Source: Prolixibacter sp. (GTDB lineage Bacteria > Bacteroidota > Bacteroidia > Bacteroidales > Prolixibacteraceae). Taken from it: a stretch of 57,473 bases of DNA. The position numbers and the translations under genes were made by a program. This document shows positions 1 through 57,473 of the stretch, piece by piece. Position 1 is the first letter of the stretch. Every line of letters starts with the position of its first letter. Under the pieces are notes generated by a model. The model saw only the letters and a program-made list of their open reading frames with translations, searched no databases and was not told the origin of the DNA. Location of the stretch: positions 1-57,473 of the forward strand of contig JBBIUJ010000002.1 in the NCBI GenBank assembly GCA_037440345.1. The letters run 5' to 3'.

Positions 1-2
1 GG

Positions 3-731
3 CACCGCCGCAAGGAGAACTCCGGCGGGCTGTTCGTCCACAAGGCGACCCACCACTTCGACCTGATCAACTGGCTACTTGAGGCTGAACCAATTGATGT
101 TCAGGCGATAGGAAAGCTTTCATATTACGGCCACAACAACAATTTTAGGGGCAGAAATTGCCGGGATTGTGCCTTTTCATCCAAATGCAAGTTCTACTGG
201 GATATGACCAAAGATACCAGGATGATGACCTTGTACGGCAATTGCGAAGAGGTAGACGGTTACTACCGTGATGGCTGTGTTTGGGACAACGAAATTGACA
301 TTTATGATACCAGTTCCGTGCAGGTGAACTATGACAATGGCACACAGCTGACCTATACCATGAACACTTTCCTTCCTTACGAAGGTCAGCGTATCTCTTT
401 TTCGTGCGAATTTGGAAGGCTTGATGTCAACCTCAATTACAGTCAGCCATGGAATGTTGAAGGAACCTATGAATTCCGCCTTACCAGGGACAAGAAGACG
501 ACCAAATATTGGATACTCAAAGCGGCTGAAGGCAGTCATGGTGGCGCTGATGAGCGTCTCAAAGAACTGATATTCAAGCCAGGATCCAAAGATCAGTTCA
601 ATAGTCGGGCCGATAGCAGGGCGGGCATCATGTCAAGCCTGATTGGAATCGCCGCACGGCAATCGATCGAAACTGGAAAAAAGGTCCAAATATCGGATCT
701 GGTGAGGTTCCCGAAAGTCTGGCGCGGCTAA
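3..731 (+). CDS. Gfo/Idh/MocA-family oxidoreductase, C-terminal part (5' end lies outside the window)
   Basis: The frame of ORF 204..731 stays open back to base 3 (HRRKENSGGLFVHKATHHFDLINWLLEAEP...). The GGxxxxxxxHxxD motif is typical of the Gfo/Idh/MocA C-terminal domain. No start codon is present in the window. Confidence 0.7.
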   Translation, partial: HRRKENSGGLFVHKATHHFDLINWLLEAEPIDVQAIGKLSYYGHNNNFRGRNCRDCAFSSKCKFYWDMTKDTRMMTLYGNCEEVDGYYRDGCVWDNEIDIYDTSSVQVNYDNGTQLTYTMNTFLPYEGQRISFSCEFGRLDVNLNYSQPWNVEGTYEFRLTRDKKTTKYWILKAAEGSHGGADERLKELIFKPGSKDQFNSRADSRAGIMSSLIGIAARQSIETGKKVQISDLVRFPKVWRG

Positions 732-811
732 GAAAAGTGGGGGAGACTAGGCGAGGGGGAGAGGGGGCGAATGCTCCAATGAAACAGGGAACCGATGAAA
801 CGGAGAATGGT

Positions 812-835
812 TCCCTGAGCGAAGTCGAAGGGTCA
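812..835 (+). repeat. 3'-intergenic motif copy (TCCCTGAGCGAAGTCGAAGGGTCA)
   Basis: This 24-mer is identical to 26741..26764. It lies downstream of the stop at 731, in sense orientation. Confidence 0.8.
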
Positions 836-916
836 ACAGAGTCCCAATTGTCCATCTTGCTGGATTCCCTCTGTGCTCCTCTATGCAACTCTGTGTAAAT
901 TAAAGACATACTACTA

Positions 917-2302
917 ATGAAATTAACAATTTTTTTTTTGGGAGCTATCGCGCTCTCCACCACAATAATCGGTTGTAAACCATCTGTGCAGCCAATCAAA
1001 ATCGTTCAGCTTACCAATGGCGCTTACAACCACGATCTGGATAACAACGACAATTTTTCGCCGGATGGGAAGTGGCTGGTATACGACACCAGGACCGGAA
1101 TCGGAGGTATTGGTGGTTCCCCTTCAGTGGAGCGGGTCAATGTTGAATCAGGCAAAGTGGAAGAACTTTTTGTTGTGAAGGATAACCACTCATGGGGCCC
1201 TGGCGCGGGAGCCGTCAGCTATCATCCTACCGAAAACAGGGTGATTTTTATCCATGGACTGGCCTTTTGCAGTGAGAAAAATCCATATCAACAGTGGAAA
1301 CGCACTGGTACAATGGTAGATGTAAATCATCCGAATGTTCCAATCTTCATGGATGCGAGGGACGTCACGCCGCCATTCACCCCAGGTGCATTGAGGGGCG
1401 GCACCCACCGTCACGAATGGAGCAAGGATGGCAAATGGGTCGGTTATACCTACAACGACGCTCTCATGAAAGCCCTTGAAGATTCAACAGGTATTACATG
1501 GAATCTTAGGACCGTTGGTGTCTCCACAAAACTCAAACCTGTAACTGTGGATCATAGCGGTGAAGGGGAAAATCTAAGCGGGGAGTGGTACAGCGTACTG
1601 GTAGTCAGGGTTGTTCCAAATCCTGTTCCCGGAAGCGACGAGATCAGTAACGCTGCCTCCGACAGTTGGGTGGGTACCGGCAGTTATGTGAAAAAGGATG
1701 GGAAAAGGCAGGTTGCAAGGGCATTTATCGGCAAAGTAAGGAGCAAGAACAATCAACCAGTCGACGAACTCTTTGTTGTGGACATTCCGGATTCCATCAA
1801 CCAACCTGGGGAGTATGGTCCGCTGGAAGGTACCCCATCTACCTTCCCTATGCCACCCAAAGGAACAGTTCAGCGTAGGCTTACCTTTACTGCGGAAACA
1901 GCCCATCCCGGATGTGGGGGAGTGGTACGCTCATCCTCAGATGGCAAATGGATTGCTTATCTGGCTGCAGATGCCAATGGAAAACAGCAAATATTTATTA
2001 TTTCGCCTGACGGCGGAAGTTCACGGCAGGTAACAAATCATCCGGCAGGCGTTCAAAGTTGTGCGAGATGGAGTCCGGACAACCTTTCTATCTGTTACCA
2101 GTCGGAAAACAGCATTCTCACATGCAAAATCTCTGATGAGCCCTTTGAGAAGAGATTTCAACGGATGACACCCGTTACCAAGGAGGAGCTCTCCAACATT
2201 GTCTGGTCGCCCGACGGGAAAACAATAGCCTTCAACAGACCTGTCAAGGCGGAGAGGGTGAAAGATGTATGGAAACAGATTTTTGTGATAAAACTGAAGT
2301 AG
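917..2302 (+). CDS. Lipoprotein with TolB/PD40-like beta-propeller repeats (possibly DUF3748-like); function unknown
   Basis: Lipobox-like N-terminus (LSTTIIGC). Repeated SPDGKW(L/I)xY motifs occur (FSPDGKWLVYD, SSDGKWIAY, WSPDGKTIAF). The ORF is long with no competing frame. Confidence 0.6.
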   Translation: MKLTIFFLGAIALSTTIIGCKPSVQPIKIVQLTNGAYNHDLDNNDNFSPDGKWLVYDTRTGIGGIGGSPSVERVNVESGKVEELFVVKDNHSWGPGAGAVSYHPTENRVIFIHGLAFCSEKNPYQQWKRTGTMVDVNHPNVPIFMDARDVTPPFTPGALRGGTHRHEWSKDGKWVGYTYNDALMKALEDSTGITWNLRTVGVSTKLKPVTVDHSGEGENLSGEWYSVLVVRVVPNPVPGSDEISNAASDSWVGTGSYVKKDGKRQVARAFIGKVRSKNNQPVDELFVVDIPDSINQPGEYGPLEGTPSTFPMPPKGTVQRRLTFTAETAHPGCGGVVRSSSDGKWIAYLAADANGKQQIFIISPDGGSSRQVTNHPAGVQSCARWSPDNLSICYQSENSILTCKISDEPFEKRFQRMTPVTKEELSNIVWSPDGKTIAFNRPVKAERVKDVWKQIFVIKLK

Positions 2303-2318
2303 CAGCAGCTGACAATTT

Positions 2319-3278
2319 TTATTTTTGCCAGTCAGAATTGAGCCATACAACTTTTAGTTCTGATTGATGATTTTGTCCGATAATATCCCGGTACAACTCG
2401 GGACGTCTGGCATTAATATACCGATATCCTCCGGCTTGAGTCAATTTTTCAGGCGTAATGGTTGCCGTTGCATAGCTGTTATCAAATGTTCTGCACTCGG
2501 CCAGGATATCCCCAAAGGGGTCCAGAATCATTGAACAACCATTTTTTAGTTGGTCATCATCCATCCCGATAGGATTGGAGAAAATCACATAAATCGCATT
2601 GTCATAAGCTCTTGCCGGTAGCCATTTCATTAACCAATCCCTTCCTTTCATACTGTCAAATTCCAAACGCAGGAAAGTAGGATCATTTTCCCTGTTTTCC
2701 CATAATTTCGGATCAACAAATCCCGCACCCGGGCGGGTTGAAGGGGTGCACATGGTCACATGCGGCATAAAAATTATATTCGCTCCCAAAAGAGTTGTAG
2801 CCCTCACATTTTCAATTATGTTGTTGTCATAGCAAATTAAAATTCCACATTTCCAACCATACAGATTAAATACACAATATTTGTCTCCCGGAGTAAGGTT
2901 TGGATTTATGAATGGGTGTAACTTTCTGTATTTTGCAACGAGTCCGTTTTTGTCAACACATACGTAAGACTTGAATAAATTATCGTACTCGTCCTTCTCA
3001 AAAAGTCCGGCCAGTATTGCAATATTATTTCTCTTTGCTACTTCAATGAGCTTAATAATACTTGGTCCTTGAGGAATAAATTCAGCTAAGTCAAGCATTT
3101 GCTTTTTCGAAAGGTATCGGGCAAATGTGTAACCCGTAATTGAGCATTCATGAAATGAAATTACATTCGTACCCTCTTTTGATGCTTGTTTTGCAAGTGT
3201 CTCAATAATGGATAAATTATACTCTTTGTCGCCGCTTCTATTCTCAAACTGAGCGGTCGAAATTATTAGTTTGTCCAT
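2319..3278 (-). CDS. Carbon-nitrogen hydrolase (nitrilase-superfamily amidohydrolase)
   Basis: The layout matches the CN-hydrolase Glu-Lys-Cys triad: FHECSITGY, YRKLHPF and GILICYDN. Confidence 0.85.
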   Translation of the reverse strand: MDKLIISTAQFENRSGDKEYNLSIIETLAKQASKEGTNVISFHECSITGYTFARYLSKKQMLDLAEFIPQGPSIIKLIEVAKRNNIAILAGLFEKDEYDNLFKSYVCVDKNGLVAKYRKLHPFINPNLTPGDKYCVFNLYGWKCGILICYDNNIIENVRATTLLGANIIFMPHVTMCTPSTRPGAGFVDPKLWENRENDPTFLRLEFDSMKGRDWLMKWLPARAYDNAIYVIFSNPIGMDDDQLKNGCSMILDPFGDILAECRTFDNSYATATITPEKLTQAGGYRYINARRPELYRDIIGQNHQSELKVVWLNSDWQK

Positions 3279-3365
3279 ATAAAGTGTGTTTAAATTATCA
3301 CCAATGGCACACAGCTAGTTGCTGAACAGGTGTTTCCTGATGTATATCCTATGAAGAACTGCTTT

Positions 3366-4049
3366 TCAAACCAATTTTACGCTACAAATAAATTTCTCTA
3401 AACCCGCTCCTGCTCCTTTTGCAATCACCTGCACCTTTTTGGGCAAGTCGAAAGGTGGATTGGGATCTATCAGGTAAACAGGGCAGCCATAGGGGGCATA
3501 ATGCAGTAATCCGGCTGCAGGATAGACATTCAGTGAAGTTCCGATGATACACAGAATATCTGCTGATTCAACGATTTTCACTGCTTCCTCCATGGCCGGA
3601 ACCTCCTCTCCAAACCAAACGATATAGGGCCTTAGCTGGCTTCCTTTTTCACATTTGTCGCCGGGATTTATTGCTTTGTTGCCAATGTCATAGATAAGGT
3701 TTGGATCTATCGAACTTCTGGCTTTGGAAAGTTCGCCATGCAAATGAAGAACATGCGTCGATCCGGCCCTTTCGTGCAGATTGTCAACATTTTGTGTAAC
3801 TATCCGCACATCGAAATCCTTCTCCATTTCGGCAAGGAGCATGTGACCCTTGTTTGGTTCACATTCATACATCTGCTTGCGCCGTTCGTTGTAGAAGCGG
3901 AGCATAAGATTGGGGTTCCTGCGCCATCCTTCGATACTGGCTACCTCCATCACATCGTACTCTTCCCACAATCCGTTCGAATCGCGAAAAGTACGGATTC
4001 CGCTTTCAGCAGACATCCCGGCTCCGGTTAAAACTACAATCTGCTTCAT
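3366..4049 (-). CDS. cobB: NAD-dependent protein deacylase, Sir2 family
   Basis: GAGMSAESGIRTFRD NAD-binding motif, QNVDNLHERAG, HG catalytic His, GTSLNVYPAA. The 227 aa length is typical of bacterial CobB. Confidence 0.9.
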   Translation of the reverse strand: MKQIVVLTGAGMSAESGIRTFRDSNGLWEEYDVMEVASIEGWRRNPNLMLRFYNERRKQMYECEPNKGHMLLAEMEKDFDVRIVTQNVDNLHERAGSTHVLHLHGELSKARSSIDPNLIYDIGNKAINPGDKCEKGSQLRPYIVWFGEEVPAMEEAVKIVESADILCIIGTSLNVYPAAGLLHYAPYGCPVYLIDPNPPFDLPKKVQVIAKGAGAGLEKFICSVKLV

Positions 4050-4117
4050 AAATATTCCTTAACCGTAATCCATTCAACATAGTGATTGATTATTTCGAGC
4101 ATACACACTACCTTATT

Positions 4118-6061
4118 TTACTGATATTTAACAGGCAGGGAAAATATGAAATCGCTTCCTTTCCCTAATTCGCTTTCCACCCAAATCTTTCCACCATGTT
4201 TTTCAACAAATTCCTTACAAAGTAATAAACCCAAACCTGTACCTTTTTCATTATTCGTACCCAGGGAGGTTATTTTTTCGCTAATTTTAAATAGTTTATG
4301 AATATTATTTTCACTGATACCAATGCCGGTATCACTGACATGAACCAGAATTTCAGTCCTTTCCTGTACTACTTTTACATTAATTTCGCCGTTTGTTTCG
4401 GTGAATTTTATGGCATTAGTAATTAAATTCCTCAAAATTGTATTGATCATATTTTGGTCAGCAAACACCTTGAGGTTTTTAGCTATTTGGTAATTTATTG
4501 TGATATTTTTTTGATTTGAAAAGTTCTCCAAAAGACTTACTACATCTTTTAATAGTTTATCAAACATAAATTGATCCGGATGAAAATCAATTTTACCAGT
4601 TTGAGCCTTCGACCATTCCAATAAATTCTCCAATAAATTAAATGCATGTTGAGAAGAATCGCGAATCATTTTAATCATTGGCATTTTTTCTTCGTAAGTA
4701 AATGATTGCCAGGATGAAACTAATAATTCAGAGATTCCTAGAATTCCGTTAAAGGGATTTCTCAAGTCATGCGCTATGATACCAAAAAATTTATCCTTTG
4801 TAGCATTGAGTTCATGCAGCTGTTCATTTTGAGTTTGAATTGCAATTTTTTGTCGTGAAATTTCTTCATTGTACTCTTTCAAAAGCCGATTTGTTTTCGC
4901 GGTATATTTGTAATTTCTGAAGACAAAAAAAGTGATTATGCTTATTATAATTAGGAGAATGACAAGACCATAAGACAATAGTTGCTGCTTGTATATGTGG
5001 GTTTCGTACAATGCTTTCTTTTTGAGATCATCAATTTCTTTTTGTTTGGACTGCTGTTCAAAAGCGTAGTTTAGTTCGAGGGTAGTAATCTTCTTTATGT
5101 ATTCAGATTTGCGAAGGGTTTCATTACCTTCCCGGGCTAGGGTTTGCGTTTCGTATGCCTTTTTATAATTTTTCAATGAGAAATAGACATTGTGCAATAC
5201 TTCGTTTGCCTTTTGTATATTCATAGGGCTCCTCATCAGCCGGGCCTTTGCAATGGCCTCTTCCAAATAATTGATGGCCTTTTGATACTCTTTTTTGGCG
5301 GCATAATATTTGCCAAGACTGATGTAACTTTGGCCGTAATTAGTAAAGCCTGCCTTATCGTAATACTCAATTCCCTTTTTGTAATAGACCAAGGCGCTAT
5401 CGGGTAAATTTAATTCAAGACAACAATCGCCAATGTGCACGAAGGAGGTTGCAGCTCCTGAAATATCCCCAATACTTATGCGAAGCGTCAATCCCATTTT
5501 GTAGTAAACTAAAGCATTTTTCCACTCCTTTTTATTTTCATAAATACTGCCTTTCATGTTTAAGTTATAGGCAATACCTGTTTTGTTATCCACCGACCGG
5601 AACAACGGCAATGCCTTGTCTGTAAATTCGATCGCCTTATCATATTTTTCAAGTCTGGAATAAATATCTGCTATGTTATTATTGGCATAAGCGATCTCGA
5701 GATTGCACAAAGGAATCTCAGCTATGGAGAGTATTTTATAAAAGTCATCCAGGGCTGCTGAATATTCCCCGAGGTTTCGTTTATTGATACCTAACTTATT
5801 CAGAACATTGCACTGTTTTAAGATATTTTTCTGCTTTACATAAATACTCAGCGCCATTGTACCGTAATCGTATCCTAATTTTGGTGAATCAACCCTGTAA
5901 TTCCAACACAAATTGTTGTAAATGTCGGCTCTGGCGGAATCAGATTGGGTTATTTTAAGTTGCTTGAGGAGGCTGTCTATGATAGCTGCATTCTGGGCAA
6001 ACCCGGAGAGAGCTGCGATTAGTAAGAAAAATAAAAGAAGTATTTTTTTAGGAGTCATCAT
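4118..6061 (-). CDS. TPR-repeat sensor histidine kinase (signal peptide, extracytoplasmic TPR domain, one TM, HisKA+HATPase)
   Basis: H-box FFGIIAHDLRNP, N-box LRNLITNAIKF, G-boxes DTGIGI and GTGLGL, plus multiple TPR-like repeats. The start is trimmed to ATGATG at 6061 (MMTPKKILLLFF signal peptide), because the longer ORF overlaps the upstream gene. Confidence 0.85.
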   Translation of the reverse strand: MMTPKKILLLFFLLIAALSGFAQNAAIIDSLLKQLKITQSDSARADIYNNLCWNYRVDSPKLGYDYGTMALSIYVKQKNILKQCNVLNKLGINKRNLGEYSAALDDFYKILSIAEIPLCNLEIAYANNNIADIYSRLEKYDKAIEFTDKALPLFRSVDNKTGIAYNLNMKGSIYENKKEWKNALVYYKMGLTLRISIGDISGAATSFVHIGDCCLELNLPDSALVYYKKGIEYYDKAGFTNYGQSYISLGKYYAAKKEYQKAINYLEEAIAKARLMRSPMNIQKANEVLHNVYFSLKNYKKAYETQTLAREGNETLRKSEYIKKITTLELNYAFEQQSKQKEIDDLKKKALYETHIYKQQLLSYGLVILLIIISIITFFVFRNYKYTAKTNRLLKEYNEEISRQKIAIQTQNEQLHELNATKDKFFGIIAHDLRNPFNGILGISELLVSSWQSFTYEEKMPMIKMIRDSSQHAFNLLENLLEWSKAQTGKIDFHPDQFMFDKLLKDVVSLLENFSNQKNITINYQIAKNLKVFADQNMINTILRNLITNAIKFTETNGEINVKVVQERTEILVHVSDTGIGISENNIHKLFKISEKITSLGTNNEKGTGLGLLLCKEFVEKHGGKIWVESELGKGSDFIFSLPVKYQ

Positions 6062-6092
6062 AAATTCACGATAGAAGGTTGAGAATTTGGAA

Positions 6093-7343
6093 TTACTCTT
6101 TCTTAACAGGGATGGAGAACTTGAAATTGCTCCCTTTTCCAGATTCACTTTCCACCCATAGCTTTCCATCATGCTTGGTGACAAAATCATGGCAGAGTAT
6201 CAACCCTAAGCCGGTACCCTTCTCATTTTGTGTGCCCAGGGTCGATGGATTTTCATCCAGATGGAACAATTTCTGAATTCTCTCGCCAGATAATCCAATA
6301 CCGGAATCCTTTACAGAGATCACCAGGTCATTTGAATGTTGTTCCGCTGAAATAATGATTTCACTTGAAGGATATGAGAACTTTATGGCATTGGATATCA
6401 AATTTCTAAGTATTGTATTCATCATGGCTTCATCTGCATAAACCGGGAGAGGGGCTGGCAAAACCAATTTTAAGGCAATTGCTTTTTGCTCGGCAATATC
6501 ATCGAATAAGTGTGCGTTTTTTTCGATCATGCCAGCCATATCAAAGGTATTGGGTTGATATACAATCCTTCCTGTTTGGGACTGAGACCATTCCATCAGA
6601 TTTTTCAGCAACTCCATGGCGCGAATGGATGATTCATATATAATTTCGCTATACTTTTCAATGTTGGCGTAATCTCTTGCTTTTACCTGTTCGCTGAGGA
6701 AACTGCTGAATCCCATGATAGAGTTAAATGGGCTTTTCAAGTCATGGGCGATGATGGAGAAGAATTTATCCTTTTCTGCATTCATCTTTTGAAGCTCGTC
6801 GTTCTTATCCTTTAGTTTTTTTTCTGCCAGATTGCGTTCACTGATGTCACGAATGATCATGGCCGTTCTCTCCAATCCTCCTGAAATATGAAAAACTGTT
6901 GAGTCAATTTCAGCTGGGAAAACTTCACCATTTTTCCTGAGCATGTTGAGTTCTCCATTAAACTTTCCAACTCTTCTTCTTTCTTCAATCGCAGGGATCA
7001 AACGGGGATCGGTCAGATCACAAATACCATTTCTTCCGACTTCACAAATCTCCATTTCACTCATGCCAAAAATCTCGCATGCTTTTGGATTAGCAGAATA
7101 AATGGTCCCGTCGGGTCTCGTATAGAGTATAGCCTCGCCACTGTTATAAAATAACAACCGGTAGTTCAATTCTTCTTCGGGAGTTGCGACTCTATCTATA
7201 TCCTTTCGATAAATTGACCTGATCGAACTGTTATCCTTATGAAGTAATTCGATCTCCTGTATTAGCTGTTCTCTGGATAAAGCCTGGTACTCCATAAAAG
7301 AATAATTGGTAGGTAAGTAAATGCTTTTCGGAAGGCCCTCCAT
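6093..7343 (-). CDS. PAS-domain sensor histidine kinase (cytoplasmic)
   Basis: PAS-like segment (LFYNSGEAILYTRPDGTIYSANPKACEIFGMS). H-box FFSIIAHDLKSPFNS, N-box LRNLISNAIKF, GTGLGL. The catalytic core is closely paralogous to 4118..6061. Confidence 0.85.
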   Translation of the reverse strand: MEGLPKSIYLPTNYSFMEYQALSREQLIQEIELLHKDNSSIRSIYRKDIDRVATPEEELNYRLLFYNSGEAILYTRPDGTIYSANPKACEIFGMSEMEICEVGRNGICDLTDPRLIPAIEERRRVGKFNGELNMLRKNGEVFPAEIDSTVFHISGGLERTAMIIRDISERNLAEKKLKDKNDELQKMNAEKDKFFSIIAHDLKSPFNSIMGFSSFLSEQVKARDYANIEKYSEIIYESSIRAMELLKNLMEWSQSQTGRIVYQPNTFDMAGMIEKNAHLFDDIAEQKAIALKLVLPAPLPVYADEAMMNTILRNLISNAIKFSYPSSEIIISAEQHSNDLVISVKDSGIGLSGERIQKLFHLDENPSTLGTQNEKGTGLGLILCHDFVTKHDGKLWVESESGKGSNFKFSIPVKKE

Positions 7344-7546
7344 CTTTGGGGTTAATGCAATGGCAACAATTATTTCTAATTCAGGGTATCACTAACAAAA
7401 CTAATGAAAAATCTTATTTTGCAACTGCATTGATAACAATTTATGATGATAAGTTGTTTATTTGGGGTAAAAATAAGGGTCCTGGTTGATCAGATCAGGT
7501 TGGCCGCCGAAATCCTGGTTGGTCTTAAAAGCCCGGGTGACAAGGA

Positions 7547-8536
7547 TTATTTTACGTTCTTTTCGAAGAAATCCCCCATCACTTTCTTTGTGTAATTGTT
7601 TACACGCTGAACGATATCCATGGTGTGGGGCCATCCGGGTACGGGACAATAGACATTCACAACTCCAAGGCTATCCAATTTGTGCTTCAGTAACTCTGCC
7701 TGACTGATGGGGACCAGCATGTCGCGGGTACCGTGAAGGATCAGCGTGGTTGGGGACTCTTTGGTTACATAGGTAATTGGGGATGCTTCGACGTAGAGTT
7801 GCGGGGCTTCCTGGTAAGAGTGGGCTATAAAACTTGTGATGGTATGATGGTTACGGGCATATTCGGTCGTAAAATCCGTGGGACCATAGATTTCGACTAC
7901 CGCTTTGATTTTGTGTTTTTCCACAACCTGCCTGATCGTGTCGGAAGGAGAGGGCTGTTTTTTCCAGCCATATGCTGCCAGCATGGCCAGGTGAGAGCCT
8001 GCTGAGCCGCCAATCAGACAAATCCTGTCGGGATCGTAGTTGTATTTTTCGCCATTTTGAAAAATGAAATGTACCGCATCCATGATATCATTGACGCAAG
8101 CGGGATATGGTGCCTCTTTCACAAAGCGGTAGGAAACGGTTGCCGTAACATAACCCAATCCGGCAAAGTGCGTCAGGTAGACCAGGTAATCGGCCCGATC
8201 GCCACCGCTCCATCCGCCGCCATGGATAAAAACGAGCAGTGGCGCCGGTTTGGTCATTCCCTTCGGACGGTAGAAATCCATTTGAAGGGATCTGCCGTTG
8301 ATATTTTTGTATTCGACATTCTTAAAAGCTTCAACATTTTCAGGAATATCCGGTGTCTTGTTGATCAATGTTTCCAATCCTGTGAAAATGGCTGCAACGG
8401 TTGGCGGATAGTAATAATACCCTATTGGCGCCTTTTGGGGATTTATGGCGGACCAAATCCGCGGAATCAACATCAAAAATATCAGCGTAGCGAGAAGAAG
8501 CAAAAATCCTTTCAGAACCTTTTTCAAAATCTTCAT
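7547..8536 (-). CDS. Alpha/beta hydrolase (esterase/lipase, HGGG-type)
   Basis: Oxyanion HGGGW motif, nucleophile elbow GGSAGSHLA, and an N-terminal TM/signal. The start is set at ATG 8536 (MKILKK), because the ORF-track start is a TTG. Confidence 0.8.
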   Translation of the reverse strand: MKILKKVLKGFLLLLATLIFLMLIPRIWSAINPQKAPIGYYYYPPTVAAIFTGLETLINKTPDIPENVEAFKNVEYKNINGRSLQMDFYRPKGMTKPAPLLVFIHGGGWSGGDRADYLVYLTHFAGLGYVTATVSYRFVKEAPYPACVNDIMDAVHFIFQNGEKYNYDPDRICLIGGSAGSHLAMLAAYGWKKQPSPSDTIRQVVEKHKIKAVVEIYGPTDFTTEYARNHHTITSFIAHSYQEAPQLYVEASPITYVTKESPTTLILHGTRDMLVPISQAELLKHKLDSLGVVNVYCPVPGWPHTMDIVQRVNNYTKKVMGDFFEKNVK

Positions 8537-8603
8537 AATCCGAATATTTATGTGATTGATAATCAAAAATACTAAGAAACATTGTCAATTTCTCATGGTA
8601 AAT

Positions 8604-10769
8604 TTACTGGATCACTTTAAGGTAGCGTGCCATCCAGTAGGGTAGAAGGTATTCGTCGCCGGCCAATCGGGAGCTCCTGCCATCGTTGCAGTCCAGGGCA
8701 AATGGATTGGTATTGTGACGGATCATTGGCCGTTCGCCAGAAGTAAGCAGCTCTTTCGTGATTTGTTCCCTGAAATTCTCAGGAATGCGGACCAGGTCTT
8801 TTCTGTGCGAGTTTTTGGTGGAGTAGCGATCCAGATCAGGCGTGTACTCCCTGAGGTACCAAATGGTCGAATTAAGGTCGATATCACCGCTTATGCCATA
8901 AGTAATTATATTCCATAGTCCGTCTTTTTCGGGTTTCTCTATCTCCCAATGGTCCCGTGCAACCCACTCATATTTTTTCTTTAGCGATTCATTGAAAGGA
9001 TATTTATGTAGTACCCAATAGGTTAGAAAAGACATTTCGTCGTCCGAGTGGTTCCAGGTATCACCCATCACTTCACCCTTATGGACAAACTCTGTTGTTT
9101 GCATCATGGTTTTCATGGGGATCATGATATTATCCAGGTAACCGTATTTGTCCATCATTTTGTAGGCCTCAGATTTGTACTTTTCTTTGCCGGTAAGCGA
9201 GTAGGCCAATTGCAGGCCGGCAATCAGGTGTGCGCTGTTTAATTTTCTGTCGTCCACATATTTGGCATAGGAATTCACGTATTCAGGATTCCATCTTCCC
9301 CAACGGGTTGGTTGGCCATCGACATCAATGAAATAGTAGTTGTTGTCGATGATGTGGGTCATGATTGCATCAATGAAATCTGCGACCCGCTTCTTTTCCG
9401 GAGAAGTTTTGGCTATAAACTGATCCATCACAGTAGCGACGAAAAGGTAGCCGATGTATTCATCCGTGCTGGTGGTTCCCTTCCAGTCCCATTCGGGATT
9501 TTGGGACGGTCGCCAGGCCAATGTATCGTGAATGATTCCTTTGCGCTCGAAGGTCCGGGATGGAAACCCTTTCAACGGATTGACTGTCAGCAAACGCTCA
9601 AAGGCTTCAAACGACTCCCATGCGTAACGTTTGGCAATTTCCTCGCCTGTTGTGGCAAATCTGAATGCCTGACTGCTAAGGTATAACGTTGTCCACAGAC
9701 CATCGTTGTCATTATCTACTGCCTGGGCAGTTGTTAAATCTCCTGGTTTTCCATAGTTGATTTCGCAAACAAAGCCATAACGCATATGGTATTTTCGGAT
9801 GTCGTCCTGGATCTTATTGGCCTTAGCTGCCAGGGTTGTTGGAGAGAATGCAATTTTGCTAAGGCCGGTGGGAGATAGAAGATAAATATTTCCTTCAGTA
9901 TCTGCCTTCATGTCAATTATTTCGTTGTTTACCAACCAGCGTTCTCCCTGAAAGTAGCGGTATTTTCCATTCTCTTCCCTAAAAGCACCGTCTGAAGTAG
10001 AAAACCAGGTTTGGTTGTTGACGACAAGCAGATCGTTGATTGAAACAACAGGTAACTCCTTTTTTAATGGTTGTATAACCTTTCCATTTAAAGGATTTAG
10101 GACCAGATACCCATCCTTTGTTCCCACAATTAATTTGCCGGTTGAAAATGTCATGCTGGTTAGATTATCTCCCTGGTAAATGGTTTTCCAGTCATTTTGT
10201 ACCAATGTTTTGATACTGTTTCGCGACAAGGCATAAAAATTTTCCTTATCGACATACCATCGCAATGGTTGATTTCCAGGTGATTTAAGGTCAGAAATCT
10301 TTTCCTGGCCTTTGTAAAGGGACACTTTCTCAAGTCCGGCGAGCATCACAATGCCAGATTGGTTGACAAGGATGGTTTGGTAGCTGTTTTCCGGTATTTT
10401 GGCGAAAATAGTACCTGCATGTGCATTGGTCAGAAACCTGTCTGCGTAAAGGTAATAGAGGTATCCGGAACCCTCCTGGGTGGTGATATCCACCGGATTC
10501 ATATCCGAAAGTTTTCTGTAGAGCAGGTCTTTTGAGATTTTCGATCCGTAGAAATCGCGGTAGAGTCCTTTGTCGGTCAGCACATAGACATTGTTGTTGT
10601 AATCAACTTCCAGTTTGAGAAGTTTTGCCATTTTCAACTCTGGTGCGACCTCATATTTTACTGAGGTGGCCTGGGGATAGGGTTCATCTTTAATCTGTCC
10701 GAATGAGAAAAGCGGAAATAGGAGAGTGGGGATCAAAACCCTCAATTGATTTTTAAACCTCATTGCCAT
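8604..10769 (-). CDS. Secreted two-domain protein: N-terminal regulator-propeller-like repeats plus a C-terminal helical (glycosidase-like?) domain; function unknown; paralog of 23588..25828
   Basis: Signal peptide present. Propeller-type repeats (GTKDGYLVLNP, WFSTSDGAFRE). The C-terminal blocks DNDGLWT, LKGFPSRTFER, PEWDWKGTTSTDE, WGRWNPEYVN, WNHSDDEM and LLPYWMARYL are shared colinearly with the 746-aa ORF. Confidence 0.75.
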   Translation of the reverse strand: MAMRFKNQLRVLIPTLLFPLFSFGQIKDEPYPQATSVKYEVAPELKMAKLLKLEVDYNNNVYVLTDKGLYRDFYGSKISKDLLYRKLSDMNPVDITTQEGSGYLYYLYADRFLTNAHAGTIFAKIPENSYQTILVNQSGIVMLAGLEKVSLYKGQEKISDLKSPGNQPLRWYVDKENFYALSRNSIKTLVQNDWKTIYQGDNLTSMTFSTGKLIVGTKDGYLVLNPLNGKVIQPLKKELPVVSINDLLVVNNQTWFSTSDGAFREENGKYRYFQGERWLVNNEIIDMKADTEGNIYLLSPTGLSKIAFSPTTLAAKANKIQDDIRKYHMRYGFVCEINYGKPGDLTTAQAVDNDNDGLWTTLYLSSQAFRFATTGEEIAKRYAWESFEAFERLLTVNPLKGFPSRTFERKGIIHDTLAWRPSQNPEWDWKGTTSTDEYIGYLFVATVMDQFIAKTSPEKKRVADFIDAIMTHIIDNNYYFIDVDGQPTRWGRWNPEYVNSYAKYVDDRKLNSAHLIAGLQLAYSLTGKEKYKSEAYKMMDKYGYLDNIMIPMKTMMQTTEFVHKGEVMGDTWNHSDDEMSFLTYWVLHKYPFNESLKKKYEWVARDHWEIEKPEKDGLWNIITYGISGDIDLNSTIWYLREYTPDLDRYSTKNSHRKDLVRIPENFREQITKELLTSGERPMIRHNTNPFALDCNDGRSSRLAGDEYLLPYWMARYLKVIQ

Positions 10770-10908
10770 AAATTAGTAGTAGTAATTGAAATAGATTCGA
10801 TGCAAATTGGCATTAATTTGTCAATTTAATTTCAGTTTTCAATACCAATACTTATGAAATATTACCCCAATTCAAGTCAGGGAAAGTCCAAAAATCAGGC
10901 AAATTTTG

Positions 10909-10949
10909 ATCAATTGACGGGGTGACTCTGAGTCACCCCGTCAATTGAT
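10909..10949 (-). terminator. Near-perfect 20-bp stem hairpin directly after the GH42 stop
   Basis: ATCAATTGACGGGGTGACTC-T-GAGTCACCCCGTCAATTGAT. It is flanked by an A/T run. No canonical downstream U-tract exists on the minus strand, so the terminator function is inferred. Confidence 0.55.
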
Positions 10950-10957
10950 TAAAAAAA

Positions 10958-13033
10958 CTATAACTTCCACACTGTAACACAGGCAGTTAGAAGCTCTTTT
11001 TTGCCGATCAAAATTTGCGCTGAATCGGGGATATTTAAGGTGTATGGTTTGTCCGAATAATTAACGGCAATGCCCAATCCATCACGATATTCGACAGAGA
11101 CCCCATCAGGGAAGTTCTCAATCCGAATAGACAATTTAGCATAGAGCTTTTTCAGCACTTCTTTTTCAATCAAGCCGTCATTGCTGTCGATACCAACATA
11201 AGTTACAGTTCCTTTACCGAGTTTTCTGCTGATTACGGCAGGTTTTCCGGCATAAAAATCGCCCTGATAGGTACCAAGTACTTTGGTTTCAGTCCTTGGT
11301 TTTATAATCTCTCCCCAGGTTTTCCAGGCATATTTTCTTGTATCCATTACAACTGAGTCCTGCGAATGGGGCATGGGGAGATCGTAAAACTCAATTTCAG
11401 CGCCAATCAGATCGTAAATAGGAGCAGCAAATTTGGCTTCCCACAAATGGCCTTCGCGGTCCTTGTGACCTGTACGGCAGGAGAGTACTAAATTACCTCC
11501 AGCCACAACATATCGGGTTAATTTATTGATTAACTCTTTGTCGATCTGCTGATAAGCCGGAGCTATCACAACAGGATATTTTGAGAAATCTGTCTGATCA
11601 TTGATGAAATCAACCGGCGCCCCGAATGATTTTAGAGGATTGTAGTATTTGGATACATGGTTCATTGAGTTCCATTGCGCGGTTTGTTTGTTCATCTCCA
11701 TTCCCCAGATATTCTCATTGTTGAAGAGTATCGCCGTTTTTCTTGCAAGATAGTCGGCCGGGAGAGATGTAGCAGGTTGGTATAATTTTCTAAGCTGACT
11801 AATTTCTTGAATAAATTTCTGGTACTCCAATCCGCCAGGGGTAGGAGTGACACCATCTGGACCGACAATCCCATAATGGTATTGCTCATAACCGACCAGA
11901 GGGGCCCTGTACCGGTAGGTGCATACCAGGCTGCTTCCACCTGCAAACTGATGCCACAACCATAATCTGACAGAACCAGGAAGTGGCTGCGAATTGATGG
12001 TCCCCCAGTTTACCTGACCCGGTTGCAGTTCCATGACTCCATAAATCGGAGTTTTTGGTCTAAAAAAATCGTTGGCCATTGCAATTCTCAAAGGATCGCC
12101 CAATCGGTATCCCTTTTTTCCGATACCCAAAGATTCGCCATAAACCATGTACCTGGTGTAGGTGATAAAATCAAGTTCCTTGCTTTGGCCTATGTAACCG
12201 CTATCGTAGTTAGGTATGTAATTGGTTGTTACCCATTGTTTGTTGGAGGCATATTTTTTTATTTCGACAGCTTGCTCATCCAGAAATGTGGCTGTTTCAC
12301 TTGCCGCAAAACGGTAATGATCAAGCCTTTGGTTAAGGTTCATACCCCATTGCTTGTGAAGTGGGATATTGATCTGGGAAAAGTCGCTGTAGGTATTGCT
12401 CCAGAACAGGGTGCCCCAGGTGGTGTTGAGCGCATCGATCGATTGGTATTTTTTCTTTAGCCAGTCCCGAAACCGTTGCTGTGCATCGGGATTGTAATCA
12501 AAAAATGTTCCGGGTTCATTGTCGACCTGCCATCCAACTATTCGTGGATCGTTGCCATAGTGACGAGCCAGTTGTTCAATCATTTTGAGCGAATAACTCC
12601 TATAATAAGTGCTTGAAAAGGAGGCATGTTGCCGGGACCCATGATCCATTCTCTGGCCATTTTCGTTCATCGACAGAATCTCAGGATGCTTTCTCGATAG
12701 CCAAACTGGCGGCGTACAGGTTGAGGTGCACATGATAACGGGCAGTTTGTACTTAGCAGCGATGGCCACTGCTTTGTCGAGCCAGGCAAAGTCATATTTT
12801 CCCTCCTCCGGTTCAAGCTGAGCCCAGGCAAACTCTGCAAAATGGGTGAATTCGAATCCCATTGCAGCGATGTTCTTAAGATCCCTGTCCCATTGAGTGG
12901 AGTCCCAATGCTCAGGATAATAATAAACGCCAGTAGTTATCAGTCTGTTTTTTGGAAAAGAATTATCAATCTTTTGGCCATTTGTAATAAGTGCAAGAAA
13001 GATGAAAAGTAGAGTCAACCTAAATTTTCTCAT
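10958..13033 (-). CDS. Beta-galactosidase, glycoside hydrolase family 42-like
   Basis: Signal peptide present. The N-terminal TIM-barrel motifs GVYYYPEHW...FAWAQLEPEEGKYDFAWLD and WQVDNEPG (acid/base Glu) are typical of GH42. The 691 aa length fits. Confidence 0.85.
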   Translation of the reverse strand: MRKFRLTLLFIFLALITNGQKIDNSFPKNRLITTGVYYYPEHWDSTQWDRDLKNIAAMGFEFTHFAEFAWAQLEPEEGKYDFAWLDKAVAIAAKYKLPVIMCTSTCTPPVWLSRKHPEILSMNENGQRMDHGSRQHASFSSTYYRSYSLKMIEQLARHYGNDPRIVGWQVDNEPGTFFDYNPDAQQRFRDWLKKKYQSIDALNTTWGTLFWSNTYSDFSQINIPLHKQWGMNLNQRLDHYRFAASETATFLDEQAVEIKKYASNKQWVTTNYIPNYDSGYIGQSKELDFITYTRYMVYGESLGIGKKGYRLGDPLRIAMANDFFRPKTPIYGVMELQPGQVNWGTINSQPLPGSVRLWLWHQFAGGSSLVCTYRYRAPLVGYEQYHYGIVGPDGVTPTPGGLEYQKFIQEISQLRKLYQPATSLPADYLARKTAILFNNENIWGMEMNKQTAQWNSMNHVSKYYNPLKSFGAPVDFINDQTDFSKYPVVIAPAYQQIDKELINKLTRYVVAGGNLVLSCRTGHKDREGHLWEAKFAAPIYDLIGAEIEFYDLPMPHSQDSVVMDTRKYAWKTWGEIIKPRTETKVLGTYQGDFYAGKPAVISRKLGKGTVTYVGIDSNDGLIEKEVLKKLYAKLSIRIENFPDGVSVEYRDGLGIAVNYSDKPYTLNIPDSAQILIGKKELLTACVTVWKL

Positions 13034-13469
13034 AAGAATTAATGTTTGTCAGTCCGAAAATGGAAAGCATGTATCCCGGTAATGGCAATAAAAGTATTAA
13101 TGCATTTATCGACTATTGCATGGATATGAACAAAAATAGACATTTTTGGAAGGGGGAATCGCCGTATAATCATTCAATTTCAAAGAAATATTGCCAAATT
13201 TTGGTGTAAATATTGGAGGAGAATGAAAACTTTTTGCATTTACCCGCCGTTTAAATGGTTTAAAACGAAATTTTTGCATAAATTGTAACCGTGTAGTCAG
13301 ACTAAAAAAGTGTGGTTTTCTAAAATTGTTATGAAACCAAAAAATATTGTTTGTAATTTTATCCCAATTGTTAAACCATTCGAATTTGTTGATTTTAGTT
13401 AAGGTAATATCTTTTCAACTAACAAAATTTCAACAATTTATATAATATAATCAGGTTAAATATTCCAAT

Positions 13470-14429
13470 ATGAACAGTGAGAAATTAAATACTGATAAAG
13501 GTAATTCGATCAAAGCACAGGATAGTGCAGATTCAAGACGTTCATTTTTTAAACGATTTGGGTTGGTCGGTGCAGCAGCTGCCGCGGGTGGAGCGGCTAT
13601 CTATTCCGGATATAATTATGAAGAGACCAAACCCAACCGCGATATGGTGAAGGTCTTAACAGCAGATAACAAGTTGGTTGAGGTTCCCCGTGATCAGATC
13701 AAGGATGTGAAGTTTGACGTTGCCCGGTTGACAAAGCTGGGAAGGGAAGGCTTGGCAGGACGTCGCTTTGTGATGGTAATCGATTTGGCCAAGTGCCGCA
13801 ATGCCCGTAAATGTATACAGGCCTGTCAGAGTGCGCATCACTTGCGTCCTTATGAATACCATATAAATACGCTGACCATGCAGGAGTCTGAGAATACCGC
13901 CCCTTACTTCATGCCGAAACCCTGTCAACATTGCGACAATCCACCTTGTGTGGCAGTTTGTCCGGTGGATGCTACCTTTAAAAGGCAGGATGGAATTGTT
14001 CTGATCGACAATGAGCGCTGCATTGGTTGCAGGTTTTGTGTGGCTGCATGCCCCTATTCTGCAAGGATGTTTCATTGGGAAGAGCCATTGGCCGTTGAAG
14101 GTGACAAGGGCAAAGAATACAACATAGAACTCAATGTTCCCCAGAAAAAAGGGACTGTTTCAAAATGTCTTTTCAGCGCCGACAGGCTTAGGGAAGGGAA
14201 ATTGCCCTATTGTGTATCTTCTTGTCCCAATGGTGTTTATTATTTTGGCGACGAAAATCAGGATGCAGTAACCAATGGAACCACCAAGGAGACAGTCAGG
14301 TTGAGCGAATTGCTAAAGACCAATGGAGGTTATCATTTAATGCCTGAACTGGGCACCAAACCGCGGGTCTATTATTTGCCTGCAAAAAACAGGTTGTTTG
14401 AAGGACCCGTTGCAAACGAAAAGGTATAA
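13470..14429 (+). CDS. Tat-exported 4Fe-4S ferredoxin-type subunit (NrfC/DmsB/PsrB/ActB2-like)
   Basis: Twin-arginine signal SRRSFFKRFG. Cys clusters CQHCDNPPCVAVCP, CIGCRFCVAACP and C...CVSSCP. Confidence 0.85.
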   Translation: MNSEKLNTDKGNSIKAQDSADSRRSFFKRFGLVGAAAAAGGAAIYSGYNYEETKPNRDMVKVLTADNKLVEVPRDQIKDVKFDVARLTKLGREGLAGRRFVMVIDLAKCRNARKCIQACQSAHHLRPYEYHINTLTMQESENTAPYFMPKPCQHCDNPPCVAVCPVDATFKRQDGIVLIDNERCIGCRFCVAACPYSARMFHWEEPLAVEGDKGKEYNIELNVPQKKGTVSKCLFSADRLREGKLPYCVSSCPNGVYYFGDENQDAVTNGTTKETVRLSELLKTNGGYHLMPELGTKPRVYYLPAKNRLFEGPVANEKV

Positions 14430-14461
14430 AATTTCTTACCAGGAAACTGATAGACAAACAC

Positions 14462-15367
14462 ATGAAGCGAATTTCTTTATTGCTTTACATATTATCATTC
14501 TTTGCTTTTGCTGGTTCAGCGCAGGAATGGATCGTTCCAGCCGAAAACGGGGCCAAACTGAGTCCTTTCGCCTTCACAGATTCAACGCGGAAAGCAGGTG
14601 GCGATCTGTTTAACCTGAATTGCAAATCTTGTCATGGGGATCCTGGGAAAAACAATTCGGTAAAGCTTGTTCCACCTCCTCCTGATCCCGCTTCGGAAAA
14701 GATGCAGAAGAATTCGGATGGCGCTTTCTTTTATAAAGTTGCGGAAGGTCGCGGATTGATGCCCTCCTTTAAAAACACCCTTTCGGCTTCCGATACGTGG
14801 AAAATCATCTCTTATCTGAGAGGTTTCAACGATAAATATGTTCAGGAGGTTGCCAGGCAACTTGCTCCAGGTATTGCACTGGAACAAGTTAACATGCTCA
14901 TGGACTGGAACAATGAAAAGAAACAGGTTCAAGTGGCTGTTTCATCCATAAAAGAAGGAATTAGACAGCCGGTTGCAGGAGCAGAACTAAAACTTTTTGC
15001 GCGGAGGTATTTTGGCAATCTCCAGGTTGATGAGCCCAGGACGACTGATAGCAAGGGAGTAGCGCTTTTCAATTTTTCAACAACCCTGCCTGGTGATTCA
15101 ACCGGAATGGTGCAGCTTATGGTGAAACCGACCGATGAAACCGCGTTTGGCGAGACCAAGGTGGAGGCTTCCCTGAAAATTGGAGTGGCGACCTATCGGC
15201 CTCCGCTCAATGAGCGAAGGGCTTTGTGGAATGTAAATCGGAAAACACCCATATGGCTGTTGTTAACCTATACCTTTTCGGTTTTGGCAGTATGGGCGAT
15301 GATCCTCTATGTGATGCTGCAACTGAGATTGTTGTTCAAATCAGGAGAAGATAATCATCCTGAATAA
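14462..15367 (+). CDS. Membrane-anchored monoheme c-type cytochrome with an extra beta-rich domain and a C-terminal TM helix
   Basis: Signal peptide present. Single CKSCH heme motif with a downstream GLMPSF (Met ligand). C-terminal hydrophobic helix WLLLTYTFSVLAVWAMILYVML. Confidence 0.8.
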   Translation: MKRISLLLYILSFFAFAGSAQEWIVPAENGAKLSPFAFTDSTRKAGGDLFNLNCKSCHGDPGKNNSVKLVPPPPDPASEKMQKNSDGAFFYKVAEGRGLMPSFKNTLSASDTWKIISYLRGFNDKYVQEVARQLAPGIALEQVNMLMDWNNEKKQVQVAVSSIKEGIRQPVAGAELKLFARRYFGNLQVDEPRTTDSKGVALFNFSTTLPGDSTGMVQLMVKPTDETAFGETKVEASLKIGVATYRPPLNERRALWNVNRKTPIWLLLTYTFSVLAVWAMILYVMLQLRLLFKSGEDNHPE

Positions 15368-15386
15368 CAGATATTTAATTATTAAT

Positions 15387-16166
15387 ATGAGAAAAGTATA
15401 TGTGTTGGGTTTGCTCTTTCTCCTTGCTTACGAAACCCATTCACAGGCAGTTGTTAGCAAAGAGATCGAAATTGGTATCGTAGAGAAGTTGGGTCAGACG
15501 ATTCCGCTTGACCTCAAATTCTACAATGAGAAGAATGATACGGTCACCTTGCGGAGTATGATCAATAAACCTACGGTGCTCTCGTTTGTCTATTTCGATT
15601 GTCCCAATTTGTGCAGTCCTTTGCAGGATGGTATTGCGGATGTGATCGGAAAAACAGAAATGGTGCTTGGGAAAGATTATGATGTAATTACCATCAGTTT
15701 TAACACGAAAGATACTCCTGAAAAGGCCAGGGAGAAAAAGAAAAATTTTGTTCAGAAAATTAAGGAGGATCAACGGGGAAGCTGGAGTTACCTAACCGGT
15801 GAACTGGAGAATATTCAAAAAATCACTGAATCTGTTGGTTTCAGGTACAAACCTACCGGGATGGATTTTGCGCACCCTTCTACCATCATCATTCTTAGTC
15901 CGCAAGGCAAAATTACCCGTTATCTCTATGGTGTTACCTTCCTGCCGTTTGAACTGAAAATGGCTATTGTGGAGGCGCAAAAGGGAAAGGTTGAGCCGTC
16001 AAGCAACAAACTTTACGATTATTGTTTTGCCTACGATCCGCAATCCAAGACTTACACGCTGCAGTTTACCAGACTGTTGGGGAGTTTTGTTCTTGTGATC
16101 GGATTGTTCTTTGTCCTCTATTTGTACATCAGTTCTAGAAAAAAATCAAATAAAACACCAAAATAA
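15387..16166 (+). CDS. SCO1/SenC family copper chaperone
   Basis: Thioredoxin-like CPNLCSP (CxxxC) motif with a downstream His (FAHPS). A C-terminal TM is present. The stop overlaps the coxI start (TAATG). Confidence 0.85.
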   Translation: MRKVYVLGLLFLLAYETHSQAVVSKEIEIGIVEKLGQTIPLDLKFYNEKNDTVTLRSMINKPTVLSFVYFDCPNLCSPLQDGIADVIGKTEMVLGKDYDVITISFNTKDTPEKAREKKKNFVQKIKEDQRGSWSYLTGELENIQKITESVGFRYKPTGMDFAHPSTIIILSPQGKITRYLYGVTFLPFELKMAIVEAQKGKVEPSSNKLYDYCFAYDPQSKTYTLQFTRLLGSFVLVIGLFFVLYLYISSRKKSNKTPK

Positions 16167-17779
16167 TGACAAATTCATCTACCAGTGTACCACTCAACTA
16201 CCTGAATCACAAGACAGGACTTTGGTCGTGGCTAACATCAACTGATCACAAAAGGATCGGTCTGATGTACATGTATACCATTACCATCTTCTTTTGCGTA
16301 GCGGCAATATTGGGACTTTTGATGAGGATTGAGAAGATGGCCCCCGGCCAGACCATCATGACTGCCCAGACCTACAACGGAATGTTCACTATTCATGGAA
16401 TCATCATGATTTTTATTGTGGTCATTCCCGGCCTGGCCGCGGTATTTGGGAACATTTTCTTACCGATTATGATTGGAGCCAAGGATGTAGCTTTTCTGAA
16501 ACTCAACCTCTTCTCCTGGTATGTTTTCATCACCGGAGCCCTCCTTGGACTCTACTCACAATTTGCCAATGGTAACTCACCTGATACGGGCTGGACATTC
16601 TATGTTCCATACAGTGCTGCAGCTTCATCCAATGTGGTGATTGCGTTAACAGCAGCCTTTGTTTTGGGGTTTGCCTCCATTCTCACGGGTCTCAATTTTA
16701 TCGTGACCATTCACCGAATGCGGGCGCCCGGCATGACCTGGTTCAGAATGCCTTTGTTCCCATGGTCGCTCTATGCCACAGCATGGATACAGCTTCTGGC
16801 TACTCCAATCGTGGGTATTACGCTGCTTATGGTTATTGCAGAGCGAACGTTGCATATAGGTTTCTTCGATCCTGCCCTTGGTGGAGACCCGGTATTGTAC
16901 CAGCACCTGTTCTGGATCTATTCACATCCTGCCGTTTATGTCATGATATTGCCCGCGATGGGGGTCGTGACGGAAATCTTCCCGACATTCAGCCAGAAGC
17001 CGGTTTTCGGATATGTGCCCATCGTCTTTTCCAGCATGGCCATTGCCCTGGTTGGCTATTTTGTGTGGGGACACCACATGTTCACATCCGGTATCAGCTA
17101 TGAATCCAGATGGTTTTTCTCTTTCCTTACTTTTTTGGTTGCTATCCCTAGCGCCATCAAAGTATTTAACTGGCTTTCCACCATGTATGGCGGATCGGTT
17201 GACCTGAAACCACCACTTCTTTTTGCAATCTCCTTTATTTTTCTCTTTACGATCGGAGGATTCACAGGATTGACGCTTGGATCGCTTGCAACAAACATTC
17301 AGCTTCATAATACCGATTTTGTAGTAGCGCACTTTCACTATATTATTTTCGGTGGTATGGGTTTTGCCTTCTTTGCGGCCATACATTACTGGTTTCCAAA
17401 AATTTATGGCAGGATGTACAATTTCAAATGGGCTAATATCGCATGGGGATTTCTTTTTGTGGGCTTTAATCTGCTCTATTTCCCATTGTTCGTGATTGGA
17501 ATCCAGGGAATGCCGAGGCGTTACTTCGATTATGATCCAAAATTTCAGACAGGCGAGATGCTGTCGACTATTGGCGCTTTTATCCTCATCACCGGACTGA
17601 TATTAATGATCTCCAATTTGGTATACCATAGCCGTCGCGGGGCCATTGCACCAGCCAATCCCTGGCATGGCGTAACACTCGAGTGGCAAATACCATCTCC
17701 CCCTCCACACGAAAATTTCGATGAAATACCAGTGATTACGCATGAACCATACCGGTTTGATAACCCTCACACCAATTAA
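16166..17779 (+). CDS. ctaD: Cytochrome c oxidase subunit I
   Basis: Heme-copper oxidase signatures: HPAVYVMILPAMG, WGHHMFTSG (CuB His pair) and VVAHFHYIIFGG. About 12 TM helices. Confidence 0.95.
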   Translation: MTNSSTSVPLNYLNHKTGLWSWLTSTDHKRIGLMYMYTITIFFCVAAILGLLMRIEKMAPGQTIMTAQTYNGMFTIHGIIMIFIVVIPGLAAVFGNIFLPIMIGAKDVAFLKLNLFSWYVFITGALLGLYSQFANGNSPDTGWTFYVPYSAAASSNVVIALTAAFVLGFASILTGLNFIVTIHRMRAPGMTWFRMPLFPWSLYATAWIQLLATPIVGITLLMVIAERTLHIGFFDPALGGDPVLYQHLFWIYSHPAVYVMILPAMGVVTEIFPTFSQKPVFGYVPIVFSSMAIALVGYFVWGHHMFTSGISYESRWFFSFLTFLVAIPSAIKVFNWLSTMYGGSVDLKPPLLFAISFIFLFTIGGFTGLTLGSLATNIQLHNTDFVVAHFHYIIFGGMGFAFFAAIHYWFPKIYGRMYNFKWANIAWGFLFVGFNLLYFPLFVIGIQGMPRRYFDYDPKFQTGEMLSTIGAFILITGLILMISNLVYHSRRGAIAPANPWHGVTLEWQIPSPPPHENFDEIPVITHEPYRFDNPHTN

Positions 17780-17791
17780 AACGAATATTCT

Positions 17792-18403
17792 ATGTCGACA
17801 ACCGAACACAGCGAATTAATTGATAGCGATACCGGGAAACTTGGGATGTGGCTATTTCTTTTTACCGAGCTTTTTCTTTTTGGAGGATTGTTTATCGTCT
17901 ATTCAGTTATGCGCTCGAAATATGCAGCCGATTTTCACCACGCAGCTATTGAGTTGAATGCTTTTGTTGGCGCCACAAATACTGTTGTCTTACTAGTAAG
18001 TAGTATGACGGTTGCCATGTCATTGACAGCAATTCAGCATAAGCGGGGTGGCAAGGCGATGGGTTTACTCTTTATTACCCTATTATTGGCAGGTGTATTC
18101 ATGGTGAACAAATACTTTGAGTGGGGACATAAATTTGGACTCCATCTCTATCCTGGTTCAGATGTCATGAAAAGCCTTCCGCATGGCGAAATCATGTTCT
18201 TTGGTCTCTATTTCATGATGACCGGGCTGCATGCTTTGCATGTGATTATCGGTGGCGTTTTGCTTACCATCGTGATATTCAAGATAAAATCGGGTAAAAT
18301 CAGTTCTGAACACTACCTGTTGCAGGAAAACAGCGCCCTTTACTGGCACCTGGTCGATTTGATCTGGATTTTCCTCTTTCCGTTACTTTATCTGATCACC
18401 TAG
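17792..18403 (+). CDS. ctaE: Cytochrome c oxidase subunit III
   Basis: Polytopic 203-aa protein with the C-terminal LYWHLVDLIWIFLFPLLYL motif characteristic of Cox3. Confidence 0.9.
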   Translation: MSTTEHSELIDSDTGKLGMWLFLFTELFLFGGLFIVYSVMRSKYAADFHHAAIELNAFVGATNTVVLLVSSMTVAMSLTAIQHKRGGKAMGLLFITLLLAGVFMVNKYFEWGHKFGLHLYPGSDVMKSLPHGEIMFFGLYFMMTGLHALHVIIGGVLLTIVIFKIKSGKISSEHYLLQENSALYWHLVDLIWIFLFPLLYLIT

Positions 18404-18510
18404 AAGTTTCTGTTGGAACCCCGAATGCTGATTTCAGACTACTTGAGGGTGATTAGCGTCAGGGTTGCCAAATTTGTTTTTAAAGAAGTCTCATATCAAA
18501 GATATTACGA

Positions 18511-18795
18511 ATGAAGAACCATGAAAATCACGTTTCCAGCGACTCTCTGAATTGGAAAATACTAGTTATTTTGTTGATTTTAACTACAATATCGATTTTG
18601 GCCATCAAAATTCATTTGGGTGCGTTTACCGTGGCATTGGCGCTGACCCTGGCATCGATAAAAGTTACGATTGTGCTGACTTATTTTATGCACCTTAAAT
18701 TCGAAAATTTTCTACTGCGATTGATGGTTGGTTGTGTTTTCCTCCTTTTTGCCGTTGTCATCGCGATCACATTTATTGACTATTATTTCAGATAA
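18511..18795 (+). CDS. Cytochrome c oxidase subunit IV (small prokaryotic CoxIV family)
   Basis: A 94-aa, 3-TM protein located between coxIII and coxII. The call rests on context plus size and topology. Confidence 0.7.
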   Translation: MKNHENHVSSDSLNWKILVILLILTTISILAIKIHLGAFTVALALTLASIKVTIVLTYFMHLKFENFLLRLMVGCVFLLFAVVIAITFIDYYFR

Positions 18796-18806
18796 TTCCC
18801 AAAACT

Positions 18807-19742
18807 ATGGAAACACTATTCAACGAAGGTTCGAACCTGGCCGGAGCTGTCGATAGGGCTTTTATTTTCATCTTTACCATCTCGTTTATTTTTACGATTG
18901 GGATTACTGCTTTAATGATCTATATTCTGATCCATTTTTCGCGGAAGAGAAATAAAAATCCCCAACAATTTTCCCACAACACGAAACTGGAGGTAATCTG
19001 GACAGTTATCCCACTGATCATCGTTTTGGTGATGTTTTATTATGGTTGGGCCGGATTTGCCCCCATGCGGCAGGTTCCGAAAGATGCGATGCCTGTCACC
19101 GTGATCGGAAAGATGTGGAGTTGGGAATTTGACTACGGAAACGGTAAGTTATCCAAAGAACTTGTGGTTCCGTATAACAAGAATGTAAAATTGAACCTGG
19201 TATCGGTAGATGTCAACCATAGCCTGTTTATTCCTGCCTTCAGGGTAAAGGAGGATGTGATACCGGGTTACAAAAACTATCTCTGGTTCAGACCGATCAT
19301 GAAAGGGACTTTTGATGTCTATTGCACCGAATATTGCGGACTTGCCCACTCGGCCATGACGGCAAAAGCGGTAGTTGTGGATAGCCTTGAGTTCAATAAA
19401 TGGCTTGCCGACCTGAAAGTCACAGGAAATGTGCCAGACCATCCCGGGCTTGCCATCATCAAGGCCAATGCCTGCCTAACCTGCCATTCAATGGACGGAT
19501 CAAAAATCATTGGCCCCTCCTTTAAGGGATTGTTTGGTCGAAAGACAGTGGTGGTGACTGATTCTGGTGAGAAGGAGATTGAAGCGAATGGTGATTACAT
19601 TAAGAAATCAATCATCGACCCCAATGCGGATGTTGTGAAAGGTTTTAACAAAGGGCTCATGCAATCGTATAAAGAGAAAATTTCAGCAGAAGATCTGGAT
19701 AAAATTGTAGATTATTTCAAAACAGCCGGTGATACAAAGTAA
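18807..19742 (+). CDS. ctaC: Cytochrome c oxidase subunit II with a fused C-terminal cytochrome c domain (caa3-type)
   Basis: Two N-terminal TM helices. CuA site H...CTEYCGLAHSAM. C-terminal CLTCH heme c motif. Confidence 0.9.
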   Translation: METLFNEGSNLAGAVDRAFIFIFTISFIFTIGITALMIYILIHFSRKRNKNPQQFSHNTKLEVIWTVIPLIIVLVMFYYGWAGFAPMRQVPKDAMPVTVIGKMWSWEFDYGNGKLSKELVVPYNKNVKLNLVSVDVNHSLFIPAFRVKEDVIPGYKNYLWFRPIMKGTFDVYCTEYCGLAHSAMTAKAVVVDSLEFNKWLADLKVTGNVPDHPGLAIIKANACLTCHSMDGSKIIGPSFKGLFGRKTVVVTDSGEKEIEANGDYIKKSIIDPNADVVKGFNKGLMQSYKEKISAEDLDKIVDYFKTAGDTK

Positions 19743-20604
19743 GTACAAATCCGTTTTTTCTATTTTTAGCAGGTTGATCAGGGCCCGTCTCTCTATGATG
19801 GTTACCTTTTCGGCGCTGACAGGTTATTTTATGTCGGGCAGCAGGCCTGATGTATCGCTGGTTTTTCTGTTTTTCGGAATTTTCTTCCTTTCATCGGGGG
19901 CATCTGTCTTGAACCAGGTACAGGAATACAAGCAAGATGCGCTAATGAAGCGCACTGGGAAACGTCCCATTCCTGCCGGTGAAATTTCAGTCATGAATGC
20001 CTTCTTACTCTCTGTTTTTCTGATTGTTACCGGCTCTTTCTTTCTCTTGTACAATGGTTGGGTCCCGGTAATCCTGGGTCTTTTAAATGTCGTTTTTTAC
20101 AACATGATTTATACCCCGCTGAAGACCAGAAGCTGGATTGCCATCCTGCCAGGCGCCTTGGTCGGAGGAGTTCCTCCGTTAATGGGCTGGACATCGGCCG
20201 GACATTATCTCTTTCATCCAAATGCCATCTTTCTTTTTATCTTCGTTTGTCTGTGGCAGGTACCCCATTTTTGGCTCCTGATGATCAAATACGGTAAGGA
20301 GTATGAAAGGGCTGGATTCTCATCTATTTCAAAGATATTAAGCGAATTACAGATAAAGCAGGTGGTCTTTCTCTGGGGATTGATTACCTCATTGTTTCTT
20401 CTTCTTTTCCCGTTGTTCGGTTTTGTACTTCGCCCTGTTTTGATTGGTACACTGATCTTGACCAACATATATTTCATCCGCCAATTTTACAAATATCTGT
20501 TCCGGGAAACTGAAACAGGCACCATTCGCAAAGCTTTTATTTTGATCAACATGTACGCGATGGTAGTTTTCATCCAACTGGCAATCAATGCATTGATATC
20601 ATGA
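19729..20604 (+). CDS. cyoE: Protoheme IX farnesyltransferase (heme O synthase)
   Basis: UbiA-family polytopic protein (NQVQEYKQDALMKRTGKRPIP Asp-rich loop). The GTG start overlaps the coxII end by 14 nt. Confidence 0.85.
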   Translation: MIQSKYKSVFSIFSRLIRARLSMMVTFSALTGYFMSGSRPDVSLVFLFFGIFFLSSGASVLNQVQEYKQDALMKRTGKRPIPAGEISVMNAFLLSVFLIVTGSFFLLYNGWVPVILGLLNVVFYNMIYTPLKTRSWIAILPGALVGGVPPLMGWTSAGHYLFHPNAIFLFIFVCLWQVPHFWLLMIKYGKEYERAGFSSISKILSELQIKQVVFLWGLITSLFLLLFPLFGFVLRPVLIGTLILTNIYFIRQFYKYLFRETETGTIRKAFILINMYAMVVFIQLAINALIS

Positions 20605-20915
20605 CAAGAGTAGCCTTTAAAATGAAACTCAAGCCCGGGTTTCTGGAAGAATACAAGAAACGTCACGACAAAATCTGGCCAGCCTTGGCTTTGGAGTTGT
20701 CAAAAGCAGGAGTAACAGATTATTCCATCTTTTTCGATGAGGAGACCAACGCACTATTTGCCGTCCAGAAACAGTCGGAAAATAGCACGGCCGATCTACT
20801 CCCGCAAACTGAAATCGTGAAAAAATGGTGGAAGTATATGGCTGAAATCATGGAGGTTAATCCGGATAATTCGCCGGTTTCGCTTCCATTAACTGAGGTT
20901 TTTCATCAGGATTAA
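20601..20915 (+). CDS. rhaM: L-rhamnose mutarotase
   Basis: Strong resemblance to E. coli RhaM/YiiL, recalled from memory: KRHDKIWPAL, WWKYM, NPDNSPVS, EVF. The start overlaps the cyoE stop (ATGA). Confidence 0.85.
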   Translation: MTRVAFKMKLKPGFLEEYKKRHDKIWPALALELSKAGVTDYSIFFDEETNALFAVQKQSENSTADLLPQTEIVKKWWKYMAEIMEVNPDNSPVSLPLTEVFHQD

Positions 20916-20927
20916 AATTCTCCCTTT

Positions 20928-21380
20928 CTATTTTGCTTCCTTAATGTACTTCCTGATAACCAGGTATTTTAACTCCTTGTTGGTGGCATTGCTGATGCCG
21001 TGTTCACTGCCAACGGGACAGTAAAAGGTTGTATTCGGACCCCCGGTTGTGGTTTTGCCATCCAGGTAAAATTGGGCTGTGCCTTCCAGAACATAGAATA
21101 TTTCGTCACCGGGATGTTTGTGTGGAGCATGAGTCGCCTGATTTGGGCCGACTACACTCATCTTTACAGTTAATCCATCCGGCAGGAAATTCTGATCGAT
21201 GAACCAATACTGGTATCCGACTGAGGTTTTGATGGTTTTATCCATGTTAAACTTGTTGATACAGTTTTCGATGGTGTAATTGTTGCTCTCCGGGGTACTC
21301 TTTTTTGCGGTTTCCTGTGCAGTTGAAAGGTTGATAAAGAACAATGTACATAACAGAACAAGGGACATTTTTTGTTTCAT
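20928..21380 (-). CDS. Secreted cupin-domain protein
   Basis: Signal peptide present. Cupin motifs HKHPGDEIFYVLEG and PVGSEHGISN. Confidence 0.75.
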   Translation of the reverse strand: MKQKMSLVLLCTLFFINLSTAQETAKKSTPESNNYTIENCINKFNMDKTIKTSVGYQYWFIDQNFLPDGLTVKMSVVGPNQATHAPHKHPGDEIFYVLEGTAQFYLDGKTTTGGPNTTFYCPVGSEHGISNATNKELKYLVIRKYIKEAK

Positions 21381-21488
21381 AAATCGAAAATTAATTTGGG
21401 ATTGAAAATACTTTTTATCTGAACATAATTCCAGCCAGGTCGATTGAAGCCCGGCAGATTCAAAAGTTTCAACTTTCTGATACTCCTC

Positions 21489-23441
21489 CTATTTTTGAAC
21501 TTTCATCCAAACATTCATTTCACCTTTACCTCTGTTTGCCCAGGAGTAGTAGGGGATGGCAGTGACGGATTGGTTGGTATTCCCGGTTTTTACTCCGGAG
21601 TCTATACCGCTGGTTTTGATGACGGTAATACCATTCAAAAGGTTCGGAAGAAAATCTGTTTGGTAACTGTTTTTGTTGTTTAGTAAGAGGTTTTGTATGT
21701 TAACATTCTTGTTGTCAGGCCATTCGAAGCAGTAGACCAATGGCCCCCGTTGAATGGCAACCCTACCGGAGTCCTGCTTGATTTCGGGATGGGCAATGAG
21801 TTCTCTTACAGGCATGGGCAGGTTCAAAACAAGCTGATCACCCTGCTTCCATTCCTTTGATATCACCGCATACCCTTTTTTGAGATGAAAAGAAGTGTTG
21901 GTTCCGTTCACGCTGATGGTTGCCCTGGTCTTTTCCAGGTCTCTAAAACGGTATAAATCTGAAGGAAGAGGCTGGTTTTGCGCCCAACCGGGTATTCTTA
22001 CCAGGAGGTTGAATTTTCTATGCTTACCAGGATGGATCTTCATGGTAATTCTTCCGGACCAGGGATAGTCTGTCACCTGTTCGATGGAGAGCTGATCACC
22101 GTGAAGATTGACAGTTGCCGTGTTATTCATATACAGGTTGACATACAAAGAATCATCTTTTTGGGCATAGACATATCCGGGTACGGAAGGGATAAAGCGA
22201 CAGATATTGCTTGGGCAGCATGCACAGCCAAACCAGGCGCTTCGCTGATTTTTACCATGGGATTCGAGCGGGTTGGGGTAGAAAAACCGGTCAGCGCTCA
22301 GCGAAATCCCGGATAAAAGGGCATTGTAAAGCGTCCGTTCCAGTACATCAAAATATTTGGCATCCCCTTCCAGAAGGAACATGCGGTAGTTCCAGAAAAC
22401 ATTGCTGATGGAGGCGCAAGTCTCACAATATGCGGTAAGGTTTGGCAAAGAATAGGGATCGCTGAACCCTTCGTTTTTTCCAGCCGAACCAATTCCGCCT
22501 GTGACATACAATTTGGTTTGCAGCAGATCGTTCCAAATCTTATCGATGGCATTTTGATAAGAAACATCACCCGTCAGGGCAGATACATCGGCCATTCCGG
22601 CATACATATAGGTTGCCCGCACAGCATGGCCCACGATTTTATCCTGCTCAATCACTGGTATATGGGCCTGGTTGTACTCATTGCCATTTTTCCTGCAGTC
22701 GAGGAAGAATTTGGCCAGTTTGAGGTAGCGCGCCTCACCGGTAATCCGGTATAGTTTTGCAAGACCCATTTCAATAACTTGATGACCCGGATAATAGGAG
22801 AGTTTGCCCGGGCCGAAATCATGATCTACCAGGTTGGCGCTCCTGATGGCAACATCCAGAAGGGTGCGCTTTCCGGTAGCCAGAAAATGGGCGTAGGCTG
22901 CTTCGTAGAGATGTCCAAGGTTATATAGTTCATGACTCAGTTCAGGATCCTTTTCCCACCTGTTTTTTCCGACCCAAGGATGCATGTGGAGCGAATCGAT
23001 GGTACGGTTGGTGAAGAGGTAGCCGTCTGGTTCCTGGGCAAGTGTAATGTAATGAATCACAGAGTCGATGCGGCTTTCCAGTATCGGATTTGGATTTGTT
23101 TGCAGGGAATAGCTGGCCCCTTCTATAATTTTATAGAGATCTGAATCATCGAAGGGATATTCGGATTGAAATTTTCCTTTGGTCAGTTTCCCGGCAATCT
23201 TGAAATTCTCGACACGACCAGTTTTGTAACACTGGTCCAAAGCGATCGGAATGGTTACTTTCTGGTTCAATTCGATACGCGGTGCCCAGAAGTGGTCATT
23301 CACTTTCACTTTCGTAAAATTAACAGGCTGAATGGGATAGTCTTTCAGTGGTTGTTTCTGGGCATAGACGCCAGGTACAGAAATTGTTAGAATTCCACTC
23401 AGAACAAGTATTTTCAATGTCATTAGGGATCTCTTTTCCAT
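21489..23441 (-). CDS. Glycoside hydrolase family 127-like (DUF1680, beta-L-arabinofuranosidase type)
   Basis: N-terminal FWAPRIELNQKVTIP. Cys motifs CETCAS and GCACCPSN match the Zn/Cys catalytic centre of HypBA1-type enzymes. Confidence 0.85.
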   Translation of the reverse strand: MEKRSLMTLKILVLSGILTISVPGVYAQKQPLKDYPIQPVNFTKVKVNDHFWAPRIELNQKVTIPIALDQCYKTGRVENFKIAGKLTKGKFQSEYPFDDSDLYKIIEGASYSLQTNPNPILESRIDSVIHYITLAQEPDGYLFTNRTIDSLHMHPWVGKNRWEKDPELSHELYNLGHLYEAAYAHFLATGKRTLLDVAIRSANLVDHDFGPGKLSYYPGHQVIEMGLAKLYRITGEARYLKLAKFFLDCRKNGNEYNQAHIPVIEQDKIVGHAVRATYMYAGMADVSALTGDVSYQNAIDKIWNDLLQTKLYVTGGIGSAGKNEGFSDPYSLPNLTAYCETCASISNVFWNYRMFLLEGDAKYFDVLERTLYNALLSGISLSADRFFYPNPLESHGKNQRSAWFGCACCPSNICRFIPSVPGYVYAQKDDSLYVNLYMNNTATVNLHGDQLSIEQVTDYPWSGRITMKIHPGKHRKFNLLVRIPGWAQNQPLPSDLYRFRDLEKTRATISVNGTNTSFHLKKGYAVISKEWKQGDQLVLNLPMPVRELIAHPEIKQDSGRVAIQRGPLVYCFEWPDNKNVNIQNLLLNNKNSYQTDFLPNLLNGITVIKTSGIDSGVKTGNTNQSVTAIPYYSWANRGKGEMNVWMKVQK

Positions 23442-23587
23442 CGTTTTGCTTTAAGTGAGAAATCTTTTTACAAAATTTTATGCTAAAATAGCTTATACTT
23501 TTTAGAATTGACTAATCAACAAATGTACTTTGGAAAAATTGAGTAATTTTAACCCCCGAATCGTTTATTTTTAACTACTACTGCACA

Positions 23588-25828
23588 ATGAGAAAGCTAT
23601 TTTACCTTCTGACATTTGTTGGAGGATTGTTTTTGTGCTCCTTTTCACCTGTGAAGGAGACTAAAGAAAAGCAACCAGTATACAAGGATACTCCGTTTCT
23701 TGAGGAGTACAGCATAAAATTTTATGCAAAATCGGACACCATTCATCTTTTAAAAGTGGGATGTGACAGGAATGGTGATATTAAAATTTTAACCTCCTCA
23801 GGTCTTTACAAACCCTACGGAGGAGCATTTCAGTACGCCGGAACACTGGAAAAGGATCAATCCTACAGGCCCATGGTAAAGAAGAACCTGACCAATCTGA
23901 TGGTTTACAAAGATCAGTTTGTGTACCTGGATGATCAGGCCGTATTAAGCAACAGTTGGGCCGGGAAACTTTTCTCAAGGCATTTACTGTCCGATGCAAC
24001 TCAGTTTGAAGCCGGTGCCGACTTTACTTTCCTGGTTTCAAACGGGAAAGAGATTAAGTTGGTCAAAGATTCAAAAGTGGAATGGACGGGTAGCTTCCCG
24101 GGTACAAAGGTACTTTCCATTAGGTTTGACTCATCCCGCAATCTGTATTGGCTGATGGGAGCCAATGAACTATGTACCTTCGATCCTCAGGGCAAGGCGA
24201 TAAAGAGTGTTTTTAAGGCCGCTAATCTGACTTGTTTTGACCTGACGGCAGATAAAAAGAGGATATTGATAGGTACAGGCAACGGATATCTGAAGTTCGA
24301 TCCTATCGCCATGAAGCAAATTGGTGAAATCGTCCAAAGAGTTCCTTCCACCAACATTACTGCGTTGAAAGAGGTAAATGGCCAAATGTGGTTTGGATCT
24401 ACAGAAGGGGCATTTCAACTGAGATCCGATGGAAAATACAATTTCTACAACGGCGAAAGATGGTTACCGGGTAACGTCGTTGTTGATTTTGCAAGAGGAG
24501 AAGGTAATACCGTACTGATCCTGACGGATAAAGGTTTGACCAAGATGGAATACAATGACTGGACTTTGGCCGATAAAGCCGAATTCTACGAAAAGCAGGT
24601 TAGGCTGAGGCACATCAGGAATGGATTCAACTCCTCATTCGACAGCATGGAAAAGGGAAATCTGGCAAGCGGCAGGCTGGTTGATTCGGATAATGATGGT
24701 CTGTGGACCTCTATGTACCTCGCTGGCGAGGTATTCCGGTATGCGGTAACCAAGTCGGAAGATGCATTGCAAAATTGCAGGGAATCACTGGATGCCATGG
24801 AGAGGCTCTATTCGATCAATGGGTTAAAGGGCTTTCCTTCAAGATCTTTCGAGCGGAGCGGCTGGATGAAACACCTTTCTGATCCAGACAGATGGAAAAA
24901 TGCCTCAGATCCTGAATGGGACTGGAAGGCCACCACCAGCAGCGATGAGGCCATCGGCCATATTTTTGTATTGGGCGCTATGGCTGAACTTATCGGCGAT
25001 CCTGACCTGACGAAACGTTCAATTCACCTGATTGACATTTTGATGACGCACATTGTCGAACACGACATGTATTTGATAGATTTCGATGGAAAACCAACTC
25101 TTTGGGGGAAATGGAATCCGGATTATGTGAATGCCAGGCCAAAAAATGTGGGTGACAGGAAAATTAACTCCTCCAACATCATCGCAATGCTTCAAACAGG
25201 ATATCACTTTACACACAAGGAGATATTCAAGCAAAAAGCTTTCGATTTGATGAATAATTATGGCTATTATGAAAATCTGATGCAAAAAATGGCCAATATT
25301 GGTAAAGCCGATCCGGGAGCAGACCAGCTCAGCAGGGAGCTTTCCGAAGACTGGAACCATTCGGATGACGAAATGTATTTTTGCGGTTATTGGGGTTTGT
25401 ACAGGTATGCTTTCAACGATACTTTAAAATCAAGTTTTAAGGCTTCAATCCTGGACCACTGGCAGATCGAAAGGCCAGAAAAAGAGGGAGCCTGGAATAT
25501 TTTCACAGCCCTGACAGGAACCGCCAATTTTGATCTGAAAGAAGCTGCCTGGTGGCTGAAAAATTATCCGATGGATATGATAGAATGGGTGATCATCAAT
25601 AGCAACAGAAAAGATATTGATAAAATTGCGCCAAACTTTAGAAATCAAACCACCAAAGAGGTGCTTCCTCCTGAGGAAAGGCCGATCCATCGTCACAACG
25701 GAAACATGTTCAGTCTTGACCGCACGCATGGAAATGGTAATTCAGAAAGCAGCGCCGGGGATATTTGGTTGCTGCCTTATTGGATGGGAAGGTATTTGGG
25801 GGTGATCAGCGCTCCGGTGAAGAATTAA
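23588..25828 (+). CDS. Secreted lipoprotein, paralog of 8604..10769 (propeller-like N-domain plus helical C-domain); function unknown
   Basis: Lipobox-like LFLCS. It carries the same colinear conserved blocks: DNDGLWTSMYL, LKGFPSRSFER, PEWDWKATTSSDE, WGKWNPDYVN, WNHSDDEM and LLPYWMGRYL. Confidence 0.75.
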   Translation: MRKLFYLLTFVGGLFLCSFSPVKETKEKQPVYKDTPFLEEYSIKFYAKSDTIHLLKVGCDRNGDIKILTSSGLYKPYGGAFQYAGTLEKDQSYRPMVKKNLTNLMVYKDQFVYLDDQAVLSNSWAGKLFSRHLLSDATQFEAGADFTFLVSNGKEIKLVKDSKVEWTGSFPGTKVLSIRFDSSRNLYWLMGANELCTFDPQGKAIKSVFKAANLTCFDLTADKKRILIGTGNGYLKFDPIAMKQIGEIVQRVPSTNITALKEVNGQMWFGSTEGAFQLRSDGKYNFYNGERWLPGNVVVDFARGEGNTVLILTDKGLTKMEYNDWTLADKAEFYEKQVRLRHIRNGFNSSFDSMEKGNLASGRLVDSDNDGLWTSMYLAGEVFRYAVTKSEDALQNCRESLDAMERLYSINGLKGFPSRSFERSGWMKHLSDPDRWKNASDPEWDWKATTSSDEAIGHIFVLGAMAELIGDPDLTKRSIHLIDILMTHIVEHDMYLIDFDGKPTLWGKWNPDYVNARPKNVGDRKINSSNIIAMLQTGYHFTHKEIFKQKAFDLMNNYGYYENLMQKMANIGKADPGADQLSRELSEDWNHSDDEMYFCGYWGLYRYAFNDTLKSSFKASILDHWQIERPEKEGAWNIFTALTGTANFDLKEAAWWLKNYPMDMIEWVIINSNRKDIDKIAPNFRNQTTKEVLPPEERPIHRHNGNMFSLDRTHGNGNSESSAGDIWLLPYWMGRYLGVISAPVKN

Positions 25829-25950
25829 AATTAAAAATTACGAATTACAAATTACGAATGATAGGGACTCCGGGGGTTTGGTTCCCGAGTTGCGTCTAAA
25901 GCGTTGCAATTGAGTGGTTTAATTTTTTGAGAAACAAATATATAAATAGT

Positions 25951-26667
25951 ATGAGAAAAATTTCAGTTATTTTATTGTTTGCCTTTCTGTCGGGTTATGC
26001 TATTCAATTGCAAGCTCAGGGCGCCGCAAATATCTTGACCAAAGATGAGTTAAAGCAGGGGTGGAAACTTTTGTTTGATGGCCATCATCCATCCCTTTGG
26101 CGCAGTGCAAACAAAACAGATTTTCCGACACAGGGATGGCAGATCAAAGAAGGCTGCATGATCTCTGGTGGTGGCGGAAATCTTGTTTCAAAAGAGGAAT
26201 TTGGCAATTTTGACCTGGTTTGGGATTGGAAGATGATTGATGCAGGCGGCAACAGCGGCGTTAAATATTTTGTCAAGGAGGCCAACAACGATGCACTTGG
26301 AATTGAATACCAGATGCTGGATGATGCAGGACATCCCTGGATGAAAGACGGCAGGATGCATCCCAACGATTTTCATACCGTTGGCGCCATCTATGAGTTG
26401 TATCCAACAACTGCCAACAAAGTGACAAAACCAGTTGGAGAGTGGAATACCAGCCGGGTCCTTTGCTTAGGCAAACACATTGAGCATTGGTTGAATGGTG
26501 TGAAAGTCGCGGAATGTGAGCGCGGTAGTGCTGATTTTAATGCACGAATTGCCGCAAGCAAATTCAAGGATATTCCGAATTTCGGACTTCACGAAAAGGG
26601 ATTGATCCTGTTGCAGGATCACGGTAGTGTGGTCTGGTTTAGGAATATAAAGATTAGAAAAATTTGA
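25951..26667 (+). CDS. DUF1080 (3-keto-disaccharide hydrolase-like, concanavalin-type) secreted protein
   Basis: GWKLLFDG...W, G.L.SKEEFGNFDL..DWK, NSGV.Y and IQLQDHG..V.FRNI.I-type motifs. The start is moved to ATG 25951 (MRKISVILLF), because the track start is a TTG. Confidence 0.8.
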   Translation: MRKISVILLFAFLSGYAIQLQAQGAANILTKDELKQGWKLLFDGHHPSLWRSANKTDFPTQGWQIKEGCMISGGGGNLVSKEEFGNFDLVWDWKMIDAGGNSGVKYFVKEANNDALGIEYQMLDDAGHPWMKDGRMHPNDFHTVGAIYELYPTTANKVTKPVGEWNTSRVLCLGKHIEHWLNGVKVAECERGSADFNARIAASKFKDIPNFGLHEKGLILLQDHGSVVWFRNIKIRKI

Positions 26668-26787
26668 AAATTGGGAAATTGGAAAATGTGTAAATGGGCC
26701 GAGTGGACGACTGGGACGACTAGGACGAGACAAGCACCGGTCCCTGAGCGAAGTCGAAGGGTCACATTTTCACATTTCCCAATTTTC
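26666..26787. repeat. Long imperfect palindrome with low-complexity arms enclosing the 3' motif
   Basis: Arm GAAAATTGGGAAATTGGAAAATGTG (26666..26690) pairs with CACATTTTCACATTTCCCAATTTTC (26763..26787) at 23 of 25 positions. The interior carries the 24-mer at 26741..26764. Confidence 0.8.
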
Positions 26788-26797
26788 ACATTTGTAA

Positions 26798-27340
26798 TTA
26801 CTTTCCTTCAATCCACTTGATAATCTTCTCTTCATCGGGAAGCTCCTTCGGAAAGGCTACATCTGCCAGTTGACCGTTCTCGTTGATCAGGAACTTTTGG
26901 AAATTCCATTGCACCGGGGCATCAATGACCCCATTTTGAGTTTTGCTTGTTAACCAGGCATAAAGCGGATCAATGTCAGCGCCTTTGACCGAAATTTTCG
27001 ACATCATTGGAAAAGTAACGCCATAATTTTGGGTGCAAAAGGTCTTAATCTCCGCATTGGTGCCGGGTTCCTGAGAAGCAAAATTATTGGCTGGAAAACC
27101 GATGATAACAAAATTCTGGTCCTTGTATTTTTCGTAAAGCTTCTCAAGCAGGGCATATTGAGGTGTCAATCCGCATTTGGAAGCCGTATTGACCACCATA
27201 ATTTTCTTACCCTTCAGCGAGGATAAATCGAAATTCTGACCGTCTAGCGTAGTGGCCTTGAAATTGTACAAAACCTTGTTTTGTGCGGATAACCCGGCTA
27301 CTGATACTACCATGGCAAGTGCGATAATTATCTTTTTCAT
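26798..27340 (-). CDS. gpx: Glutathione peroxidase (Cys-type)
   Basis: Signal peptide present. NTASKCGLTPQY active-site motif, plus FPANNFASQEPG and WNFQKFLI. Confidence 0.9.
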   Translation of the reverse strand: MKKIIIALAMVVSVAGLSAQNKVLYNFKATTLDGQNFDLSSLKGKKIMVVNTASKCGLTPQYALLEKLYEKYKDQNFVIIGFPANNFASQEPGTNAEIKTFCTQNYGVTFPMMSKISVKGADIDPLYAWLTSKTQNGVIDAPVQWNFQKFLINENGQLADVAFPKELPDEEKIIKWIEGK

Positions 27341-27589
27341 TTTTATTGTAATTAAAATTGGAATGATATCAATTTTATACGATTAAAATAAATTGTTGTT
27401 ACCATTAATCAATTTTCGTTATTTTCCGCCATTCCGTCCGAAATTAATTGAACATCAATTCTTTACATGTTACCACGGACGGCAGATGATCATTCATTTC
27501 CATTCCCGGGATTTCGCAAGCTTCATCCCGGGTTACAATATCGGTCGTCCCTGACGGGACTTCACCGGTGTTCTGTGTTGCTTGGGAAC

Positions 27590-27700
27590 TGGTCTCATCC
27601 CCTGTATCGTCCCAGTCGTCCCAGTCCTCCCTGTCGTCCCATTCCTTCTGTCGTCACATCTTCACATTTTCACATTTTCTCATTTTCCCTGGTTGATAAC
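27590..27700. repeat. Low-complexity repeat block related to 26666..26787
   Basis: TCGTCCCAGTCGTCC (27607..27621) is the reverse complement of 26705..26719. CACATTTTCACATTT (27663..27677) is a direct copy of 26763..26777. Confidence 0.7.
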
Positions 27701-27770
27701 TTCTTTCTCCACCCGGTTGGGAACATCCATTTTTCTCTTATTTTTGGAGTTCGTTAAGTGAAATGATTGC

Positions 27771-28895
27771 ATGGAACATTACATCGTATCAGCCCGCAAA
27801 TATCGCCCGGATACCTTTACAACTGTGGTGGGGCAACCCTCCATTACCTCTACCCTTAAGAATGCAATCAGGAGCAACCACCTGGCACATGCATATTTGT
27901 TTTGCGGTCCGAGGGGAGTCGGAAAGACCACTTCTGCCCGGATCTTTGCCAAGACTATCAACTGTTTGAACCTGACTGCCGATACTGAGCCATGCCAACA
28001 GTGTGAATCGTGCATCTCATTTGGTGAAAACCGCTCCTATAACATCCACGAACTTGATGCAGCCTCCAACAATTCGGTTGAGGACATCAGATCATTGGTA
28101 GACAAAGTTAGGATACCACCCCAAATCGGAAAGTACAGTGTCTATATCATCGATGAGGTCCACATGCTCTCTTCCCAGGCCTTCAATGCTTTCTTGAAAA
28201 CGCTTGAAGAACCGCCTGCACATGCCATTTTTATCCTTGCAACGACCGAAAAGCAGAAAATCATCCCAACCATCCTCTCAAGATGCCAGATTTATGATTT
28301 TAACCGGATCAGTATAGCTGACATTGAAAAACATCTGCTGGAGGTGGCCGGAAAAGAGAAGGTAACCATTGAGGCTGAAGCGCTGAACGTCATTGCCCAA
28401 AAGGCCGATGGCGCTATGCGCGATGCGCTTTCCATCTTCGATCAGATAGTAAGTTTTTGTGGCGATACTGTTACATATAAGGATACGATTTCCAATCTGA
28501 ACGTGCTCGACTACGATTACTACTTCAAATTGACGGAAGGATTTATTAAAGGGGATGTTTCTGGCAATCTGATGATATTTAATGAGATATTGTCCAAGGG
28601 ATTTAATGCCCATCACTTTATTGTTGGATTGTCCCAGCACTTCCGTGATTTGCTGATCAGCCGCGATGCAGTTACTTTACCATTGCTCGAAGTGGGAGGG
28701 GAGATCAAGGAGCGTTACAGAAAGCAGGCATCTCAATGTTCCGAAGACTTTTTAACTGCTGCGCTGATCCTGGCTTCAGATTGTGACATTCAGTACAAAA
28801 GTTCGTCCAACCAACGTTTTCTAGTTGAATTGACTTTAATCAGAAGTGCTCAGCTTATTGAGCAATTAAAAAAAAAACAGTTGACGAATCAATAG
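27771..28895 (+). CDS. dnaX: DNA polymerase III subunit gamma/tau, zero-frame product (gamma-like, 374 aa)
   Basis: ARKYRPDTFTTVVGQ, Walker A GPRGVGKTT, Zn module C..C..C, DEVHMLS and SRCQ. The frame ends 6 codons after an A10 run. Confidence 0.9.
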   Translation: MEHYIVSARKYRPDTFTTVVGQPSITSTLKNAIRSNHLAHAYLFCGPRGVGKTTSARIFAKTINCLNLTADTEPCQQCESCISFGENRSYNIHELDAASNNSVEDIRSLVDKVRIPPQIGKYSVYIIDEVHMLSSQAFNAFLKTLEEPPAHAIFILATTEKQKIIPTILSRCQIYDFNRISIADIEKHLLEVAGKEKVTIEAEALNVIAQKADGAMRDALSIFDQIVSFCGDTVTYKDTISNLNVLDYDYYFKLTEGFIKGDVSGNLMIFNEILSKGFNAHHFIVGLSQHFRDLLISRDAVTLPLLEVGGEIKERYRKQASQCSEDFLTAALILASDCDIQYKSSSNQRFLVELTLIRSAQLIEQLKKKQLTNQ

Positions 28896-29548
28896 CCTGT
28901 CTCTATCTGTTACCTCTTTTTGACGCACTTGTTGCGCCTGTAACACCAACAAAAGAGAGTGTTACTCCGGTTAAATCAGTTGAACCTGTAAAATCTGCAG
29001 AAACAGCACCAGAGGAAGTTATCCGTCCACTTGTCGACAGGCCTTCCGGCAAAGAGCAAAAAAACAGGTACAAGCATACCGAAAATCTTTCGACTCCATC
29101 CATCTCGGGCATGCTCAAAGGTGCGTCTGGTGTGTCAGAACTGCATGAGGATCGTCTGAAAACCAATACAAATCCGAAAGAGAGACCTTTTGATGTATCA
29201 CAGCTCGTAGAAGCATGGAAAAAATTTGCAGAAGGTGTTGACGCTGCTCAGCTCAGATCAGCCCTTTCTGTCAGGGAACCTGTTTTCACCGAAGATTACA
29301 TTATTGTATACAATCTGGATAATGAAGTTCAGCGTCAACGCATTACATTGGATTTGAAACCCAAATTGCTTGCACATTTGCATGCTGCCTTGCACAATGA
29401 AAAAATTACAGTGGAATTCAATGTTACAGAAAACAAGGAGGAGATTCAGAACAGGCCATACACCAATCAGGAAAAGTTCAATGTTCTTGCAGCGAAGTAT
29501 CCCGTACTTGGCAGTATGAAACAAAAATTCGGACTGGATTTTGATTAA
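28862..29548 (+). CDS. dnaX: dnaX -1 frame continuation (tau linker plus C-terminal domain)
   Basis: The frame is open with no stop from 28862, immediately after a TGA at 28859..28861, through 29548. It encodes a Pro/Thr/Val/Glu-rich linker and then a conserved-looking C-terminal domain. Joined to 27771..28877, the product is about 590 aa, a typical tau length. Confidence 0.6.
   Translation, partial: AIKKKTVDESIACLYLLPLFDALVAPVTPTKESVTPVKSVEPVKSAETAPEEVIRPLVDRPSGKEQKNRYKHTENLSTPSISGMLKGASGVSELHEDRLKTNTNPKERPFDVSQLVEAWKKFAEGVDAAQLRSALSVREPVFTEDYIIVYNLDNEVQRQRITLDLKPKLLAHLHAALHNEKITVEFNVTENKEEIQNRPYTNQEKFNVLAAKYPVLGSMKQKFGLDFD
28868..28877 (+). promoter_or_regulatory. A10 homopolymer: candidate -1 frameshift or transcriptional-slippage site in dnaX
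   Basis: Zero frame reads UUA AAA AAA AAA CAG. The -1 frame opens at 28862 and continues to 29548. Confidence 0.5.
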
Positions 29549-29657
29549 GATATCCAAAATCGCGTTTTTGGAGGTGTAAACCTTGTTACTCAACCATTAT
29601 TTTGTACTTTTAGCGCTCTAAAATCGAAAGTAGAAATTTTTTCAAAAAGAATAGCAA

Positions 29658-30884
29658 ATGCAGAAAATTAAAGTATTAAACCCTGTCGTAGAGCTTGATG
29701 GGGACGAGATGACCAGAATAATCTGGAAAATGATCAGGGAAAAATTGATTCTCCCTTTCGTGGATGTTGATATCAAATATTTCGACCTAGGAATAGAATA
29801 CAGGGATGAAACAAATGATCAGGTGACCATTGATGCAGCCAATGCCATCAAAAAGTACAAAGTTGGCATCAAATGTGCGACCATTACTCCTGATGAGGCG
29901 CGTGTCAAAGAGTTTGGACTTAAAAAAATGTGGAAGTCACCCAATGGAACCATTCGTAACATTCTGGACGGTACAATTTTCCGTGAACCCATCGTTGTAG
30001 AAAATGTACCTCGCCTGGTTCCCCAGTGGACCGCCCCTATCATGATCGGACGGCATGCTTTCGGAGATCAATACAGGGCAACAGATATAGTAGTAGATCG
30101 CCCTGGGAAGCTTACGCTCTGTTTTAAGGCTGACGATGGCTCGGAACAAGAGGTTCATGACGTCTATCATTTTGATGGTCCGGGAGTTGCCCTGGCCATG
30201 TACAACACTGAAGAGTCTATCCGGGGATTTGCCCATAGTTGCTTTAAGATGGCTTTGACCAAAAAATGGCCGCTTTACCTCTCAACGAAAAATACCATTT
30301 TGAAGAAGTACGATGGCTTTTTCAAGGATATTTTCGAAGAGATTTTCCTAAGCGATTACAAAGCGGATTTCGACAAAGCGGGAATTATCTATGAACACCG
30401 TTTGATTGATGACATGGTAGCTTCAGCCTTGAAATGGAATGGCAATTTCATCTGGGCATGCAAAAATTATGATGGTGATGTTCAGTCAGATACTGTTGCC
30501 CAAGGCTTTGGGTCTCTTGGTTTAATGACTTCCGTTTTACTCACTCCGGACGGAGGTACCATGGAAGCTGAGGCTGCCCATGGAACTGTAACCCGACACT
30601 ACCGTGAACATCAAAAAGGCCGTCCAACTTCTACCAACCCGATCGCTTCCATTTTTGCCTGGACGCGCGGACTCGATTTCAGGGGAAAACTGGACGGAAA
30701 CCAGCCACTGCGCGATTTTGCCGCGCTGCTAGAAAAAGTATGCATTGATACAGTGGAGTCGGGAAAGATGACCAAAGACCTCGCCCTCTCTATTTACGGT
30801 GATAAGCTTACAAGCGACAATTACCTCACCACTGAGAAATTTATGGATGCCTTGGTAGCAGAGCTTAACAAGAGGATGAATTGA
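29658..30884 (+). CDS. icd: NADP-dependent isocitrate dehydrogenase (eukaryote-like, about 410-aa type)
   Basis: [36 protein letters not shown] and DGDVQSD motifs. Confidence 0.9.
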
Positions 30885-30918
30885 CCAATTTGTTAAACAA
30901 CAATCAGAAATTTGTGCC

Positions 30919-31434
30919 ATGTTAAAAAAATCGATAGAAGTTGCATTAAATCAGCAAATTAATGCTGAATTTCATTCTGCATATCTTTATCTGTCCATGT
31001 CTTCTTACCTCCAGTCGATCGGTATGTCCGGATGCGCAAACTGGATGAAGGTACAATACCAGGAAGAATTGGCACATGCAACCCATTTTTTTGATTATGT
31101 TGTGGAACGCGGAGGACGCGTTGAATTGTCTCCAATTGGAGCGGTTACGGTCAATTTTAAAAATGTGCTGGATGTCTTTGAGGAGACCTTAAAACATGAA
31201 GTTTCGATAACAGGATTGATCAATAACCTAATGGATATTTGTATCAAAGAGAGTGACCATGCTTCCAAAAGCTTCTTGCAATGGTTTGTTGATGAGCAAG
31301 TTGAAGAAGAGGCAAATGTAGAACAAATACTTCATAACCTGAAGCTGATCAATGGTGAAGGCCAGGGGTTGCTGATGATGGACCGCGAGATGCAATCCAG
31401 GGTCTTCGTCAATCCATTTCCTGCCAAAGCATAG
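30919..31434 (+). CDS. ftnA: Ferritin (non-heme)
   Basis: Ferroxidase-centre ligands occur in LNQQINAEFHSAYLYLSMS, QEELAHA and FVDEQVEEE. Confidence 0.85.
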   Translation: MLKKSIEVALNQQINAEFHSAYLYLSMSSYLQSIGMSGCANWMKVQYQEELAHATHFFDYVVERGGRVELSPIGAVTVNFKNVLDVFEETLKHEVSITGLINNLMDICIKESDHASKSFLQWFVDEQVEEEANVEQILHNLKLINGEGQGLLMMDREMQSRVFVNPFPAKA

Positions 31435-31458
31435 TTATTTTGCTTAAGAACGCTTGTA

Positions 31459-31486
31459 CCTGAACGAAGCCAAAGGGTCGAAGGGG
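31459..31486 (+). repeat. 3'-intergenic motif copy (degenerate)
   Basis: CCTGAACGAAGCCAAAGGGTCGAAGGGG lies between the ferritin stop and its terminator hairpin. Confidence 0.55.
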
Positions 31487-31494
31487 AGAAAGAG

Positions 31495-31537
31495 GAATCC
31501 ACAAATATTTGGTATAGTATTTGTGGATTCACTTTTT
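31495..31537 (+). terminator. Rho-independent terminator of the ferritin gene
   Basis: A 13-bp perfect stem GAATCCACAAATA/TATTTGTGGATTC with a 10-nt loop, followed by ACTTTTT. Confidence 0.8.
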
Positions 31538-31664
31538 GGGAAGTACTGACATCTTTCGGTAGATGTTAACATATTCTCATTGGTATTTCATTCGTTGCAA
31601 CATTTCAATTACCTTTGTTGTGCATTAAAAAGGATTAAATTAGAAACACTCCATACCACATTAT

Positions 31665-34600
31665 ATGTCAATTATTGGAAATTTATTAAAGGGTCTTTTA
31701 GGCAATAAATCAGACAGGGACATTAAGGAAGTTATGCCGGTCATTGCCCTGATTAAAGAGGAATACAGTCGCATCACAGGTTTTAGCAATGATCAGTTGC
31801 GTGCTGAAACGCTTCGGATCAAAGCGATTGTAAAAGATTACATAAAGGCAGAAGAGGATGAGATTGTTGCATTAAAGGAGCGTGCCGAGAGCGGTGAAAT
31901 TCCAATTGGAGAGGGCGAAAAATTATATGATCGTGTCGATAAACTCGAAGAGATCATCACAAAAAAAATTGAAGAGGTACTAAAGACCATACTTCCGACT
32001 GCATTTGCTATCGTGAAAGATACGGCCCGCCGCTTTTTCGAAAACGAGGAAATTGTCGTATCTGTTTCTGATTTTGATCGTGAACTTGCTGCTACAAAGG
32101 ATTTTGTAACTATTGACGGGGATAAGGCCATCTTCAAAAATAGTTGGGTTGCCGGAGGTACACTACAGACCTGGAACATGGTACACTACGATGTTCAGTT
32201 GATCGGAGGATATGTTTTGCATACTGGTAAGATATCGGAGATGGCTACCGGTGAGGGCAAAACCCTTGTGGCTACGCTTCCGGTATTCCTGAACGCGCTT
32301 GCCGGTAGGGGTGTTCACATTGTGACGGTCAACGACTACCTGGCCAAACGTGACTCTGAGTGGATGGGACCAATCTATCAGTTTCATGGTATCTCGGTAG
32401 ATTGTATAGATAAGCACCAACCCAACTCTGTTGAACGCAGGAAGGCATACAATGCTGATATTACATTTGGAACCAACAACGAATTTGGTTTTGACTACCT
32501 GCGTGACAATATGGCAACCGAGCCTGCCGATCTGGTACAGCGCAAGCACCATTATGCCATCGTGGATGAGGTCGACTCGGTATTGATCGATGATGCGCGT
32601 ACCCCTTTGATCATCTCCGGTCCGGTTCCCAAAGGTGAAAATCAACTTTTTGATGTACTGAAATCTCCCATCGAACAGTTGGTGAAAACGCAGAGGGAGT
32701 TGGTGAACCAACTTCTGGTTGAGGCCAAGAAAAAAATTAACTCAAGTAACAAGGATGAAGCCGAAGAGGGCGCCATGGCGCTTCTTCGTGCCTACAAAGG
32801 TTTACCCAAATATAAGCCAACCATCCGTTTCCTTAGTGAAGAGGGAAACAAGGCCAAGATGATGAAGACTGAGAACTTCTACATGCAGGACAATAGTAAA
32901 AATATGCACATTGTCACCGATGAGCTATATTTTATCATTGAAGAGAAACAAAATTCCGTTGAGCTTACAGATAAGGGTATTGACATTCTTTCGCACAATA
33001 ACTCGGATTCAAGCTTCTTTATCCTACCGGATGTAGGTGCAAAAATTGCTGATATACAGAATGATAAAGGTCTTTCTGATGCTGATAGAGTTGAAAAGAA
33101 GGATCTTTTGATGCAGGATTTTGCCATTAAGTCGGAAAGAATACATACAGTCAATCAGTTACTTAAGGCTTACACCATGTTCGAAAAAGACATCGAATAT
33201 GTAGTGATTGAAAACAAAGTTAAAATTGTAGACGAGCAGACAGGCCGTATTATGGAGGGTCGTCGTTATTCTGACGGATTGCACCAGGCAATTGAGGCCA
33301 AGGAAAGAGTTGTAGTGGAAGCCGCCACTCAGACCTTTGCCACCATTACCCTGCAAAATTATTTCAGGATGTACCACAAACTTGCCGGTATGACCGGTAC
33401 TGCTGAAACGGAGGCAGGTGAGTTATGGGATATATACAAATTGGAAGTAGTTGTGGTGCCCACCAATCAGCCAATCGCCAGAAAAGATTACGAAGATCTT
33501 GTTTACAAATCCAAAAATGAAAAATACAAGGCAATTATCGAAGAGATTGTCCGTCTGAACAAGATTGGACGACCGATGCTGGTAGGTACAACTTCTGTCG
33601 AAATTTCAGAATTGCTTAGCAGGATGTTGCAGATGAGGGGTATTAAGCACCAGGTCCTGAATGCCAAACTACACCAGCGCGAAGCCGATATCGTGGCCGA
33701 GGCAGGTAAATTGGGAACAGTTACCATTGCCACCAACATGGCCGGCCGTGGTACTGACATTAAATTGACTCCCGAAACCCGGGCCCTGGGCGGTCTTGCC
33801 ATCATTGGCACAGAACGGCACGACTCCCGGCGTGTCGACCGCCAGTTGCGTGGTCGTGCCGGTCGTCAGGGTGACCCCGGAACTTCCCAGTTCTTTGTCT
33901 CCCTGGAGGATGACCTGATGCGTCTGTTCTCTTCCGACCGTATTGTTGGTATCATGGACCGTCTTGGCTTAAAGGAGGGAGAGGTCATCCAGCATTCGAT
34001 GATCTCCAAATCAATCGAACGTGCCCAGAAAAAAGTAGAAGAGAACAATTTTGGAATACGTAAGCGTTTGCTGGAATACGATGATGTAATGAATTCGCAG
34101 CGTGAAGTCATATACAAGAAAAGGCGTCACGCCCTCTTTGGAGAACGGATTGAGGTAGATATTCTCAACATGATCTTCGATATGGGCGAACTGCTCAGTA
34201 CCGAGCATCAACCAAATGGTAGGGAAGGATACGAAGATTTCCGCCTCGATCTGATTAAAGCGCTGTCTCTGGATTCTCCGGTGGATGAGGAGGAATTTTC
34301 CAAGATCAATATTGACCAGCTTACGGATAAAATTTACCACAATTCGATCGAGAATTTTACCAGAAAATCGCAGGCCATCTCCCGTCAGGCCTGGCCAGTC
34401 GTTAAAAATGTTTATGAGACCAAGTCGCATATTTACAACAATATAGTTGTGCCAATTACCGATGGACACCGCCTGTTTAACATTGTTACAAACCTTGAGA
34501 AGGCATACAAAACTCAGGGGGTTGATCTGGTGAAATCCTACGAAAAACAGGTTATTCTCGCTACCATTGATGAGCATTGGAAAGAGAACCTCAGAGAACT

Positions 34601-34973
34601 GGATGAACTGAGAACCTCGGTACAGAATGCCTCTTATGAGCAAAAAGATCCGCTTCTTATCTATAAACTAGAGTCGTTTAACCTGTTTAAAGCCATGATG
34701 GAGCAAATCAACAGGGGAGTGGTTTCTACGCTAATGAAAGGACAGATTCCCATCAGTGAGGCCGACGAAGTGAAAGAAGCACCAATTGCCAGACGTTCGC
34801 AGGATCGTTCACAATACCGTGAAGAGAAGATGGAGGCATCCAATCATCCCGGAGAGCACCAGGAAGAGCACAGGGCCCCTCAGCCGATTCGGCATGCGCC
34901 AAAAGTAGGCCGCAATGAGCCTTGTCCTTGCGGAAGCGGAAAGAAATTTAAAAATTGCCACGGACACGAATAA
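31665..34973 (+). CDS. secA: Preprotein translocase ATPase SecA
   Basis: [14 protein letters not shown] Walker [30 protein letters not shown] and the C-terminal Zn finger [14 protein letters not shown]. Confidence 0.97.
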
Positions 34974-34980
34974 ATAAATA

Positions 34981-35066
34981 GTTATGAGTTATAAGTGATG
35001 AATTATTGTAGGTTATTGTAATTCAATTGATTATATGACTAAAACACATAACTTATAATTCATAAC
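34981..35066. repeat. Imperfect palindrome downstream of secA (GTTATGAGTTATAAG-type arms)
   Basis: GTTATGAGTTATAAGTGATG (34981..35000) pairs with CATAACTTATAATTCATAAC (35047..35066) at 18 of 20 positions. A related arm is found at 57183..57204. Confidence 0.7.
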
Positions 35067-35104
35067 TTTTTGTAGGTTGTACCTATTTAAATACAATACA
35101 ATTC

Positions 35105-35956
35105 ATGATAATGAGCACTTTATTATCCATTCATTGGAATGTTAGTCCTGAACTTTTTAGTCTTGGCCCTATCTCTGTCCGCTGGTATGGATTAATGTTT
35201 GCATTGGGCTTCCTGGTAGGTTATCAGATTATGTTCAAAATGTTTAAGTTTGAAAAATCGGACACCGAATGGCTGGATAAGTTATTTATTTACACGATTG
35301 TAGCAACCATTGTTGGTGCACGGCTGGGACATGTATTCTTCTATGGATGGAGTTATTATTCCCAACATCTTCTCGAGATTGTCCTGCCCATTGCAAAAGG
35401 AGAGACAGGTTATAAATTTGTGGGATATCAGGGTTTGGCCAGTCATGGTGGAGCTTTGGGTATCGTTTTAGCTATCTACTTCTATTCGAAGAGGGTGACC
35501 AAACGATCCATCTATTGGACGCTTGACCGCCTGATTATTCCAACTGCGCTGGTGGCGGCCATGATCCGTACCGGAAATTTAATGAACTCCGAGATTTATG
35601 GCGTTGCCACGAACATGCCATGGGGGTTTATTTTTGAGCGTAACCATGAAGTTGTAGCCAAACATCCTACCCAAATATATGAAGCATTGGGATATCTGAT
35701 CGTTTTTGTGACCTCGTTGTGGATGTTCTTCAAGGCCAAAGATCTGAAAGACCGCCCGGGATTTATCATCGGTTATGGCTTTGCCGGAATATTCCTAACC
35801 CGATTTTTTGTCGAGTTTATCAAGGAAAACCAGGAGGCCTTCGAAGCAGGTATGGCGCTGAATATGGGCCAAATTTTAAGTATCCCATTTATATTGGCGG
35901 GTGGCTATTTAATGTACCGCGCACTTAAGAATCCTCCGGTAAAATACAAAGCGTGA
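35105..35956 (+). CDS. lgt: Prolipoprotein diacylglyceryl transferase
   Basis: VRWYGLMFALGF, GARLGHVF, SHGGALG and HPTQIYEALGY motifs. Polytopic. Confidence 0.9.
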   Translation: MIMSTLLSIHWNVSPELFSLGPISVRWYGLMFALGFLVGYQIMFKMFKFEKSDTEWLDKLFIYTIVATIVGARLGHVFFYGWSYYSQHLLEIVLPIAKGETGYKFVGYQGLASHGGALGIVLAIYFYSKRVTKRSIYWTLDRLIIPTALVAAMIRTGNLMNSEIYGVATNMPWGFIFERNHEVVAKHPTQIYEALGYLIVFVTSLWMFFKAKDLKDRPGFIIGYGFAGIFLTRFFVEFIKENQEAFEAGMALNMGQILSIPFILAGGYLMYRALKNPPVKYKA

Positions 35957-36516
35957 ATTGGGATTTTCTGGATTATTGGTTTGCTGGATTATTTATAGTG
36001 AAGGGATAGTATTGGGCATCTTATTTTTGGGATGCCTTAATCTTTTTATTCCGGGGCTTCCAGCGCCAAAGTTGAGGAGCATAATCTTATAAGTTAGCTC
36101 ATCGTCAATCTTTTCATTTTCCATTCGTTGTAAAAGTTATAATGATAATGTGGCAAACTCATTTTTGATGAATAAGTTACAGAATTTCAAAGACAAAAAC
36201 GAATATTGATTATGTTATTATCATGTTGACAGCCCATAAAATTTTTTCAATTACTACAATAATTAATCCAACAATCCCCAAATCCCCCGAATCCACATGC
36301 AGACAATTGGCACATAATCAACTATATAAAATACAGATGTTTAAATATGCAACACTGTATAAAATATATACACTATTTTTAATAATCTAATATACAGCAT
36401 TATACGATAAATTCGAATATTTACTGTTGAATAAATCAACACATGCTGTGTTTAAAATTCGAACAAAATTTTTTTAAATACCTCATAGACAATTAGATAC
36501 GACATAGAAATTTTCA

Positions 36517-36531
36517 TGGCACACTTATTGA
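36517..36531 (+). promoter_or_regulatory. Candidate sigma-54 (-24/-12) promoter
   Basis: TGGCAC-ACTTA-TTGA has the correct GG-to-G spacing of 12 nt. It lies about 75 nt upstream of the ATG at 36604. The -12 element reads TTGA rather than the consensus TTGC. A sigma-54-dependent activator is encoded 6.7 kb downstream. Confidence 0.5.
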
Positions 36532-36603
36532 AATAGTCTTATAGGATGTTCATTTCAATCAGGGAACAAATCAGGGATTTTATCATTACCTATAATTTCA
36601 GCC

Positions 36604-38301
36604 ATGAAAACAATTTCATTTTTCACCATTGGGTTGTCACTTTTGATCTCAAATCAAACGGCCTTTGCGGCAAGCGGGCCGGACAATCCTTCTGTATCTG
36701 CCGCGGTTCAATCGATGACAAATACAGCGAAGATCTCCAGTTCCCCCGAATTGTATAATCTGGCGCAGAATTGGGCCAAGGATTACAATGCAGCCAATCC
36801 GTCTTCCATGATCACTGTGGGACAGGCTGTTACGGGGAATACAGTGCAAGCTGAAACTTTATTTTTAGCTTCGGATGAAAATACTCCCGTGCTATCCAAT
36901 CCTTCGAATTGGAAAATGGTGGTTGGTAGGGATGTAATCGTTCCAATTATTTCTGCAAAGAATCCGATGCTCAGTCAGTTGGCTCAAGTCGGGTTATCTG
37001 CCGAAAAATTTGCCATGCTTTTTAAGGGTACTGAAATAAAGAAATGGTCAACGTATGTTCCGAATGGTCAGAATGTTCCAGTACAGATCTATTTACCCGA
37101 CAACCGGAATCTGCTGACTAGCCTGGAAGCTTTTACCAATTCCTCAATAGCCACAACCAGCGTAAAAAGCTTGAACTCTGCTGATGAGCTCATCTCCGCC
37201 GTTCAAAATGACATGTTTTCTATCGGTTTTTGTAAGCTAAGTGACTTAAAATCCTTGAATGTTTATAGTGAGGCAGAAAAGATCAGACTTCTGCCGATCG
37301 ACAAAAACGGCAATGGACGGCTGGACAATTTTGAAAATATTTATGGGAGCCTTGAGGAATTTACCCATGGGGTATGGATCGGTAAATACCCAAATGCTTT
37401 GTGTAATAATATCTATGCTGTTTCAGTAATAAAACCTACGCAAAAAAGCGAGGTGGCTTTCCTTTCCTGGATACTAAATGACGGACAGAAATTATTGAAT
37501 TCTAACGGATTTTGTGATTTGACGAGCAGTGAGAAGGAGTCAAACTTGGCCTCATTGGTGGGAGCAGGTGCTGATCATCCAAATTTAACTTCAATTGTTG
37601 CCTCTCCAAAAACCTGGCCGGTAATGCTGACAATCGCCGGGTTGGTCGGATTATTCCTGATTCTCTTTTTCTATAGCAAAGGCAGTACTGCTTCAGCCCC
37701 CATAGATCCACATATCCAACTTGCACCACTCATGGTTGAAAAGATTATGGATGTACCCAAAGGCCTCTACTTTGACAAAACCCACACATGGGCTTTCATG
37801 GAGCAGGATGGTAATGTCAGGGTTGGTATAGACGATTTTCTACAGCACATAACCGGGAAATTGACCAAAATTAAAATGAGGGAAGCAGGTGAGCAAGTGC
37901 GGAAAGGTGAAACAATCATGACGATCATTCAGGAAGGCAAGCAATTGAATATCTATGCTCCAATTTCCGGAACAATTCTGGAACAGAACGGATCTCTGCT
38001 CACAGACACCGGCATTATCAATACATCACCTTTCTTCAAAGGATGGGTCTACCAGATCGAACCTAAGAATTGGTTGAGAGAGGTTCAGTTCATGTTTATG
38101 GGGGATAAATATGCCGAGTGGCTCAAAGATGAATTTACCAGACTCAAGGATTTCATTGCCGCAACTGTCCGAACCAATAACCTGGTCTATGCACATGTTG
38201 TGCTTCAGGATGGGGGAGAATTAACCGACAACGTACTTGCTGAAATGGATCCAAAAGTTTGGGAAGATTTTCAGACACAATTCATTGATTCTTCCAGGTA
38301 A
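36604..38301 (+). CDS. Fusion protein: signal peptide + PstS-like periplasmic binding domain + one TM + GcvH-like (lipoyl-carrier fold) domain + conserved C-terminal extension
   Basis: PBP_like_2-type motifs (ISSSPELYNLAQNWAKDY...ITV, FSIGFCKLSDL). TM at aa 337-356. GcvH-like blocks KTHTWAF, VGIDDFLQ, QEGKQLNIYAPISG and SPFFKGWVYQIEP. Confidence 0.75.
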   Translation: MKTISFFTIGLSLLISNQTAFAASGPDNPSVSAAVQSMTNTAKISSSPELYNLAQNWAKDYNAANPSSMITVGQAVTGNTVQAETLFLASDENTPVLSNPSNWKMVVGRDVIVPIISAKNPMLSQLAQVGLSAEKFAMLFKGTEIKKWSTYVPNGQNVPVQIYLPDNRNLLTSLEAFTNSSIATTSVKSLNSADELISAVQNDMFSIGFCKLSDLKSLNVYSEAEKIRLLPIDKNGNGRLDNFENIYGSLEEFTHGVWIGKYPNALCNNIYAVSVIKPTQKSEVAFLSWILNDGQKLLNSNGFCDLTSSEKESNLASLVGAGADHPNLTSIVASPKTWPVMLTIAGLVGLFLILFFYSKGSTASAPIDPHIQLAPLMVEKIMDVPKGLYFDKTHTWAFMEQDGNVRVGIDDFLQHITGKLTKIKMREAGEQVRKGETIMTIIQEGKQLNIYAPISGTILEQNGSLLTDTGIINTSPFFKGWVYQIEPKNWLREVQFMFMGDKYAEWLKDEFTRLKDFIAATVRTNNLVYAHVVLQDGGELTDNVLAEMDPKVWEDFQTQFIDSSR

Positions 38302-38345
38302 CAAGAACACAACACTTTTACTAACAGCAGACTAATTTATATCGT

Positions 38346-39212
38346 ATGAATTTTGATCGACGTAATTTCTTTAAGACCGTTTGTGTTGCCGGCGCAACAC
38401 TCGCAGTGGGAAACAGTTTTGGAGCTTCGAAACCGGATGGAAATACCATAGAATTTCAAGGTGTCCTGTACGACTCAACCCGCTGCCTGGGCTGCCGGGC
38501 GTGCGAAAGGGTTTGTGCCAAGGCGCATGAACTCCCTGAACCTAAAGATGAACTAAAAGCCGGTGTTATTCGGAAAACCAGTGAAAAACAGCGCTCAGTG
38601 ATCAACAACTATGTCACTTCAAAGGGCGAAGTCTACATCAAAAAACAGTGCATGCATTGCAACGAGCCAGCTTGTGCAGCTGCCTGTCTTACCCAGGCCA
38701 TGTACAAAACCAAAGAGGGTCCTGTTGTCTGGAGAGGCAACAAATGCATGGGATGCCGGTTTTGCATGGTCTCTTGTCCGTTTGATGTGCCAAAATTTGA
38801 GTACCACAGCGCAAATCCAAAAATTGAAAAGTGCGATATGTGCTATGAACGAATAAAAGCAGGAAAAATCCCTGCTTGTTCCGAAGCATGTCCTGGTGAT
38901 GCCCTGACTTTCGGAACGAGAAGGGAGTTGATAGCCGAAGCCAGAAAGAGAATTTTTGAAAACCCCAAAGATTATGTAGATCAAATATGGGGAGAACAGG
39001 TTGCAGGAGGAACCGGCTGGCTCTACCTTTCATCTGCCCCTTTCAATGAAGTGGGATTCAATACCAAACTGCAAAACTCCTCATATCCCGAATTGTCCAA
39101 GGGATTTCTCTATGCCGTTCCTTCAGTATTTGTACTGTTACCCCCACTTTTGCTGGGTATCCACGAAGCCACAAAAAATAGAAACCACGCTAATGACGAA
39201 GAAAATGAATAA
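38346..39212 (+). CDS. Tat-exported 4x[4Fe-4S] ferredoxin subunit with a C-terminal TM anchor (HybA/DsrO/NrfC-like)
   Basis: RRNFFK Tat signal. Sixteen Cys in four groups: CLGCRACERVC, CMHCNEPACAAAC, CMGCRFCMVSCP and CDMC...CSEACP. Hydrophobic C-terminal helix. Confidence 0.85.
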   Translation: MNFDRRNFFKTVCVAGATLAVGNSFGASKPDGNTIEFQGVLYDSTRCLGCRACERVCAKAHELPEPKDELKAGVIRKTSEKQRSVINNYVTSKGEVYIKKQCMHCNEPACAAACLTQAMYKTKEGPVVWRGNKCMGCRFCMVSCPFDVPKFEYHSANPKIEKCDMCYERIKAGKIPACSEACPGDALTFGTRRELIAEARKRIFENPKDYVDQIWGEQVAGGTGWLYLSSAPFNEVGFNTKLQNSSYPELSKGFLYAVPSVFVLLPPLLLGIHEATKNRNHANDEENE

Positions 39213-40434
39213 GCAAGCTCAAACCATAGCGAAAGACAACGATGGGAGTTCCATCATTAAATTTATTTTGAGTGAATTGAAGCCCAAAGGTAGGATATTG
39301 ACTCCTTTCAACATCATTGCAATCCCAATCATCCTGCTTGGTATTGTGTTGATTGTTATAAGGTTCATGAACGGGATCGGATCCATTACCAACTTGTCAC
39401 AAGAGACTCCCTGGGGTTTGTGGATCGGATTTGATGTTGTGACAGGTGTTGCTTTTGCTGGCGGCGCTTATGTTCTCACTTTCATGGTCTATATCCTGAA
39501 GATGGAAAAATACCGTTCCATCGTTAGAGTCACGGTTCTGAATGGTTTTCTTGCCTATCTGTTTTATGCCGGCGCATTGCTGCTGGATCTTGGAAGGCCA
39601 TGGAATGTGGTCAATCCAATCATCGGCAACAGTTTTGGTACCAGTTCGGTCCTGTTTCTGGTGGCATGGCATTTCTTACTTTACATGATCGCCGAGCTTA
39701 TCGAGTTTTCACCTGCCATCGCCGAATGGCTGGGCACCAGAAGGGCCCGTAAAATTCTTTCAGGATTGACCATGGGCGCCGTTATTTTTGGTATCACCTT
39801 GTCTACTTTGCATCAATCAGGACTGGGGGCCCTATTTTTGATGGCCAAGGATAAAATCCATCCACTGTGGTATTCCGAATTTATCCCCATCATGTTTCTG
39901 GTATCCAGTATTTTTGCAGGATTATCGATGGTCATTTTTGAGGGTTCCATTAGTCACAAAGTATTCTTCAATCAGATCAGCGAGAAAAACCACAAGGCTC
40001 AGGGGGGGATACTTCAGGGATTGGCCAAGATCTGTGCCGGGGCCATGTTTGCCTACTTCTTTCTGCAACTGCTGGTTTTTATACACAGCAAAAATTGGGA
40101 TCTTATAAATACACCAATGGGTTATTGGTTCCTTTTCGAAATGATAGGTTTTGTCCTGGTCCCAATGCTGCTTTACCTGTATAGCTACCGTACCCGGAAT
40201 ATTCTCCTGATACGAGTGGCAGCCATCCTGACCATGTTGGGAATCATATTGAACAGGCTGAATATTTCAGTGATAGGTTTCAAATGGGATGCACCCGTTC
40301 ATTACTATCCATCGTGGATGGAAATTGTCGTCACCCTCACTGTAATTTTTACGGAGATATTAATATTCAGATGGATCATTCACCGCATGCCTGTGTTGAG
40401 GGACTCACCAGCCTGGGTGGAAGAGGAACATTAA
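39193..40434 (+). CDS. NrfD/HybB/DsrP/PsrC-family integral membrane quinone-interacting subunit
   Basis: About 10 predicted TM helices and a size of about 410 aa, positioned directly after the NrfC-like gene. The start is chosen at ATG 39193 (MTKKMNK), overlapping the upstream stop. The longer ORF from 39001 lies inside the FeS gene. Confidence 0.8.
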   Translation: MTKKMNKQAQTIAKDNDGSSIIKFILSELKPKGRILTPFNIIAIPIILLGIVLIVIRFMNGIGSITNLSQETPWGLWIGFDVVTGVAFAGGAYVLTFMVYILKMEKYRSIVRVTVLNGFLAYLFYAGALLLDLGRPWNVVNPIIGNSFGTSSVLFLVAWHFLLYMIAELIEFSPAIAEWLGTRRARKILSGLTMGAVIFGITLSTLHQSGLGALFLMAKDKIHPLWYSEFIPIMFLVSSIFAGLSMVIFEGSISHKVFFNQISEKNHKAQGGILQGLAKICAGAMFAYFFLQLLVFIHSKNWDLINTPMGYWFLFEMIGFVLVPMLLYLYSYRTRNILLIRVAAILTMLGIILNRLNISVIGFKWDAPVHYYPSWMEIVVTLTVIFTEILIFRWIIHRMPVLRDSPAWVEEEH

Positions 40435-40487
40435 TGAAAATTGATAAAGTCACAAATTAAATATTGTAAACTTTAATAAGCTTCACC

Positions 40488-41264
40488 ATGGACGGATTTA
40501 CTTACCACAACATTTTTGAAACGAAGGGGATAGAATATCTGGCAATTATCGCCTTCTTCGCCATCCTGATTCCATTCTGGATTATCCTGAACAGACAGGT
40601 AAGGATGACCAAACAACTACAAAAAAAATTAGGAATTCTGACTGCCAGTATGTTAAGGATCCCGCAAGGCATTTATTTTAGCAAAAATCACATGTGGACA
40701 CATCTCGACAGCAAAGGGATTGCCAAAGTCGGGGTGGATGATCTGTTGCTACACCTTACGGGAGAAGTAAAATTTAGCAGACTCAGGAAACCAGGAGAAA
40801 TTGTTAAAAAGGAGGATCTGCTCGCCGTGATCAATCACGATGGTAAACAATTAAAAATAGTATCACCCATTTCTGGGGAAATCATTTCGGCCAATACTGT
40901 GCTTCAGGATAATCCTGAAATACTCAATGAAGATCCTTACCAAAAAGGTTGGATGTACAAAATCAAGCCATCCAGATGGATAGCCGAAACGAGTACCTGC
41001 TATCTAGCTGAAGAAGCAACCGGTTGGTCGGTCAAGGAGTTGGAAAGATTCAAGGATTTTCTTGCTACTTCTGTGGAAAGATATACTCCGGAACCTTCCA
41101 ATATTATATTGCAAGATGGTGGTGAATTGATTGATCAGCCTCTTTCTGTACTACCAGAGGAAGTTTGGAAAGATTTCGAGCATAGCTTTCTTGGGACAAA
41201 ACCAACTTACCCACATTTCCGCGGATTGGAGAAGAGCGGTTACGAACCCGAGTATTTTCAATAG
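40488..41264 (+). CDS. Membrane-tethered GcvH-like protein (one N-terminal TM), paralog of the C-terminal half of 36604..38301
   Basis: TM at aa 17-35, followed by the basic stretch NRQVRMTKQLQKK. GcvH-like blocks KNHMWTH, VGVDDLLL, HDGKQLKIVSPISG and DPYQKGWMYKIKP. It shares the extension ...LQDGGEL...VWKDFE. Confidence 0.75.
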   Translation: MDGFTYHNIFETKGIEYLAIIAFFAILIPFWIILNRQVRMTKQLQKKLGILTASMLRIPQGIYFSKNHMWTHLDSKGIAKVGVDDLLLHLTGEVKFSRLRKPGEIVKKEDLLAVINHDGKQLKIVSPISGEIISANTVLQDNPEILNEDPYQKGWMYKIKPSRWIAETSTCYLAEEATGWSVKELERFKDFLATSVERYTPEPSNIILQDGGELIDQPLSVLPEEVWKDFEHSFLGTKPTYPHFRGLEKSGYEPEYFQ

Positions 41265-41320
41265 ATGCGCTTTGCTTATCAAGTCAATGTAAGTTTTTGT
41301 TTAATAGATTTTTAGCGACA

Positions 41321-41356
41321 GAAGCGATGTGCATGCCACATCGCTTCATTTTTATT
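41321..41356 (+). terminator. Rho-independent terminator ending the 36604..41264 operon
   Basis: An 11-bp perfect stem GAAGCGATGTG/CACATCGCTTC with loop CATGC, followed by ATTTTTATT. Confidence 0.8.
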
Positions 41357-41565
41357 AGGCATTTATTCAATTCGCTCTTTAGAATGCAAACAAATATGCA
41401 AGAAAATTGAATATTTGAACCATTTTTTAAATTTTTGAGATTAACTTAGCATACAGTAACACCATATCTTTCAGGCACTTTAGCAACTTTTGAAAATGCA
41501 AGTACGCTGGTCACTTCCAAACAAAGGTTAATTGTCTGACGATTGAGTTAACATTCATTGCTACA

Positions 41566-43236
41566 ATGAGTTGGATACATAGAATATCGAAAGGTAACAA
41601 AGTTGGGGCCCCCATCTTAAACAGTTATGTGAAATTTCGTTCCTCCATTTATGGAAGGGTAGTTGTAATAATTACTATCTCCTCCTTTTTTCTCTTTTTG
41701 TCGTTTGGCGTTATCTTCCGCTCAGTCAATGAGAATTACATGAAGTCTGTCATTCGGGAGAGCGGGAACAACATCGGAGTCCTGGTGGAAGGCGCTTTAT
41801 ATCGGTCGATGCTGGAAAATGACAGGACTGCCTTGCAGGGTACGCTGGATATCATCAATACCATGTCGGGGATCGATGATGTAAACATGTACGACAACAA
41901 AAATAACCTGGTTTACTCCTCCATTGCAAACGATACTACCAATCACAGCGATCCTGATTGTATATCCTGTCACAAAAATTTTGCAACCATGTTCTCTTCC
42001 ACTGATAAATCCTACAAAATTATCGGGATTGACAGTGAATGCAGCATGAACCATAACAACAACAATTGCAGGCATCTGTTGATAAAATCACCGATTCGCA
42101 ATGACAAATCGTGCTATACCAGTGCCTGTCATGCTCATAGTGAAAACGACAAAGTTCTTGGTTCATTGATTATTAAGATTCCTCTTTCAGGTTTGGACGC
42201 TGCTTTGCAGAAATCCACCACCGATTATTTTTTTCTGGCTGCATTGCTTACCTTTTTGTTAATTCTCTTTTTAATATTCTTTACCCGAAAGAAAATTAAG
42301 AATCCGTTGAATGCAATTATTAAAGCAAGTTTGGCTGTTGCCGGAGGCGACAGGAGTACCAGGCTCGAAGTTAAACCCCACCAGTTATCAGATATGAGAA
42401 TGGTGTCGGTTGCTTTCAATGAGATGCTTGACAACCTGCAGACAGCCACCAATGAGTTGCAAAACTGGTCGCAACAACTCGAATATAAAGTGCAGAAGAA
42501 GTCTGAGGAGCTTGGGCAGGCACAAAATGAACTTATCAATGTCGAAAGGATCGCTTCGCTGGGCAAATTGTCACTTTCCGTAGCGCACGAAATCAACAAT
42601 CCCCTTTCCGGAATATTGATTTATGCAAAATTGGTGTACGAACAACTTGGTAACCAGGATATTGATCCGGCTAAAAAGGAATTGATGCTCAAACATCTGA
42701 AACTCATTGAAAATGAGACCAAGCGGTGTGGTGATATCGTCAAGGGGTTGCTTGATTTTTCGAGAAAAAACCAGGATGGTTTCGAGCAAAAACACCTTCA
42801 TGAAATATTGAATGAAACCTTTGAATTGATGTCACATCCGATGAAGATTGCCAATGTCCATTTCATTTCGGATTTTTCGGCCAAACCGGATCTGATCTAT
42901 TGTAGTCCTAACCAGATCAAGCAGGCCTGTATTGGGATTTTGGTCAATGCATCGGAAGCTGTTTCTGAGAACGGGGAAGTTCTCTTCAGGACGCTGAACC
43001 CGGATGCAGATCATATCCGCATTGAGATATCCGACAATGGTGTGGGAATCAATGAGGAGGATATTTCCCATATTTTTGAACCGTTCTTTTCTACCAAACA
43101 GAATGCCAGCGGTATAGGTCTTGGATTGGCAATCGTTCATGGAATCGTTCAGAACCACAAAGGAAAAGCAGATGTAAAATCAGAAAGAGGCAAGGGTACG
43201 ACAATTTCACTGACACTACCTCTTATCAGGAATTAA
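41566..43236 (+). CDS. Sensor histidine kinase with a Cys-rich periplasmic domain carrying a CxxCH heme-c motif; HAMP, HisKA and HATPase domains
   Basis: Two TM helices (aa ~31-51 and ~221-240) bracket a domain with CISCH (aa 132-136), C159/C168 and CYTSACH (aa 183-189). H-box [12 protein letters not shown]-boxes DNGVGI and GIGLGL. Confidence 0.85.
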
Positions 43237-43248
43237 TGTTTATATAGT

Positions 43249-44589
43249 ATGGCCAAAAAAATTTCAATTTTAATTGTTGACGATGAGGAATCGGTAAGGG
43301 ATTCGTTGTACAACTGGTTCATAGAAGATGGTTATTATGTCGAATGTGCCGAAAATGCAAAAAAAGCCCTCACAATTCTTCAGTCCGACAGCTTCAACAT
43401 CGTACTGGCAGACATCAAAATGCCCGGTATGGATGGCCTGGAAATGTTAAAACGCATCAAGGCCTTGAAAAGCGACGCCATTGTCATTATCATGACCGCC
43501 TTCGCTACGGTAGATACAGCAGTGCAGGCCCTAAAAGACGGTGCATATGACTATGTGACGAAGCCGTTCGATCCGGACGATCTTTCCCATTTGATCAGGA
43601 ATGCCTCCAAGCAAATATCCCTGATCGAAGAGAATGAGATTTTGAAAGACAAAGTTATTTCGCTCGAAAATGTGGAAGATATGGTGGGCCACAGCGAAGC
43701 CATGCTGGAGGTATTCAGGCAAATTGAGAGTGTAGCGCAATCCAATGCTTCCGTGATTATCACCGGCGAAAGCGGTACTGGTAAAGAGCTTGTAGCGAAA
43801 GCCATACACGCCAATTCACCGCGCAAATTCTTTCCGATGGTAAGCGTTCATTGTGGTGCATTGACTGAAAGTCTACTCGAAAGTGAACTGTTCGGACATG
43901 AAAAGGGGGCATTTACAGGTGCCGTCTACAACAGAAAAGGCCGGTTCGAAATGGCCGACAGCGGTACAATTTTTTTGGATGAAATTGCCACCATCTCTCC
44001 AAAAATGCAGGTGGAACTTTTGCGTGTGCTGGAGACGAAAAGCTTTGTCAGGGTTGGCGGAAACAAGGAGATTAGTTCCGATTTCAGGGTACTGTGTGCC
44101 ACCAACAGGGATTTAAAGGGTTTGGTTGAGAAAGGTTTGTTCCGTGAAGACCTTTTTTATCGGCTCAATGTGGTAAATATCAATATACCACCATTGCGGG
44201 AACGGGTGGAGGATATTCCTTTGCTGATCGATTATTTTATCAAGAAGTATTGCAGTTCAATGAACAGGCCCATTGTCACCATTGAACCTGCTGCGTTGCA
44301 TCGCATGGAGACATATACCTATCCCGGGAATATCCGTGAACTCGAAAATATGATCGAGCGCGCCATTGTTATTGGAAATGGAAAGAAGATCATGCTGAGG
44401 GATCTTCCACTGATGAAGGAGCGAAGCCAACCAACCTTTGAGAGCCTGGATGACCTTGGCAAAAAGCACATTCTTCAGATACTTAACAAATACAGCTGGA
44501 ACATAACAGTTTCGGCCAAGGCATTGAAACTCGACAGGGTTACACTGTACAACAAGATTAAGAAATATGGTCTGACGCCACCAAAATGA
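43249..44589 (+). CDS. Sigma-54-dependent response regulator (NtrC/AtoC family: REC + AAA+ + Fis-type HTH)
   Basis: Receiver DDEE...LADIKMPGMDG, Walker A GESGTGKE, sigma-54 contact loop GAFTGA, and a C-terminal HTH. Confidence 0.92.
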   Translation: MAKKISILIVDDEESVRDSLYNWFIEDGYYVECAENAKKALTILQSDSFNIVLADIKMPGMDGLEMLKRIKALKSDAIVIIMTAFATVDTAVQALKDGAYDYVTKPFDPDDLSHLIRNASKQISLIEENEILKDKVISLENVEDMVGHSEAMLEVFRQIESVAQSNASVIITGESGTGKELVAKAIHANSPRKFFPMVSVHCGALTESLLESELFGHEKGAFTGAVYNRKGRFEMADSGTIFLDEIATISPKMQVELLRVLETKSFVRVGGNKEISSDFRVLCATNRDLKGLVEKGLFREDLFYRLNVVNINIPPLRERVEDIPLLIDYFIKKYCSSMNRPIVTIEPAALHRMETYTYPGNIRELENMIERAIVIGNGKKIMLRDLPLMKERSQPTFESLDDLGKKHILQILNKYSWNITVSAKALKLDRVTLYNKIKKYGLTPPK

Positions 44590-44677
44590 TAGACGATAGG
44601 ACTGGGAGAGTGGGGGACCATGGGAGCTGAACCCTGCTATAAATGGAAAGAAACTGAGTAACTGTAACGGAGTCCGA

Positions 44678-44700
44678 TCCATGAGCATAGTCGAAGGGAC
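44678..44700 (+). repeat. 3'-intergenic motif copy (degenerate)
   Basis: TCCATGAGCATAGTCGAAGGGAC lies downstream of the response-regulator stop, in sense orientation. Confidence 0.55.
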
Positions 44701-44808
44701 TGATGGTCATAATAGCTTGACAGTCCTGCGAGTCTTGTAAATTGCAATTAGAATAAAAGAAAAGATGCAGAATCAAACTCCCAACAATTGAGCAAAACCT
44801 ACCTTTGA

Positions 44809-45345
44809 ATGAAGCTGGAAAAAATCAAATTGATCTCCTTTGGATATTTTGAGAAGGGCCTTCTTGATAAAGTAGTTAAGAATGTGGAACATGAATTTCA
44901 ACTTCCTGTCAAAACAAAGGAGGGTCATCTGGATCTCAGCCTATTTTATGATCCTGCCCGACGGCAGTATGATGGATTCAGGTTACTGAAAGAGATCGAT
45001 TCCGGTTTTGCCAAAGAGACAAACAAAACCCTCGGACTTTTCAATGTTGATCTCTATATTCCCATATTAACCTACATATTTGGGCAGGCATATCTGAACG
45101 GTCGAACCGGAATCGCTTCGATCTACCGATTGAGAAACGAACGGTATGGTATCTTCAAAGACGAGAAAATACTGGTGGAACGATTTCGAAAAGAGGTCAT
45201 ACACGAGCTAGGCCATACCTTTGGATTGATCCACTGCCATGACCCTTCGTGTGTGATGCGGTCGAGCACCTATGTTGAAGACATCGATCAAAAAGAACAT
45301 CAGTTATGCCGCCATTGCAAAGAGAAACTGACCATTCACACCTGA
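44809..45345 (+). CDS. amzA: Archaemetzincin-type zinc metalloprotease (peptidase M54-like)
   Basis: HELGHTFGLIHCHDPSCVMRSS...CRHC matches the archaemetzincin signature HExxHxxGxxHCxxxxCxM plus the terminal CxxC. Confidence 0.8.
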   Translation: MKLEKIKLISFGYFEKGLLDKVVKNVEHEFQLPVKTKEGHLDLSLFYDPARRQYDGFRLLKEIDSGFAKETNKTLGLFNVDLYIPILTYIFGQAYLNGRTGIASIYRLRNERYGIFKDEKILVERFRKEVIHELGHTFGLIHCHDPSCVMRSSTYVEDIDQKEHQLCRHCKEKLTIHT

Positions 45346-45380
45346 AAGGTTTCCAAAACCTTTCAGGTGATGATCGCTGA

Positions 45381-48221
45381 TCAGGGCATCCTGCTCAATC
45401 CTTCCCATTTGACTTTCCAGCTTCCATCTTTGGGAATTCCGGGATTCTCCGTTTCACAGCCGTCGTAACCGGCACACATCATGGCTATAGCGGCCAGGAC
45501 ACCACCATTTCCAGGCAAGTATAGTCTTAACCGCTTGTCCTGGTAGTTGTGCCCATTGGCCAGGTAGGTGTTGGTAGGGATATTCATAAACAACGCATCG
45601 ATGGCCTTGTCGGGACGTCCCAAACGGGTAGCGGTCATGGCTACCAGCGGAAAATCCCAACCCCATGTCTTTTTCCAGTTCCAGTGGTCCCAGACGTAAT
45701 CGAAAGTGCTGTTCATCGTCTTTTTATTGACTACTCTCGATTCGGGCATGAAACCCAGTGCACCCAAGACAGCCGGATGGTCAGAGTGGAAAGGCAGATT
45801 GATATACGAATCAGGGGCGCTCTCTGCGGAAAGGTAAAGTCCATTCTTTTGTGCCAGAACAGCAATCTTTTCAATGATATCGTCCCACTGACGGTTGCGA
45901 TTCATTCCCAACCTGACCCGCCATTGTTGCGCAATACTCAGACCCCAGTGCCAGTAAGCCAGTTCATAGGGGGAATTGTAGGTTACCTCGGGGCTCAACG
46001 ATTCCTGAGCTGGAATGATTCCAACCAAATTGTAGCGGTTCTTATCAGGATCCCAGGAGGCAAACGAGGCCATGAAATCGGCAGTTTGAAAAACCAATTC
46101 CTTGTATTTTTCCAACATATCGTTGGTGTGGTAGTTTCGGTAACAGAGCTCCGCAAAATAGATGATATGGGGTTGCTGCCATATCAAAAATGAGCCAACC
46201 GATGAGGGGGCTTCAATCCCTGTTGTATCAGTCATTTTCATCCATCTGGCACCTTTATATCCTTGACGTTGAGCGAGTTTTTGCGCCATTGGCAATACGT
46301 CACGGTACCAACCGAGGCTCTTTTCCAGCAAATCGATGCGGTTCCAGAGGGCAAAATGGGCTGCATGCCACCAATGCATCTCCAGGTGAAATTTTCCGTA
46401 CCAACTGTTGTAGGTCAGTCCGGTTTCCTGCGGTGGCACTGTTCCTGCACACTGTATGGCCATCAGGTATTGTGAGAGGACGACCCTGCGCTCCAGTTCG
46501 GTAGCCCGTGGATCGCTGCTGCCGGCAAAATCAACGGCTCCCCCGCGATTCCAGAAGTAACTCCATTTTGCGTCATTGGCATGTGAAGTTTGATTAAAGT
46601 TTGCCAGTTGAAGAGATCTCTTCTCCTTTGAAAAGAGGCAACTGATTTCGATGCTTTGGCCTTTGGGCGATAATTCAAAATGGTGCGCCTGCTTTTCTTC
46701 CATTCTGGCAAAGCCTACCCAGTCTACTTTTGCAAAATAGGTGGTGGCATCAATCAGGCGTTCGAAAATCACCGAATTTTCGGCGACAGGGTTGGATATT
46801 GTTTTGTGTTTATCGGGACTTTTCCAGTCGCAGCCACCATCCATGTGATTCCCGGTAGGGTAGGGGAAATCAAATTTAATCTTTAGTCTTCCGGCATCTA
46901 TCAGGGGTGAGGTGATTTTGGAAGAGAGCATGTCAAGATCAGGATGGCAGATGGTGGTCACCTCTACCGGAATCCCTTCAATCTTGAAAGTGCTGTGAAT
47001 CTCTCCTTTCCAAAGGTTGAGCTCTTCCTTGAGATCAGTTAAATCAGTGATGGCGATGTCTGAACCGTCTTTCTTTTTTATCTTCAATCCGATGATTCCC
47101 AGGTGCAGGCGGTGCGCATTGGCCCTGAAATAGTTTCCGGCTTCAGCTCCTCTTTGCGGATTCTTCAACTGAACAGAATAAGACTCCGGCCTACCGTGAA
47201 AGTTGAAATCTTTCAGGCTCTCTTCGGGTTTATATCCTGAAGTATTGGGGAAACTGTGCCATCCCCACTGCGATTGGGTGCCTAGCGGTATGCCTCCCTC
47301 ATAGGTGTTTGGAAAGGTCTGTAAACCGGTAGCATCCGCCGTAAAGGCAAAATTACCATTGCCAACTGTTAGGGAAGCGAGGGTATCAACCTTCTCAATT
47401 TCGACATTGTGCCTGTTTACCAACGCCTTCCTGTCAACGTTACCACGAAAATTTGTTTTGAAAGAGACGTTCCTATTTAAATATTTTGCAAAGGGCAATT
47501 TTTGATTTTTGATCTCCTGAACAGCGAGTTCAGCAACTTTGAAAGCTCCCAACGGATTTAGGTGGGTATTGTCGGTTTTGCCGAAAGGATCCAGTTTGCT
47601 TACCCCCGGTTCGAAGATCATGTAAAGCGCTTTCGATCCTTCCACACCCATTTCGTTGATGAGCCTTTCTGTGGATGCATTAAGGTCAATGACTGGTACA
47701 TCAAGCTCTTTACCAACCTGCATGGTCACTGCCGGATATTCGCCTAATGTATTGATTGCTTTTCCATCCGCATCGAACGAACGTCTCACGATGGAGGTGA
47801 ATAAGATTGGAATTGCCCCTTTTTCGCGGCTTTCCCGAATGTATCTGACGAGGTTGTCATGATAGGTGGTATGCGAATCCGTTTTACGTGCAACATCGGG
47901 TTTTGAATCGTTGTGACCGAACTGGATAAAAACATAATCGCCTTTTTGAATCACATCCAAAACACCCTGCCACAACCCCTCATCGCGGAAACTTTTCGAA
48001 CTTCTTCCGTTTTTGGCACGATTGTCTACAACAAGTTGGTTTTCATTGAAAAACACCGGAAGTACCTGACACCATCCCCGTTCAGGATTGCTCCTTGTCG
48101 TATCCTTGTTGGCCATCGTGGAGTCACCGATGGTGTAAATTGTGACTTTCTTTTTAATAGGCGAAAATCCTGTCAAGGTTAAAATCAGCGCAATAATGAG
48201 TAGCAATCTTGTTTTTTTCAT
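45381..48221 (-). CDS. Secreted fusion: N-terminal SGNH/GDSL esterase (rhamnogalacturonan acetylesterase-like) + large C-terminal glycoside-hydrolase-like helical domain of unknown family
   Basis: SGNH blocks IGDSTMAN, NGRSS, FGHNDS and DNTHLN. The C-terminal ~650 aa is rich in Trp/aromatic helical repeats (WWHAAHFALWN, YELAYWHWG, LPGNGG). The start is set at ATG 48221 (MKKTRLLL). Confidence 0.75.
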   Translation of the reverse strand: MKKTRLLLIIALILTLTGFSPIKKKVTIYTIGDSTMANKDTTRSNPERGWCQVLPVFFNENQLVVDNRAKNGRSSKSFRDEGLWQGVLDVIQKGDYVFIQFGHNDSKPDVARKTDSHTTYHDNLVRYIRESREKGAIPILFTSIVRRSFDADGKAINTLGEYPAVTMQVGKELDVPVIDLNASTERLINEMGVEGSKALYMIFEPGVSKLDPFGKTDNTHLNPLGAFKVAELAVQEIKNQKLPFAKYLNRNVSFKTNFRGNVDRKALVNRHNVEIEKVDTLASLTVGNGNFAFTADATGLQTFPNTYEGGIPLGTQSQWGWHSFPNTSGYKPEESLKDFNFHGRPESYSVQLKNPQRGAEAGNYFRANAHRLHLGIIGLKIKKKDGSDIAITDLTDLKEELNLWKGEIHSTFKIEGIPVEVTTICHPDLDMLSSKITSPLIDAGRLKIKFDFPYPTGNHMDGGCDWKSPDKHKTISNPVAENSVIFERLIDATTYFAKVDWVGFARMEEKQAHHFELSPKGQSIEISCLFSKEKRSLQLANFNQTSHANDAKWSYFWNRGGAVDFAGSSDPRATELERRVVLSQYLMAIQCAGTVPPQETGLTYNSWYGKFHLEMHWWHAAHFALWNRIDLLEKSLGWYRDVLPMAQKLAQRQGYKGARWMKMTDTTGIEAPSSVGSFLIWQQPHIIYFAELCYRNYHTNDMLEKYKELVFQTADFMASFASWDPDKNRYNLVGIIPAQESLSPEVTYNSPYELAYWHWGLSIAQQWRVRLGMNRNRQWDDIIEKIAVLAQKNGLYLSAESAPDSYINLPFHSDHPAVLGALGFMPESRVVNKKTMNSTFDYVWDHWNWKKTWGWDFPLVAMTATRLGRPDKAIDALFMNIPTNTYLANGHNYQDKRLRLYLPGNGGVLAAIAMMCAGYDGCETENPGIPKDGSWKVKWEGLSRMP

Positions 48222-48598
48222 GGTTCTGCTATTGTGGTTCAATGTCGATTAGCCATAACGAAATCCTTTGTGTTTCCTTTGTGATTAGTTAAAAGAACTG
48301 TCAGCATTTCGGAGCTCTTTCCATAACTTTTGCTAAGATAGTACCAATCAAGTTAGTATTCAACATGATCAAAAAATTCCTAAATTTGCTCAATCTAAAA
48401 ACTTTGGATGTTTAAGTTTACAACGGATTTGGTGAAGTAAATAACCTTTGGTATTCAGCCTCAGGTTATCCCATATTAAAACTCAGGTATATGCTTACCC
48501 GAGTTATTTTCATATCCATACATTTTATAACGGTTTTAGATTTGGCAAAGTATCCATTGTAAGCTTGTGCCATTGTCCATAAAATAAATTTAAACATC

Positions 48599-49372
48599 AT
48601 GAAAAATGAAAATAATTCAATTCACGAATTTGACTTCAATTTAATCTGTGAATATTTCTCAAACTTAGAACGTCAAGGGCCCGGTAGCCCTGAAGTAACC
48701 ATTAACGCATTGAGTTTTATCGGTAATCTTACAAGCGAATTCCAAATTGCCGATATTGGTTGCGGAACAGGTGGTCAGACGATGGTGCTGGCACAGCATG
48801 CGCCAGGAATTATTACCGGAATCGATTTGTTTTCCAATTTTATAGAGCTGTTCAACGCTAACGCTGAAAAGCTAAATCTTCAAAACAGGGTAAAGGGCAT
48901 CGTCTGTTCTATGGATAACCTTCCTTTTCAAAAGGAAGAATTGGACCTGATCTGGTCGGAAGGGGCAATTTATAATATTGGTTTTGATCAGGGCTTGAAC
49001 GAGTGGTGGAAATTTTTGAAAATTGGTGGATATGTCGCCGTCACAGAGGCATCGTGGTTTACGGAAGAAAGGCCTGCCGAAATCAATGAATTTTGGATGG
49101 ATGCCTACCCTGAGATTGATACCATTCCCAATAAGGTAGCCCAGATGCAAAAAGCCGGATATATTCCCGTTGCGACCTTTATCCTGCCGGAAAACTGCTG
49201 GACAGAAAATTTCTATGCCTTACAGGTTCCGGTCCAGGAGGCATTTTTGAAGAAATATGCAGGAAATAAATCAGCCGAAGATTTTGTCGAATGCGAAAGG
49301 CACGAAGCGCAATTGTATGACAAGTACAAATCGTATTATGGCTATGTCTTCTACATCGGGAAGAAGATTTAA
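48599..49372 (+). CDS. Class I SAM-dependent methyltransferase
   Basis: Motif [13 protein letters not shown], post-I GIDL and motif II LIWSEGA. Confidence 0.8.
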
Positions 49373-49382
49373 GTAATGAAAA

Positions 49383-49420
49383 AAGAAGGATTGTCCCTCT
49401 CTTTCGGGACAATTCTTCTT
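49383..49420. terminator. Bidirectional terminator hairpin between convergent genes
   Basis: AAGAAGGATTGTCCC/GGGACAATTCTTCTT (one mismatch), flanked by an A-run upstream and a T-rich tract downstream. Confidence 0.65.
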
Positions 49421-49471
49421 TCTTACAAAAACGCTATAACCCTTTATAACGCCGCGTAATTTTTCTTTGGA

Positions 49472-51046
49472 TTAAAATTCCGATGTAAAATGAAATTTGA
49501 TCTTCGGAAAGTCCCTTTGCGCCATGTCCAGAATAAAGGCTGAATCTGCCAGAAATACATCTCTGCCTTGCTTGTCAGTGGCCATTTTGTTGTATTTCCG
49601 TTTCTTGAAATCATCCAAAACTGCTTTCTCCTCACAGTCGATCCAGCAGGCTTTGTAGAGTGAGATGGACTCCCAACGGCATTTGGCGTTGTACTCATGT
49701 TCGAGCCTGTATTCGATCACCTCGAACTGCAGGGCGCCAACAGTTCCAATGATCTTGCGACCATTTAACTGACTTGTAAAAAGTTGTGCGACACCTTCGT
49801 CCATTAATTGATCTACCCCTTTTGCCAATTGCTTGGAACGCATGGGATCCGCATTCTCAATGTAACGGAAAATTTCGGGCGAAAAGGATGGGATCCCTTT
49901 GTAATGGAGGATTTCACCCTCGGTTACTGTATCGCCAATCACAAAATTTCCGGTATCGGGCAGACCGATGATATCGCCCGGAAAGGCATTCTCAATCACC
50001 TCTTTTTTATCTGCCATAAAGGCTGTCGGACTGGAATATTTGAAGCTCTTGGCAAGGCGGATATGCCTGTAATTCTTGTTGCGTTCGAACATTCCCGAAC
50101 ATATTTTGACGAAGGCAATCCTGCTACGGTGGTTGGGATCTATGTTCGCATGAATTTTAAAGACAAATCCGGTAAAGGCCTCTTCAATAGGATCGACCAT
50201 TCGTTCTTCTGATTTCTTGGGTCGGGGAGAGGGAGCCAGTTTGACAAAGGTATCGAGCAGTTCCCTTACCCCGAAATTGTAGAGGGCGCTTCCAAAAAAG
50301 ACGGGGGCCAATTCTCCTGCAAGGTAAGCATGATGGTCAAAAACCGGATAGATGCCTTCTACCATTTCGAGGTCTTCGCGAAGCACAATGGCGTCATTTC
50401 CAATTAATTGATCCAACGTTGGGTCGTTAAGGTTTTCGAAATTGATTCCCTTTTCGATATCCGTAATACTCGGATTGAACAGACTCAGGCTACTGTCATA
50501 TATATTGTACACCCCTTTGAATTCGGGGCCATTGTTGATGGGCCAGCTCAAAGGCCTGACCTTGATCATCAATTGTTTCTCAATATCGTCAAGTAAATCA
50601 AACGTATCACCAGATGGCCGGTCCATCTTGTTGATAAAGACGATAACCGGTGTCTTGCGCATGCGACAAACACCCATCAGTTTCTCAGTTTGAGGCTCCA
50701 CCCCTTTGGCGGCATCAATTACGATGATCACGCTGTCGACGGCTGTCAGGGTACGAAAAGTATCCTCCTGAAAATCCTGGTGGCCGGGTGTATCCAGAAT
50801 ATTGATTTTGTATCCGCTGTATTCAAAACCCATCACGGAAGTGGCGACGGAAATTCCGCGTTGCCGCTCAATCTCCATAAAGTCGGAGGTTGCCCCCTTT
50901 TTGATTTTATTGCTTTTTACTGCCCCGGCCACATGAATGGCGCCGCCAAAAAGCAGCAATTTTTCCGTAAGTGTGGTTTTTCCCGCATCGGGGTGACTGA
51001 CAATACCAAAAGTTCTCCGACGCAGAATCTCTTCTTTTAAACCCAT
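49472..51046 (-). CDS. prfC: Peptide chain release factor 3 (GTPase)
   Basis: G1 [14 protein letters not shown] and NKMD. The start is set at ATG 51046 (MGLKEE), because the track start is a TTG. Confidence 0.93.
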
Positions 51047-51284
51047 TGTATCATATTTGGGGGGCAAATTTAGTTTAAAATCGCGAAAAAACTGACTAAT
51101 TCCTTATCAGATCTCCCCTCGCTGACGCGGGTCTGCGACCTGTGCTCTCACAATTGATGTCCTATACAATTAAATACCAATTATTTAGTTCAACCTGATC
51201 CTTTCCACTGGCTCTTGAATGAAGGCTCTTCTCCTGTCGATGCGGATTATGCCCGATAGAAAGGTATGCTGGACAATGTCAATG

Positions 51285-51542
51285 TTATTCGTATATTTCC
51301 TTTCTGTCGCCAGCCTCAATAACGGTAACGGTAAGGACTTTATCGTTAATCTCGTAGATAACCCGGTAACTCCCTTCCCTGATCCTGTAACCTGGCCGGC
51401 CTTTAAGCTTTTTGCATCCGGATGGACGTGGGTTGTTTGCCAGGGCGGCGATGGATGCCATTATTTTCCGGTAATCCTTTTCCGGGATATTTTTGAGCTG
51501 CTTAAACACAGCTTTCTCAATGAACAGCTTATACACGGCCAT
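51285..51542 (-). CDS. Type II toxin, RelE/ParE family
   Basis: An 85-aa protein with the typical ...KLKGRPGYRIREGSYRVIYEINDKVLTVTVIEAGDRKEIY C-terminal pattern. It overlaps the upstream small gene by 14 nt. Confidence 0.8.
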   Translation of the reverse strand: MAVYKLFIEKAVFKQLKNIPEKDYRKIMASIAALANNPRPSGCKKLKGRPGYRIREGSYRVIYEINDKVLTVTVIEAGDRKEIYE

Positions 51543-51732
51543 TGCGCAAAAGTTCTATTTCCTTTATGGCCTGTTCAAAAGGTATTGGTTCACTTTTGCG
51601 GGTTTTGGCACGGTCGTAGGCTTTAATATCTTCCAGTTCTTCGAGTCCTTCCATCATTTTCTCATATTCCCGGATAGGCAGGATAACGCCCATTTTTTTG
51701 CCAGAGGTATCGGTGATGTATTGTGTTTTCAT
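51529..51732 (-). CDS. Type II antitoxin (Phd/YefM- or RelB-like) partner of the RelE-like toxin
   Basis: A 67-aa acidic protein located immediately upstream of and overlapping the toxin gene. Confidence 0.65.
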   Translation of the reverse strand: MKTQYITDTSGKKMGVILPIREYEKMMEGLEELEDIKAYDRAKTRKSEPIPFEQAIKEIELLRNGRV

Positions 51733-51957
51733 TTGTGGATAATTTGTTTTTTAATTGCCGGAGGTAATTGCGACCAGTTTTTCTCTTATAGGAAGGGGCT
51801 TATTTTGCCCCCAATGCTTAATGTAATACTCGCATGAAGCAATATTTACAATGTAAAGACAAATATAAGAGAACTCTGTTGCATAAAAAAGTAAGGTGTT
51901 ATTTTTCTTAACAAATCCTCACGCTGGCACAGATTATTCAAAAATCTAAGAATCTAT

Positions 51958-52000
51958 AAAAACATAAGAGGCTGAAAGTCTTACATACACTTTCAGCCTC
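51958..52000 (-). terminator. Rho-independent terminator of the cyclophilin gene
   Basis: A 12-bp perfect stem GAGGCTGAAAGT/ACTTTCAGCCTC with a 9-nt loop. On the minus strand it is followed by TTATGTTTTT. Confidence 0.75.
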
Positions 52001-52029
52001 TTTAATTAATGCGAAAATTTAAACCTTAA

Positions 52030-52050
52030 CCCTTCGACAGGCTTCAGGGA
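52030..52050 (-). repeat. 3'-intergenic motif copy (minus-strand orientation)
   Basis: The minus strand reads TCCCTGAAGCCTGTCGAAGGG. It sits between the cyclophilin stop and its terminator. Confidence 0.6.
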
Positions 52051-52069
52051 GATGTAATCCACAATTGTT

Positions 52070-52507
52070 TTATGCTTCGATGATCACAATTTTCTCAATC
52101 TTATCTCCCTGACGGATAGCATCGATCACTTCAAGTCCCTCATAAACTTTTCCGAAACAGGTATGGTTCCGGTCGAGGTGGGCAGTATTTCTTCTGCTGT
52201 GGCAGATAAAGAATTGTGATCCGCCTGTGTTTCTGCCGGCATGGGCCATTGACAAAACACCACGATCATGGTATTGGTTCTCACCGTCCAATTCACATTT
52301 GATGGTGTAACCAGGACCACCAACGCCGGTACCTTTTGGACAACCACCCTGGATAACAAAATCAGGAATAACCCGGTGAAAAGTAAGTCCGTCATAGAAT
52401 CCCTCTTTGGAGAGTTTAACGAAATTTGCAACTGTTCCGGGAGCGTCTTCATCGTAAAAATTTACTTTCATGACGCCCTTTGCTGTATGAATCTCTGCTT
52501 GTGACAT
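52070..52507 (-). CDS. ppiB: Peptidyl-prolyl cis-trans isomerase, cyclophilin type
   Basis: [28 protein letters not shown] and HTCFGKV motifs. Confidence 0.92.
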
Positions 52508-52654
52508 AATTTGTTTTTTTGTTTTTGCAAAGATACCTCTTTCCCAAAGAATTTTCTTCCAATTACCCTATATTTGTCCGACATTCTTGCTGATAGCATA
52601 GAATAATTTGATTGAAGTAGCTTTCACCATATTTAAACCGATCAAAAAAACAGG

Positions 52655-54649
52655 ATGATCCGTGCATTTGGATCCATAATTACTCTTATTTTCTTGCTCA
52701 TTTTGAGCGAGGGATGCACTGTTTCCCACCAGGCCAGATTGGCCGCAACAACGTTCGACAATGGCGAATATTTCAAAAGTATAGCTGCCTACCGGAAGAT
52801 TTATACCAAAACGAAAGGGAGGGAGAACAAGGCTGCCATTCAGCTGAAGATTGCGGAGGCCTTCTACAAAATTGGTCAGTATCGGCAGGCTGAAAGCTAT
52901 TTCAAGAGCGCCATTTTCAAAGATCCATCTGATGCCACTATCCTGCTAAGGTATGCCGAGGTACTCCGATCCAACGGCAAATATGACGAAGCGATCAAAA
53001 ATTACCAGAAATTTCTGGTCCATCTTCCCAAAGATGAACGTGCCTTGAATGGAATTATTTCCTGCAACACAAGCAAGGAATTGATGGGTAGACAGACACA
53101 GTATAAAATAGAGAACCTGAAGGAGCTAAATTCGCGCTTCTCAGATTATGGTGCGGTATATCCGGGCCTCATTGTGACAGAGCTTGTTTTCTCCTCCTCC
53201 AGGGACGATGCAACCGGGAAAAAGAAGAATCCAGTAACCGGGGAGTTTAATGCCGATATTTATCGGTCGGTCTACAATGCAGAACAAAAAAAGTGGGACA
53301 ATCCAAAGCGTATTGATGAATCGATGATGATCAATACGGTCGATGAGGAGGGGGCCCCGGCATTCGACAAAAGCGGAAATACCATCTATTTTACGCGTTC
53401 TATCTCTGAGAAAGGGGTAGATGCGAAAGTTGGTATTTTTGAATCTACACTCGTCAGCGGAAGCTGGAGCCGACCGGTAAAACTCTCCATCGGCAACGAT
53501 AGCTTGTTGGCCGCTCATCCATCGGTATCCCGCGACGGCAACAAAATCTATTTTGTATCCAACAGGCCGGGAGGGTTTGGTGGAAATGATATTTGGGTTG
53601 CTGAAAAAGTAGGGGAGAGCAAATGGGGTGAAGCCCGGAATCTTGGTCCGCAAATTAATACTGCAGGTAATGAAATGTTCCCTTTTATTCGCGACAACGG
53701 GGAGCTCTATTTCTCTTCCGATTCGCATGTTGGTTTAGGTGGATTGGATATTTTCAGGGCAACGCCCATTGATAAAGAGAGATGGAAAGTCGAAAATATG
53801 GGTGTTCCGATTAATTCGACTGGAGATGATTTTGCAATTTCTTTCTATCCTGGTGAAGAAAAGGGTCTTTTTACAAGTTACCGCGAAGGAAGTCGCGGGG
53901 ATGATATCTACTCTTTTGTTCTGCCACCGAAAAGTTATGGCGTGGAAGGCGGGTTGTACAACAAGGAGACGGGTGCCCAGGTTGAAGGGGCTTCGGTTCG
54001 CCTAATTGGTACGGATGGAACGCAACTGCGTATGAAAGCTGACAATGCCTCTTTCCGTTTTCAACTTAAACCGGGTGTTGAATACCTGATCACTGCGTTT
54101 AAAAAAGGATTTTTGAATGCCAAGGCCTCGCTCTCTACGGTCGGAATGGATCAAGGCAAGGCATTTTCTGTAAGGATGGATTTAGTGCCTGTAGACCAGC
54201 CGATTAAAATTGATAATATTTTCTATGAAGTCGGTAAGTGGAATCTTTTGCCTGAATCGATAGCATCCCTCGATACGCTTGTCTCACTTTTGAAGGAGAA
54301 CCCCACAGTAACCATCGAATTGATGGCCCACACCGATTGTCGTGGGAATGATGCTGATAACCTCATCCTATCACAAAAAAGGGCCCAATCGGTAGTTGAT
54401 TATCTGATTTCCAAAAGTATTCAGCCGGAAAGGCTCTCAGCCAAAGGATATGGGGAGAAGGTTTCCAAAACTGTTGATGCCAGAATGGTCAAGGCAAATG
54501 CATTTCTGAAAAAAGGAGAGGTACTTAGTTGTCAGTTTATCGAAGCGCTTAAAAAGGAGGAAGAACGTGAAATATGCCACCAACTCAATCGACGCACCGA
54601 ATTCAAGGTAACTTCCTCGGAGTACAGGGAAAAGTTCAAGGGGCAGTAA
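52655..54649 (+). CDS. OmpA-family lipoprotein with TPR + TolB-like propeller + carboxypeptidase-regulatory-like + OmpA_C domains (PorE-like architecture)
   Basis: Lipobox LSEGC, TPR repeats, PD40-type repeats (SRDGNKIYFVSNR, DNGELYFSSD), and the OmpA_C motif TDCRGNDADNLILSQKRAQSV. The 664 aa size and the domain order resemble the T9SS component PorE (PG1058). Confidence 0.7.
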   Translation: MIRAFGSIITLIFLLILSEGCTVSHQARLAATTFDNGEYFKSIAAYRKIYTKTKGRENKAAIQLKIAEAFYKIGQYRQAESYFKSAIFKDPSDATILLRYAEVLRSNGKYDEAIKNYQKFLVHLPKDERALNGIISCNTSKELMGRQTQYKIENLKELNSRFSDYGAVYPGLIVTELVFSSSRDDATGKKKNPVTGEFNADIYRSVYNAEQKKWDNPKRIDESMMINTVDEEGAPAFDKSGNTIYFTRSISEKGVDAKVGIFESTLVSGSWSRPVKLSIGNDSLLAAHPSVSRDGNKIYFVSNRPGGFGGNDIWVAEKVGESKWGEARNLGPQINTAGNEMFPFIRDNGELYFSSDSHVGLGGLDIFRATPIDKERWKVENMGVPINSTGDDFAISFYPGEEKGLFTSYREGSRGDDIYSFVLPPKSYGVEGGLYNKETGAQVEGASVRLIGTDGTQLRMKADNASFRFQLKPGVEYLITAFKKGFLNAKASLSTVGMDQGKAFSVRMDLVPVDQPIKIDNIFYEVGKWNLLPESIASLDTLVSLLKENPTVTIELMAHTDCRGNDADNLILSQKRAQSVVDYLISKSIQPERLSAKGYGEKVSKTVDARMVKANAFLKKGEVLSCQFIEALKKEEEREICHQLNRRTEFKVTSSEYREKFKGQ

Positions 54650-54797
54650 GGATAAAGGAAAAAGTAAAAAGGATAAAGTGAAGACGCTCTTATCTTGAGT
54701 TGGTATAATTCAGGAATATTAAAAACATAAGGACTAATTAACTCAAGATAAATTGCACGGGGCCCACTTTATCCTTTTTACTTTATCCTTTATCCTT
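54648..54797. repeat. 150-bp nested palindrome with low-complexity arms
   Basis: The 33-nt arms at 54648..54680 and 54765..54797 are complementary with 1 mismatch. An inner 12-bp inverted repeat pairs 54690..54701 with 54740..54751. Confidence 0.85.
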
Positions 54798-54844
54798 TCT
54801 GTCCTGTTCTCCATTGGGAAAAAGTTGCTATTTTTGCGCCAGTT

Positions 54845-56014
54845 ATGGATTCCAATCAAAGATACATTCGCAGGGGGGTTTCTGCATCCAAAGAGGATGT
54901 GCACAATGCCATCAAAAATATTGATAGAGGGTTGTTTCCAAAGGCATTTTGTAAAATTGTGCCGGATATTCTGGGCAACGATCCGCTCTTTTGCAATGTG
55001 ATGCATGCCGACGGCGCCGGTACAAAATCTGCTTTGGCGTATATGTACTGGAAGGAAACAGGCGATCTTTCGGTATGGAAAGGCATCGCTCAGGATGCCA
55101 TCGTAATGAACCTGGACGATCTAATCTGCGTTGGCGCGATCGAAAATATCCTCCTCTCTTCGACCATCGGACGCAACAAGCAGTTGATCCCCGGAGAGGT
55201 CCTTTCAGCCATTATCCAGGGTACTGAAGAGTTTTGCAGTGAAATGCGCGACCTGGGCATTTCGATCTATCCCACCGGAGGTGAAACAGCCGATGTGGGC
55301 GATTTGGTAAGGACCATCATTGTTGATTCGACCGTTACTTGCCGTATGAAAAGATCGGATGTCATCTCCGCAGATGCCATTCGTCCGGGCAATGTGATCA
55401 TTGGCCTGGCCTCGTTCGGTCAGGCTACATACGAGACCTCTTACAACGGAGGCATGGGCAGCAATGGCCTTACCTCAGCCCGGCACGATGTTTTTTCCAA
55501 ATACCTCGCGGCCAAATATCCTGAAAGTTTTGACGCTTCAGTGCCTGAAGAGCTTGTTTATTCGGGTGGACTTCGTCTGACAGATATGATCGCTTCCATT
55601 GGCGTGGATGCCGGGAAAATGGTGCTCTCCCCAACCCGCACCTATGCCCCAATTGTAAAAAAAGTTTTGGATAGCTGCCGAAAAAATATTTTTGGCATGG
55701 TACATTGTTCCGGAGGCGCCCAAACCAAAGTACTTCATTTTGTGGAAGATGTGCATGTGATCAAAGACAGGCTTTTCGATATTCCCGAACTTTTCAAGGT
55801 CATTCAGCAACAAAGCGGAACCGACTGGCACGAGATGTACAAGGTTTTTAATATGGGACACCGGTTTGAAATCTATGCTGACGCAGAGGCAGCAGGGGAG
55901 ATCATCTCCATCTCAAAATCTTTCGGCATTGATGCTCAGATCATTGGCCGTGTAGAACCATTTACAGGTAAAAAAGTGACCATCGAAAGTCCATTCGGCA
56001 CCTTCGAATATTAG
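54845..56014 (+). CDS. purM: AIR synthase-related protein / phosphoribosylformylglycinamidine cyclo-ligase (Bacteroidota type)
   Basis: HADGAGTKS, DLICVGA and GGETAD PurM-family motifs. The 389 aa length matches the long Bacteroidota form. Confidence 0.8.
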   Translation: MDSNQRYIRRGVSASKEDVHNAIKNIDRGLFPKAFCKIVPDILGNDPLFCNVMHADGAGTKSALAYMYWKETGDLSVWKGIAQDAIVMNLDDLICVGAIENILLSSTIGRNKQLIPGEVLSAIIQGTEEFCSEMRDLGISIYPTGGETADVGDLVRTIIVDSTVTCRMKRSDVISADAIRPGNVIIGLASFGQATYETSYNGGMGSNGLTSARHDVFSKYLAAKYPESFDASVPEELVYSGGLRLTDMIASIGVDAGKMVLSPTRTYAPIVKKVLDSCRKNIFGMVHCSGGAQTKVLHFVEDVHVIKDRLFDIPELFKVIQQQSGTDWHEMYKVFNMGHRFEIYADAEAAGEIISISKSFGIDAQIIGRVEPFTGKKVTIESPFGTFEY

Positions 56015-56096
56015 CTCCCCCAACTTTAGGCACTTTAGTTCACTTTAGTCACTCTAGTCACTTTTTTCTTTCTCAACTTTAAAATACAATAATAGC

Positions 56097-57182
56097 ATGT
56101 CAGATAATTCACTTCTCGAAAAATACGAAGGCATCAAGATACGTTTTGATGAAGTAAGCCAGCAGATATCGGATCCTGAAATCATGAAGGATATGAAGCG
56201 ATACGTCAAACTCAACCAAGAGTACAAACAACTGGATGCTTTGGTGCAATCCTTTACCCGGTACAGAAATTATCTGCAGAATATTGCGGATGCCAGGGAG
56301 ATTCTCGAAAATGAGACCGACGAGGATTTGCGGGAAATGGCAAGGGAAGAGCTGGAAGAGGGCTCCCAGAAGGTGACTGCCTTCGAGGATGAAATCAAAC
56401 TGTTGCTGGTACCGGCCGATCCCGAGGATAGCAAGAACGCCATTCTGGAAATACGAGGCGGGACCGGTGGCGATGAAGCAGCCATCTTTGCCGGCGACCT
56501 CTTCAGGATGTATTCCAAATTTTGCGATCAGATGGGATGGAAACTGGAAGTGACCAATACTTCTGAAGGAACTTCGGGCGGTTACAAAGAGTTGGTTGCC
56601 AAGGTAACAGGGAAAGATGTATATGGAATATTGAAATACGAATCAGGAGTGCACCGCGTACAGCGAGTGCCCCAGACCGAAACACAGGGTCGTATCCATA
56701 CTTCCGCCTCAACTGTGGCGGTATTGCCTGAAGCTGAAGAGTTTGATATCGAACTGAAGGAAACAGACATCCGTAAAGATACATATTGTTCTTCCGGCCC
56801 TGGTGGACAGAGCGTCAATACAACATACTCTGCCATCAGGTTGACGCATATGCCAACCGGGATTGTCGTAACTTGTCAGGATGAGAAATCACAGATCAAG
56901 AACCTGGCCAAGGCGATGTCGGAACTTCGTACCCGGATTTACAATATGGAACACCAGAAATACCTGGATGAGATCGCCTCCAAGCGTAAAACCATGGTTT
57001 CGACCGGCGACCGTTCGGCTAAAATTAGAACGTACAACTATCCCCAGGGAAGAGTGACCGACCATCGTATTGGGTTGACACTCTACAATTTGCCGGCAAT
57101 TATGGATGGAGATATTGGCGAAATCATCGACAAGTTACGGTACGAGGAGAATGTAGAAAGATTAAAAGAAACTGAATTATAA
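56097..57182 (+). CDS. prfA: Peptide chain release factor 1
   Basis: GGQ motif (SGPGGQSVNTT) and RVQRVPQTETQGRIHTSA (P-x-T tripeptide region). Confidence 0.95.
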   Translation: MSDNSLLEKYEGIKIRFDEVSQQISDPEIMKDMKRYVKLNQEYKQLDALVQSFTRYRNYLQNIADAREILENETDEDLREMAREELEEGSQKVTAFEDEIKLLLVPADPEDSKNAILEIRGGTGGDEAAIFAGDLFRMYSKFCDQMGWKLEVTNTSEGTSGGYKELVAKVTGKDVYGILKYESGVHRVQRVPQTETQGRIHTSASTVAVLPEAEEFDIELKETDIRKDTYCSSGPGGQSVNTTYSAIRLTHMPTGIVVTCQDEKSQIKNLAKAMSELRTRIYNMEHQKYLDEIASKRKTMVSTGDRSAKIRTYNYPQGRVTDHRIGLTLYNLPAIMDGDIGEIIDKLRYEENVERLKETEL

Positions 57183-57422
57183 GTTATGAGATATAAGATA
57201 TGAGTTGGCAGCAATGTAAGGGGATTGACACTATACCAATAAGTCTGATTTAAAGCAGCAAAACAGCAACGATTTGGAACGAATAGAAAGGAGAAAAAAG
57301 GGGGAAAGATCTCACTTAAAGTTACAGAAAAAAGTGAAAAAAAGAAGGCTGATTATTAGTATTTTATAATTTAAAGAGCGCGAAGCGTCAACCAACAAAT
57401 TCCTTTGAGACAAAAAGCTGTT

Positions 57423-57441
57423 TGAGCGAAGCCGAAGGCGG
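57423..57441 (+). repeat. 3'-intergenic motif copy (degenerate)
   Basis: TGAGCGAAGCCGAAGGCGG lies downstream of prfA, in sense orientation. Confidence 0.5.
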
Positions 57442-57473
57442 AGTGAGTTCTTTTTGTCAGGTCTTTTTTGGTT

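Follow-up and report, generated by a model that had tools for sequence, protein, structure and literature searches.

Judged from sequence comparison, the closest known system to the locus described here is the HmcB-HmcC-HmcD core of the Desulfovibrio HmcABCDEF complex, or NhcBCD of NhcABCD. HmcB is a Tat-exported, tail-anchored tetra-cluster ferredoxin, HmcC is a 10-TM NrfD-type protein, and HmcD is a small single-pass subunit. A tail-anchored Fe-S protein and an NrfD-type quinone subunit are also found as HybA and HybB of the E. coli hybOABC system. With regard to the GcvH fold, LbpA of the sHdr system is a GcvH-like lipoate carrier, which is set beside our proteins by description only. The N-domains of NqrA and RnfC are cofactor-less lipoyl/biotinyl-like barrel-sandwich domains, located at the cytoplasmic side of membrane redox complexes.

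The window, the whole 57,473-nucleotide stretch of Prolixibacter sp. DNA that was analyzed, contains four same-strand genes, g1 to g4 (Table 1). The initial annotation described their packing as a 44-nt gap, a start/stop overlap between g2 and g3, and a 53-nt gap, which matches the ORF coordinates exactly. Within the g3 ORF (39001-40434), the real start is the ATG at 39205; this choice agrees with the starts in relatives and gives an 8-nt overlap with g2. The near-consensus sigma-54 promoter and the strong terminator that had been proposed to bracket the four genes were both located. When the 300 nt ahead of g1 were scanned in 71 related loci, the promoter motif, scored as TGGCAY-N5-TTG[AG], turned up in 66 of them, the background rate being 0.012 per 300 nt; Marinimicrobia-type cassettes have it too. 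Translational coupling and a common promoter and terminator favour reading g1 to g4 as a single unit. The true unit comprises seven genes, with three more downstream of g1 to g4 that encode a histidine kinase, a sigma-54 response regulator, and an M54 metalloprotease. This extent had been missed before.

Table 1. Features of the cassette and their positions in the window
Feature	Position	Strand	Description
Sigma-54-type promoter element	36517..36531	+	TGGCAC-N5-TTGA (-24/-12), 87 nt upstream of g1
g1, 565 aa	36604..38301	+	Signal peptide, periplasmic PstS-fold domain, TM helix, cytoplasmic GcvH-fold domain, helical extension
g2, 288 aa	38346..39212	+	HmcB/HybA-like ferredoxin, Tat-exported, tail-anchored; Pfam Fer4_11 6.4e-22
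g3, 409 aa	39205..40434	+	HmcC-like NrfD-family membrane subunit; Pfam NrfD 53.9 bits (cutoff 25.8)
g4, 258 aa	40488..41264	+	Periplasmic stub, TM helix, cytoplasmic GcvH-fold domain, LQDGGE extension; Pfam GCV_H 2.6e-23
Intrinsic terminator closing g1-g4	41321..41357	+	11-bp stem (6 GC pairs, 41321-41347), 5-nt loop, T tract
Sensor histidine kinase, 556 aa	41566..43236	+	Pfam HAMP, HisKA, HATPase_c
NtrC-family sigma-54-dependent response regulator, 446 aa	43249..44589	+	Pfam Response_reg, Sigma54_activat (1.3e-68), HTH_8
Peptidase M54 (archaemetzincin-like), 178 aa	44809..45345	+	Pfam Peptidase_M54 4.1e-24; last conserved cassette gene

The two central genes had been read as a Tat-exported 16-Cys ferredoxin with a C-terminal anchor and an NrfD-like protein with about 10 TM helices, and all of these features were seen. 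The g2 protein has an RRNFFK Tat motif, 16 Cys residues in four [4Fe-4S] cluster motifs, and a C-terminal TM helix (residues 254-272), and g3 has 10 hydrophobic segments; both match the expected Pfam families. Among the curated NCBIfam families, the top-scoring model for g2 was HmcB (312 bits; cutoff, 420) with HybA second (218 bits), and that for g3 was HmcC (410 bits; cutoff, 550) with HybB second (255 bits). The g3 protein is named here as a predicted cofactor-less, quinone-interacting NrfD-type subunit. The g4 N-terminus resembles HmcD, and the g2-g3-g4 order is the B-C-D gene order of Hmc, a parallel that the initial annotation had not drawn. The HmcD model, a 38-position TM model, was matched by 19 of 70 g4-type family members (best E value, 4.3e-4); this similarity is recurrent but weak, with at most 19 bits against a curated cutoff of 34. 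For family member P0394, a precomputed weak Pfam DVU_0533 match is on record. On the other hand, the cassette operon lacks the multihaem cytochrome HmcA/NhcA, the cytochrome b HmcE, and the HdrD-like subunit HmcF, and its D-type subunit carries a fused GcvH-fold domain on the cytoplasmic side and is present in duplicate. The scores of g2, g3, and g4 are all under the Hmc equivalog cutoffs, and the cassette is found in fermentative or facultative Bacteroidales and Marinimicrobia rather than in sulfate reducers.

Comparison of 85 loci showed the seven-gene order in about 80 of them, with flanking genes that differ between lineages. A g4 relative is present in at least 383 species genomes. Outside Bacteroidales, the cassette is found in Marinimicrobia and other lineages, and hundreds of genomes of anaerobic Bacteroidales and Marinimicrobia have preserved it whole. 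The four genes and the kinase-regulator pair are very strongly conserved together, so the idea of a distinct system is not refuted by missing synteny. The operon had also been described as encoding no molybdopterin, hydrogenase, multihaem cytochrome, or Hdr-like partner. No such gene was found in the operon or the window neighbourhood, and among 89 clustered loci neither these nor any other known catalytic partner recurred beside the pair; the only recurrent genes there were the seven of the cassette.

The HybA and HybB scores raise the alternative that g2 and g3 are the membrane anchor of a periplasmic hydrogenase, formate dehydrogenase, or molybdoenzyme whose genes lie at another place, or the remnant of a known complex, and that the GcvH-like genes are incidental. 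In Marinimicrobia, a hydrogenase-2-type large subunit gene does lie about 4.5 kb from the cassette. However, that hyb operon has its own hybO-hybA-hybB-hybC, and identity to g2/g3 is only 30-34% for this HybA and HybB but 61-63% for the copies within the cassettes of those loci. The g2/g3 pair does not adjoin hybO or hybC, and Bacteroidales loci show no hydrogenase or molybdoenzyme near the cassette. Furthermore, g1/g4 are split from g2/g3 in one locus only (L052), and the translational coupling with a common promoter and terminator speaks against incidental neighbours. We regard this alternative as very improbable. The separate hybA/hybB in the neighbouring Marinimicrobia hyb operon count against its specific form, an orphan hydrogenase-2 anchor.

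The initial annotation placed GcvH-like domains in both flanking genes, and this was upheld: Pfam GCV_H matched g1 (residues 388-509; E value, 9e-24) as well as g4, in both cases well over threshold, and structure comparison indicated a true GcvH fold. For g4, the AlphaFold model (pLDDT 86) aligned with solved GcvH structures at a TM score of 0.9 and an rmsd of 1.5-1.9 A. The domains are 26-31% identical to H-protein. Unlike GcvH, they are membrane-tethered and followed by a helical LQDGGE module (about 50 aa in g1), and none of the family members reaches the GcvH equivalog cutoffs; unlike GcvH and LbpA, they are unlinked to gcvT/gcvP, lipoate ligase, or sHdr genes. The N-terminal domain of g1 matches PstS phosphate-binding proteins (AlphaFold and Foldseek; E value, 6e-15) and bears an EF-hand-type loop, DKNGNGRLDNFE; an EF-hand loop is kept in 214 of 219 homologs. 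Marinimicrobia and locus L045 can dispense with this PBP domain. In g1, the signal peptide and the PBP domain precede the single TM helix (residues 340-358), and in g4 a conserved 17-residue stub precedes the TM helix, with positive charges C-terminal to it. The protein P0255, which has a PBP domain joined straight to an N-terminal stub of the g4 type, would place this stub on the periplasmic side. Both GcvH-fold domains are thus predicted to be cytoplasmic, and the Fe-S clusters of g2 periplasmic.

It had been suggested that the module couples quinone chemistry to a lipoyl-type or other carrier domain. The GcvH-fold domains would then bear a lipoyl or other covalent group, at least on a near-invariant Lys of g1 (Lys446), and carry reducing equivalents, an acyl group, or a sulfur group back and forth between the membrane module and an enzyme in the cytoplasm. 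The true fold, the approximately 30% identity to lipoylated H-proteins, and the location of both domains on the side of the membrane where lipoate ligases act are consistent with this idea, as are a hairpin-tip Gly-Lys in 102 of 104 g1-type cluster representatives and a third, soluble GcvH-like paralog with an N-terminal Cys4 motif in Marinimicrobia cassettes. However, the canonical lipoyl-lysine column is Gly in g1 and g4 of the window and in all 104 g1-type representatives, and the g1 Lys is one residue off that position; Wallis and Perham reportedly found in 1994 that such a one-residue displacement abolishes lipoylation in E2 lipoyl domains. The remaining two g1-type representatives have Arg instead of Lys, the corresponding residue of g4-type proteins varies (K, but N, I, R, H, or Q in many members), and the third paralog has no Lys at the hairpin position. 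Every member is under the GcvH equivalog cutoffs, and the cassette has no lipoate ligase, dehydrogenase, or Hdr-like gene. We also looked for a conserved haem ligand or Cys in the TM parts of the module and found none; with a cofactor-less NrfD subunit and single TM helices without conserved His or Cys, there would be no electron path to the cytoplasmic domains. These observations do not support the proposed coupling. The GcvH-fold domains are probably not lipoyl carriers, a lipoyl relay is unlikely, and carriage of any covalent group is, in our judgment, highly doubtful.

Instead, the GcvH-fold domains may cover the NrfD subunit on its cytoplasmic side as a cap or adaptor without catalytic function, comparable to the N-domains of NqrA and RnfC, with a role that could be structural, gating, or regulatory. 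Family members (n=70) gave weak recurrent profile matches to NqrA (13/70) and RnfC (14/70). The resemblance is distant and at the fold level only, NrfD complexes have no relation to Nqr or Rnf, and the comparison serves as an analogy for how the domain may work, with no membership claimed. A purely structural cap does not obviously explain the strong conservation of the fold, seen in the H-protein identity, the g1 Gly-Lys, and the invariant H68/W70/D84/D85 in A2 (g4 relatives at 60% identity or more). Nor does it explain the constant presence of the M54 protease (zinc motif HELGHTFGLIH), whose gene was found behind the regulator gene in 74 loci and in every distant variant of the cassette.

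The response regulator gene stands after the kinase gene in essentially all loci. Between its two TM helices, the kinase has a periplasmic domain with invariant CxxCH (C132-C135-H136), C159, and Cx4CH (C183...C188-H189). The c-type haem motifs CxxCH and Cx4CH are invariant across phyla, in Bacteroidales as well as Marinimicrobia, and the kinase is predicted to be a c-type haem sensor, a feature overlooked earlier.

The constant company of these genes suggests another possibility, that g1 to g4 are an accessory signal-input device for the adjoining kinase and not a metabolic enzyme. The NrfD/ferredoxin pair would bring the Fe-S clusters in the periplasm, and perhaps the kinase haems too, into equilibrium with the quinone pool; a ligand in the periplasm would be bound by the PstS-fold/EF-hand domain of g1; and the cytoplasmic GcvH-fold domains would relay the state to the kinase, regulator, or M54 protease. 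Kinase, regulator, and protease indeed accompany g1-g4 in two phyla and amid many different flanking genes, g1 is built like a receptor (a ligand-binding domain joined by a TM helix to a cytoplasmic domain), and the invariant haem-c motifs would require a redox partner; it also fits that the GcvH-fold domains lack a cofactor site and that no catalytic subunit or substrate-specific enzyme was found among recurrent neighbours. However, a regulator beside its regulated respiratory operon is an ordinary arrangement, as in ttrSR-ttrBCA, and the PBP domain can be dispensed with in some hosts. The g1-g4 genes have their own sigma-54 promoter and terminator and thus look like a regulated output rather than an input, and the 70-98% identity of the 10-TM NrfD subunit between species suggests an enzyme under catalytic constraint. 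We consider the sensory function unlikely.

The explanation that we tentatively favor, at somewhat less than even confidence as a whole, is an HmcBCD-like, menaquinone-linked complex with non-carrier GcvH-fold cap or adaptor domains under sigma-54 regulation. The four proteins g1 to g4 would form an inner-membrane complex with a core homologous to HmcB-HmcC-HmcD (or NhcBCD), in which g2 would be the periplasmic tetra-[4Fe-4S] protein, g3 would exchange electrons with the menaquinone pool, and g4 would be the small HmcD-like single-pass subunit. The HmcD-like subunit may have been fused to a cytoplasmic GcvH-fold domain with the helical LQDGGE extension and then duplicated; g1 would be the second copy, which in Bacteroidales also gained the periplasmic PstS-fold domain with its EF-hand loop.

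Electrons may pass between menaquinol/menaquinone and a diffusible periplasmic partner from outside the cassette, the likeliest candidates being a small c-type cytochrome with several haems and a redox-active compound of low molecular mass. In only 3 of about 85 loci does a small tetrahaem cytochrome, homologous among the three, adjoin the cassette; one of these loci also has a 16-haem cytochrome c/b fusion. This adjacency hints at a cytochrome partner, as does the typical occurrence of tail-anchored ferredoxin and NrfD pairs with periplasmic c-type cytochromes (PMC10924467).

The g1-g4 genes would be expressed from the sigma-54 promoter with the adjoining two-component system presumably as the activator, the kinase presumably sensing the periplasmic redox state or a haem ligand via its c-type haem. 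The combination had been placed outside the named NrfD-family complexes, and our literature search for a publication describing an NrfCD-type pair with GcvH-fold subunits likewise returned none. The cassette looks like a real, widespread, undescribed variant of the NrfCD-type complex.

The four genes were called as open reading frames at the coordinates proposed in the initial annotation (table), with a gap of 44 nt, an overlap and a gap of 53 nt at their junctions. Pfam also returned the domains expected there, namely GCV_H in the single-helix membrane proteins g1 and g4, Fer4_11 in g2 and NrfD in g3. Translation of g3 starts 8 nt inside the end of g2, and the resulting product has the length called in relatives. 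The g2 protein has an RRNFFK Tat motif, 16 Cys residues across four cluster motifs and a hydrophobic C-terminal anchor, and g3 has ten hydrophobic segments, a single Cys and an NrfD score of 53.9 bits (cutoff 25.8). With the NrfD domain, the ten hydrophobic segments and the gene for the 16-Cys protein directly 5' of g3, the features of the NrfD/PsrC family are present.

In anaerobic respiration, NrfD-type modules are the common membrane plug-in (Psr, Nrf, Hyb, Dsr, Qrc, ACIII and Hmc). The g1-g4 operon encodes a variant NrfCD-type membrane module with a new architecture within the NrfD family. The proposal that this combination lies outside the named NrfD-family complexes held up: in a 2021 survey of the family (PMC8076601), no such complex and no version with cytoplasmic GcvH-fold subunits is described, and for Bacteroidetes only 'NhcC' is recorded, in two. 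Our literature search found no paper in which GcvH and NrfD appear together and no description of the combination.

Coordinates of the cassette genes and signals in the window, and of the third GcvH-like genes in related loci (L-numbers)
Feature	Position	Strand	Description
Sigma-54-type element	87 nt 5' of g1	+	TGGCAC-N5-TTGA; sequence motif
g1	36604-38301	+	ORF; one TM helix; Pfam GCV_H at residues 388-509, E 9e-24
g2	38346-39212	+	ORF; Pfam Fer4_11
g3	39205 (ATG)-40434, within ORF 39001-40434	+	409 aa; Pfam NrfD
g4	40488-41264	+	ORF; one TM helix; Pfam GCV_H at residues 63-163, E 2.6e-23
Terminator	41321-41347	+	Strong; 11-bp stem and T tract; 3' of g4
Histidine kinase	41566-43236		3' of g1-g4
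NtrC-type sigma-54 response regulator	43249-44589		Sigma54_activat domain; 3' of kinase
Archaemetzincin-like gene	44809-45345		Peptidase_M54; 3' of regulator
Third GcvH-like protein	L087 10796-11503; L088 10834-11553; L090 10769-11479; L172 2944-3699; L173 587-1285

The real unit is a cassette of seven genes, and it is very widely conserved. The g4 family counts 1785 relatives at E <= 1e-3 in a protein collection clustered at 90%, where their only annotation is 'glycine cleavage system protein H'; the g1 family counts 1938. When one genome per GTDB species was scanned, at least 383 genomes were found to encode a g4 relative. The order g1-g2-g3-g4-kinase-regulator-M54 occurs in about 80 of 85 loci, and the remainder mostly stop at contig edges. 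The 85 loci are the best 80 of the genome scan plus five fetched before; the 80 were found with an alignment of g4 relatives at 60% identity or more and are therefore biased to relatives at >=59% identity. Carriers are mostly Prolixibacteraceae and other Bacteroidales, including Tangfeifania, Mariniphaga, Draconibacterium and the cultured Sunxiuqinia dokdonensis DH1 (L064). In one locus (L052, 6055-8714), g4 directly follows g1 and neither g2 nor g3 was detected in between, owing either to a deletion or to an error of assembly.

All-against-all clustering of the ORFs of 89 loci showed that only the seven genes are recurrent. Apart from these, recurrent clusters consisted of artefactual antisense ORFs or, in close relatives, of SecA and Lgt; the flanks of the cassette vary by lineage, and SecA and Lgt lie upstream in those relatives only. 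A known catalytic partner regularly encoded beside the g2-g3 pair, which the initial annotation had named as evidence against a distinct system, was not seen in the clustered loci. The reading of the cassette as the remnant of a complex that has lost its catalytic partner was likewise rejected, since no gene past the seven recurs in these loci.

Of 71 loci, 66 have the motif TGGCAY-N5-TTG[AG] in the 300 nt 5' of g1 (background, 0.012 per 300 nt), and distant cassette variants have it too; its -12 part is TTGA or TTGG, not TTGC. Given this conserved -24/-12-type motif and the bEBP in the cassette, g1-g4 would fit a sigma-54-dependent operon. The window as a whole holds two matches to the motif, a number that chance can explain (21 of 100 shuffles), the second being on the minus strand within the kinase gene (43094-43108). 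The lgt-g1 intergenic region (35957-36603) is unusually long (about 650 nt) and AT-rich, and contains a terminator-like hairpin (36014-36037) in addition to the sigma-54 element.

The GcvH fold of the two flanking proteins was evident from both profiles and models. Pfam GCV_H scored 84 and 83 bits for the g1 and g4 domains (cutoff 22.2). An AlphaFold model of g4, built from a 70-sequence alignment (pLDDT 86), matched the solved H-proteins 3ab9, 1onl and 3a7a in Foldseek with a TM score of about 0.9, an rmsd of 1.5-1.9 A and 26-31% identity. The g1 model was less confident than that of g4 (pLDDT 68 overall, about 85 in the periplasmic domain), and its C-terminal domain was also assigned to GcvH by Foldseek. 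The final ~50 residues of g4 form a helical extension without a PDB match, and an invariant LQDGGE is common to g1 and g4. The C-terminal tail of g4 at residues 236-258, KPTYPHFRGLEKSGYEPEYFQ, is shared only by the window's closest relatives, and most g4-type proteins lack it.

On the GcvH equivalog models TIGR00527 and NF002270 (cutoffs, 115.85 and 117 bits), g1 scored only 67.8 and 85 bits and g4 only 74.5 and 84.1 bits. Both MAFFT and HMMER aligned the lipoyl hairpin to E. coli and Thermus GcvH without gaps, and the lipoyl-lysine column at the hairpin tip (ESVK in E. coli) is Gly in g1 and g4 of the window and in all 104 g1-type cluster representatives. One position on, 102 of these representatives have Lys and 2 have Arg; in g4-type proteins this position varies among K, N, I, R, H and Q. 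The initial view of the flanking domains as GcvH-like carriers was borne out for the fold and is not supported for the lipoyl carrier: the g1 and g4 domains are GcvH folds without the defining lipoyl-carrier feature. A lipoyl swinging arm as the general mechanism was rejected on the Gly column and on an adjacent Lys that is unconserved in g4 and in the third paralog. A carrier with a modified lysine, for which the near-invariant Lys of g1 would be the candidate, is highly unlikely. While LbpA of the sHdr system has a lipoylated lysine, g1 and g4 lack the canonical one, and no Hdr-like or lipoate ligase gene, sought as an LbpA-type genomic link, was recurrent in the 89 clustered loci. As a cap or regulator, the GcvH-fold modules would resemble the barrel-sandwich domains of NqrA and RnfC, which have no cofactor and gave recurrent weak profile matches.

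The topology of the module was predicted from three features. In g1, the sole TM helix is preceded by a signal peptide and by a binding domain of periplasmic type; in g4, a basic stretch lies C-terminal to the TM helix; and in the protein P0255, a natural fusion, the N-terminal stub of g4 type is attached directly to a binding-protein domain. We therefore infer that both GcvH-fold domains are cytoplasmic, across the membrane from the Fe-S clusters of g2. Since NrfD proteins are cofactor-less and the single TM helices of g1 and g4 have no conserved His or Cys, no electron route to the cytoplasmic GcvH-fold domains is visible.

The periplasmic domain of g1 has a PstS-type phosphate-binding fold according to Foldseek on the g1 model (E 6e-15 to 4jwo, 4pqj and 1twy). 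PF12849 is precomputed on many g1 homologs; the PDB sequence search gave no match for this domain, the PstS fold being seen by structure comparison only. NCBIfam ptsS_2 scored only 20.7 bits on g1 (cutoff 206.6), the PstS phosphate motif R..SGT appears by eye to be replaced, and no pstCAB genes were found near the cassette in the 89 loci. Residues 233-244, inside this domain, form a canonical 12-residue EF-hand-type loop, DKNGNGRLDNFE, which is kept in 214 of 219 g1-type proteins and agrees with the PROSITE EF-hand pattern at its positions 1-12.

The cassette is also present on contigs of Marinimicrobia (Marinisomatota), with a first gene lacking the periplasmic domain (236 aa), and g1 of a metagenome-assembled genome labelled Chlorobiota (L045) lacks it likewise. 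The PstS-like domain is therefore accessory, and the core of g1 is the TM helix, the GcvH-fold domain and the extension. The Marinimicrobia cassettes have an additional, third GcvH-like gene 3' of g4; two further loci, L172 (an NCBI assembly, cut at its start) and L173, show the g4 side of this arrangement. The third protein is soluble and very divergent, lacks the hairpin lysine and has an N-terminal C-x12-C-x5-C-x2-C motif, possibly a Zn or Fe-S site.

NCBIfam ranked HmcB (312 bits, cutoff 420) over HybA (218 bits) for g2, and HmcC (410 bits, cutoff 550) over HybB (255 bits) for g3, with all scores under the equivalog cutoffs. The 38-position HmcD model NF045712 matched 19 of 70 g4-type proteins, and every match fell on the N-terminal TM helix and under the cutoff (best E 4.3e-4; no more than 19 bits versus 34); the window's own g4 gave no match to it. 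One g4-type protein has a precomputed weak match to Pfam PF28260 (DVU_0533), which by the D. vulgaris hmc locus tags is HmcD, and the B-C-D order of g2-g3-g4 matches that of the Desulfovibrio hmc operon. As judged by these similarities, g2, g3 and the N-terminal part of g4 are likely homologous to HmcBCD/NhcBCD.

The Hmc complex differs in that its operon also encodes the 16-heme HmcA, the cytochrome b HmcE and the HdrD-like HmcF, whereas g1-g4 include no counterparts. These were absent from the window and from all but a few of the clustered loci, and a multiheme partner encoded in the window was looked for and not found. A homologous small tetraheme (c554-family) cytochrome adjoins the cassette in three loci only (L044, L045 and L058). 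The most economical guess is that a cytochrome partner is encoded elsewhere. In L045 the tetraheme cytochrome gene flanks the cassette at 1201-1701, and the same locus (9817-12300) encodes an 827-aa protein in which a cytochrome c with 16 CxxCH motifs is fused to a cytochrome b561-type membrane domain, resembling Geobacter CbcL.

About 4.5 kb from the Marinimicrobia cassette, and convergent to it, is a gene for a large subunit of hydrogenase-2 type. A metagenome scan with this HybC showed that the neighboring operon is hybO-hybA-hybB-hybC-hybD, and no sigma-54 motif was found 5' of it. Its HybA and HybB share only 30-34% identity with g2 and g3, compared with 61-63% for the copies in the cassettes of those contigs. 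The hydrogenase-2 genes hybA and hybB are sited between hybO and hybC of the group 1c [NiFe] hydrogenase, whereas g2 and g3 are not, and none of the 89 clustered loci has a hydrogenase gene in the cassette. The cassette as an orphan hydrogenase-2 anchor is ruled out, since the neighboring operon has its own hybA and hybB. We regard it as very improbable that the module is an anchor for an enzyme encoded elsewhere.

The kinase has a periplasmic domain (residues 55-215) between two TM helices, with a CxxCH motif, a lone Cys and a Cx4CH motif, the last having a spacing known from cytochrome c3; all three are invariant across Bacteroidales and Marinimicrobia. The kinase is best read as sensing, through c-type heme, either the redox state of the periplasm or a heme ligand, and its sensor domain, for which Pfam gave no match, looks like an undescribed (di)heme-c sensor domain. 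A sensory complex, in which g1-g4 feed this kinase, is an unlikely alternative. The last gene of the cassette, in Marinimicrobia as elsewhere, is always the archaemetzincin-like M54 zinc protease, and the protein retains the HExxHxxGxxH zinc motif.

We tentatively favor the reading that g1-g4 encode an Hmc/Nhc-like quinone:periplasmic-partner oxidoreductase under two-component and sigma-54 control, with a duplicated HmcD-type subunit to which a GcvH-fold module without cofactor has been fused. The kinase and regulator would control sigma-54-dependent expression of g1-g4, and the oxidoreductase would exchange electrons between quinone and the periplasmic partner. The HmcD-type subunit would first have gained the cytoplasmic module by fusion and then been duplicated, and the modules may serve the NrfD subunit as a cap or a regulator.

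It is a genuine possibility that the GcvH-fold part on the cytoplasmic side has a function without precedent. It is doubtful, and we think quite unlikely, that g1-g4 represent a new class of NrfD machine, in which quinone-linked conformational or proton-channel changes of NrfD are read or controlled by the non-lipoylated GcvH-fold domains, or in which the Gly-Lys of g1 is newly modified. If true, the module with its c-heme kinase and archaemetzincin would be a redox-to-cytoplasm transduction device without a described counterpart. The system is open to experiment, as cultured carriers such as S. dokdonensis DH1 exist.

The GcvH fold is here a membrane-tethered, apparently cofactor-less module, and the present label 'glycine cleavage system protein H' is a mis-annotation. 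The cassette also gives a concrete context to c-type heme sensor kinases and bacterial archaemetzincins, both of which are poorly understood. At least several hundred species, of Bacteroidales from sediments, lakes and groundwater and of Marinimicrobia, have it as a fixed unit of seven genes, and it is therefore probably important for anaerobic life there.

Follow-up and report, generated by a model that had tools for sequence, protein, structure and literature searches.

The locus described here raises the question of what a protein could be doing that joins a PstS-like binding domain, through one membrane-spanning helix, to a domain with the fold of the glycine cleavage H-protein, directly upstream of an iron-sulfur/NrfD gene pair. 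The gene, designated F, lies within a 57,473-nucleotide stretch of a Prolixibacter sp. contig (JBBIUJ010000002.1, assembly GCA_037440345.1), referred to as the window. From the N- to the C-terminus, F consists of a Sec signal, a PstS-fold ectodomain, one transmembrane (TM) helix, an H-protein fold and a helical extension:

36604..38301, + strand: fusion protein F, 565 aa, ATG start (ORF call, profiles, Foldseek, models)
36604..36669, + strand: Sec signal peptide, aa 1-22, ending AFA before AS (read from sequence)
36724..37563, + strand: PstS-derived type II binding-protein fold, aa 41-320, with an apparently degenerate phosphate site (Foldseek, BLASTP, loop table)
37300..37335, + strand: EF-hand-like loop DKNGNGRLDNFE, aa 233-244 (ortholog residue counts)
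37612..37674, + strand: single TM helix, aa 337-357 (AlphaFold helix, K/R bias)
37753..38130, + strand: H-protein (GCV_H) fold, aa 384-509 (profiles, model, alignments)
38131..38298, + strand: helical C-terminal extension with the invariant LQDGGEL...D...W..F (conservation, model)

The signal, the PstS-like domain, the single TM helix, the GcvH-like domain and the extension had all been claimed in the original prediction, and profiles, Foldseek and structure models bear them out; the extension was put at about 75 aa, which holds when counted from the last strand, whereas about 55 aa (510-565) lie beyond the H fold. The N-terminus (MKTISFFTIGLSLLISNQTAFA followed by AS) is a typical Sec signal, hydrophobic and conserved among orthologs. 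F is, by predicted topology, a type I single-pass membrane protein: AlphaFold models a helix at 338-360, the mean number of K+R beside the TM segment is 1.5 on the N side vs. 3.8 on the C side (76 orthologs), and the orientation proposed earlier, with the PstS-like domain outside and the GcvH-like domain inside, fits the positive-inside rule.

Independent assemblies of 80 species-level genomes contain the same single ORF (about 560 aa, range 540-590). Of the related Bacteroidales genomes fetched, 80 in all, ~75 have it as one intact ORF, so F is not a frameshift artefact. Clustering at 50% identity gave at least 150 groups of such single ORFs, the linker and TM segments are present throughout the orthologs, and every segment is under purifying selection (dN/dS 0.03-0.18; cytoplasmic domain 0.03-0.06, ectodomain 0.11-0.18). 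The suspicion that an assembly error or frameshift had fused two genes, raised when the protein was first noticed, is thus left with a negligible probability, and F is a real, widely conserved Bacteroidales membrane protein. At least the best 120-150 database matches listed for the family all belong to the same family. Two of the sequences are labelled as 'Chloroflexota' and 'Omnitrophica' (L067, P0379) and show the same synteny as, or high identity to, the rest of the family, so these phylum labels look like mis-binning. As for the architecture having been considered undescribed, full-text literature searches found no paper describing it, but it is not absent from databases, as the JGI automatic annotation already labels both halves.

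The descent of the ectodomain can be read from several lines of evidence. In Foldseek searches with the AlphaFold model, the top 16 matches and most of the top 50 were phosphate-binding proteins (4jwo with E 4e-15, 4pqj, 4gd5, 1twy, PstS-1; PstS range 4e-15 to 1e-10), and PF12849 matched with E 3.4e-5 (24.2 bits, below the gathering score of 27), in agreement with the periplasmic binding-protein assignment made at the outset. PF12849 is also precomputed on many orthologs, TIGR02136 aligns end-to-end (E 2e-4, 20.7 bits vs. a cut-off of 206.6), and BLASTP gave 28% identity (E 7e-34) to the PstS of locus L080, which adjoins pstCAB. Judged by its residues, the ectodomain is a PstS-derived two-lobed fold without its phosphate site. 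The second anion loop (SAGGAGKG in true Bacteroidales PstS) is gone through a five-residue deletion, the SR motif is replaced by SD or variable residues, the TRSDACGA loop (of the R...SGT type) has become variable or acidic, L/P-D/N-D/N-E (D/N166, D/N167, E168), and the first loop, S/T-S/T-P, is kept in part.

These losses bear directly on the leading idea of the original prediction, namely that the ectodomain is a working binder of phosphate, phosphite, sulfate or thiosulfate that delivers or reports the oxyanion. The PstS fold and the partly kept first loop would suit such a role, but the comparison of the pocket with true PstS shows the second loop, SR and TRSDACGA lost, and pstCAB or other ABC transporter genes occur neither in the window nor in 79 loci, unlike for the true PstS of L080, a distant match to the binding domain only and the single case in which pstCAB is present. 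We therefore regard oxyanion binding as very improbable. A different feature persists: at the EF-hand-like loop, positions 1, 3, 5, 6, 9 and 12 show little or no variation (D233, N235 and E244 in 76/76 orthologs, N237 in 74/76, G238 in 72/76, D241 in 69/76). The true PstS of L080 has the loop as well, and this EF-like loop of the Ca type has thus come down to the ectodomain from the PstS of Bacteroidales.

The cytoplasmic half is an H-protein fold, which agrees with the earlier assignment as GcvH-like. GCV_H (PF01597) covers aa 388-509 with E 9e-24 (84.2 bits vs. a cut-off of 22.2); the full-length structure model (25 sequences) was poor in the cytoplasmic part (pLDDT ~45-50), and a model of aa 376-565 (113 sequences; pLDDT 85, pTM 0.81) superposes on the E. 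coli H-protein (3ab9) with a TM score of 0.90. Whether this fold also works as a carrier is a separate matter. The lipoyl-lysine of the E. coli H-protein (K65 counting Met1; ESVK-A) aligns with Gly445 of F, as does that of T. thermophilus (gap-free HMMER alignments), which puts Lys446 (codon 37939-37941) at +1. The paralog GcvH2, encoded three genes downstream, has 56 distinct hairpin sequences, and 12 of them carry I, N or R in place of the matching lysine. With Lys446 displaced by one residue from the site of lipoylation, and its counterpart not required in the paralog, the H-like domain of F is, in all probability, not a classic carrier, and the functional 'carrier-protein fold' of the original prediction does not hold up. 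True carriers, lipoylated or otherwise acylated on Lys446 and shuttling reducing equivalents or a bound group on the cytoplasmic side of the membrane, could still be argued for from the close superposition and from the presence of Lys446, located at the hairpin, in 76/76 orthologs; LbpA of sHdr systems and the biotinyl domain of membrane decarboxylases would be the closest comparisons. Besides the shifted and replaceable lysine, this is opposed by the scores of F, which stay below the GcvH equivalog cut-offs of NCBIfam (TIGR00527 67.8/115.85 bits, NF002270 85/117 bits), and by the gene content, given that gcvT, gcvP, lpd, lplA, lipB and sHdr genes are missing from all 80 loci, and gcvT/gcvP or lipoate-handling genes from the neighbours of F in the window. 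In the E2p lipoyl domain, a shift of the lysine by one residue is said to abolish lipoylation (Wallis and Perham). Together, we consider a carrier function improbable. The extension, common to F and GcvH2, had no Pfam match at E up to 10, no Foldseek match and no PDB sequence match with either a single sequence or a profile.

What F is likely to work with is suggested by the surrounding genes and control elements:

36338..36354, + strand: putative enhancer (UAS) site 1, 17-bp palindrome TGTTTAAATATGCAACA (TGTT-N9-AACA)
36425..36441, + strand: putative enhancer site 2, TGTTGAATAAATCAACA, perfect 6-bp arms (TGTT-N9-AACA)
36449..36465, + strand: putative enhancer site 3, TGTTTAAAATTCGAACA (TGTT-N9-AACA)
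36517..36531, + strand: predicted sigma-54 -24/-12 promoter TGGCACacttaTTGA, 87 bp before the F ATG (motif search)
38346..39212, + strand: HmcB/HybA-like ferredoxin (PF13247; NF045715 HmcB)
39205..40434, + strand: HmcC/HybB-like NrfD-family membrane subunit, 409 aa (PF03916; NF045714 HmcC)
40488..41264, + strand: paralog GcvH2, 258 aa (PF01597 E 3e-23)
41321..41357, + strand: intrinsic-terminator-like hairpin after GcvH2, 11-bp stem and T run, at the end of the predicted sigma-54 unit
41566..43236, + strand: sensor histidine kinase, HAMP + HisKA + HATPase (profiles)
43249..44589, + strand: sigma-54-dependent response regulator, REC + AAA+ + HTH_8 (profiles)
44809..45345, + strand: M54 archaemetzincin-like peptidase (PF07998 E 4e-24)

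The ferredoxin (HybA below) has a Tat signal (DRRNFFK), four [4Fe-4S] motifs, three of them found by pattern search and the fourth (CDMC...CSEAC) read from the sequence, and a C-terminal TM anchor, with scores below the equivalog cut-offs for HmcB (312/420 bits) and HybA (218/263). The start of the membrane subunit (HybB below) overlaps the ferredoxin stop by 8 nt and is conserved in orthologs; its scores are likewise below equivalog level (HmcC 410/550 bits, HybB 255/450). GcvH2 consists of a conserved 16-aa N-terminal tail, a TM helix (K+R 1.0 before, 4.7 after), an H-like domain and the same extension as F, and is 35% identical to F aa 376-565, which indicates that the TM + H-like + extension module of F has been duplicated within the operon. 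The kinase carries invariant haem-c motifs in its periplasmic domain (CxxCH at aa 132-136, Cx4CH at aa 183-189); this sensor part had no Pfam match at E up to 10, no PDB sequence match with either a single sequence or a profile, and no significant similarity to the tetrahaem cytochrome c found near F in some relatives.

Control by sigma-54 is indicated by both the palindromes and the promoter. TGTT-N9-AACA has only 4 matches in the 57-kb window, 3 of them within 128 bp upstream of F; its columns are invariant among relatives, and its density is 3.53 sites/kb upstream of F orthologs vs. 0.025/kb elsewhere, a ~140-fold difference. The promoter is invariant in the alignment of close relatives, and TGGCA[CT]-N5-[TC]TG[AC] was found 36-110 bp upstream of the F ortholog in 48/75 loci (49 when one at -181 is added). 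F is accordingly predicted to head a sigma-54 unit made of F, the HmcB/HybA-like FeS protein, the HmcC/HybB-like NrfD protein and GcvH2, and the sigma-54 two-component system appears to switch on F together with this quinone-linked iron-sulfur module. No Rfam family was found anywhere in the window. A search of the 80 loci for further regulon members (palindrome plus promoter) returned one match, inside dxs, which we judged to be due to chance.

F and the kinase share one cluster in 56 loci, and the order F-HybA-HybB-GcvH2-kinase-regulator is kept in 47 of these 56 loci reaching the kinase, down to 37% F identity, which upholds the link to the FeS/NrfD pair that had been suggested for F. M54 directly follows the regulator in 44/47 of these full-type loci and in 8/8 loci of a short type, and no other recurrent neighbours of this seven-gene cluster appear. 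In the short type, F is followed directly by the kinase and regulator, with HybA, HybB and GcvH2 absent within 10 kb, so F does not strictly need these three in cis. As for the periplasmic side, the window contains no gene for a catalytic or cytochrome partner; in L026 (1 of ~75 loci) a Tat-exported periplasmic [FeFe]-hydrogenase lies downstream of F in place of HybAB-GcvH2, and a tetrahaem cytochrome c is encoded upstream of F in 4 of ~75 loci (L026, L028, L041, L062).

The reading that we prefer, and hold as plausible though with a little less than an even chance, is that F crosses the membrane once and serves, as an accessory or signal-coupling subunit, an electron-transfer module that faces the periplasm and is linked to quinone. 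The c-type haems of the kinase would read the periplasmic redox state, the regulator would bind the TGTT-N9-AACA sites and turn the unit on, and the FeS/NrfD pair would mediate electron exchange of menaquinone with carriers in the periplasm (cytochrome c, hydrogenase). Within this module, F and GcvH2 would be non-catalytic single-pass accessory subunits, placed much as the small TM subunits are in Hmc/Nhc complexes: the conserved tail at the N-terminus of GcvH2, together with the TM helix, would dock this protein onto the pair, F would contribute a fast-evolving ectodomain for docking or ligand sensing, and both would show a highly conserved H-like surface to the cytoplasm, working through protein-protein contact, not a lipoyl swinging arm, and perhaps feeding back on the kinase or regulator. 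A weak mirror-tree signal groups the tail and TM of GcvH2 with HybA and HybB (partial r 0.46 and 0.57) and both H-like domains with the regulator, the kinase core and M54 (partial r 0.31-0.50), a pattern that may merely reflect compartment-specific rates. Two points speak against a subunit: beside an NrfD protein, which carries no cofactor, it is hard to see a redox role for an H-like domain in the cytoplasm, and the 8 short-type loci hold F without HybA, HybB or GcvH2 within 10 kb.

The short-type loci are what an alternative builds on, according to which F is mainly a third two-component element, a sigma-54-induced, membrane-tethered co-sensor or feedback modulator. Its ectodomain would touch the haem domain of the kinase or bind a signal, its H-like domain would be in contact with either the AAA+ regulator or the core of the kinase, and the FeS/NrfD pair would be optional co-regulated cargo, with a logic like that of ZraP-ZraSR or TorT-TorS. 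F would then be the one constant, since these 8 loci contain only F with the kinase, regulator and M54, and 7 of them have the sigma-54 promoter before F; its cytoplasmic domain is equally conserved in loci without HybAB and co-varies, weakly, with the regulator, kinase core and M54 (partial r 0.31-0.45), not with HybB (-0.44); and the best named matches include ZraR and AtoC for the regulator and AtoS and ZraS for the kinase. However, 4 loci hold F-HybA-HybB-GcvH2 with neither kinase nor regulator within 10 kb, F belongs to the predicted transcript with HybAB-GcvH2 while the terminator lies between this transcript and the kinase, and an H-protein fold as a signalling output has no known precedent. 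We rate this alternative as possible, albeit rather doubtful. Just as tentative is a more general proposal, that the TM + H-like + LQDGGEL module represents an unrecognised cytoplasmic coupling or output domain, wired in F to a decayed PstS ectodomain and relaying a periplasmic event inward. The event might, for instance, be a Ca-dependent ligand, or a cytochrome or hydrogenase that docks, and the target of the module would be the N-side channel of NrfD, the sigma-54 regulator or the kinase.

Anaerobic respiration relies centrally on NrfD/FeS modules (Hmc, Nhc, Hyb, Qrc, Dsr, ACIII), whose small accessory subunits and regulation are poorly understood. In the F family, seven genes form a compact, self-regulated unit, with two unexpected folds recruited to the membrane, a phosphate-binding-protein fold that is apparently unable to bind phosphate and an H-protein fold that is apparently not lipoylatable, and it would provide a handle on periplasmic redox or H2 sensing in uncultured sediment and freshwater Bacteroidales. 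If the H-like module served in coupling or signalling, this function would be new for a carrier fold that is among the oldest, and the respiratory NrfD complexes of anaerobic Bacteroidales would have, in F, a bitopic receptor or accessory subunit of a new class. Caution is also advised with annotations, as members of the family are now labelled 'glycine cleavage system H protein', 'phosphate ABC substrate-binding protein' or 'hypothetical'.

Compared with known systems, F shares with PstS/PBP_like_2 proteins (PF12849, TIGR02136) the two-lobed fold of its ectodomain, which is 28% identical to the L080 PstS, together with the motifs NP...W, the DxNxNGxxDxxE loop, G.YP and WILNDGQK. It differs from them in that all three phosphate-contacting loops are deleted or replaced, in having no ABC transporter partner and being TM-tethered to a cytoplasmic domain, and in evolving 4-6 times faster than its neighbours. 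With GcvH (PF01597; 3ab9, 1onl) it has in common the barrel-sandwich fold, 28-32% identity and the conserved H.W, G.DD.Q, P.SG..N and GW motifs. Unlike GcvH, F is membrane-anchored, carries the 55-aa helical extension and has its lysine at +1, variable in the paralog; the T, P and L proteins and lipoate ligase are absent nearby, and it falls short of the NCBIfam equivalogs. H folds outside glycine cleavage exist in GcvH-L of Streptococcus pyogenes (5a35), which F matched at E 1e-5, and in LbpA of sHdr sulfur oxidation, for which the fold was recruited as well. Both differ from F in being soluble and lipoylated at the canonical lysine, and they sit with sirtuin/macrodomain or sHdr genes, none of which are found at the F locus.

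For the operon as a whole, the closest counterparts are the NrfD modules of Hmc, Nhc and Hyb (HmcBC, NhcBC, HybAB; reviewed in PMC8076601), a review that reports no PstS-like or H-like single-pass subunits of NrfD complexes. The likeness lies in the Tat-exported 4x[4Fe-4S] protein with a C-terminal anchor, combined with a cofactor-less quinone-interacting subunit of the NrfD family. The best NCBIfam matches of the F neighbours are HmcB and HmcC, followed by HybA and HybB, and a multihaem cytochrome c or periplasmic hydrogenase adjoins F in some relatives; the operon in the window differs in having no catalytic or cytochrome subunit and in missing the equivalog cut-offs.

Among two-component systems, the sigma-54 comparison is ZraP-ZraSR, with an induced accessory envelope protein, TorT-TorS and LuxP-LuxQ provide binding-protein co-sensors, and HoxJ-HoxA and HupT-HupR are the H2-responsive counterparts. 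The likeness to these systems is that a kinase and an NtrC-family regulator accompany a sigma-54 promoter with upstream palindromes, and that an envelope protein with a binding-protein fold is encoded by the target. F departs from these systems by spanning the membrane and ending in an H-like domain, and the kinase at its locus by c-type haem motifs in the sensor. Whereas TorT and LuxP are soluble periplasmic proteins with an intact pocket, F is membrane-tethered with an apparently degenerate ancestral pocket; what it shares with them is a gene that clusters with that of the kinase, in 56 loci.

The fusion protein (F) is encoded by one ORF, and the parts originally predicted for it (signal peptide, PstS-like domain, GcvH-like domain and extension) were borne out by the sequence, by Pfam and NCBIfam models, and by AlphaFold together with Foldseek.

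36604-38301, + strand: F, single ORF, 565 aa

The N-terminus (MKTISFFTIGLSLLISNQTAFA followed by AS) is a standard Sec signal. The PstS-family model TIGR02136 (NCBIfam) matched aa 6-304 weakly but end-to-end (E 2e-4), the isolated N-domain scored 24.2 bits (E 3.4e-5) against PF12849 PBP_like_2, for which the gathering score is 27, and a precomputed PF12849 call is present on many F orthologs; Pfam GCV_H covered aa 388-509 (E 9e-24, 84 bits). A first AlphaFold model, based on an alignment of 25 orthologs, was confident for aa 40-320 (pLDDT 80-90), and its Foldseek search against the PDB was led by phosphate-binding proteins, which took the first 16 places and the majority of the top 50 (4jwo at 4e-15, 4pqj, 4gd5, 1twy, and PstS-1), with H-proteins coming after them (1onl, 5e-11). 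The second model, of aa 376-565 alone (113-sequence alignment; pLDDT 85, pTM 0.81), superposed on E. coli H-protein with a TM-score of 0.90. Beyond the H fold, the extension (~55 aa) was modelled as two helices, the first of them long, joined by a conserved LQDGGEL...D loop, for which no counterpart was found in Pfam, PDB sequences or Foldseek.

When one genome per species was scanned, 80 loci turned up with the same single ORF (37-85% identity across residues 1-565); almost all come from MAGs labelled as Bacteroidales or Bacteroidota, among them Prolixibacteraceae, Tangfeifania, Draconibacterium, Mariniphaga, and Marinilabiliales. In 1.8 billion cluster representatives, searched exhaustively with HMMER, there were 344 matches < 1e-30, the best 150 of which were all ~540-590 aa long and aligned end-to-end. 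Purifying selection acts on each part of F: compared with four close relatives, dN/dS was 0.11-0.18 in the ectodomain, which evolves 4-6 times faster, and 0.03-0.06 in the cytoplasmic domain (0.02-0.05 in neighbouring genes), while 76 orthologs had a mean pairwise identity of 0.37 in the PBP domain, 0.63 in the H fold and 0.56 in the extension. Given the recurrence of this ORF and the selection on all its parts, the chance that a frameshift or other artefact joined two genes is negligible.

The origin of the ectodomain can be seen from locus L080, which has a textbook pstS-pstC-pstA-pstB operon and whose PstS aligned with F aa 44-318 at 28% identity (E 7e-34). Both proteins share WILNDGQK, G.YP and an EF-hand-like loop (DMNANGKIDEQE in L080 PstS vs. 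DKNGNGRLDNFE in F), whose Ca-ligating positions 1, 3, 5, 9, and 12 as well as Gly6 are invariant or nearly so in F.

37300-37335, + strand: EF-hand-like loop of F, DxNxNGxxDxxE, as in L080 PstS

The loop of F is inherited and not new, because L080 PstS has the same one; given this sharing, the Bacteroidales PstS lineage of the L080 type may be Ca-dependent. The L080 gene (157-1137) is a genuine Bacteroidales pstS, accompanied by pstCAB. In F, the SAGGAGKG loop of L080 PstS is deleted (5-residue gap), the SR motif is replaced by SD or variable residues and the TRSDACGA loop by L/P-D/N-D/N-E, while R109, C210, W258, and K261 form a newly conserved set. ABC transporter genes were found neither in the window nor in the 79 loci other than L080. 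Because of these losses and the lack of transporter genes, the oxyanion-like ligand first proposed is not supported, and a working oxyanion binder is very improbable; the ectodomain is, judged by its sequence, a PstS descendant that has lost the anion site.

F is followed by two redox genes, a paralog and a regulatory group:

38346-39212, + strand: HmcB/HybA-like ferredoxin (HybA), Tat motif DRRNFFK, four [4Fe-4S] motifs, C-terminal TM anchor
39205-40434, + strand: HmcC/HybB-like NrfD subunit (HybB), ATG start, 409 aa, 8-nt overlap with the FeS gene stop
40488-41264, + strand: GcvH2, 16-aa tail, TM helix, H-like domain, same extension as F
40488-40535, + strand: GcvH2 N-terminal tail, aa 1-16, MDGFTYHNIFETKGIEY, predicted periplasmic, highly conserved
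41321-41357, + strand: terminator-like hairpin downstream of GcvH2
41566-43236, + strand: histidine kinase (HK), periplasmic domain with invariant CxxCH (aa 132-136) and Cx4CH (aa 183-189)
between kinase and M54, + strand: sigma-54 response regulator (RR), downstream of the kinase
44809-45345, + strand: M54 archaemetzincin-like peptidase, 178 aa, downstream of the regulator

A TTG start at 39001 for the NrfD-like gene (477 aa, ORF list) was rejected as an artefact, as ortholog alignments support the ATG at 39205. GcvH2 and the last 190 aa of F are paralogous (35% identity), and the tail of GcvH2, among the best-conserved stretches of this protein, suggests a specific contact at the external side of the membrane. 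The kinase periplasmic domain, which also has conserved C159 and C168-x-H170 (aa 159-170), had no match in Pfam or PDB and looks like an undescribed haem-c redox sensor; cytochrome c3 likewise pairs CxxCH with Cx4CH. The M54 gene follows the regulator in nearly all related loci and abuts or overlaps it in several. The remaining genes of the window have housekeeping roles (SecA, Lgt, ferritin, isocitrate dehydrogenase, RF3, RF-1/2-type release factors and others), with SecA (31665-34973) being of the long Bacteroidota type (1102 aa, PRK12901 1818 bits, large DEAD-domain insertion).

The 15 residues on the N-side of the F TM helix carry on average 1.5 K+R vs. 3.8 on the C-side (76 orthologs), the respective means for GcvH2 being 1.0 and 4.7. 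Owing to this asymmetry and the signal peptide, the PstS-like domain is predicted to be periplasmic and both H-like domains cytoplasmic, matching the topology proposed at the outset. The lipoyl-lysine of T. thermophilus and E. coli H-protein aligns with F Gly445 (HMMER, gap-free, high-confidence), one residue before Lys446, which is invariant (76/76); moving the target lysine by one position reportedly abolishes lipoylation of lipoyl domains (work of Wallis and Perham). Among 56 distinct GcvH2 hairpin sequences, 12 have I, N or R in place of the lysine corresponding to Lys446, and gene clustering of the loci revealed neither T, P or L proteins nor genes for lipoate handling near F. These observations speak against the carrier-protein idea in its functional sense: the H-like domain of F is probably not a lipoyl carrier, and a true lipoyl or acyl carrier modified at Lys446 seems unlikely.

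The intergenic region before F (35957-36603) is unusually long (647 bp) and AT-rich, and holds promoter-like and enhancer-like motifs:

36014-36037: terminator-like hairpin for lgt, at the start of the region
36338-54, 36425-41, 36449-65, + strand: three 17-bp palindromes, TGTT-N9-AACA, upstream of the sigma-54 element
36517-36531, + strand: sigma-54 -24/-12 element, TGGCACacttaTTGA, 87 bp before the F ATG

The sigma-54 motif lies 36-110 bp upstream of F in 48/75 loci, and a further locus has it at -181. The palindromes, three of just four matches in the 57-kb window, fall on alignment columns invariant in relatives, and across 75 loci such sites reach 3.53 per kb within 400 bp upstream of F vs. 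0.025 per kb elsewhere. Palindromes upstream of a sigma-54 element are typical of promoters served by a bacterial enhancer-binding protein, for which the adjacent sigma-54 regulator is the obvious candidate. Based on this layout, F-HybA-HybB-GcvH2 is predicted to form a sigma-54 unit; kinase, regulator and peptidase appear to be a separate one. A second, poorer TGGCAC element occurs at about 36308, and two isolated matches are probably due to chance (the fourth palindrome at 51897-51913; TGGCAC-N5-CTGC at 46434-46448, opposite strand, inside a GDSL-lipase ORF).

The operon is conserved, with 56 loci reaching the kinase (the first three arrangements):

47 loci: F-HybA-HybB-GcvH2-HK-RR-M54
8 loci: F, then HK-RR-M54 directly
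1 locus: F-GcvH2-HK-RR-M54
4 loci: F-HybA-HybB-GcvH2, no kinase/regulator within 10 kb

By these counts F is the constant element and always first, and clustering 1,664 ORFs of the loci against one another gave no further recurrent partner. In several long-read MAGs (L073, L079, and L026, the last for the kinase), the genes of F, HybA/HybB or the kinase are split by apparent frameshifts, which most probably reflect faulty assembly and not pseudogenes. In the main rival reading, favoured by the eight short loci, F would above all be a third member of the two-component system, induced via sigma-54; however, the four loci lacking an adjacent two-component system (two of which keep the palindromes) and the predicted co-transcription with HybAB speak against it, and we consider it somewhat less probable than our own proposal below. 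Other neighbours are of the redox type: in L026 the place of HybAB-GcvH2 between F and the kinase is taken by a periplasmic [FeFe]-hydrogenase with a Tat signal (11735-13198; PF02906 + PF02256, large and small subunit domains fused), and in four loci the gene immediately upstream of F encodes a tetrahaem cytochrome c of ~178 aa (PF13435):

L026 8711-9250; L028 2154-2690; L041 8759-9292; L062 5643-6176: tetrahaem cytochrome c

Such neighbours link the unit with electron transfer in the periplasm or with H2 metabolism, in agreement with the HmcBC/HybAB-like pair and the haem-c sensor.

When pairwise distances from 43 loci were compared by partial correlation (controlled for the mean of the other domains), one block comprised HybA, HybB, the tail and TM of GcvH2, and the periplasmic domain of the kinase (r 0.27-0.57), and another the two H-like domains, regulator, kinase core and M54 (r 0.31-0.50). 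The blocks would fit, weakly, GcvH2 docking on the FeS/NrfD pair via tail and TM, and H-like domains dealing with cytoplasmic partners; we give them little weight because compartment-specific rates may explain them instead. Our tentative proposal, to which we assign somewhat less than an even chance, is that F and GcvH2 belong, as single-pass accessory subunits with no catalytic role, to a quinone-linked electron-transfer module facing the periplasm, to which F would contribute a docking or sensing ectodomain and both proteins a conserved cytoplasmic H-like interaction surface, possibly feeding back on the kinase or regulator.

No paper on the F architecture was found in the literature, in line with the original impression that it had not been described, and database labels for its relatives read "hypothetical", "glycine cleavage system H", or the names of both halves (JGI). 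The function proposed here is putative. Each fold, as well as the NrfD/FeS pair, is of a known kind; what appears undescribed is their combination, i.e., a membrane-tethered H-like module that is duplicated, once fused to a decayed PstS, and placed in a haem-kinase/sigma-54 circuit.

Follow-up and report, generated by a model that had tools for sequence, protein, structure and literature searches.

Relatives of the glycine cleavage H-protein, GcvH (PF01597, TIGR00527), are usually read as carriers of lipoate. GcvH itself is a soluble protein of ~130 aa that is linked to gcvT and gcvP. Unmodified lipoyl, or barrel-sandwich-hybrid, domains serve as structural or packing modules in the membrane fusion proteins of the AcrA/HlyD type (PF25917). 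In addition, two groups of GcvH relatives have roles outside glycine metabolism. The LbpA proteins of the sHdr system of sulfur oxidation are GcvH paralogues from an energy-metabolism cluster, two per cluster (LbpA1/LbpA2), which have a strictly conserved lysine and two cysteines in 95 of 95 sequences and genes for LplA-like ligases nearby; they indicate that a relative of GcvH may need a ligase of its own, of a kind missing from E. coli (PMC6067878). The GcvH-L proteins of Streptococcus pyogenes and Staphylococcus aureus (PDB 5a35) have a divergent GcvH fold and are described, in a passage of PMC12440151, as soluble lipoic acid carrier proteins, and in a passage of PMC11490716 as partners of a SirTM/macrodomain ADP-ribosylation pair.

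We analysed a 57,473-nucleotide stretch of DNA from Prolixibacter sp. (the window) that encodes two further GcvH relatives, here called A565 and B258, within a unit of seven genes (Table 1). Public annotation names them "glycine cleavage system protein H", and this name is very probably incorrect for the family, which comprises at least ~270 clusters at 50% identity. Whereas GcvH is small and soluble, A565 and B258 are anchored by TM helices, bear extra domains and have no link to gcvT or gcvP. We propose that their GcvH-like domains are ancient paralogous "pseudo-H-protein" domains, and we hold with moderate confidence that they act as unmodified docking or adaptor domains of an uncharacterised membrane redox or signalling module. 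Full-text literature searches found no paper on GcvH-type proteins with NrfD/HybA/Hmc modules or on this cluster, and "GcvH" occurs 0 times in the full text of a review of the NrfD family (PMC8076601).

Table 1. Features of the A565/B258 gene cluster, with positions in the window.
Feature	Position	Strand	Basis or remark
sigma54-type -24/-12 element TGGCACACTTATTGA	36517..36531	+	pattern search; 73 nt upstream of A565 start codon
A565, long paralogue, 565 aa	36604..38301	+	ORF; GCV_H 388-509 (Pfam)
EF-hand-like / DxDxDG-type loop D233-K-N-G-N-G-R-L-D-N-F-E244 of A565 periplasmic domain	37300..37335	+	
GcvH-fold core of A565 (residues 383-509)	37750..38130	+	Pfam, AF2, Foldseek
K446 of A565 (AAG)	37939..37941	+	one residue past canonical lipoyl-Lys column (G445)
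C-terminal extension of A565 (510-565; RLKDF, LQDGGEL, VWEDFQ)	38131..38298	+	paralogue alignment, family conservation
HmcB/HybA-like periplasmic four-[4Fe-4S] protein	38346..39212	+	NCBIfam, Pfam Fer4_11, four Cys clusters
HmcC/HybB-like NrfD-family membrane subunit, 413 aa from ATG at 39193	39193..40434	+	NCBIfam, Pfam NrfD
B258, short paralogue, 258 aa	40488..41264	+	ORF, Pfam, AF2, Foldseek
GcvH-fold core of B258 (residues 57-185)	40656..41042	+	phmmer, hhalign, AF2, Foldseek
K120 of B258 (AAA)	40845..40847	+	G119 fills canonical Lys column
C-terminal extension of B258 (residues 186-236)	41043..41195	+	paralogue alignment, family conservation
Terminator-like hairpin, 11-bp stem, 6 GC pairs, and T-run	41321..41357	+	closes four-gene operon
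Histidine kinase	41566..43236	+	Pfam HAMP, HisKA, HATPase_c
CISCH motif, kinase periplasmic domain	41959..41973	+	
CYTSACH motif, kinase periplasmic domain	42112..42132	+	
sigma54-dependent response regulator (REC-AAA+-HTH_8)	43249..44589	+	Pfam, NCBIfam
Archaemetzincin-like protein (peptidase M54), last gene of cluster, conserved	44809..45345	+	Pfam M54

Both proteins passed the threshold of Pfam GCV_H (84.2 and 82.7 bits; cutoff 22.2) and scored below the equivalog cutoffs of TIGR00527 (67.8 and 74.5 bits; cutoff 115.85) and NF002270 (85.0 and 84.1 bits; cutoff 117). Identity to GcvH was ~30%, gapless over 107 residues, and the motifs HxW, VGxxD, PxSG and DPYxxGW were kept. The AF2 models (pLDDT 84.6 for B258 and 82.2 for A565) aligned with solved H-proteins in Foldseek at TMt 0.82–0.95 and rmsd 1.1–2.3 Å overall, with TMt 0.82–0.91 for the B258 model and TMt 0.94 and rmsd 1.1–1.3 for the GcvH domain of A565. 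Based on these models, both domains keep a confidently predicted, intact GcvH (barrel-sandwich) fold. The GcvH-L structure (PDB 5a35) was also matched by the B258 model (E 1.8e-5, TMt 0.83, identity 12%); no SirTM or macrodomain genes are present at the A565/B258 locus.

The paralogues align with one another without a gap (B258 50-238 with A565 376-564; 35% identity, 60% positives, E 9e-47 by BLASTP). The motif pairs common to both include KNHMW/KTHTW, VGVDDLL/VGIDDFL, DGKQLKIVSPISG/EGKQLNIYAPISG and DPYQKGWMYKIKP/SPFFKGWVYQIEP, followed beyond the core by RFKDFLATSV/RLKDFIAATV, ILQDGGEL/VLQDGGEL and VWKDFE/VWEDFQ. A block-for-block likeness of the two proteins had been described in a sequence-only reading of this DNA, and its coordinates and listed blocks were all confirmed, with two flanking letters slightly off. 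That reading had also proposed that the extension is private to the pair. The extension, a conserved stretch of ~50 residues that GcvH does not have, showed ~50% conservation from paralogue to paralogue versus 47% for the core, and W164, E184, G211, G212 and W227 of B258 are invariant. Comparison with Pfam, a check which the same reading had suggested, found no relative of the extension even at E<=10. No counterpart was found in the PDB, where Foldseek alignments with GcvH covered ~125–134 columns only, and a profile of the extension run against a set of 5.8 billion proteins matched short same-family fragments only and revealed no new architecture. Together with the paralogue alignment, the missing Pfam match and the family-only profile matches supported the proposal. 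In the A565 model the LQDGG loop (533-537) had pLDDT below 50, as would be expected for a loop that binds a partner.

The sequence-only reading had also placed a lysine at the lipoyl hairpin of each domain, with the Pro of PxSG following 7 residues later, versus 8 in E. coli GcvH. Both codons and both distances proved correct, that of E. coli GcvH (AESVKAASDIYAPVSG) in an alignment with PDB 3a8i_E. In phmmer alignments with four solved H-proteins the canonical Lys column fell on G119 of B258 with K120 at +1, and hhalign gave the same register (family profile 57-163 with E. coli GcvH 2-108, gapless). The hairpin turn of B258 is D118-G119 in the DSSP string of the AF2 model, and the E-S/T-V-K-A (ESVK) context of GcvH has been lost. 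Glycine occupied the canonical column in 275 of 276 long forms (99.6%) and 210 of 234 short forms. At the shifted position, lysine was found in 272 of the 276 long forms (98.6%) and arginine in the other four (1.4%), while 201 of the 234 short forms (86%) had lysine and 33 (14%) had a replacement (R 14, N 11, I 6, H 1, Q 1). Short forms with His (P0143) or Gln (P0133) sit within intact clusters, and the clusters at loci L009, L010 and L035 are likewise intact with a short form that lacks the lysine.

Conservation of the lysine among orthologues, by which the sequence-only reading had proposed to judge its role, therefore broke down for the short paralogue. That reading had left three options for the domains (lipoylated, otherwise modified, or unmodified and docking), among which the shift and replacement of the lysine favour docking. 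No conserved cysteine was found among the conserved columns of the short-form or long-form alignments. Genes for lipoate ligase or synthase, gcvT/P and hdr were absent from the 57-kb window and from the recurrent flank genes of 62 loci. Because the lysine is shifted and variable, and conserved cysteines, ligase genes and gcvT/P are missing nearby, it is unlikely that lipoylation of these domains is obligatory, and for the short form this is clear. In the long form, the near-invariant Gly-Lys may nevertheless be modified; its near-invariance exceeds the needs of a structural turn and could mark a modification or a catalytic contact. Biotinylation was rejected since the MKM motif is absent, and thiol chemistry was rejected since there is no conserved cysteine.

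The A565 and B258 genes bracket the hmcB-like and hmcC-like genes in an operon flanked by terminators. Of 48 related loci, 39 had a TGGCAY-N5-TTGA/C/T element in the 300 nt that precede the A565 orthologue, where base odds predict ~0.003 per locus. The HmcB-like protein has a Tat signal (RRNFFK), four FeS motifs and a C-terminal TM anchor at 254-272, and a TM scan identified 10 hydrophobic segments in the HmcC-like subunit. In these traits the pair resembles HmcBC, NhcBC and HybAB, modules of an iron-sulfur and an NrfD subunit that interact with quinones, with HmcB/HmcC nearest and HybA/HybB next. However, the scores reached none of the equivalog cutoffs (HmcB 312 bits, cutoff 420; HybA 218, cutoff 263; HmcC 410, cutoff 550; HybB 255, cutoff 450), and the genes are relatives, not equivalogs. 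A periplasmic partner of catalytic or cytochrome type is also missing: neither the seven genes nor the regions flanking them encode an HmcA/NhcA or HybOC-type subunit, and the cluster has no gene for HmcE/F or for a hydrogenase or molybdoenzyme as partner.

A565 has a signal peptide (1-22), a periplasmic PstS-like domain (~40-320) and a TM helix (338-360) ahead of its GcvH-like domain and extension (383-565). Its periplasmic domain matched PstS proteins in Foldseek (TMt 0.57-0.75), with a weak PBP_like_2 match in Pfam. In 59 sequences, D233 and E244 of its EF-hand-like loop were invariant and N235, N237, G238 and D241 were >=90% conserved, a motif from which calcium binding might be expected. 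B258 begins with a conserved motif, MDGFTYHNIFETKGIEY, and a TM helix (together residues 1-36), followed by a linker, and after the GcvH-like domain and extension it ends in a lineage-specific disordered tail (237-258). The GcvH-like domains of both proteins are cytoplasmic and each is held by one TM helix. For A565 this is supported by the signal peptide, the PstS-like domain and the single TM helix; for B258 it is supported by the positive-inside charges after its TM helix and by P0135, a natural fusion that has a PstS-like domain ahead of the N-terminal motif seen in B258. Some family members bear a precomputed PF25917 match. The AcrA/HlyD domains, however, are periplasmic, function in efflux or secretion and are split by a coiled-coil hairpin, whereas those of A565 and B258 are cytoplasmic and of the full GcvH type.

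The histidine kinase downstream of the operon has its periplasmic domain between TM 32-50 and TM 222-240, for which no Pfam or PDB relative was found. CxxCH and Cx4CH were present in 53 of 53 kinase orthologues, and these are the only c-haem motifs of the cluster; based on them, the domain would bind haem. The arrangement recurs in ~90 Bacteroidota loci. The order A565-hmcB-hmcC-B258-HK-RR-M54 was kept in essentially all of 62 genome loci and, among 27 metagenome loci of sufficient length, in 23; it also surrounds an orthologue of 37% identity. A scan of metagenomes with the long form recovered close relatives only and no remote variant accompanied by a catalytic partner. The family also draws attention to a seven-gene unit of anaerobic and subsurface Bacteroidota that is tightly conserved and wholly uncharacterised. 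In this unit an orphan quinone module of the HmcBC type occurs together with a sensor kinase that is probably haem-based, a sigma54 activator and a bacterial archaemetzincin.

In the docking reading that we favour, the turn of the lipoyl-lysine would have been remodelled so that a tight (D/N/E)-Gly pair leads into a residue that is mostly basic, and the conserved extension (RFKDF ... LQDGGE ... VWxDFQ) would be an elongation of the C-terminal helix. In a four-protein module, A565-HmcB-HmcC-B258, the two domains would pair and make up the cytoplasmic face, with the extension and its exposed invariant LQDGGE loop as the interaction surface and the N-terminal motif and TM helix of B258 as the intramembrane contact. 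Their partner may be HmcC/HmcB or the kinase and regulator. A565 would couple its periplasmic PstS-like, EF-hand-loop domain physically to the cytoplasmic pair. The module would be transcribed from the sigma54 promoter, probably under the control of the adjacent kinase, with its two haem-c motifs, and the sigma54 activator. As unmodified adaptors, these domains would be a case of the full GcvH fold re-used for interaction at a membrane to which it is tethered.

A possible, though rather unlikely, alternative is that the proteins are accessories of signal transduction: A565 would be a one-pass receptor that binds a ligand through its periplasmic PstS-like, EF-hand-loop domain and whose pseudo-GcvH domain acts on the kinase or the sigma54 activator, B258 a partner or competitor without a sensor, and HmcBC a regulated cargo and not a docking partner. 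TorT/TorS and AioX/AioS are binding-protein co-sensor systems to which such an arrangement can be likened. The receptor-like architecture of A565, the resemblance of the kinase itself to a periplasmic redox sensor and the nearly universal HK-RR-M54 linkage are consistent with this alternative, as are two variant loci. In L003 hmcBC is cleanly deleted and A565, B258 and the two-component system are kept; in L109 A565 lies directly upstream of HK-RR-M54 with hmcB, hmcC and B258 all absent. Since both retain A565 beside the kinase, they suggest that the partner is the two-component system and not HmcBC. However, loci L111 and L142 have the four-gene operon with no two-component system adjacent, and the variant loci each stand on one metagenomic contig, which could reflect decay or misassembly. 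In addition, hmcBC lies between the two genes within a single sigma54 operon that a strong terminator separates from the kinase, and the invariant N-terminal motif and TM helix of B258 suggest a membrane-embedded partner.

We consider it unlikely, but worth stating, that the seven genes form an undescribed membrane redox-signalling device whose parts are joined by a cytoplasmic pseudo-H-protein heterodimer. In such a device, the HmcBC-type quinone module and the periplasmic PstS-like, calcium-loop receptor would be coupled to the kinase, sigma54 activator and archaemetzincin, and the near-invariant Gly-Lys of the long form would make a functional contact or carry a modification other than lipoylation. 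If this were correct, the GcvH fold would have gained a signalling role separate from cofactor carriage.

It is improbable that the domains are genuine acyl or lipoyl carriers, in which a ligase encoded elsewhere attaches a lipoyl, other acyl or swinging-arm group to the shifted lysine (at least K446) for redox or substrate shuttling at the cytoplasmic face of the membrane complex. The coincidence of near-invariant lysine and glycine in the long form, the canonical motifs and the cytoplasmic location, where lipoylation enzymes act, are compatible with a carrier, and the LbpA proteins provide a precedent for GcvH relatives with special ligases. However, LbpA is soluble, with its lysine and two cysteines strict, and adjoins hdr-like and ligase genes, whereas here the lysine is shifted and variable, a conserved cysteine is absent and the neighbours are the HmcB/C-like, HK, RR and M54 genes only; an LbpA-style ligase, if any, would have to lie elsewhere. 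A lysine adjacent to the target position of a lipoyl domain escapes lipoylation, according to a passage of PMC6270654 that summarises Wallis & Perham 1994, a precedent drawn from the lipoyl domains of E2 and from enzymes of E. coli, not from H-proteins or Bacteroidota ligases. According to the review cited above (PMC8076601), NrfD-type subunits have no cofactor through which electrons could reach the cytoplasmic side, and a cytoplasmic redox enzyme is missing from the cluster.

The M54 gene occurs in nearly all loci, and its product is a clear archaemetzincin homologue (E 4e-24 with PDB 2x7m). Its strict co-occurrence with the cluster and the invariant LQDGG loop, flexible in the model, would suit a regulatory circuit in which the archaemetzincin cuts the pseudo-GcvH proteins, at the LQDGGE loop or the linker, and so frees or inactivates the cytoplasmic domain; we regard this as highly improbable, since the link is one of association, archaemetzincins have to our knowledge no established substrate or function, and the ~25 residues after the loop are conserved, which argues against a discarded fragment. 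A ubiquitin- or Pup-like reading, in which the diglycine of LQDGGE would be exposed by the M54 protein and ligated to the hairpin lysine, was set aside: LQDGGE lies inside the chain with conserved residues after it, and nothing resembling a ligase gene is present.

The sequence was absent from RNA runs and present in DNA metagenomes only, from subsurface, groundwater and freshwater. One carrier of the cluster, Gaoshiqia hydrogeniformans Z1-71 (locus L049), is cultured, which makes these questions open to experiment.

The long paralogue A565 (565 aa, residues 376-564) and the short paralogue B258 (258 aa, residues 50-238) aligned without gaps at 35% identity and 60% positives (BLASTP, E 9e-47), and every motif block quoted for the pair by an earlier, sequence-only reading was found in both proteins, confirming their paralogy. 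Both scored above the Pfam GCV_H threshold of 22.2 bits (84.2 and 82.7) and well under the NCBIfam GcvH cutoffs. B258 aligned without gaps to the Thermus, E. coli and pea H-proteins of solved structure (phmmer), and a profile of 45 family sequences gave a gapless match to E. coli GcvH (hhalign, 57-163 against 2-108, probability 99.3%). The GcvH-like domains are homologues of GcvH. An exhaustive representative search returned 271 clusters at 50% identity (E below 1e-30). In public annotation the short form appears as "glycine cleavage system protein H"; long-form entries are named "GcvH/phosphate-binding protein" or are hypothetical. The sequencing runs that contained the sequence were DNA metagenomes (subsurface, groundwater, freshwater), and no RNA run contained it. 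A full-text literature search returned no account of this cluster, nor of GcvH-type proteins occurring together with NrfD/Hmc/Hyb modules.

Coordinates of features in the window and in related loci
Feature	Position	Strand	Remarks
Terminator-like hairpin	36014..36037		one side of four-gene operon
Sigma54-type -24/-12 element	36517..36531		TGGCACACTTATTGA; 73 nt upstream of A565
A565	36604..38301	+	ORF, 565 aa
EF-hand-like loop, A565 residues 233-244	37300..37335		D-K-N-G-N-G-R-L-D-N-F-E; perfect match
K446 of A565	37939..37941		AAG; 7 residues before Pro of PxSG
HmcB/HybA-like gene	38346..39212		Tat-exported four-cluster ferredoxin, C-terminal anchor
HmcC/HybB-like gene	39193 (probable start)..40434		NrfD family, 10 hydrophobic segments
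B258	40488..41264	+	ORF, 258 aa
K120 of B258	40845..40847		AAA; 7 residues before Pro of PxSG
B258 tail, residues 237-258	41196..41261		TKPTYPHFRGLEKSGYEPEYFQ; disordered in model
Terminator-like hairpin	41321..41347		other side of four-gene operon
Histidine kinase	41566..43236		haem-c motifs at 41959..41973 and 42112..42132
Archaemetzincin (peptidase M54), bacterial	44809..45345		E 4e-24 to PDB 2x7m
Respiratory cluster	13470..20604		upstream, separate
Deletion site in L003	L003 5868..5909		equivalent to window 38358..40397
Variant cluster in L109	L109 8906..14309		
Chemotaxis protein gene in L064	L064 12308..14026		

Structural statements on the two proteins are based on the secondary structure and confidence of AF2 models. 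In the B258 model (pLDDT 84.6), a long predicted helix containing the TM segment (residues 9-48) precedes a GcvH core at ~57-185. In this core, D118-G119 would form a two-residue turn between hairpin strands 111-117 and 120-125. The C-terminal helix (175-199) is lengthened, and the LQDGGE loop and short helices to residue 234 are predicted to follow it. The tail beyond these was lineage-specific, being present in the closest relatives only (255-258-aa forms) and absent from forms of ~235-240 aa. Foldseek matched B258 to solved H-proteins over ~125-134 columns (TMt 0.82-0.91, rmsd 1.3-2.3 Å). The A565 model (pLDDT 82.2) starts with a signal peptide and a periplasmic domain, followed by a single TM helix (338-360); the GcvH core and extension seen in B258 come last, with the LQDGG loop below pLDDT 50. 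Its C-terminal domain resembled the E. coli H-protein (TMt 0.94, rmsd 1.1-1.3 Å), and its periplasmic domain resembled PstS-type phosphate-binding proteins (TMt 0.57-0.75, 12-16% identity).

The signal peptide, binding-protein domain and single TM helix of A565 put its GcvH-like domain on the cytoplasmic side. The same side is indicated for that of B258 by the five positive charges that follow its TM helix and by P0135, a natural 454-aa fusion; here a PstS-like periplasmic domain comes directly before an N-terminal motif and TM helix of the B258 type, which lead into the GcvH-like domain. This fusion shows a periplasmic N-terminus for the short form. Shorter, non-PstS N-terminal domains were carried by P0207 (320 aa) and by a 334-aa protein in locus L066. 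The N-terminal motif and TM helix of B258 were nearly invariant, which suggests that it may have a specific membrane-embedded partner. The EF-hand-like loop in the PstS-like domain of A565, invariant or nearly so in 59 homologues, may bind calcium. The usual Ser/Thr-Gly phosphate-binding motifs of PstS were not evident by eye in this domain, and its ligand may therefore not be phosphate.

Between the paralogues, the ~50-residue C-terminal extension and the core were equally conserved (~50% versus ~47% identity, 52 loci), and W164, E184, G211, G212 and W227 were invariant in both. It had no match in Pfam to E<=10 and no structural match by Foldseek with the B258 model, and an extension-only profile recovered solely fragments of this family; within the reach of these searches, its initial description as private was justified.

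The A565 and B258 genes flank the HmcB/HybA-like and HmcC/HybB-like genes (hmcBC), whose products scored under the equivalog cutoffs. A sigma54-type element (TGGCAY-N5-TTGA/C/T) preceded the A565 orthologue in 39 of 48 related loci; in the window its -12 part reads TTGA, not TTGC, within a 650-bp AT-rich intergenic region. Downstream of the operon are genes for a histidine kinase, a sigma54-dependent response regulator and an archaemetzincin homologue, the last of which is conserved as the closing gene in nearly all loci. The ~170-residue periplasmic domain of the kinase, between two TM helices, had no Pfam or PDB relative; all of the 53 orthologues had CxxCH and Cx4CH in it, pointing to a sensor that would bind two c-type haems.

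This seven-gene order was kept in virtually all of the 62 genome loci, every one of them labelled Bacteroidota and most of them Prolixibacteraceae or relatives, in 23 of 27 metagenome loci of sufficient length, and around an orthologue with 37% identity; the flanks held no further conserved gene. There were informative variants. A clean ~2.04-kb deletion in L003, a Tangfeifania MAG, removed hmcBC only and left the other five genes intact. In L109 the kinase, regulator and archaemetzincin genes directly followed A565, without hmcBC and B258; in L135 this three-gene unit was inverted; and L111 and L142 had the four-gene operon without the adjacent two-component system. These variants indicated that the operon and the three-gene unit are separable modules, almost always kept together. 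In L064, with the most divergent intact cluster examined (short form 37% identity), the adjoining gene encodes a methyl-accepting chemotaxis protein, unusual in Bacteroidota; the range of the cluster may therefore reach into another phylum.

The reading we favour, with conviction and doubt about evenly balanced, is that these domains serve in docking or as adaptors and are not modified. Their nearest functional analogy is the lipoyl-type domain of membrane fusion proteins, which is unmodified. Two paralogous GcvH-fold domains would be tethered at the cytoplasmic membrane face, with the shared extension and the exposed, invariant LQDGGE loop as the interaction surface of both, and would join HmcBC in a four-protein module, which the redox-sensing kinase and activator encoded next to it would induce through sigma54. 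We infer every protein contact in this scheme, as well as the regulation by the two-component system. Its main rival, in which the kinase or regulator receives a signal from the domains and HmcBC is not their docking partner, draws support from L003 and L109 but is opposed by the operon structure and by L111 and L142, and we consider it rather less probable.

A genuine acyl or lipoyl carrier, served by a ligase encoded elsewhere, would have the hairpin lysine as its modification site. The sequence-only reading had counted 7 residues from this lysine to the Pro of PxSG, against 8 in E. coli GcvH; both values were correct, the E. coli chain reading AESVKAASDIYAPVSG in the phmmer alignment. In the hhalign alignment the lipoyl-lysine column fell on G119 of B258, with K120 at +1. 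Loss of the lysine among orthologues, the outcome that was to count against that reading, was seen in the short form. Among all non-redundant sequences gathered, long forms had Lys in 272 of 276 (R in 4), with Gly at the position before it in 275, whereas short forms had Lys in only 201 of 234 (R 14, N 11, I 6, H 1, Q 1), with Gly at the position before it in 210. The short-form substitutions were spread across several lineages, some in proteins 70-77% identical to B258, and occurred within intact clusters (L009, L010, L035, P0143 with His and P0133 with Gln). In contrast, the strictly conserved Lys was kept in 95/95 LbpAs, bona fide lipoate carriers, examined by Cao et al. (PMC6067878). In the lipoyl domain mutagenesis described in section 4.2 of PMC6270654, a Lys put beside the target position was not lipoylated. 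Neither paralogue has a conserved Cys, and lipoate ligase or synthase, gcvT/P and hdr genes were absent from the window and not recurrent in the flanks of related loci. Together, these data speak against obligatory lipoylation, which is very unlikely in the short paralogue and also unlikely in its long counterpart. The pair differs from GcvH in lysine column, lysine invariance, equivalog score, solubility and gcvTP linkage, and likewise departs from the defining features of LbpA. In addition, NrfD-type subunits are described in PMC8076601 as having no redox cofactors; on that description, electrons of the periplasmic FeS protein could not reach the cytoplasmic domains, which makes it still harder to see them as redox carriers. 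In the long form, Gly-Lys is nearly invariant; this conserved functional feature is the chief point for a carrier role, which we nevertheless regard as improbable relative to unmodified docking domains.

Processing of the pseudo-GcvH proteins by the archaemetzincin, a family with, to our knowledge, no established substrate, has genomic association as its one basis and is highly improbable.

The respiratory cluster elsewhere in the window encodes a 4Fe-4S protein, cytochrome c, SCO1/SenC, COX1, COX3, COX2 and a UbiA-family (haem O synthase-like) protein, and the organism therefore probably also has an aerobic terminal oxidase.
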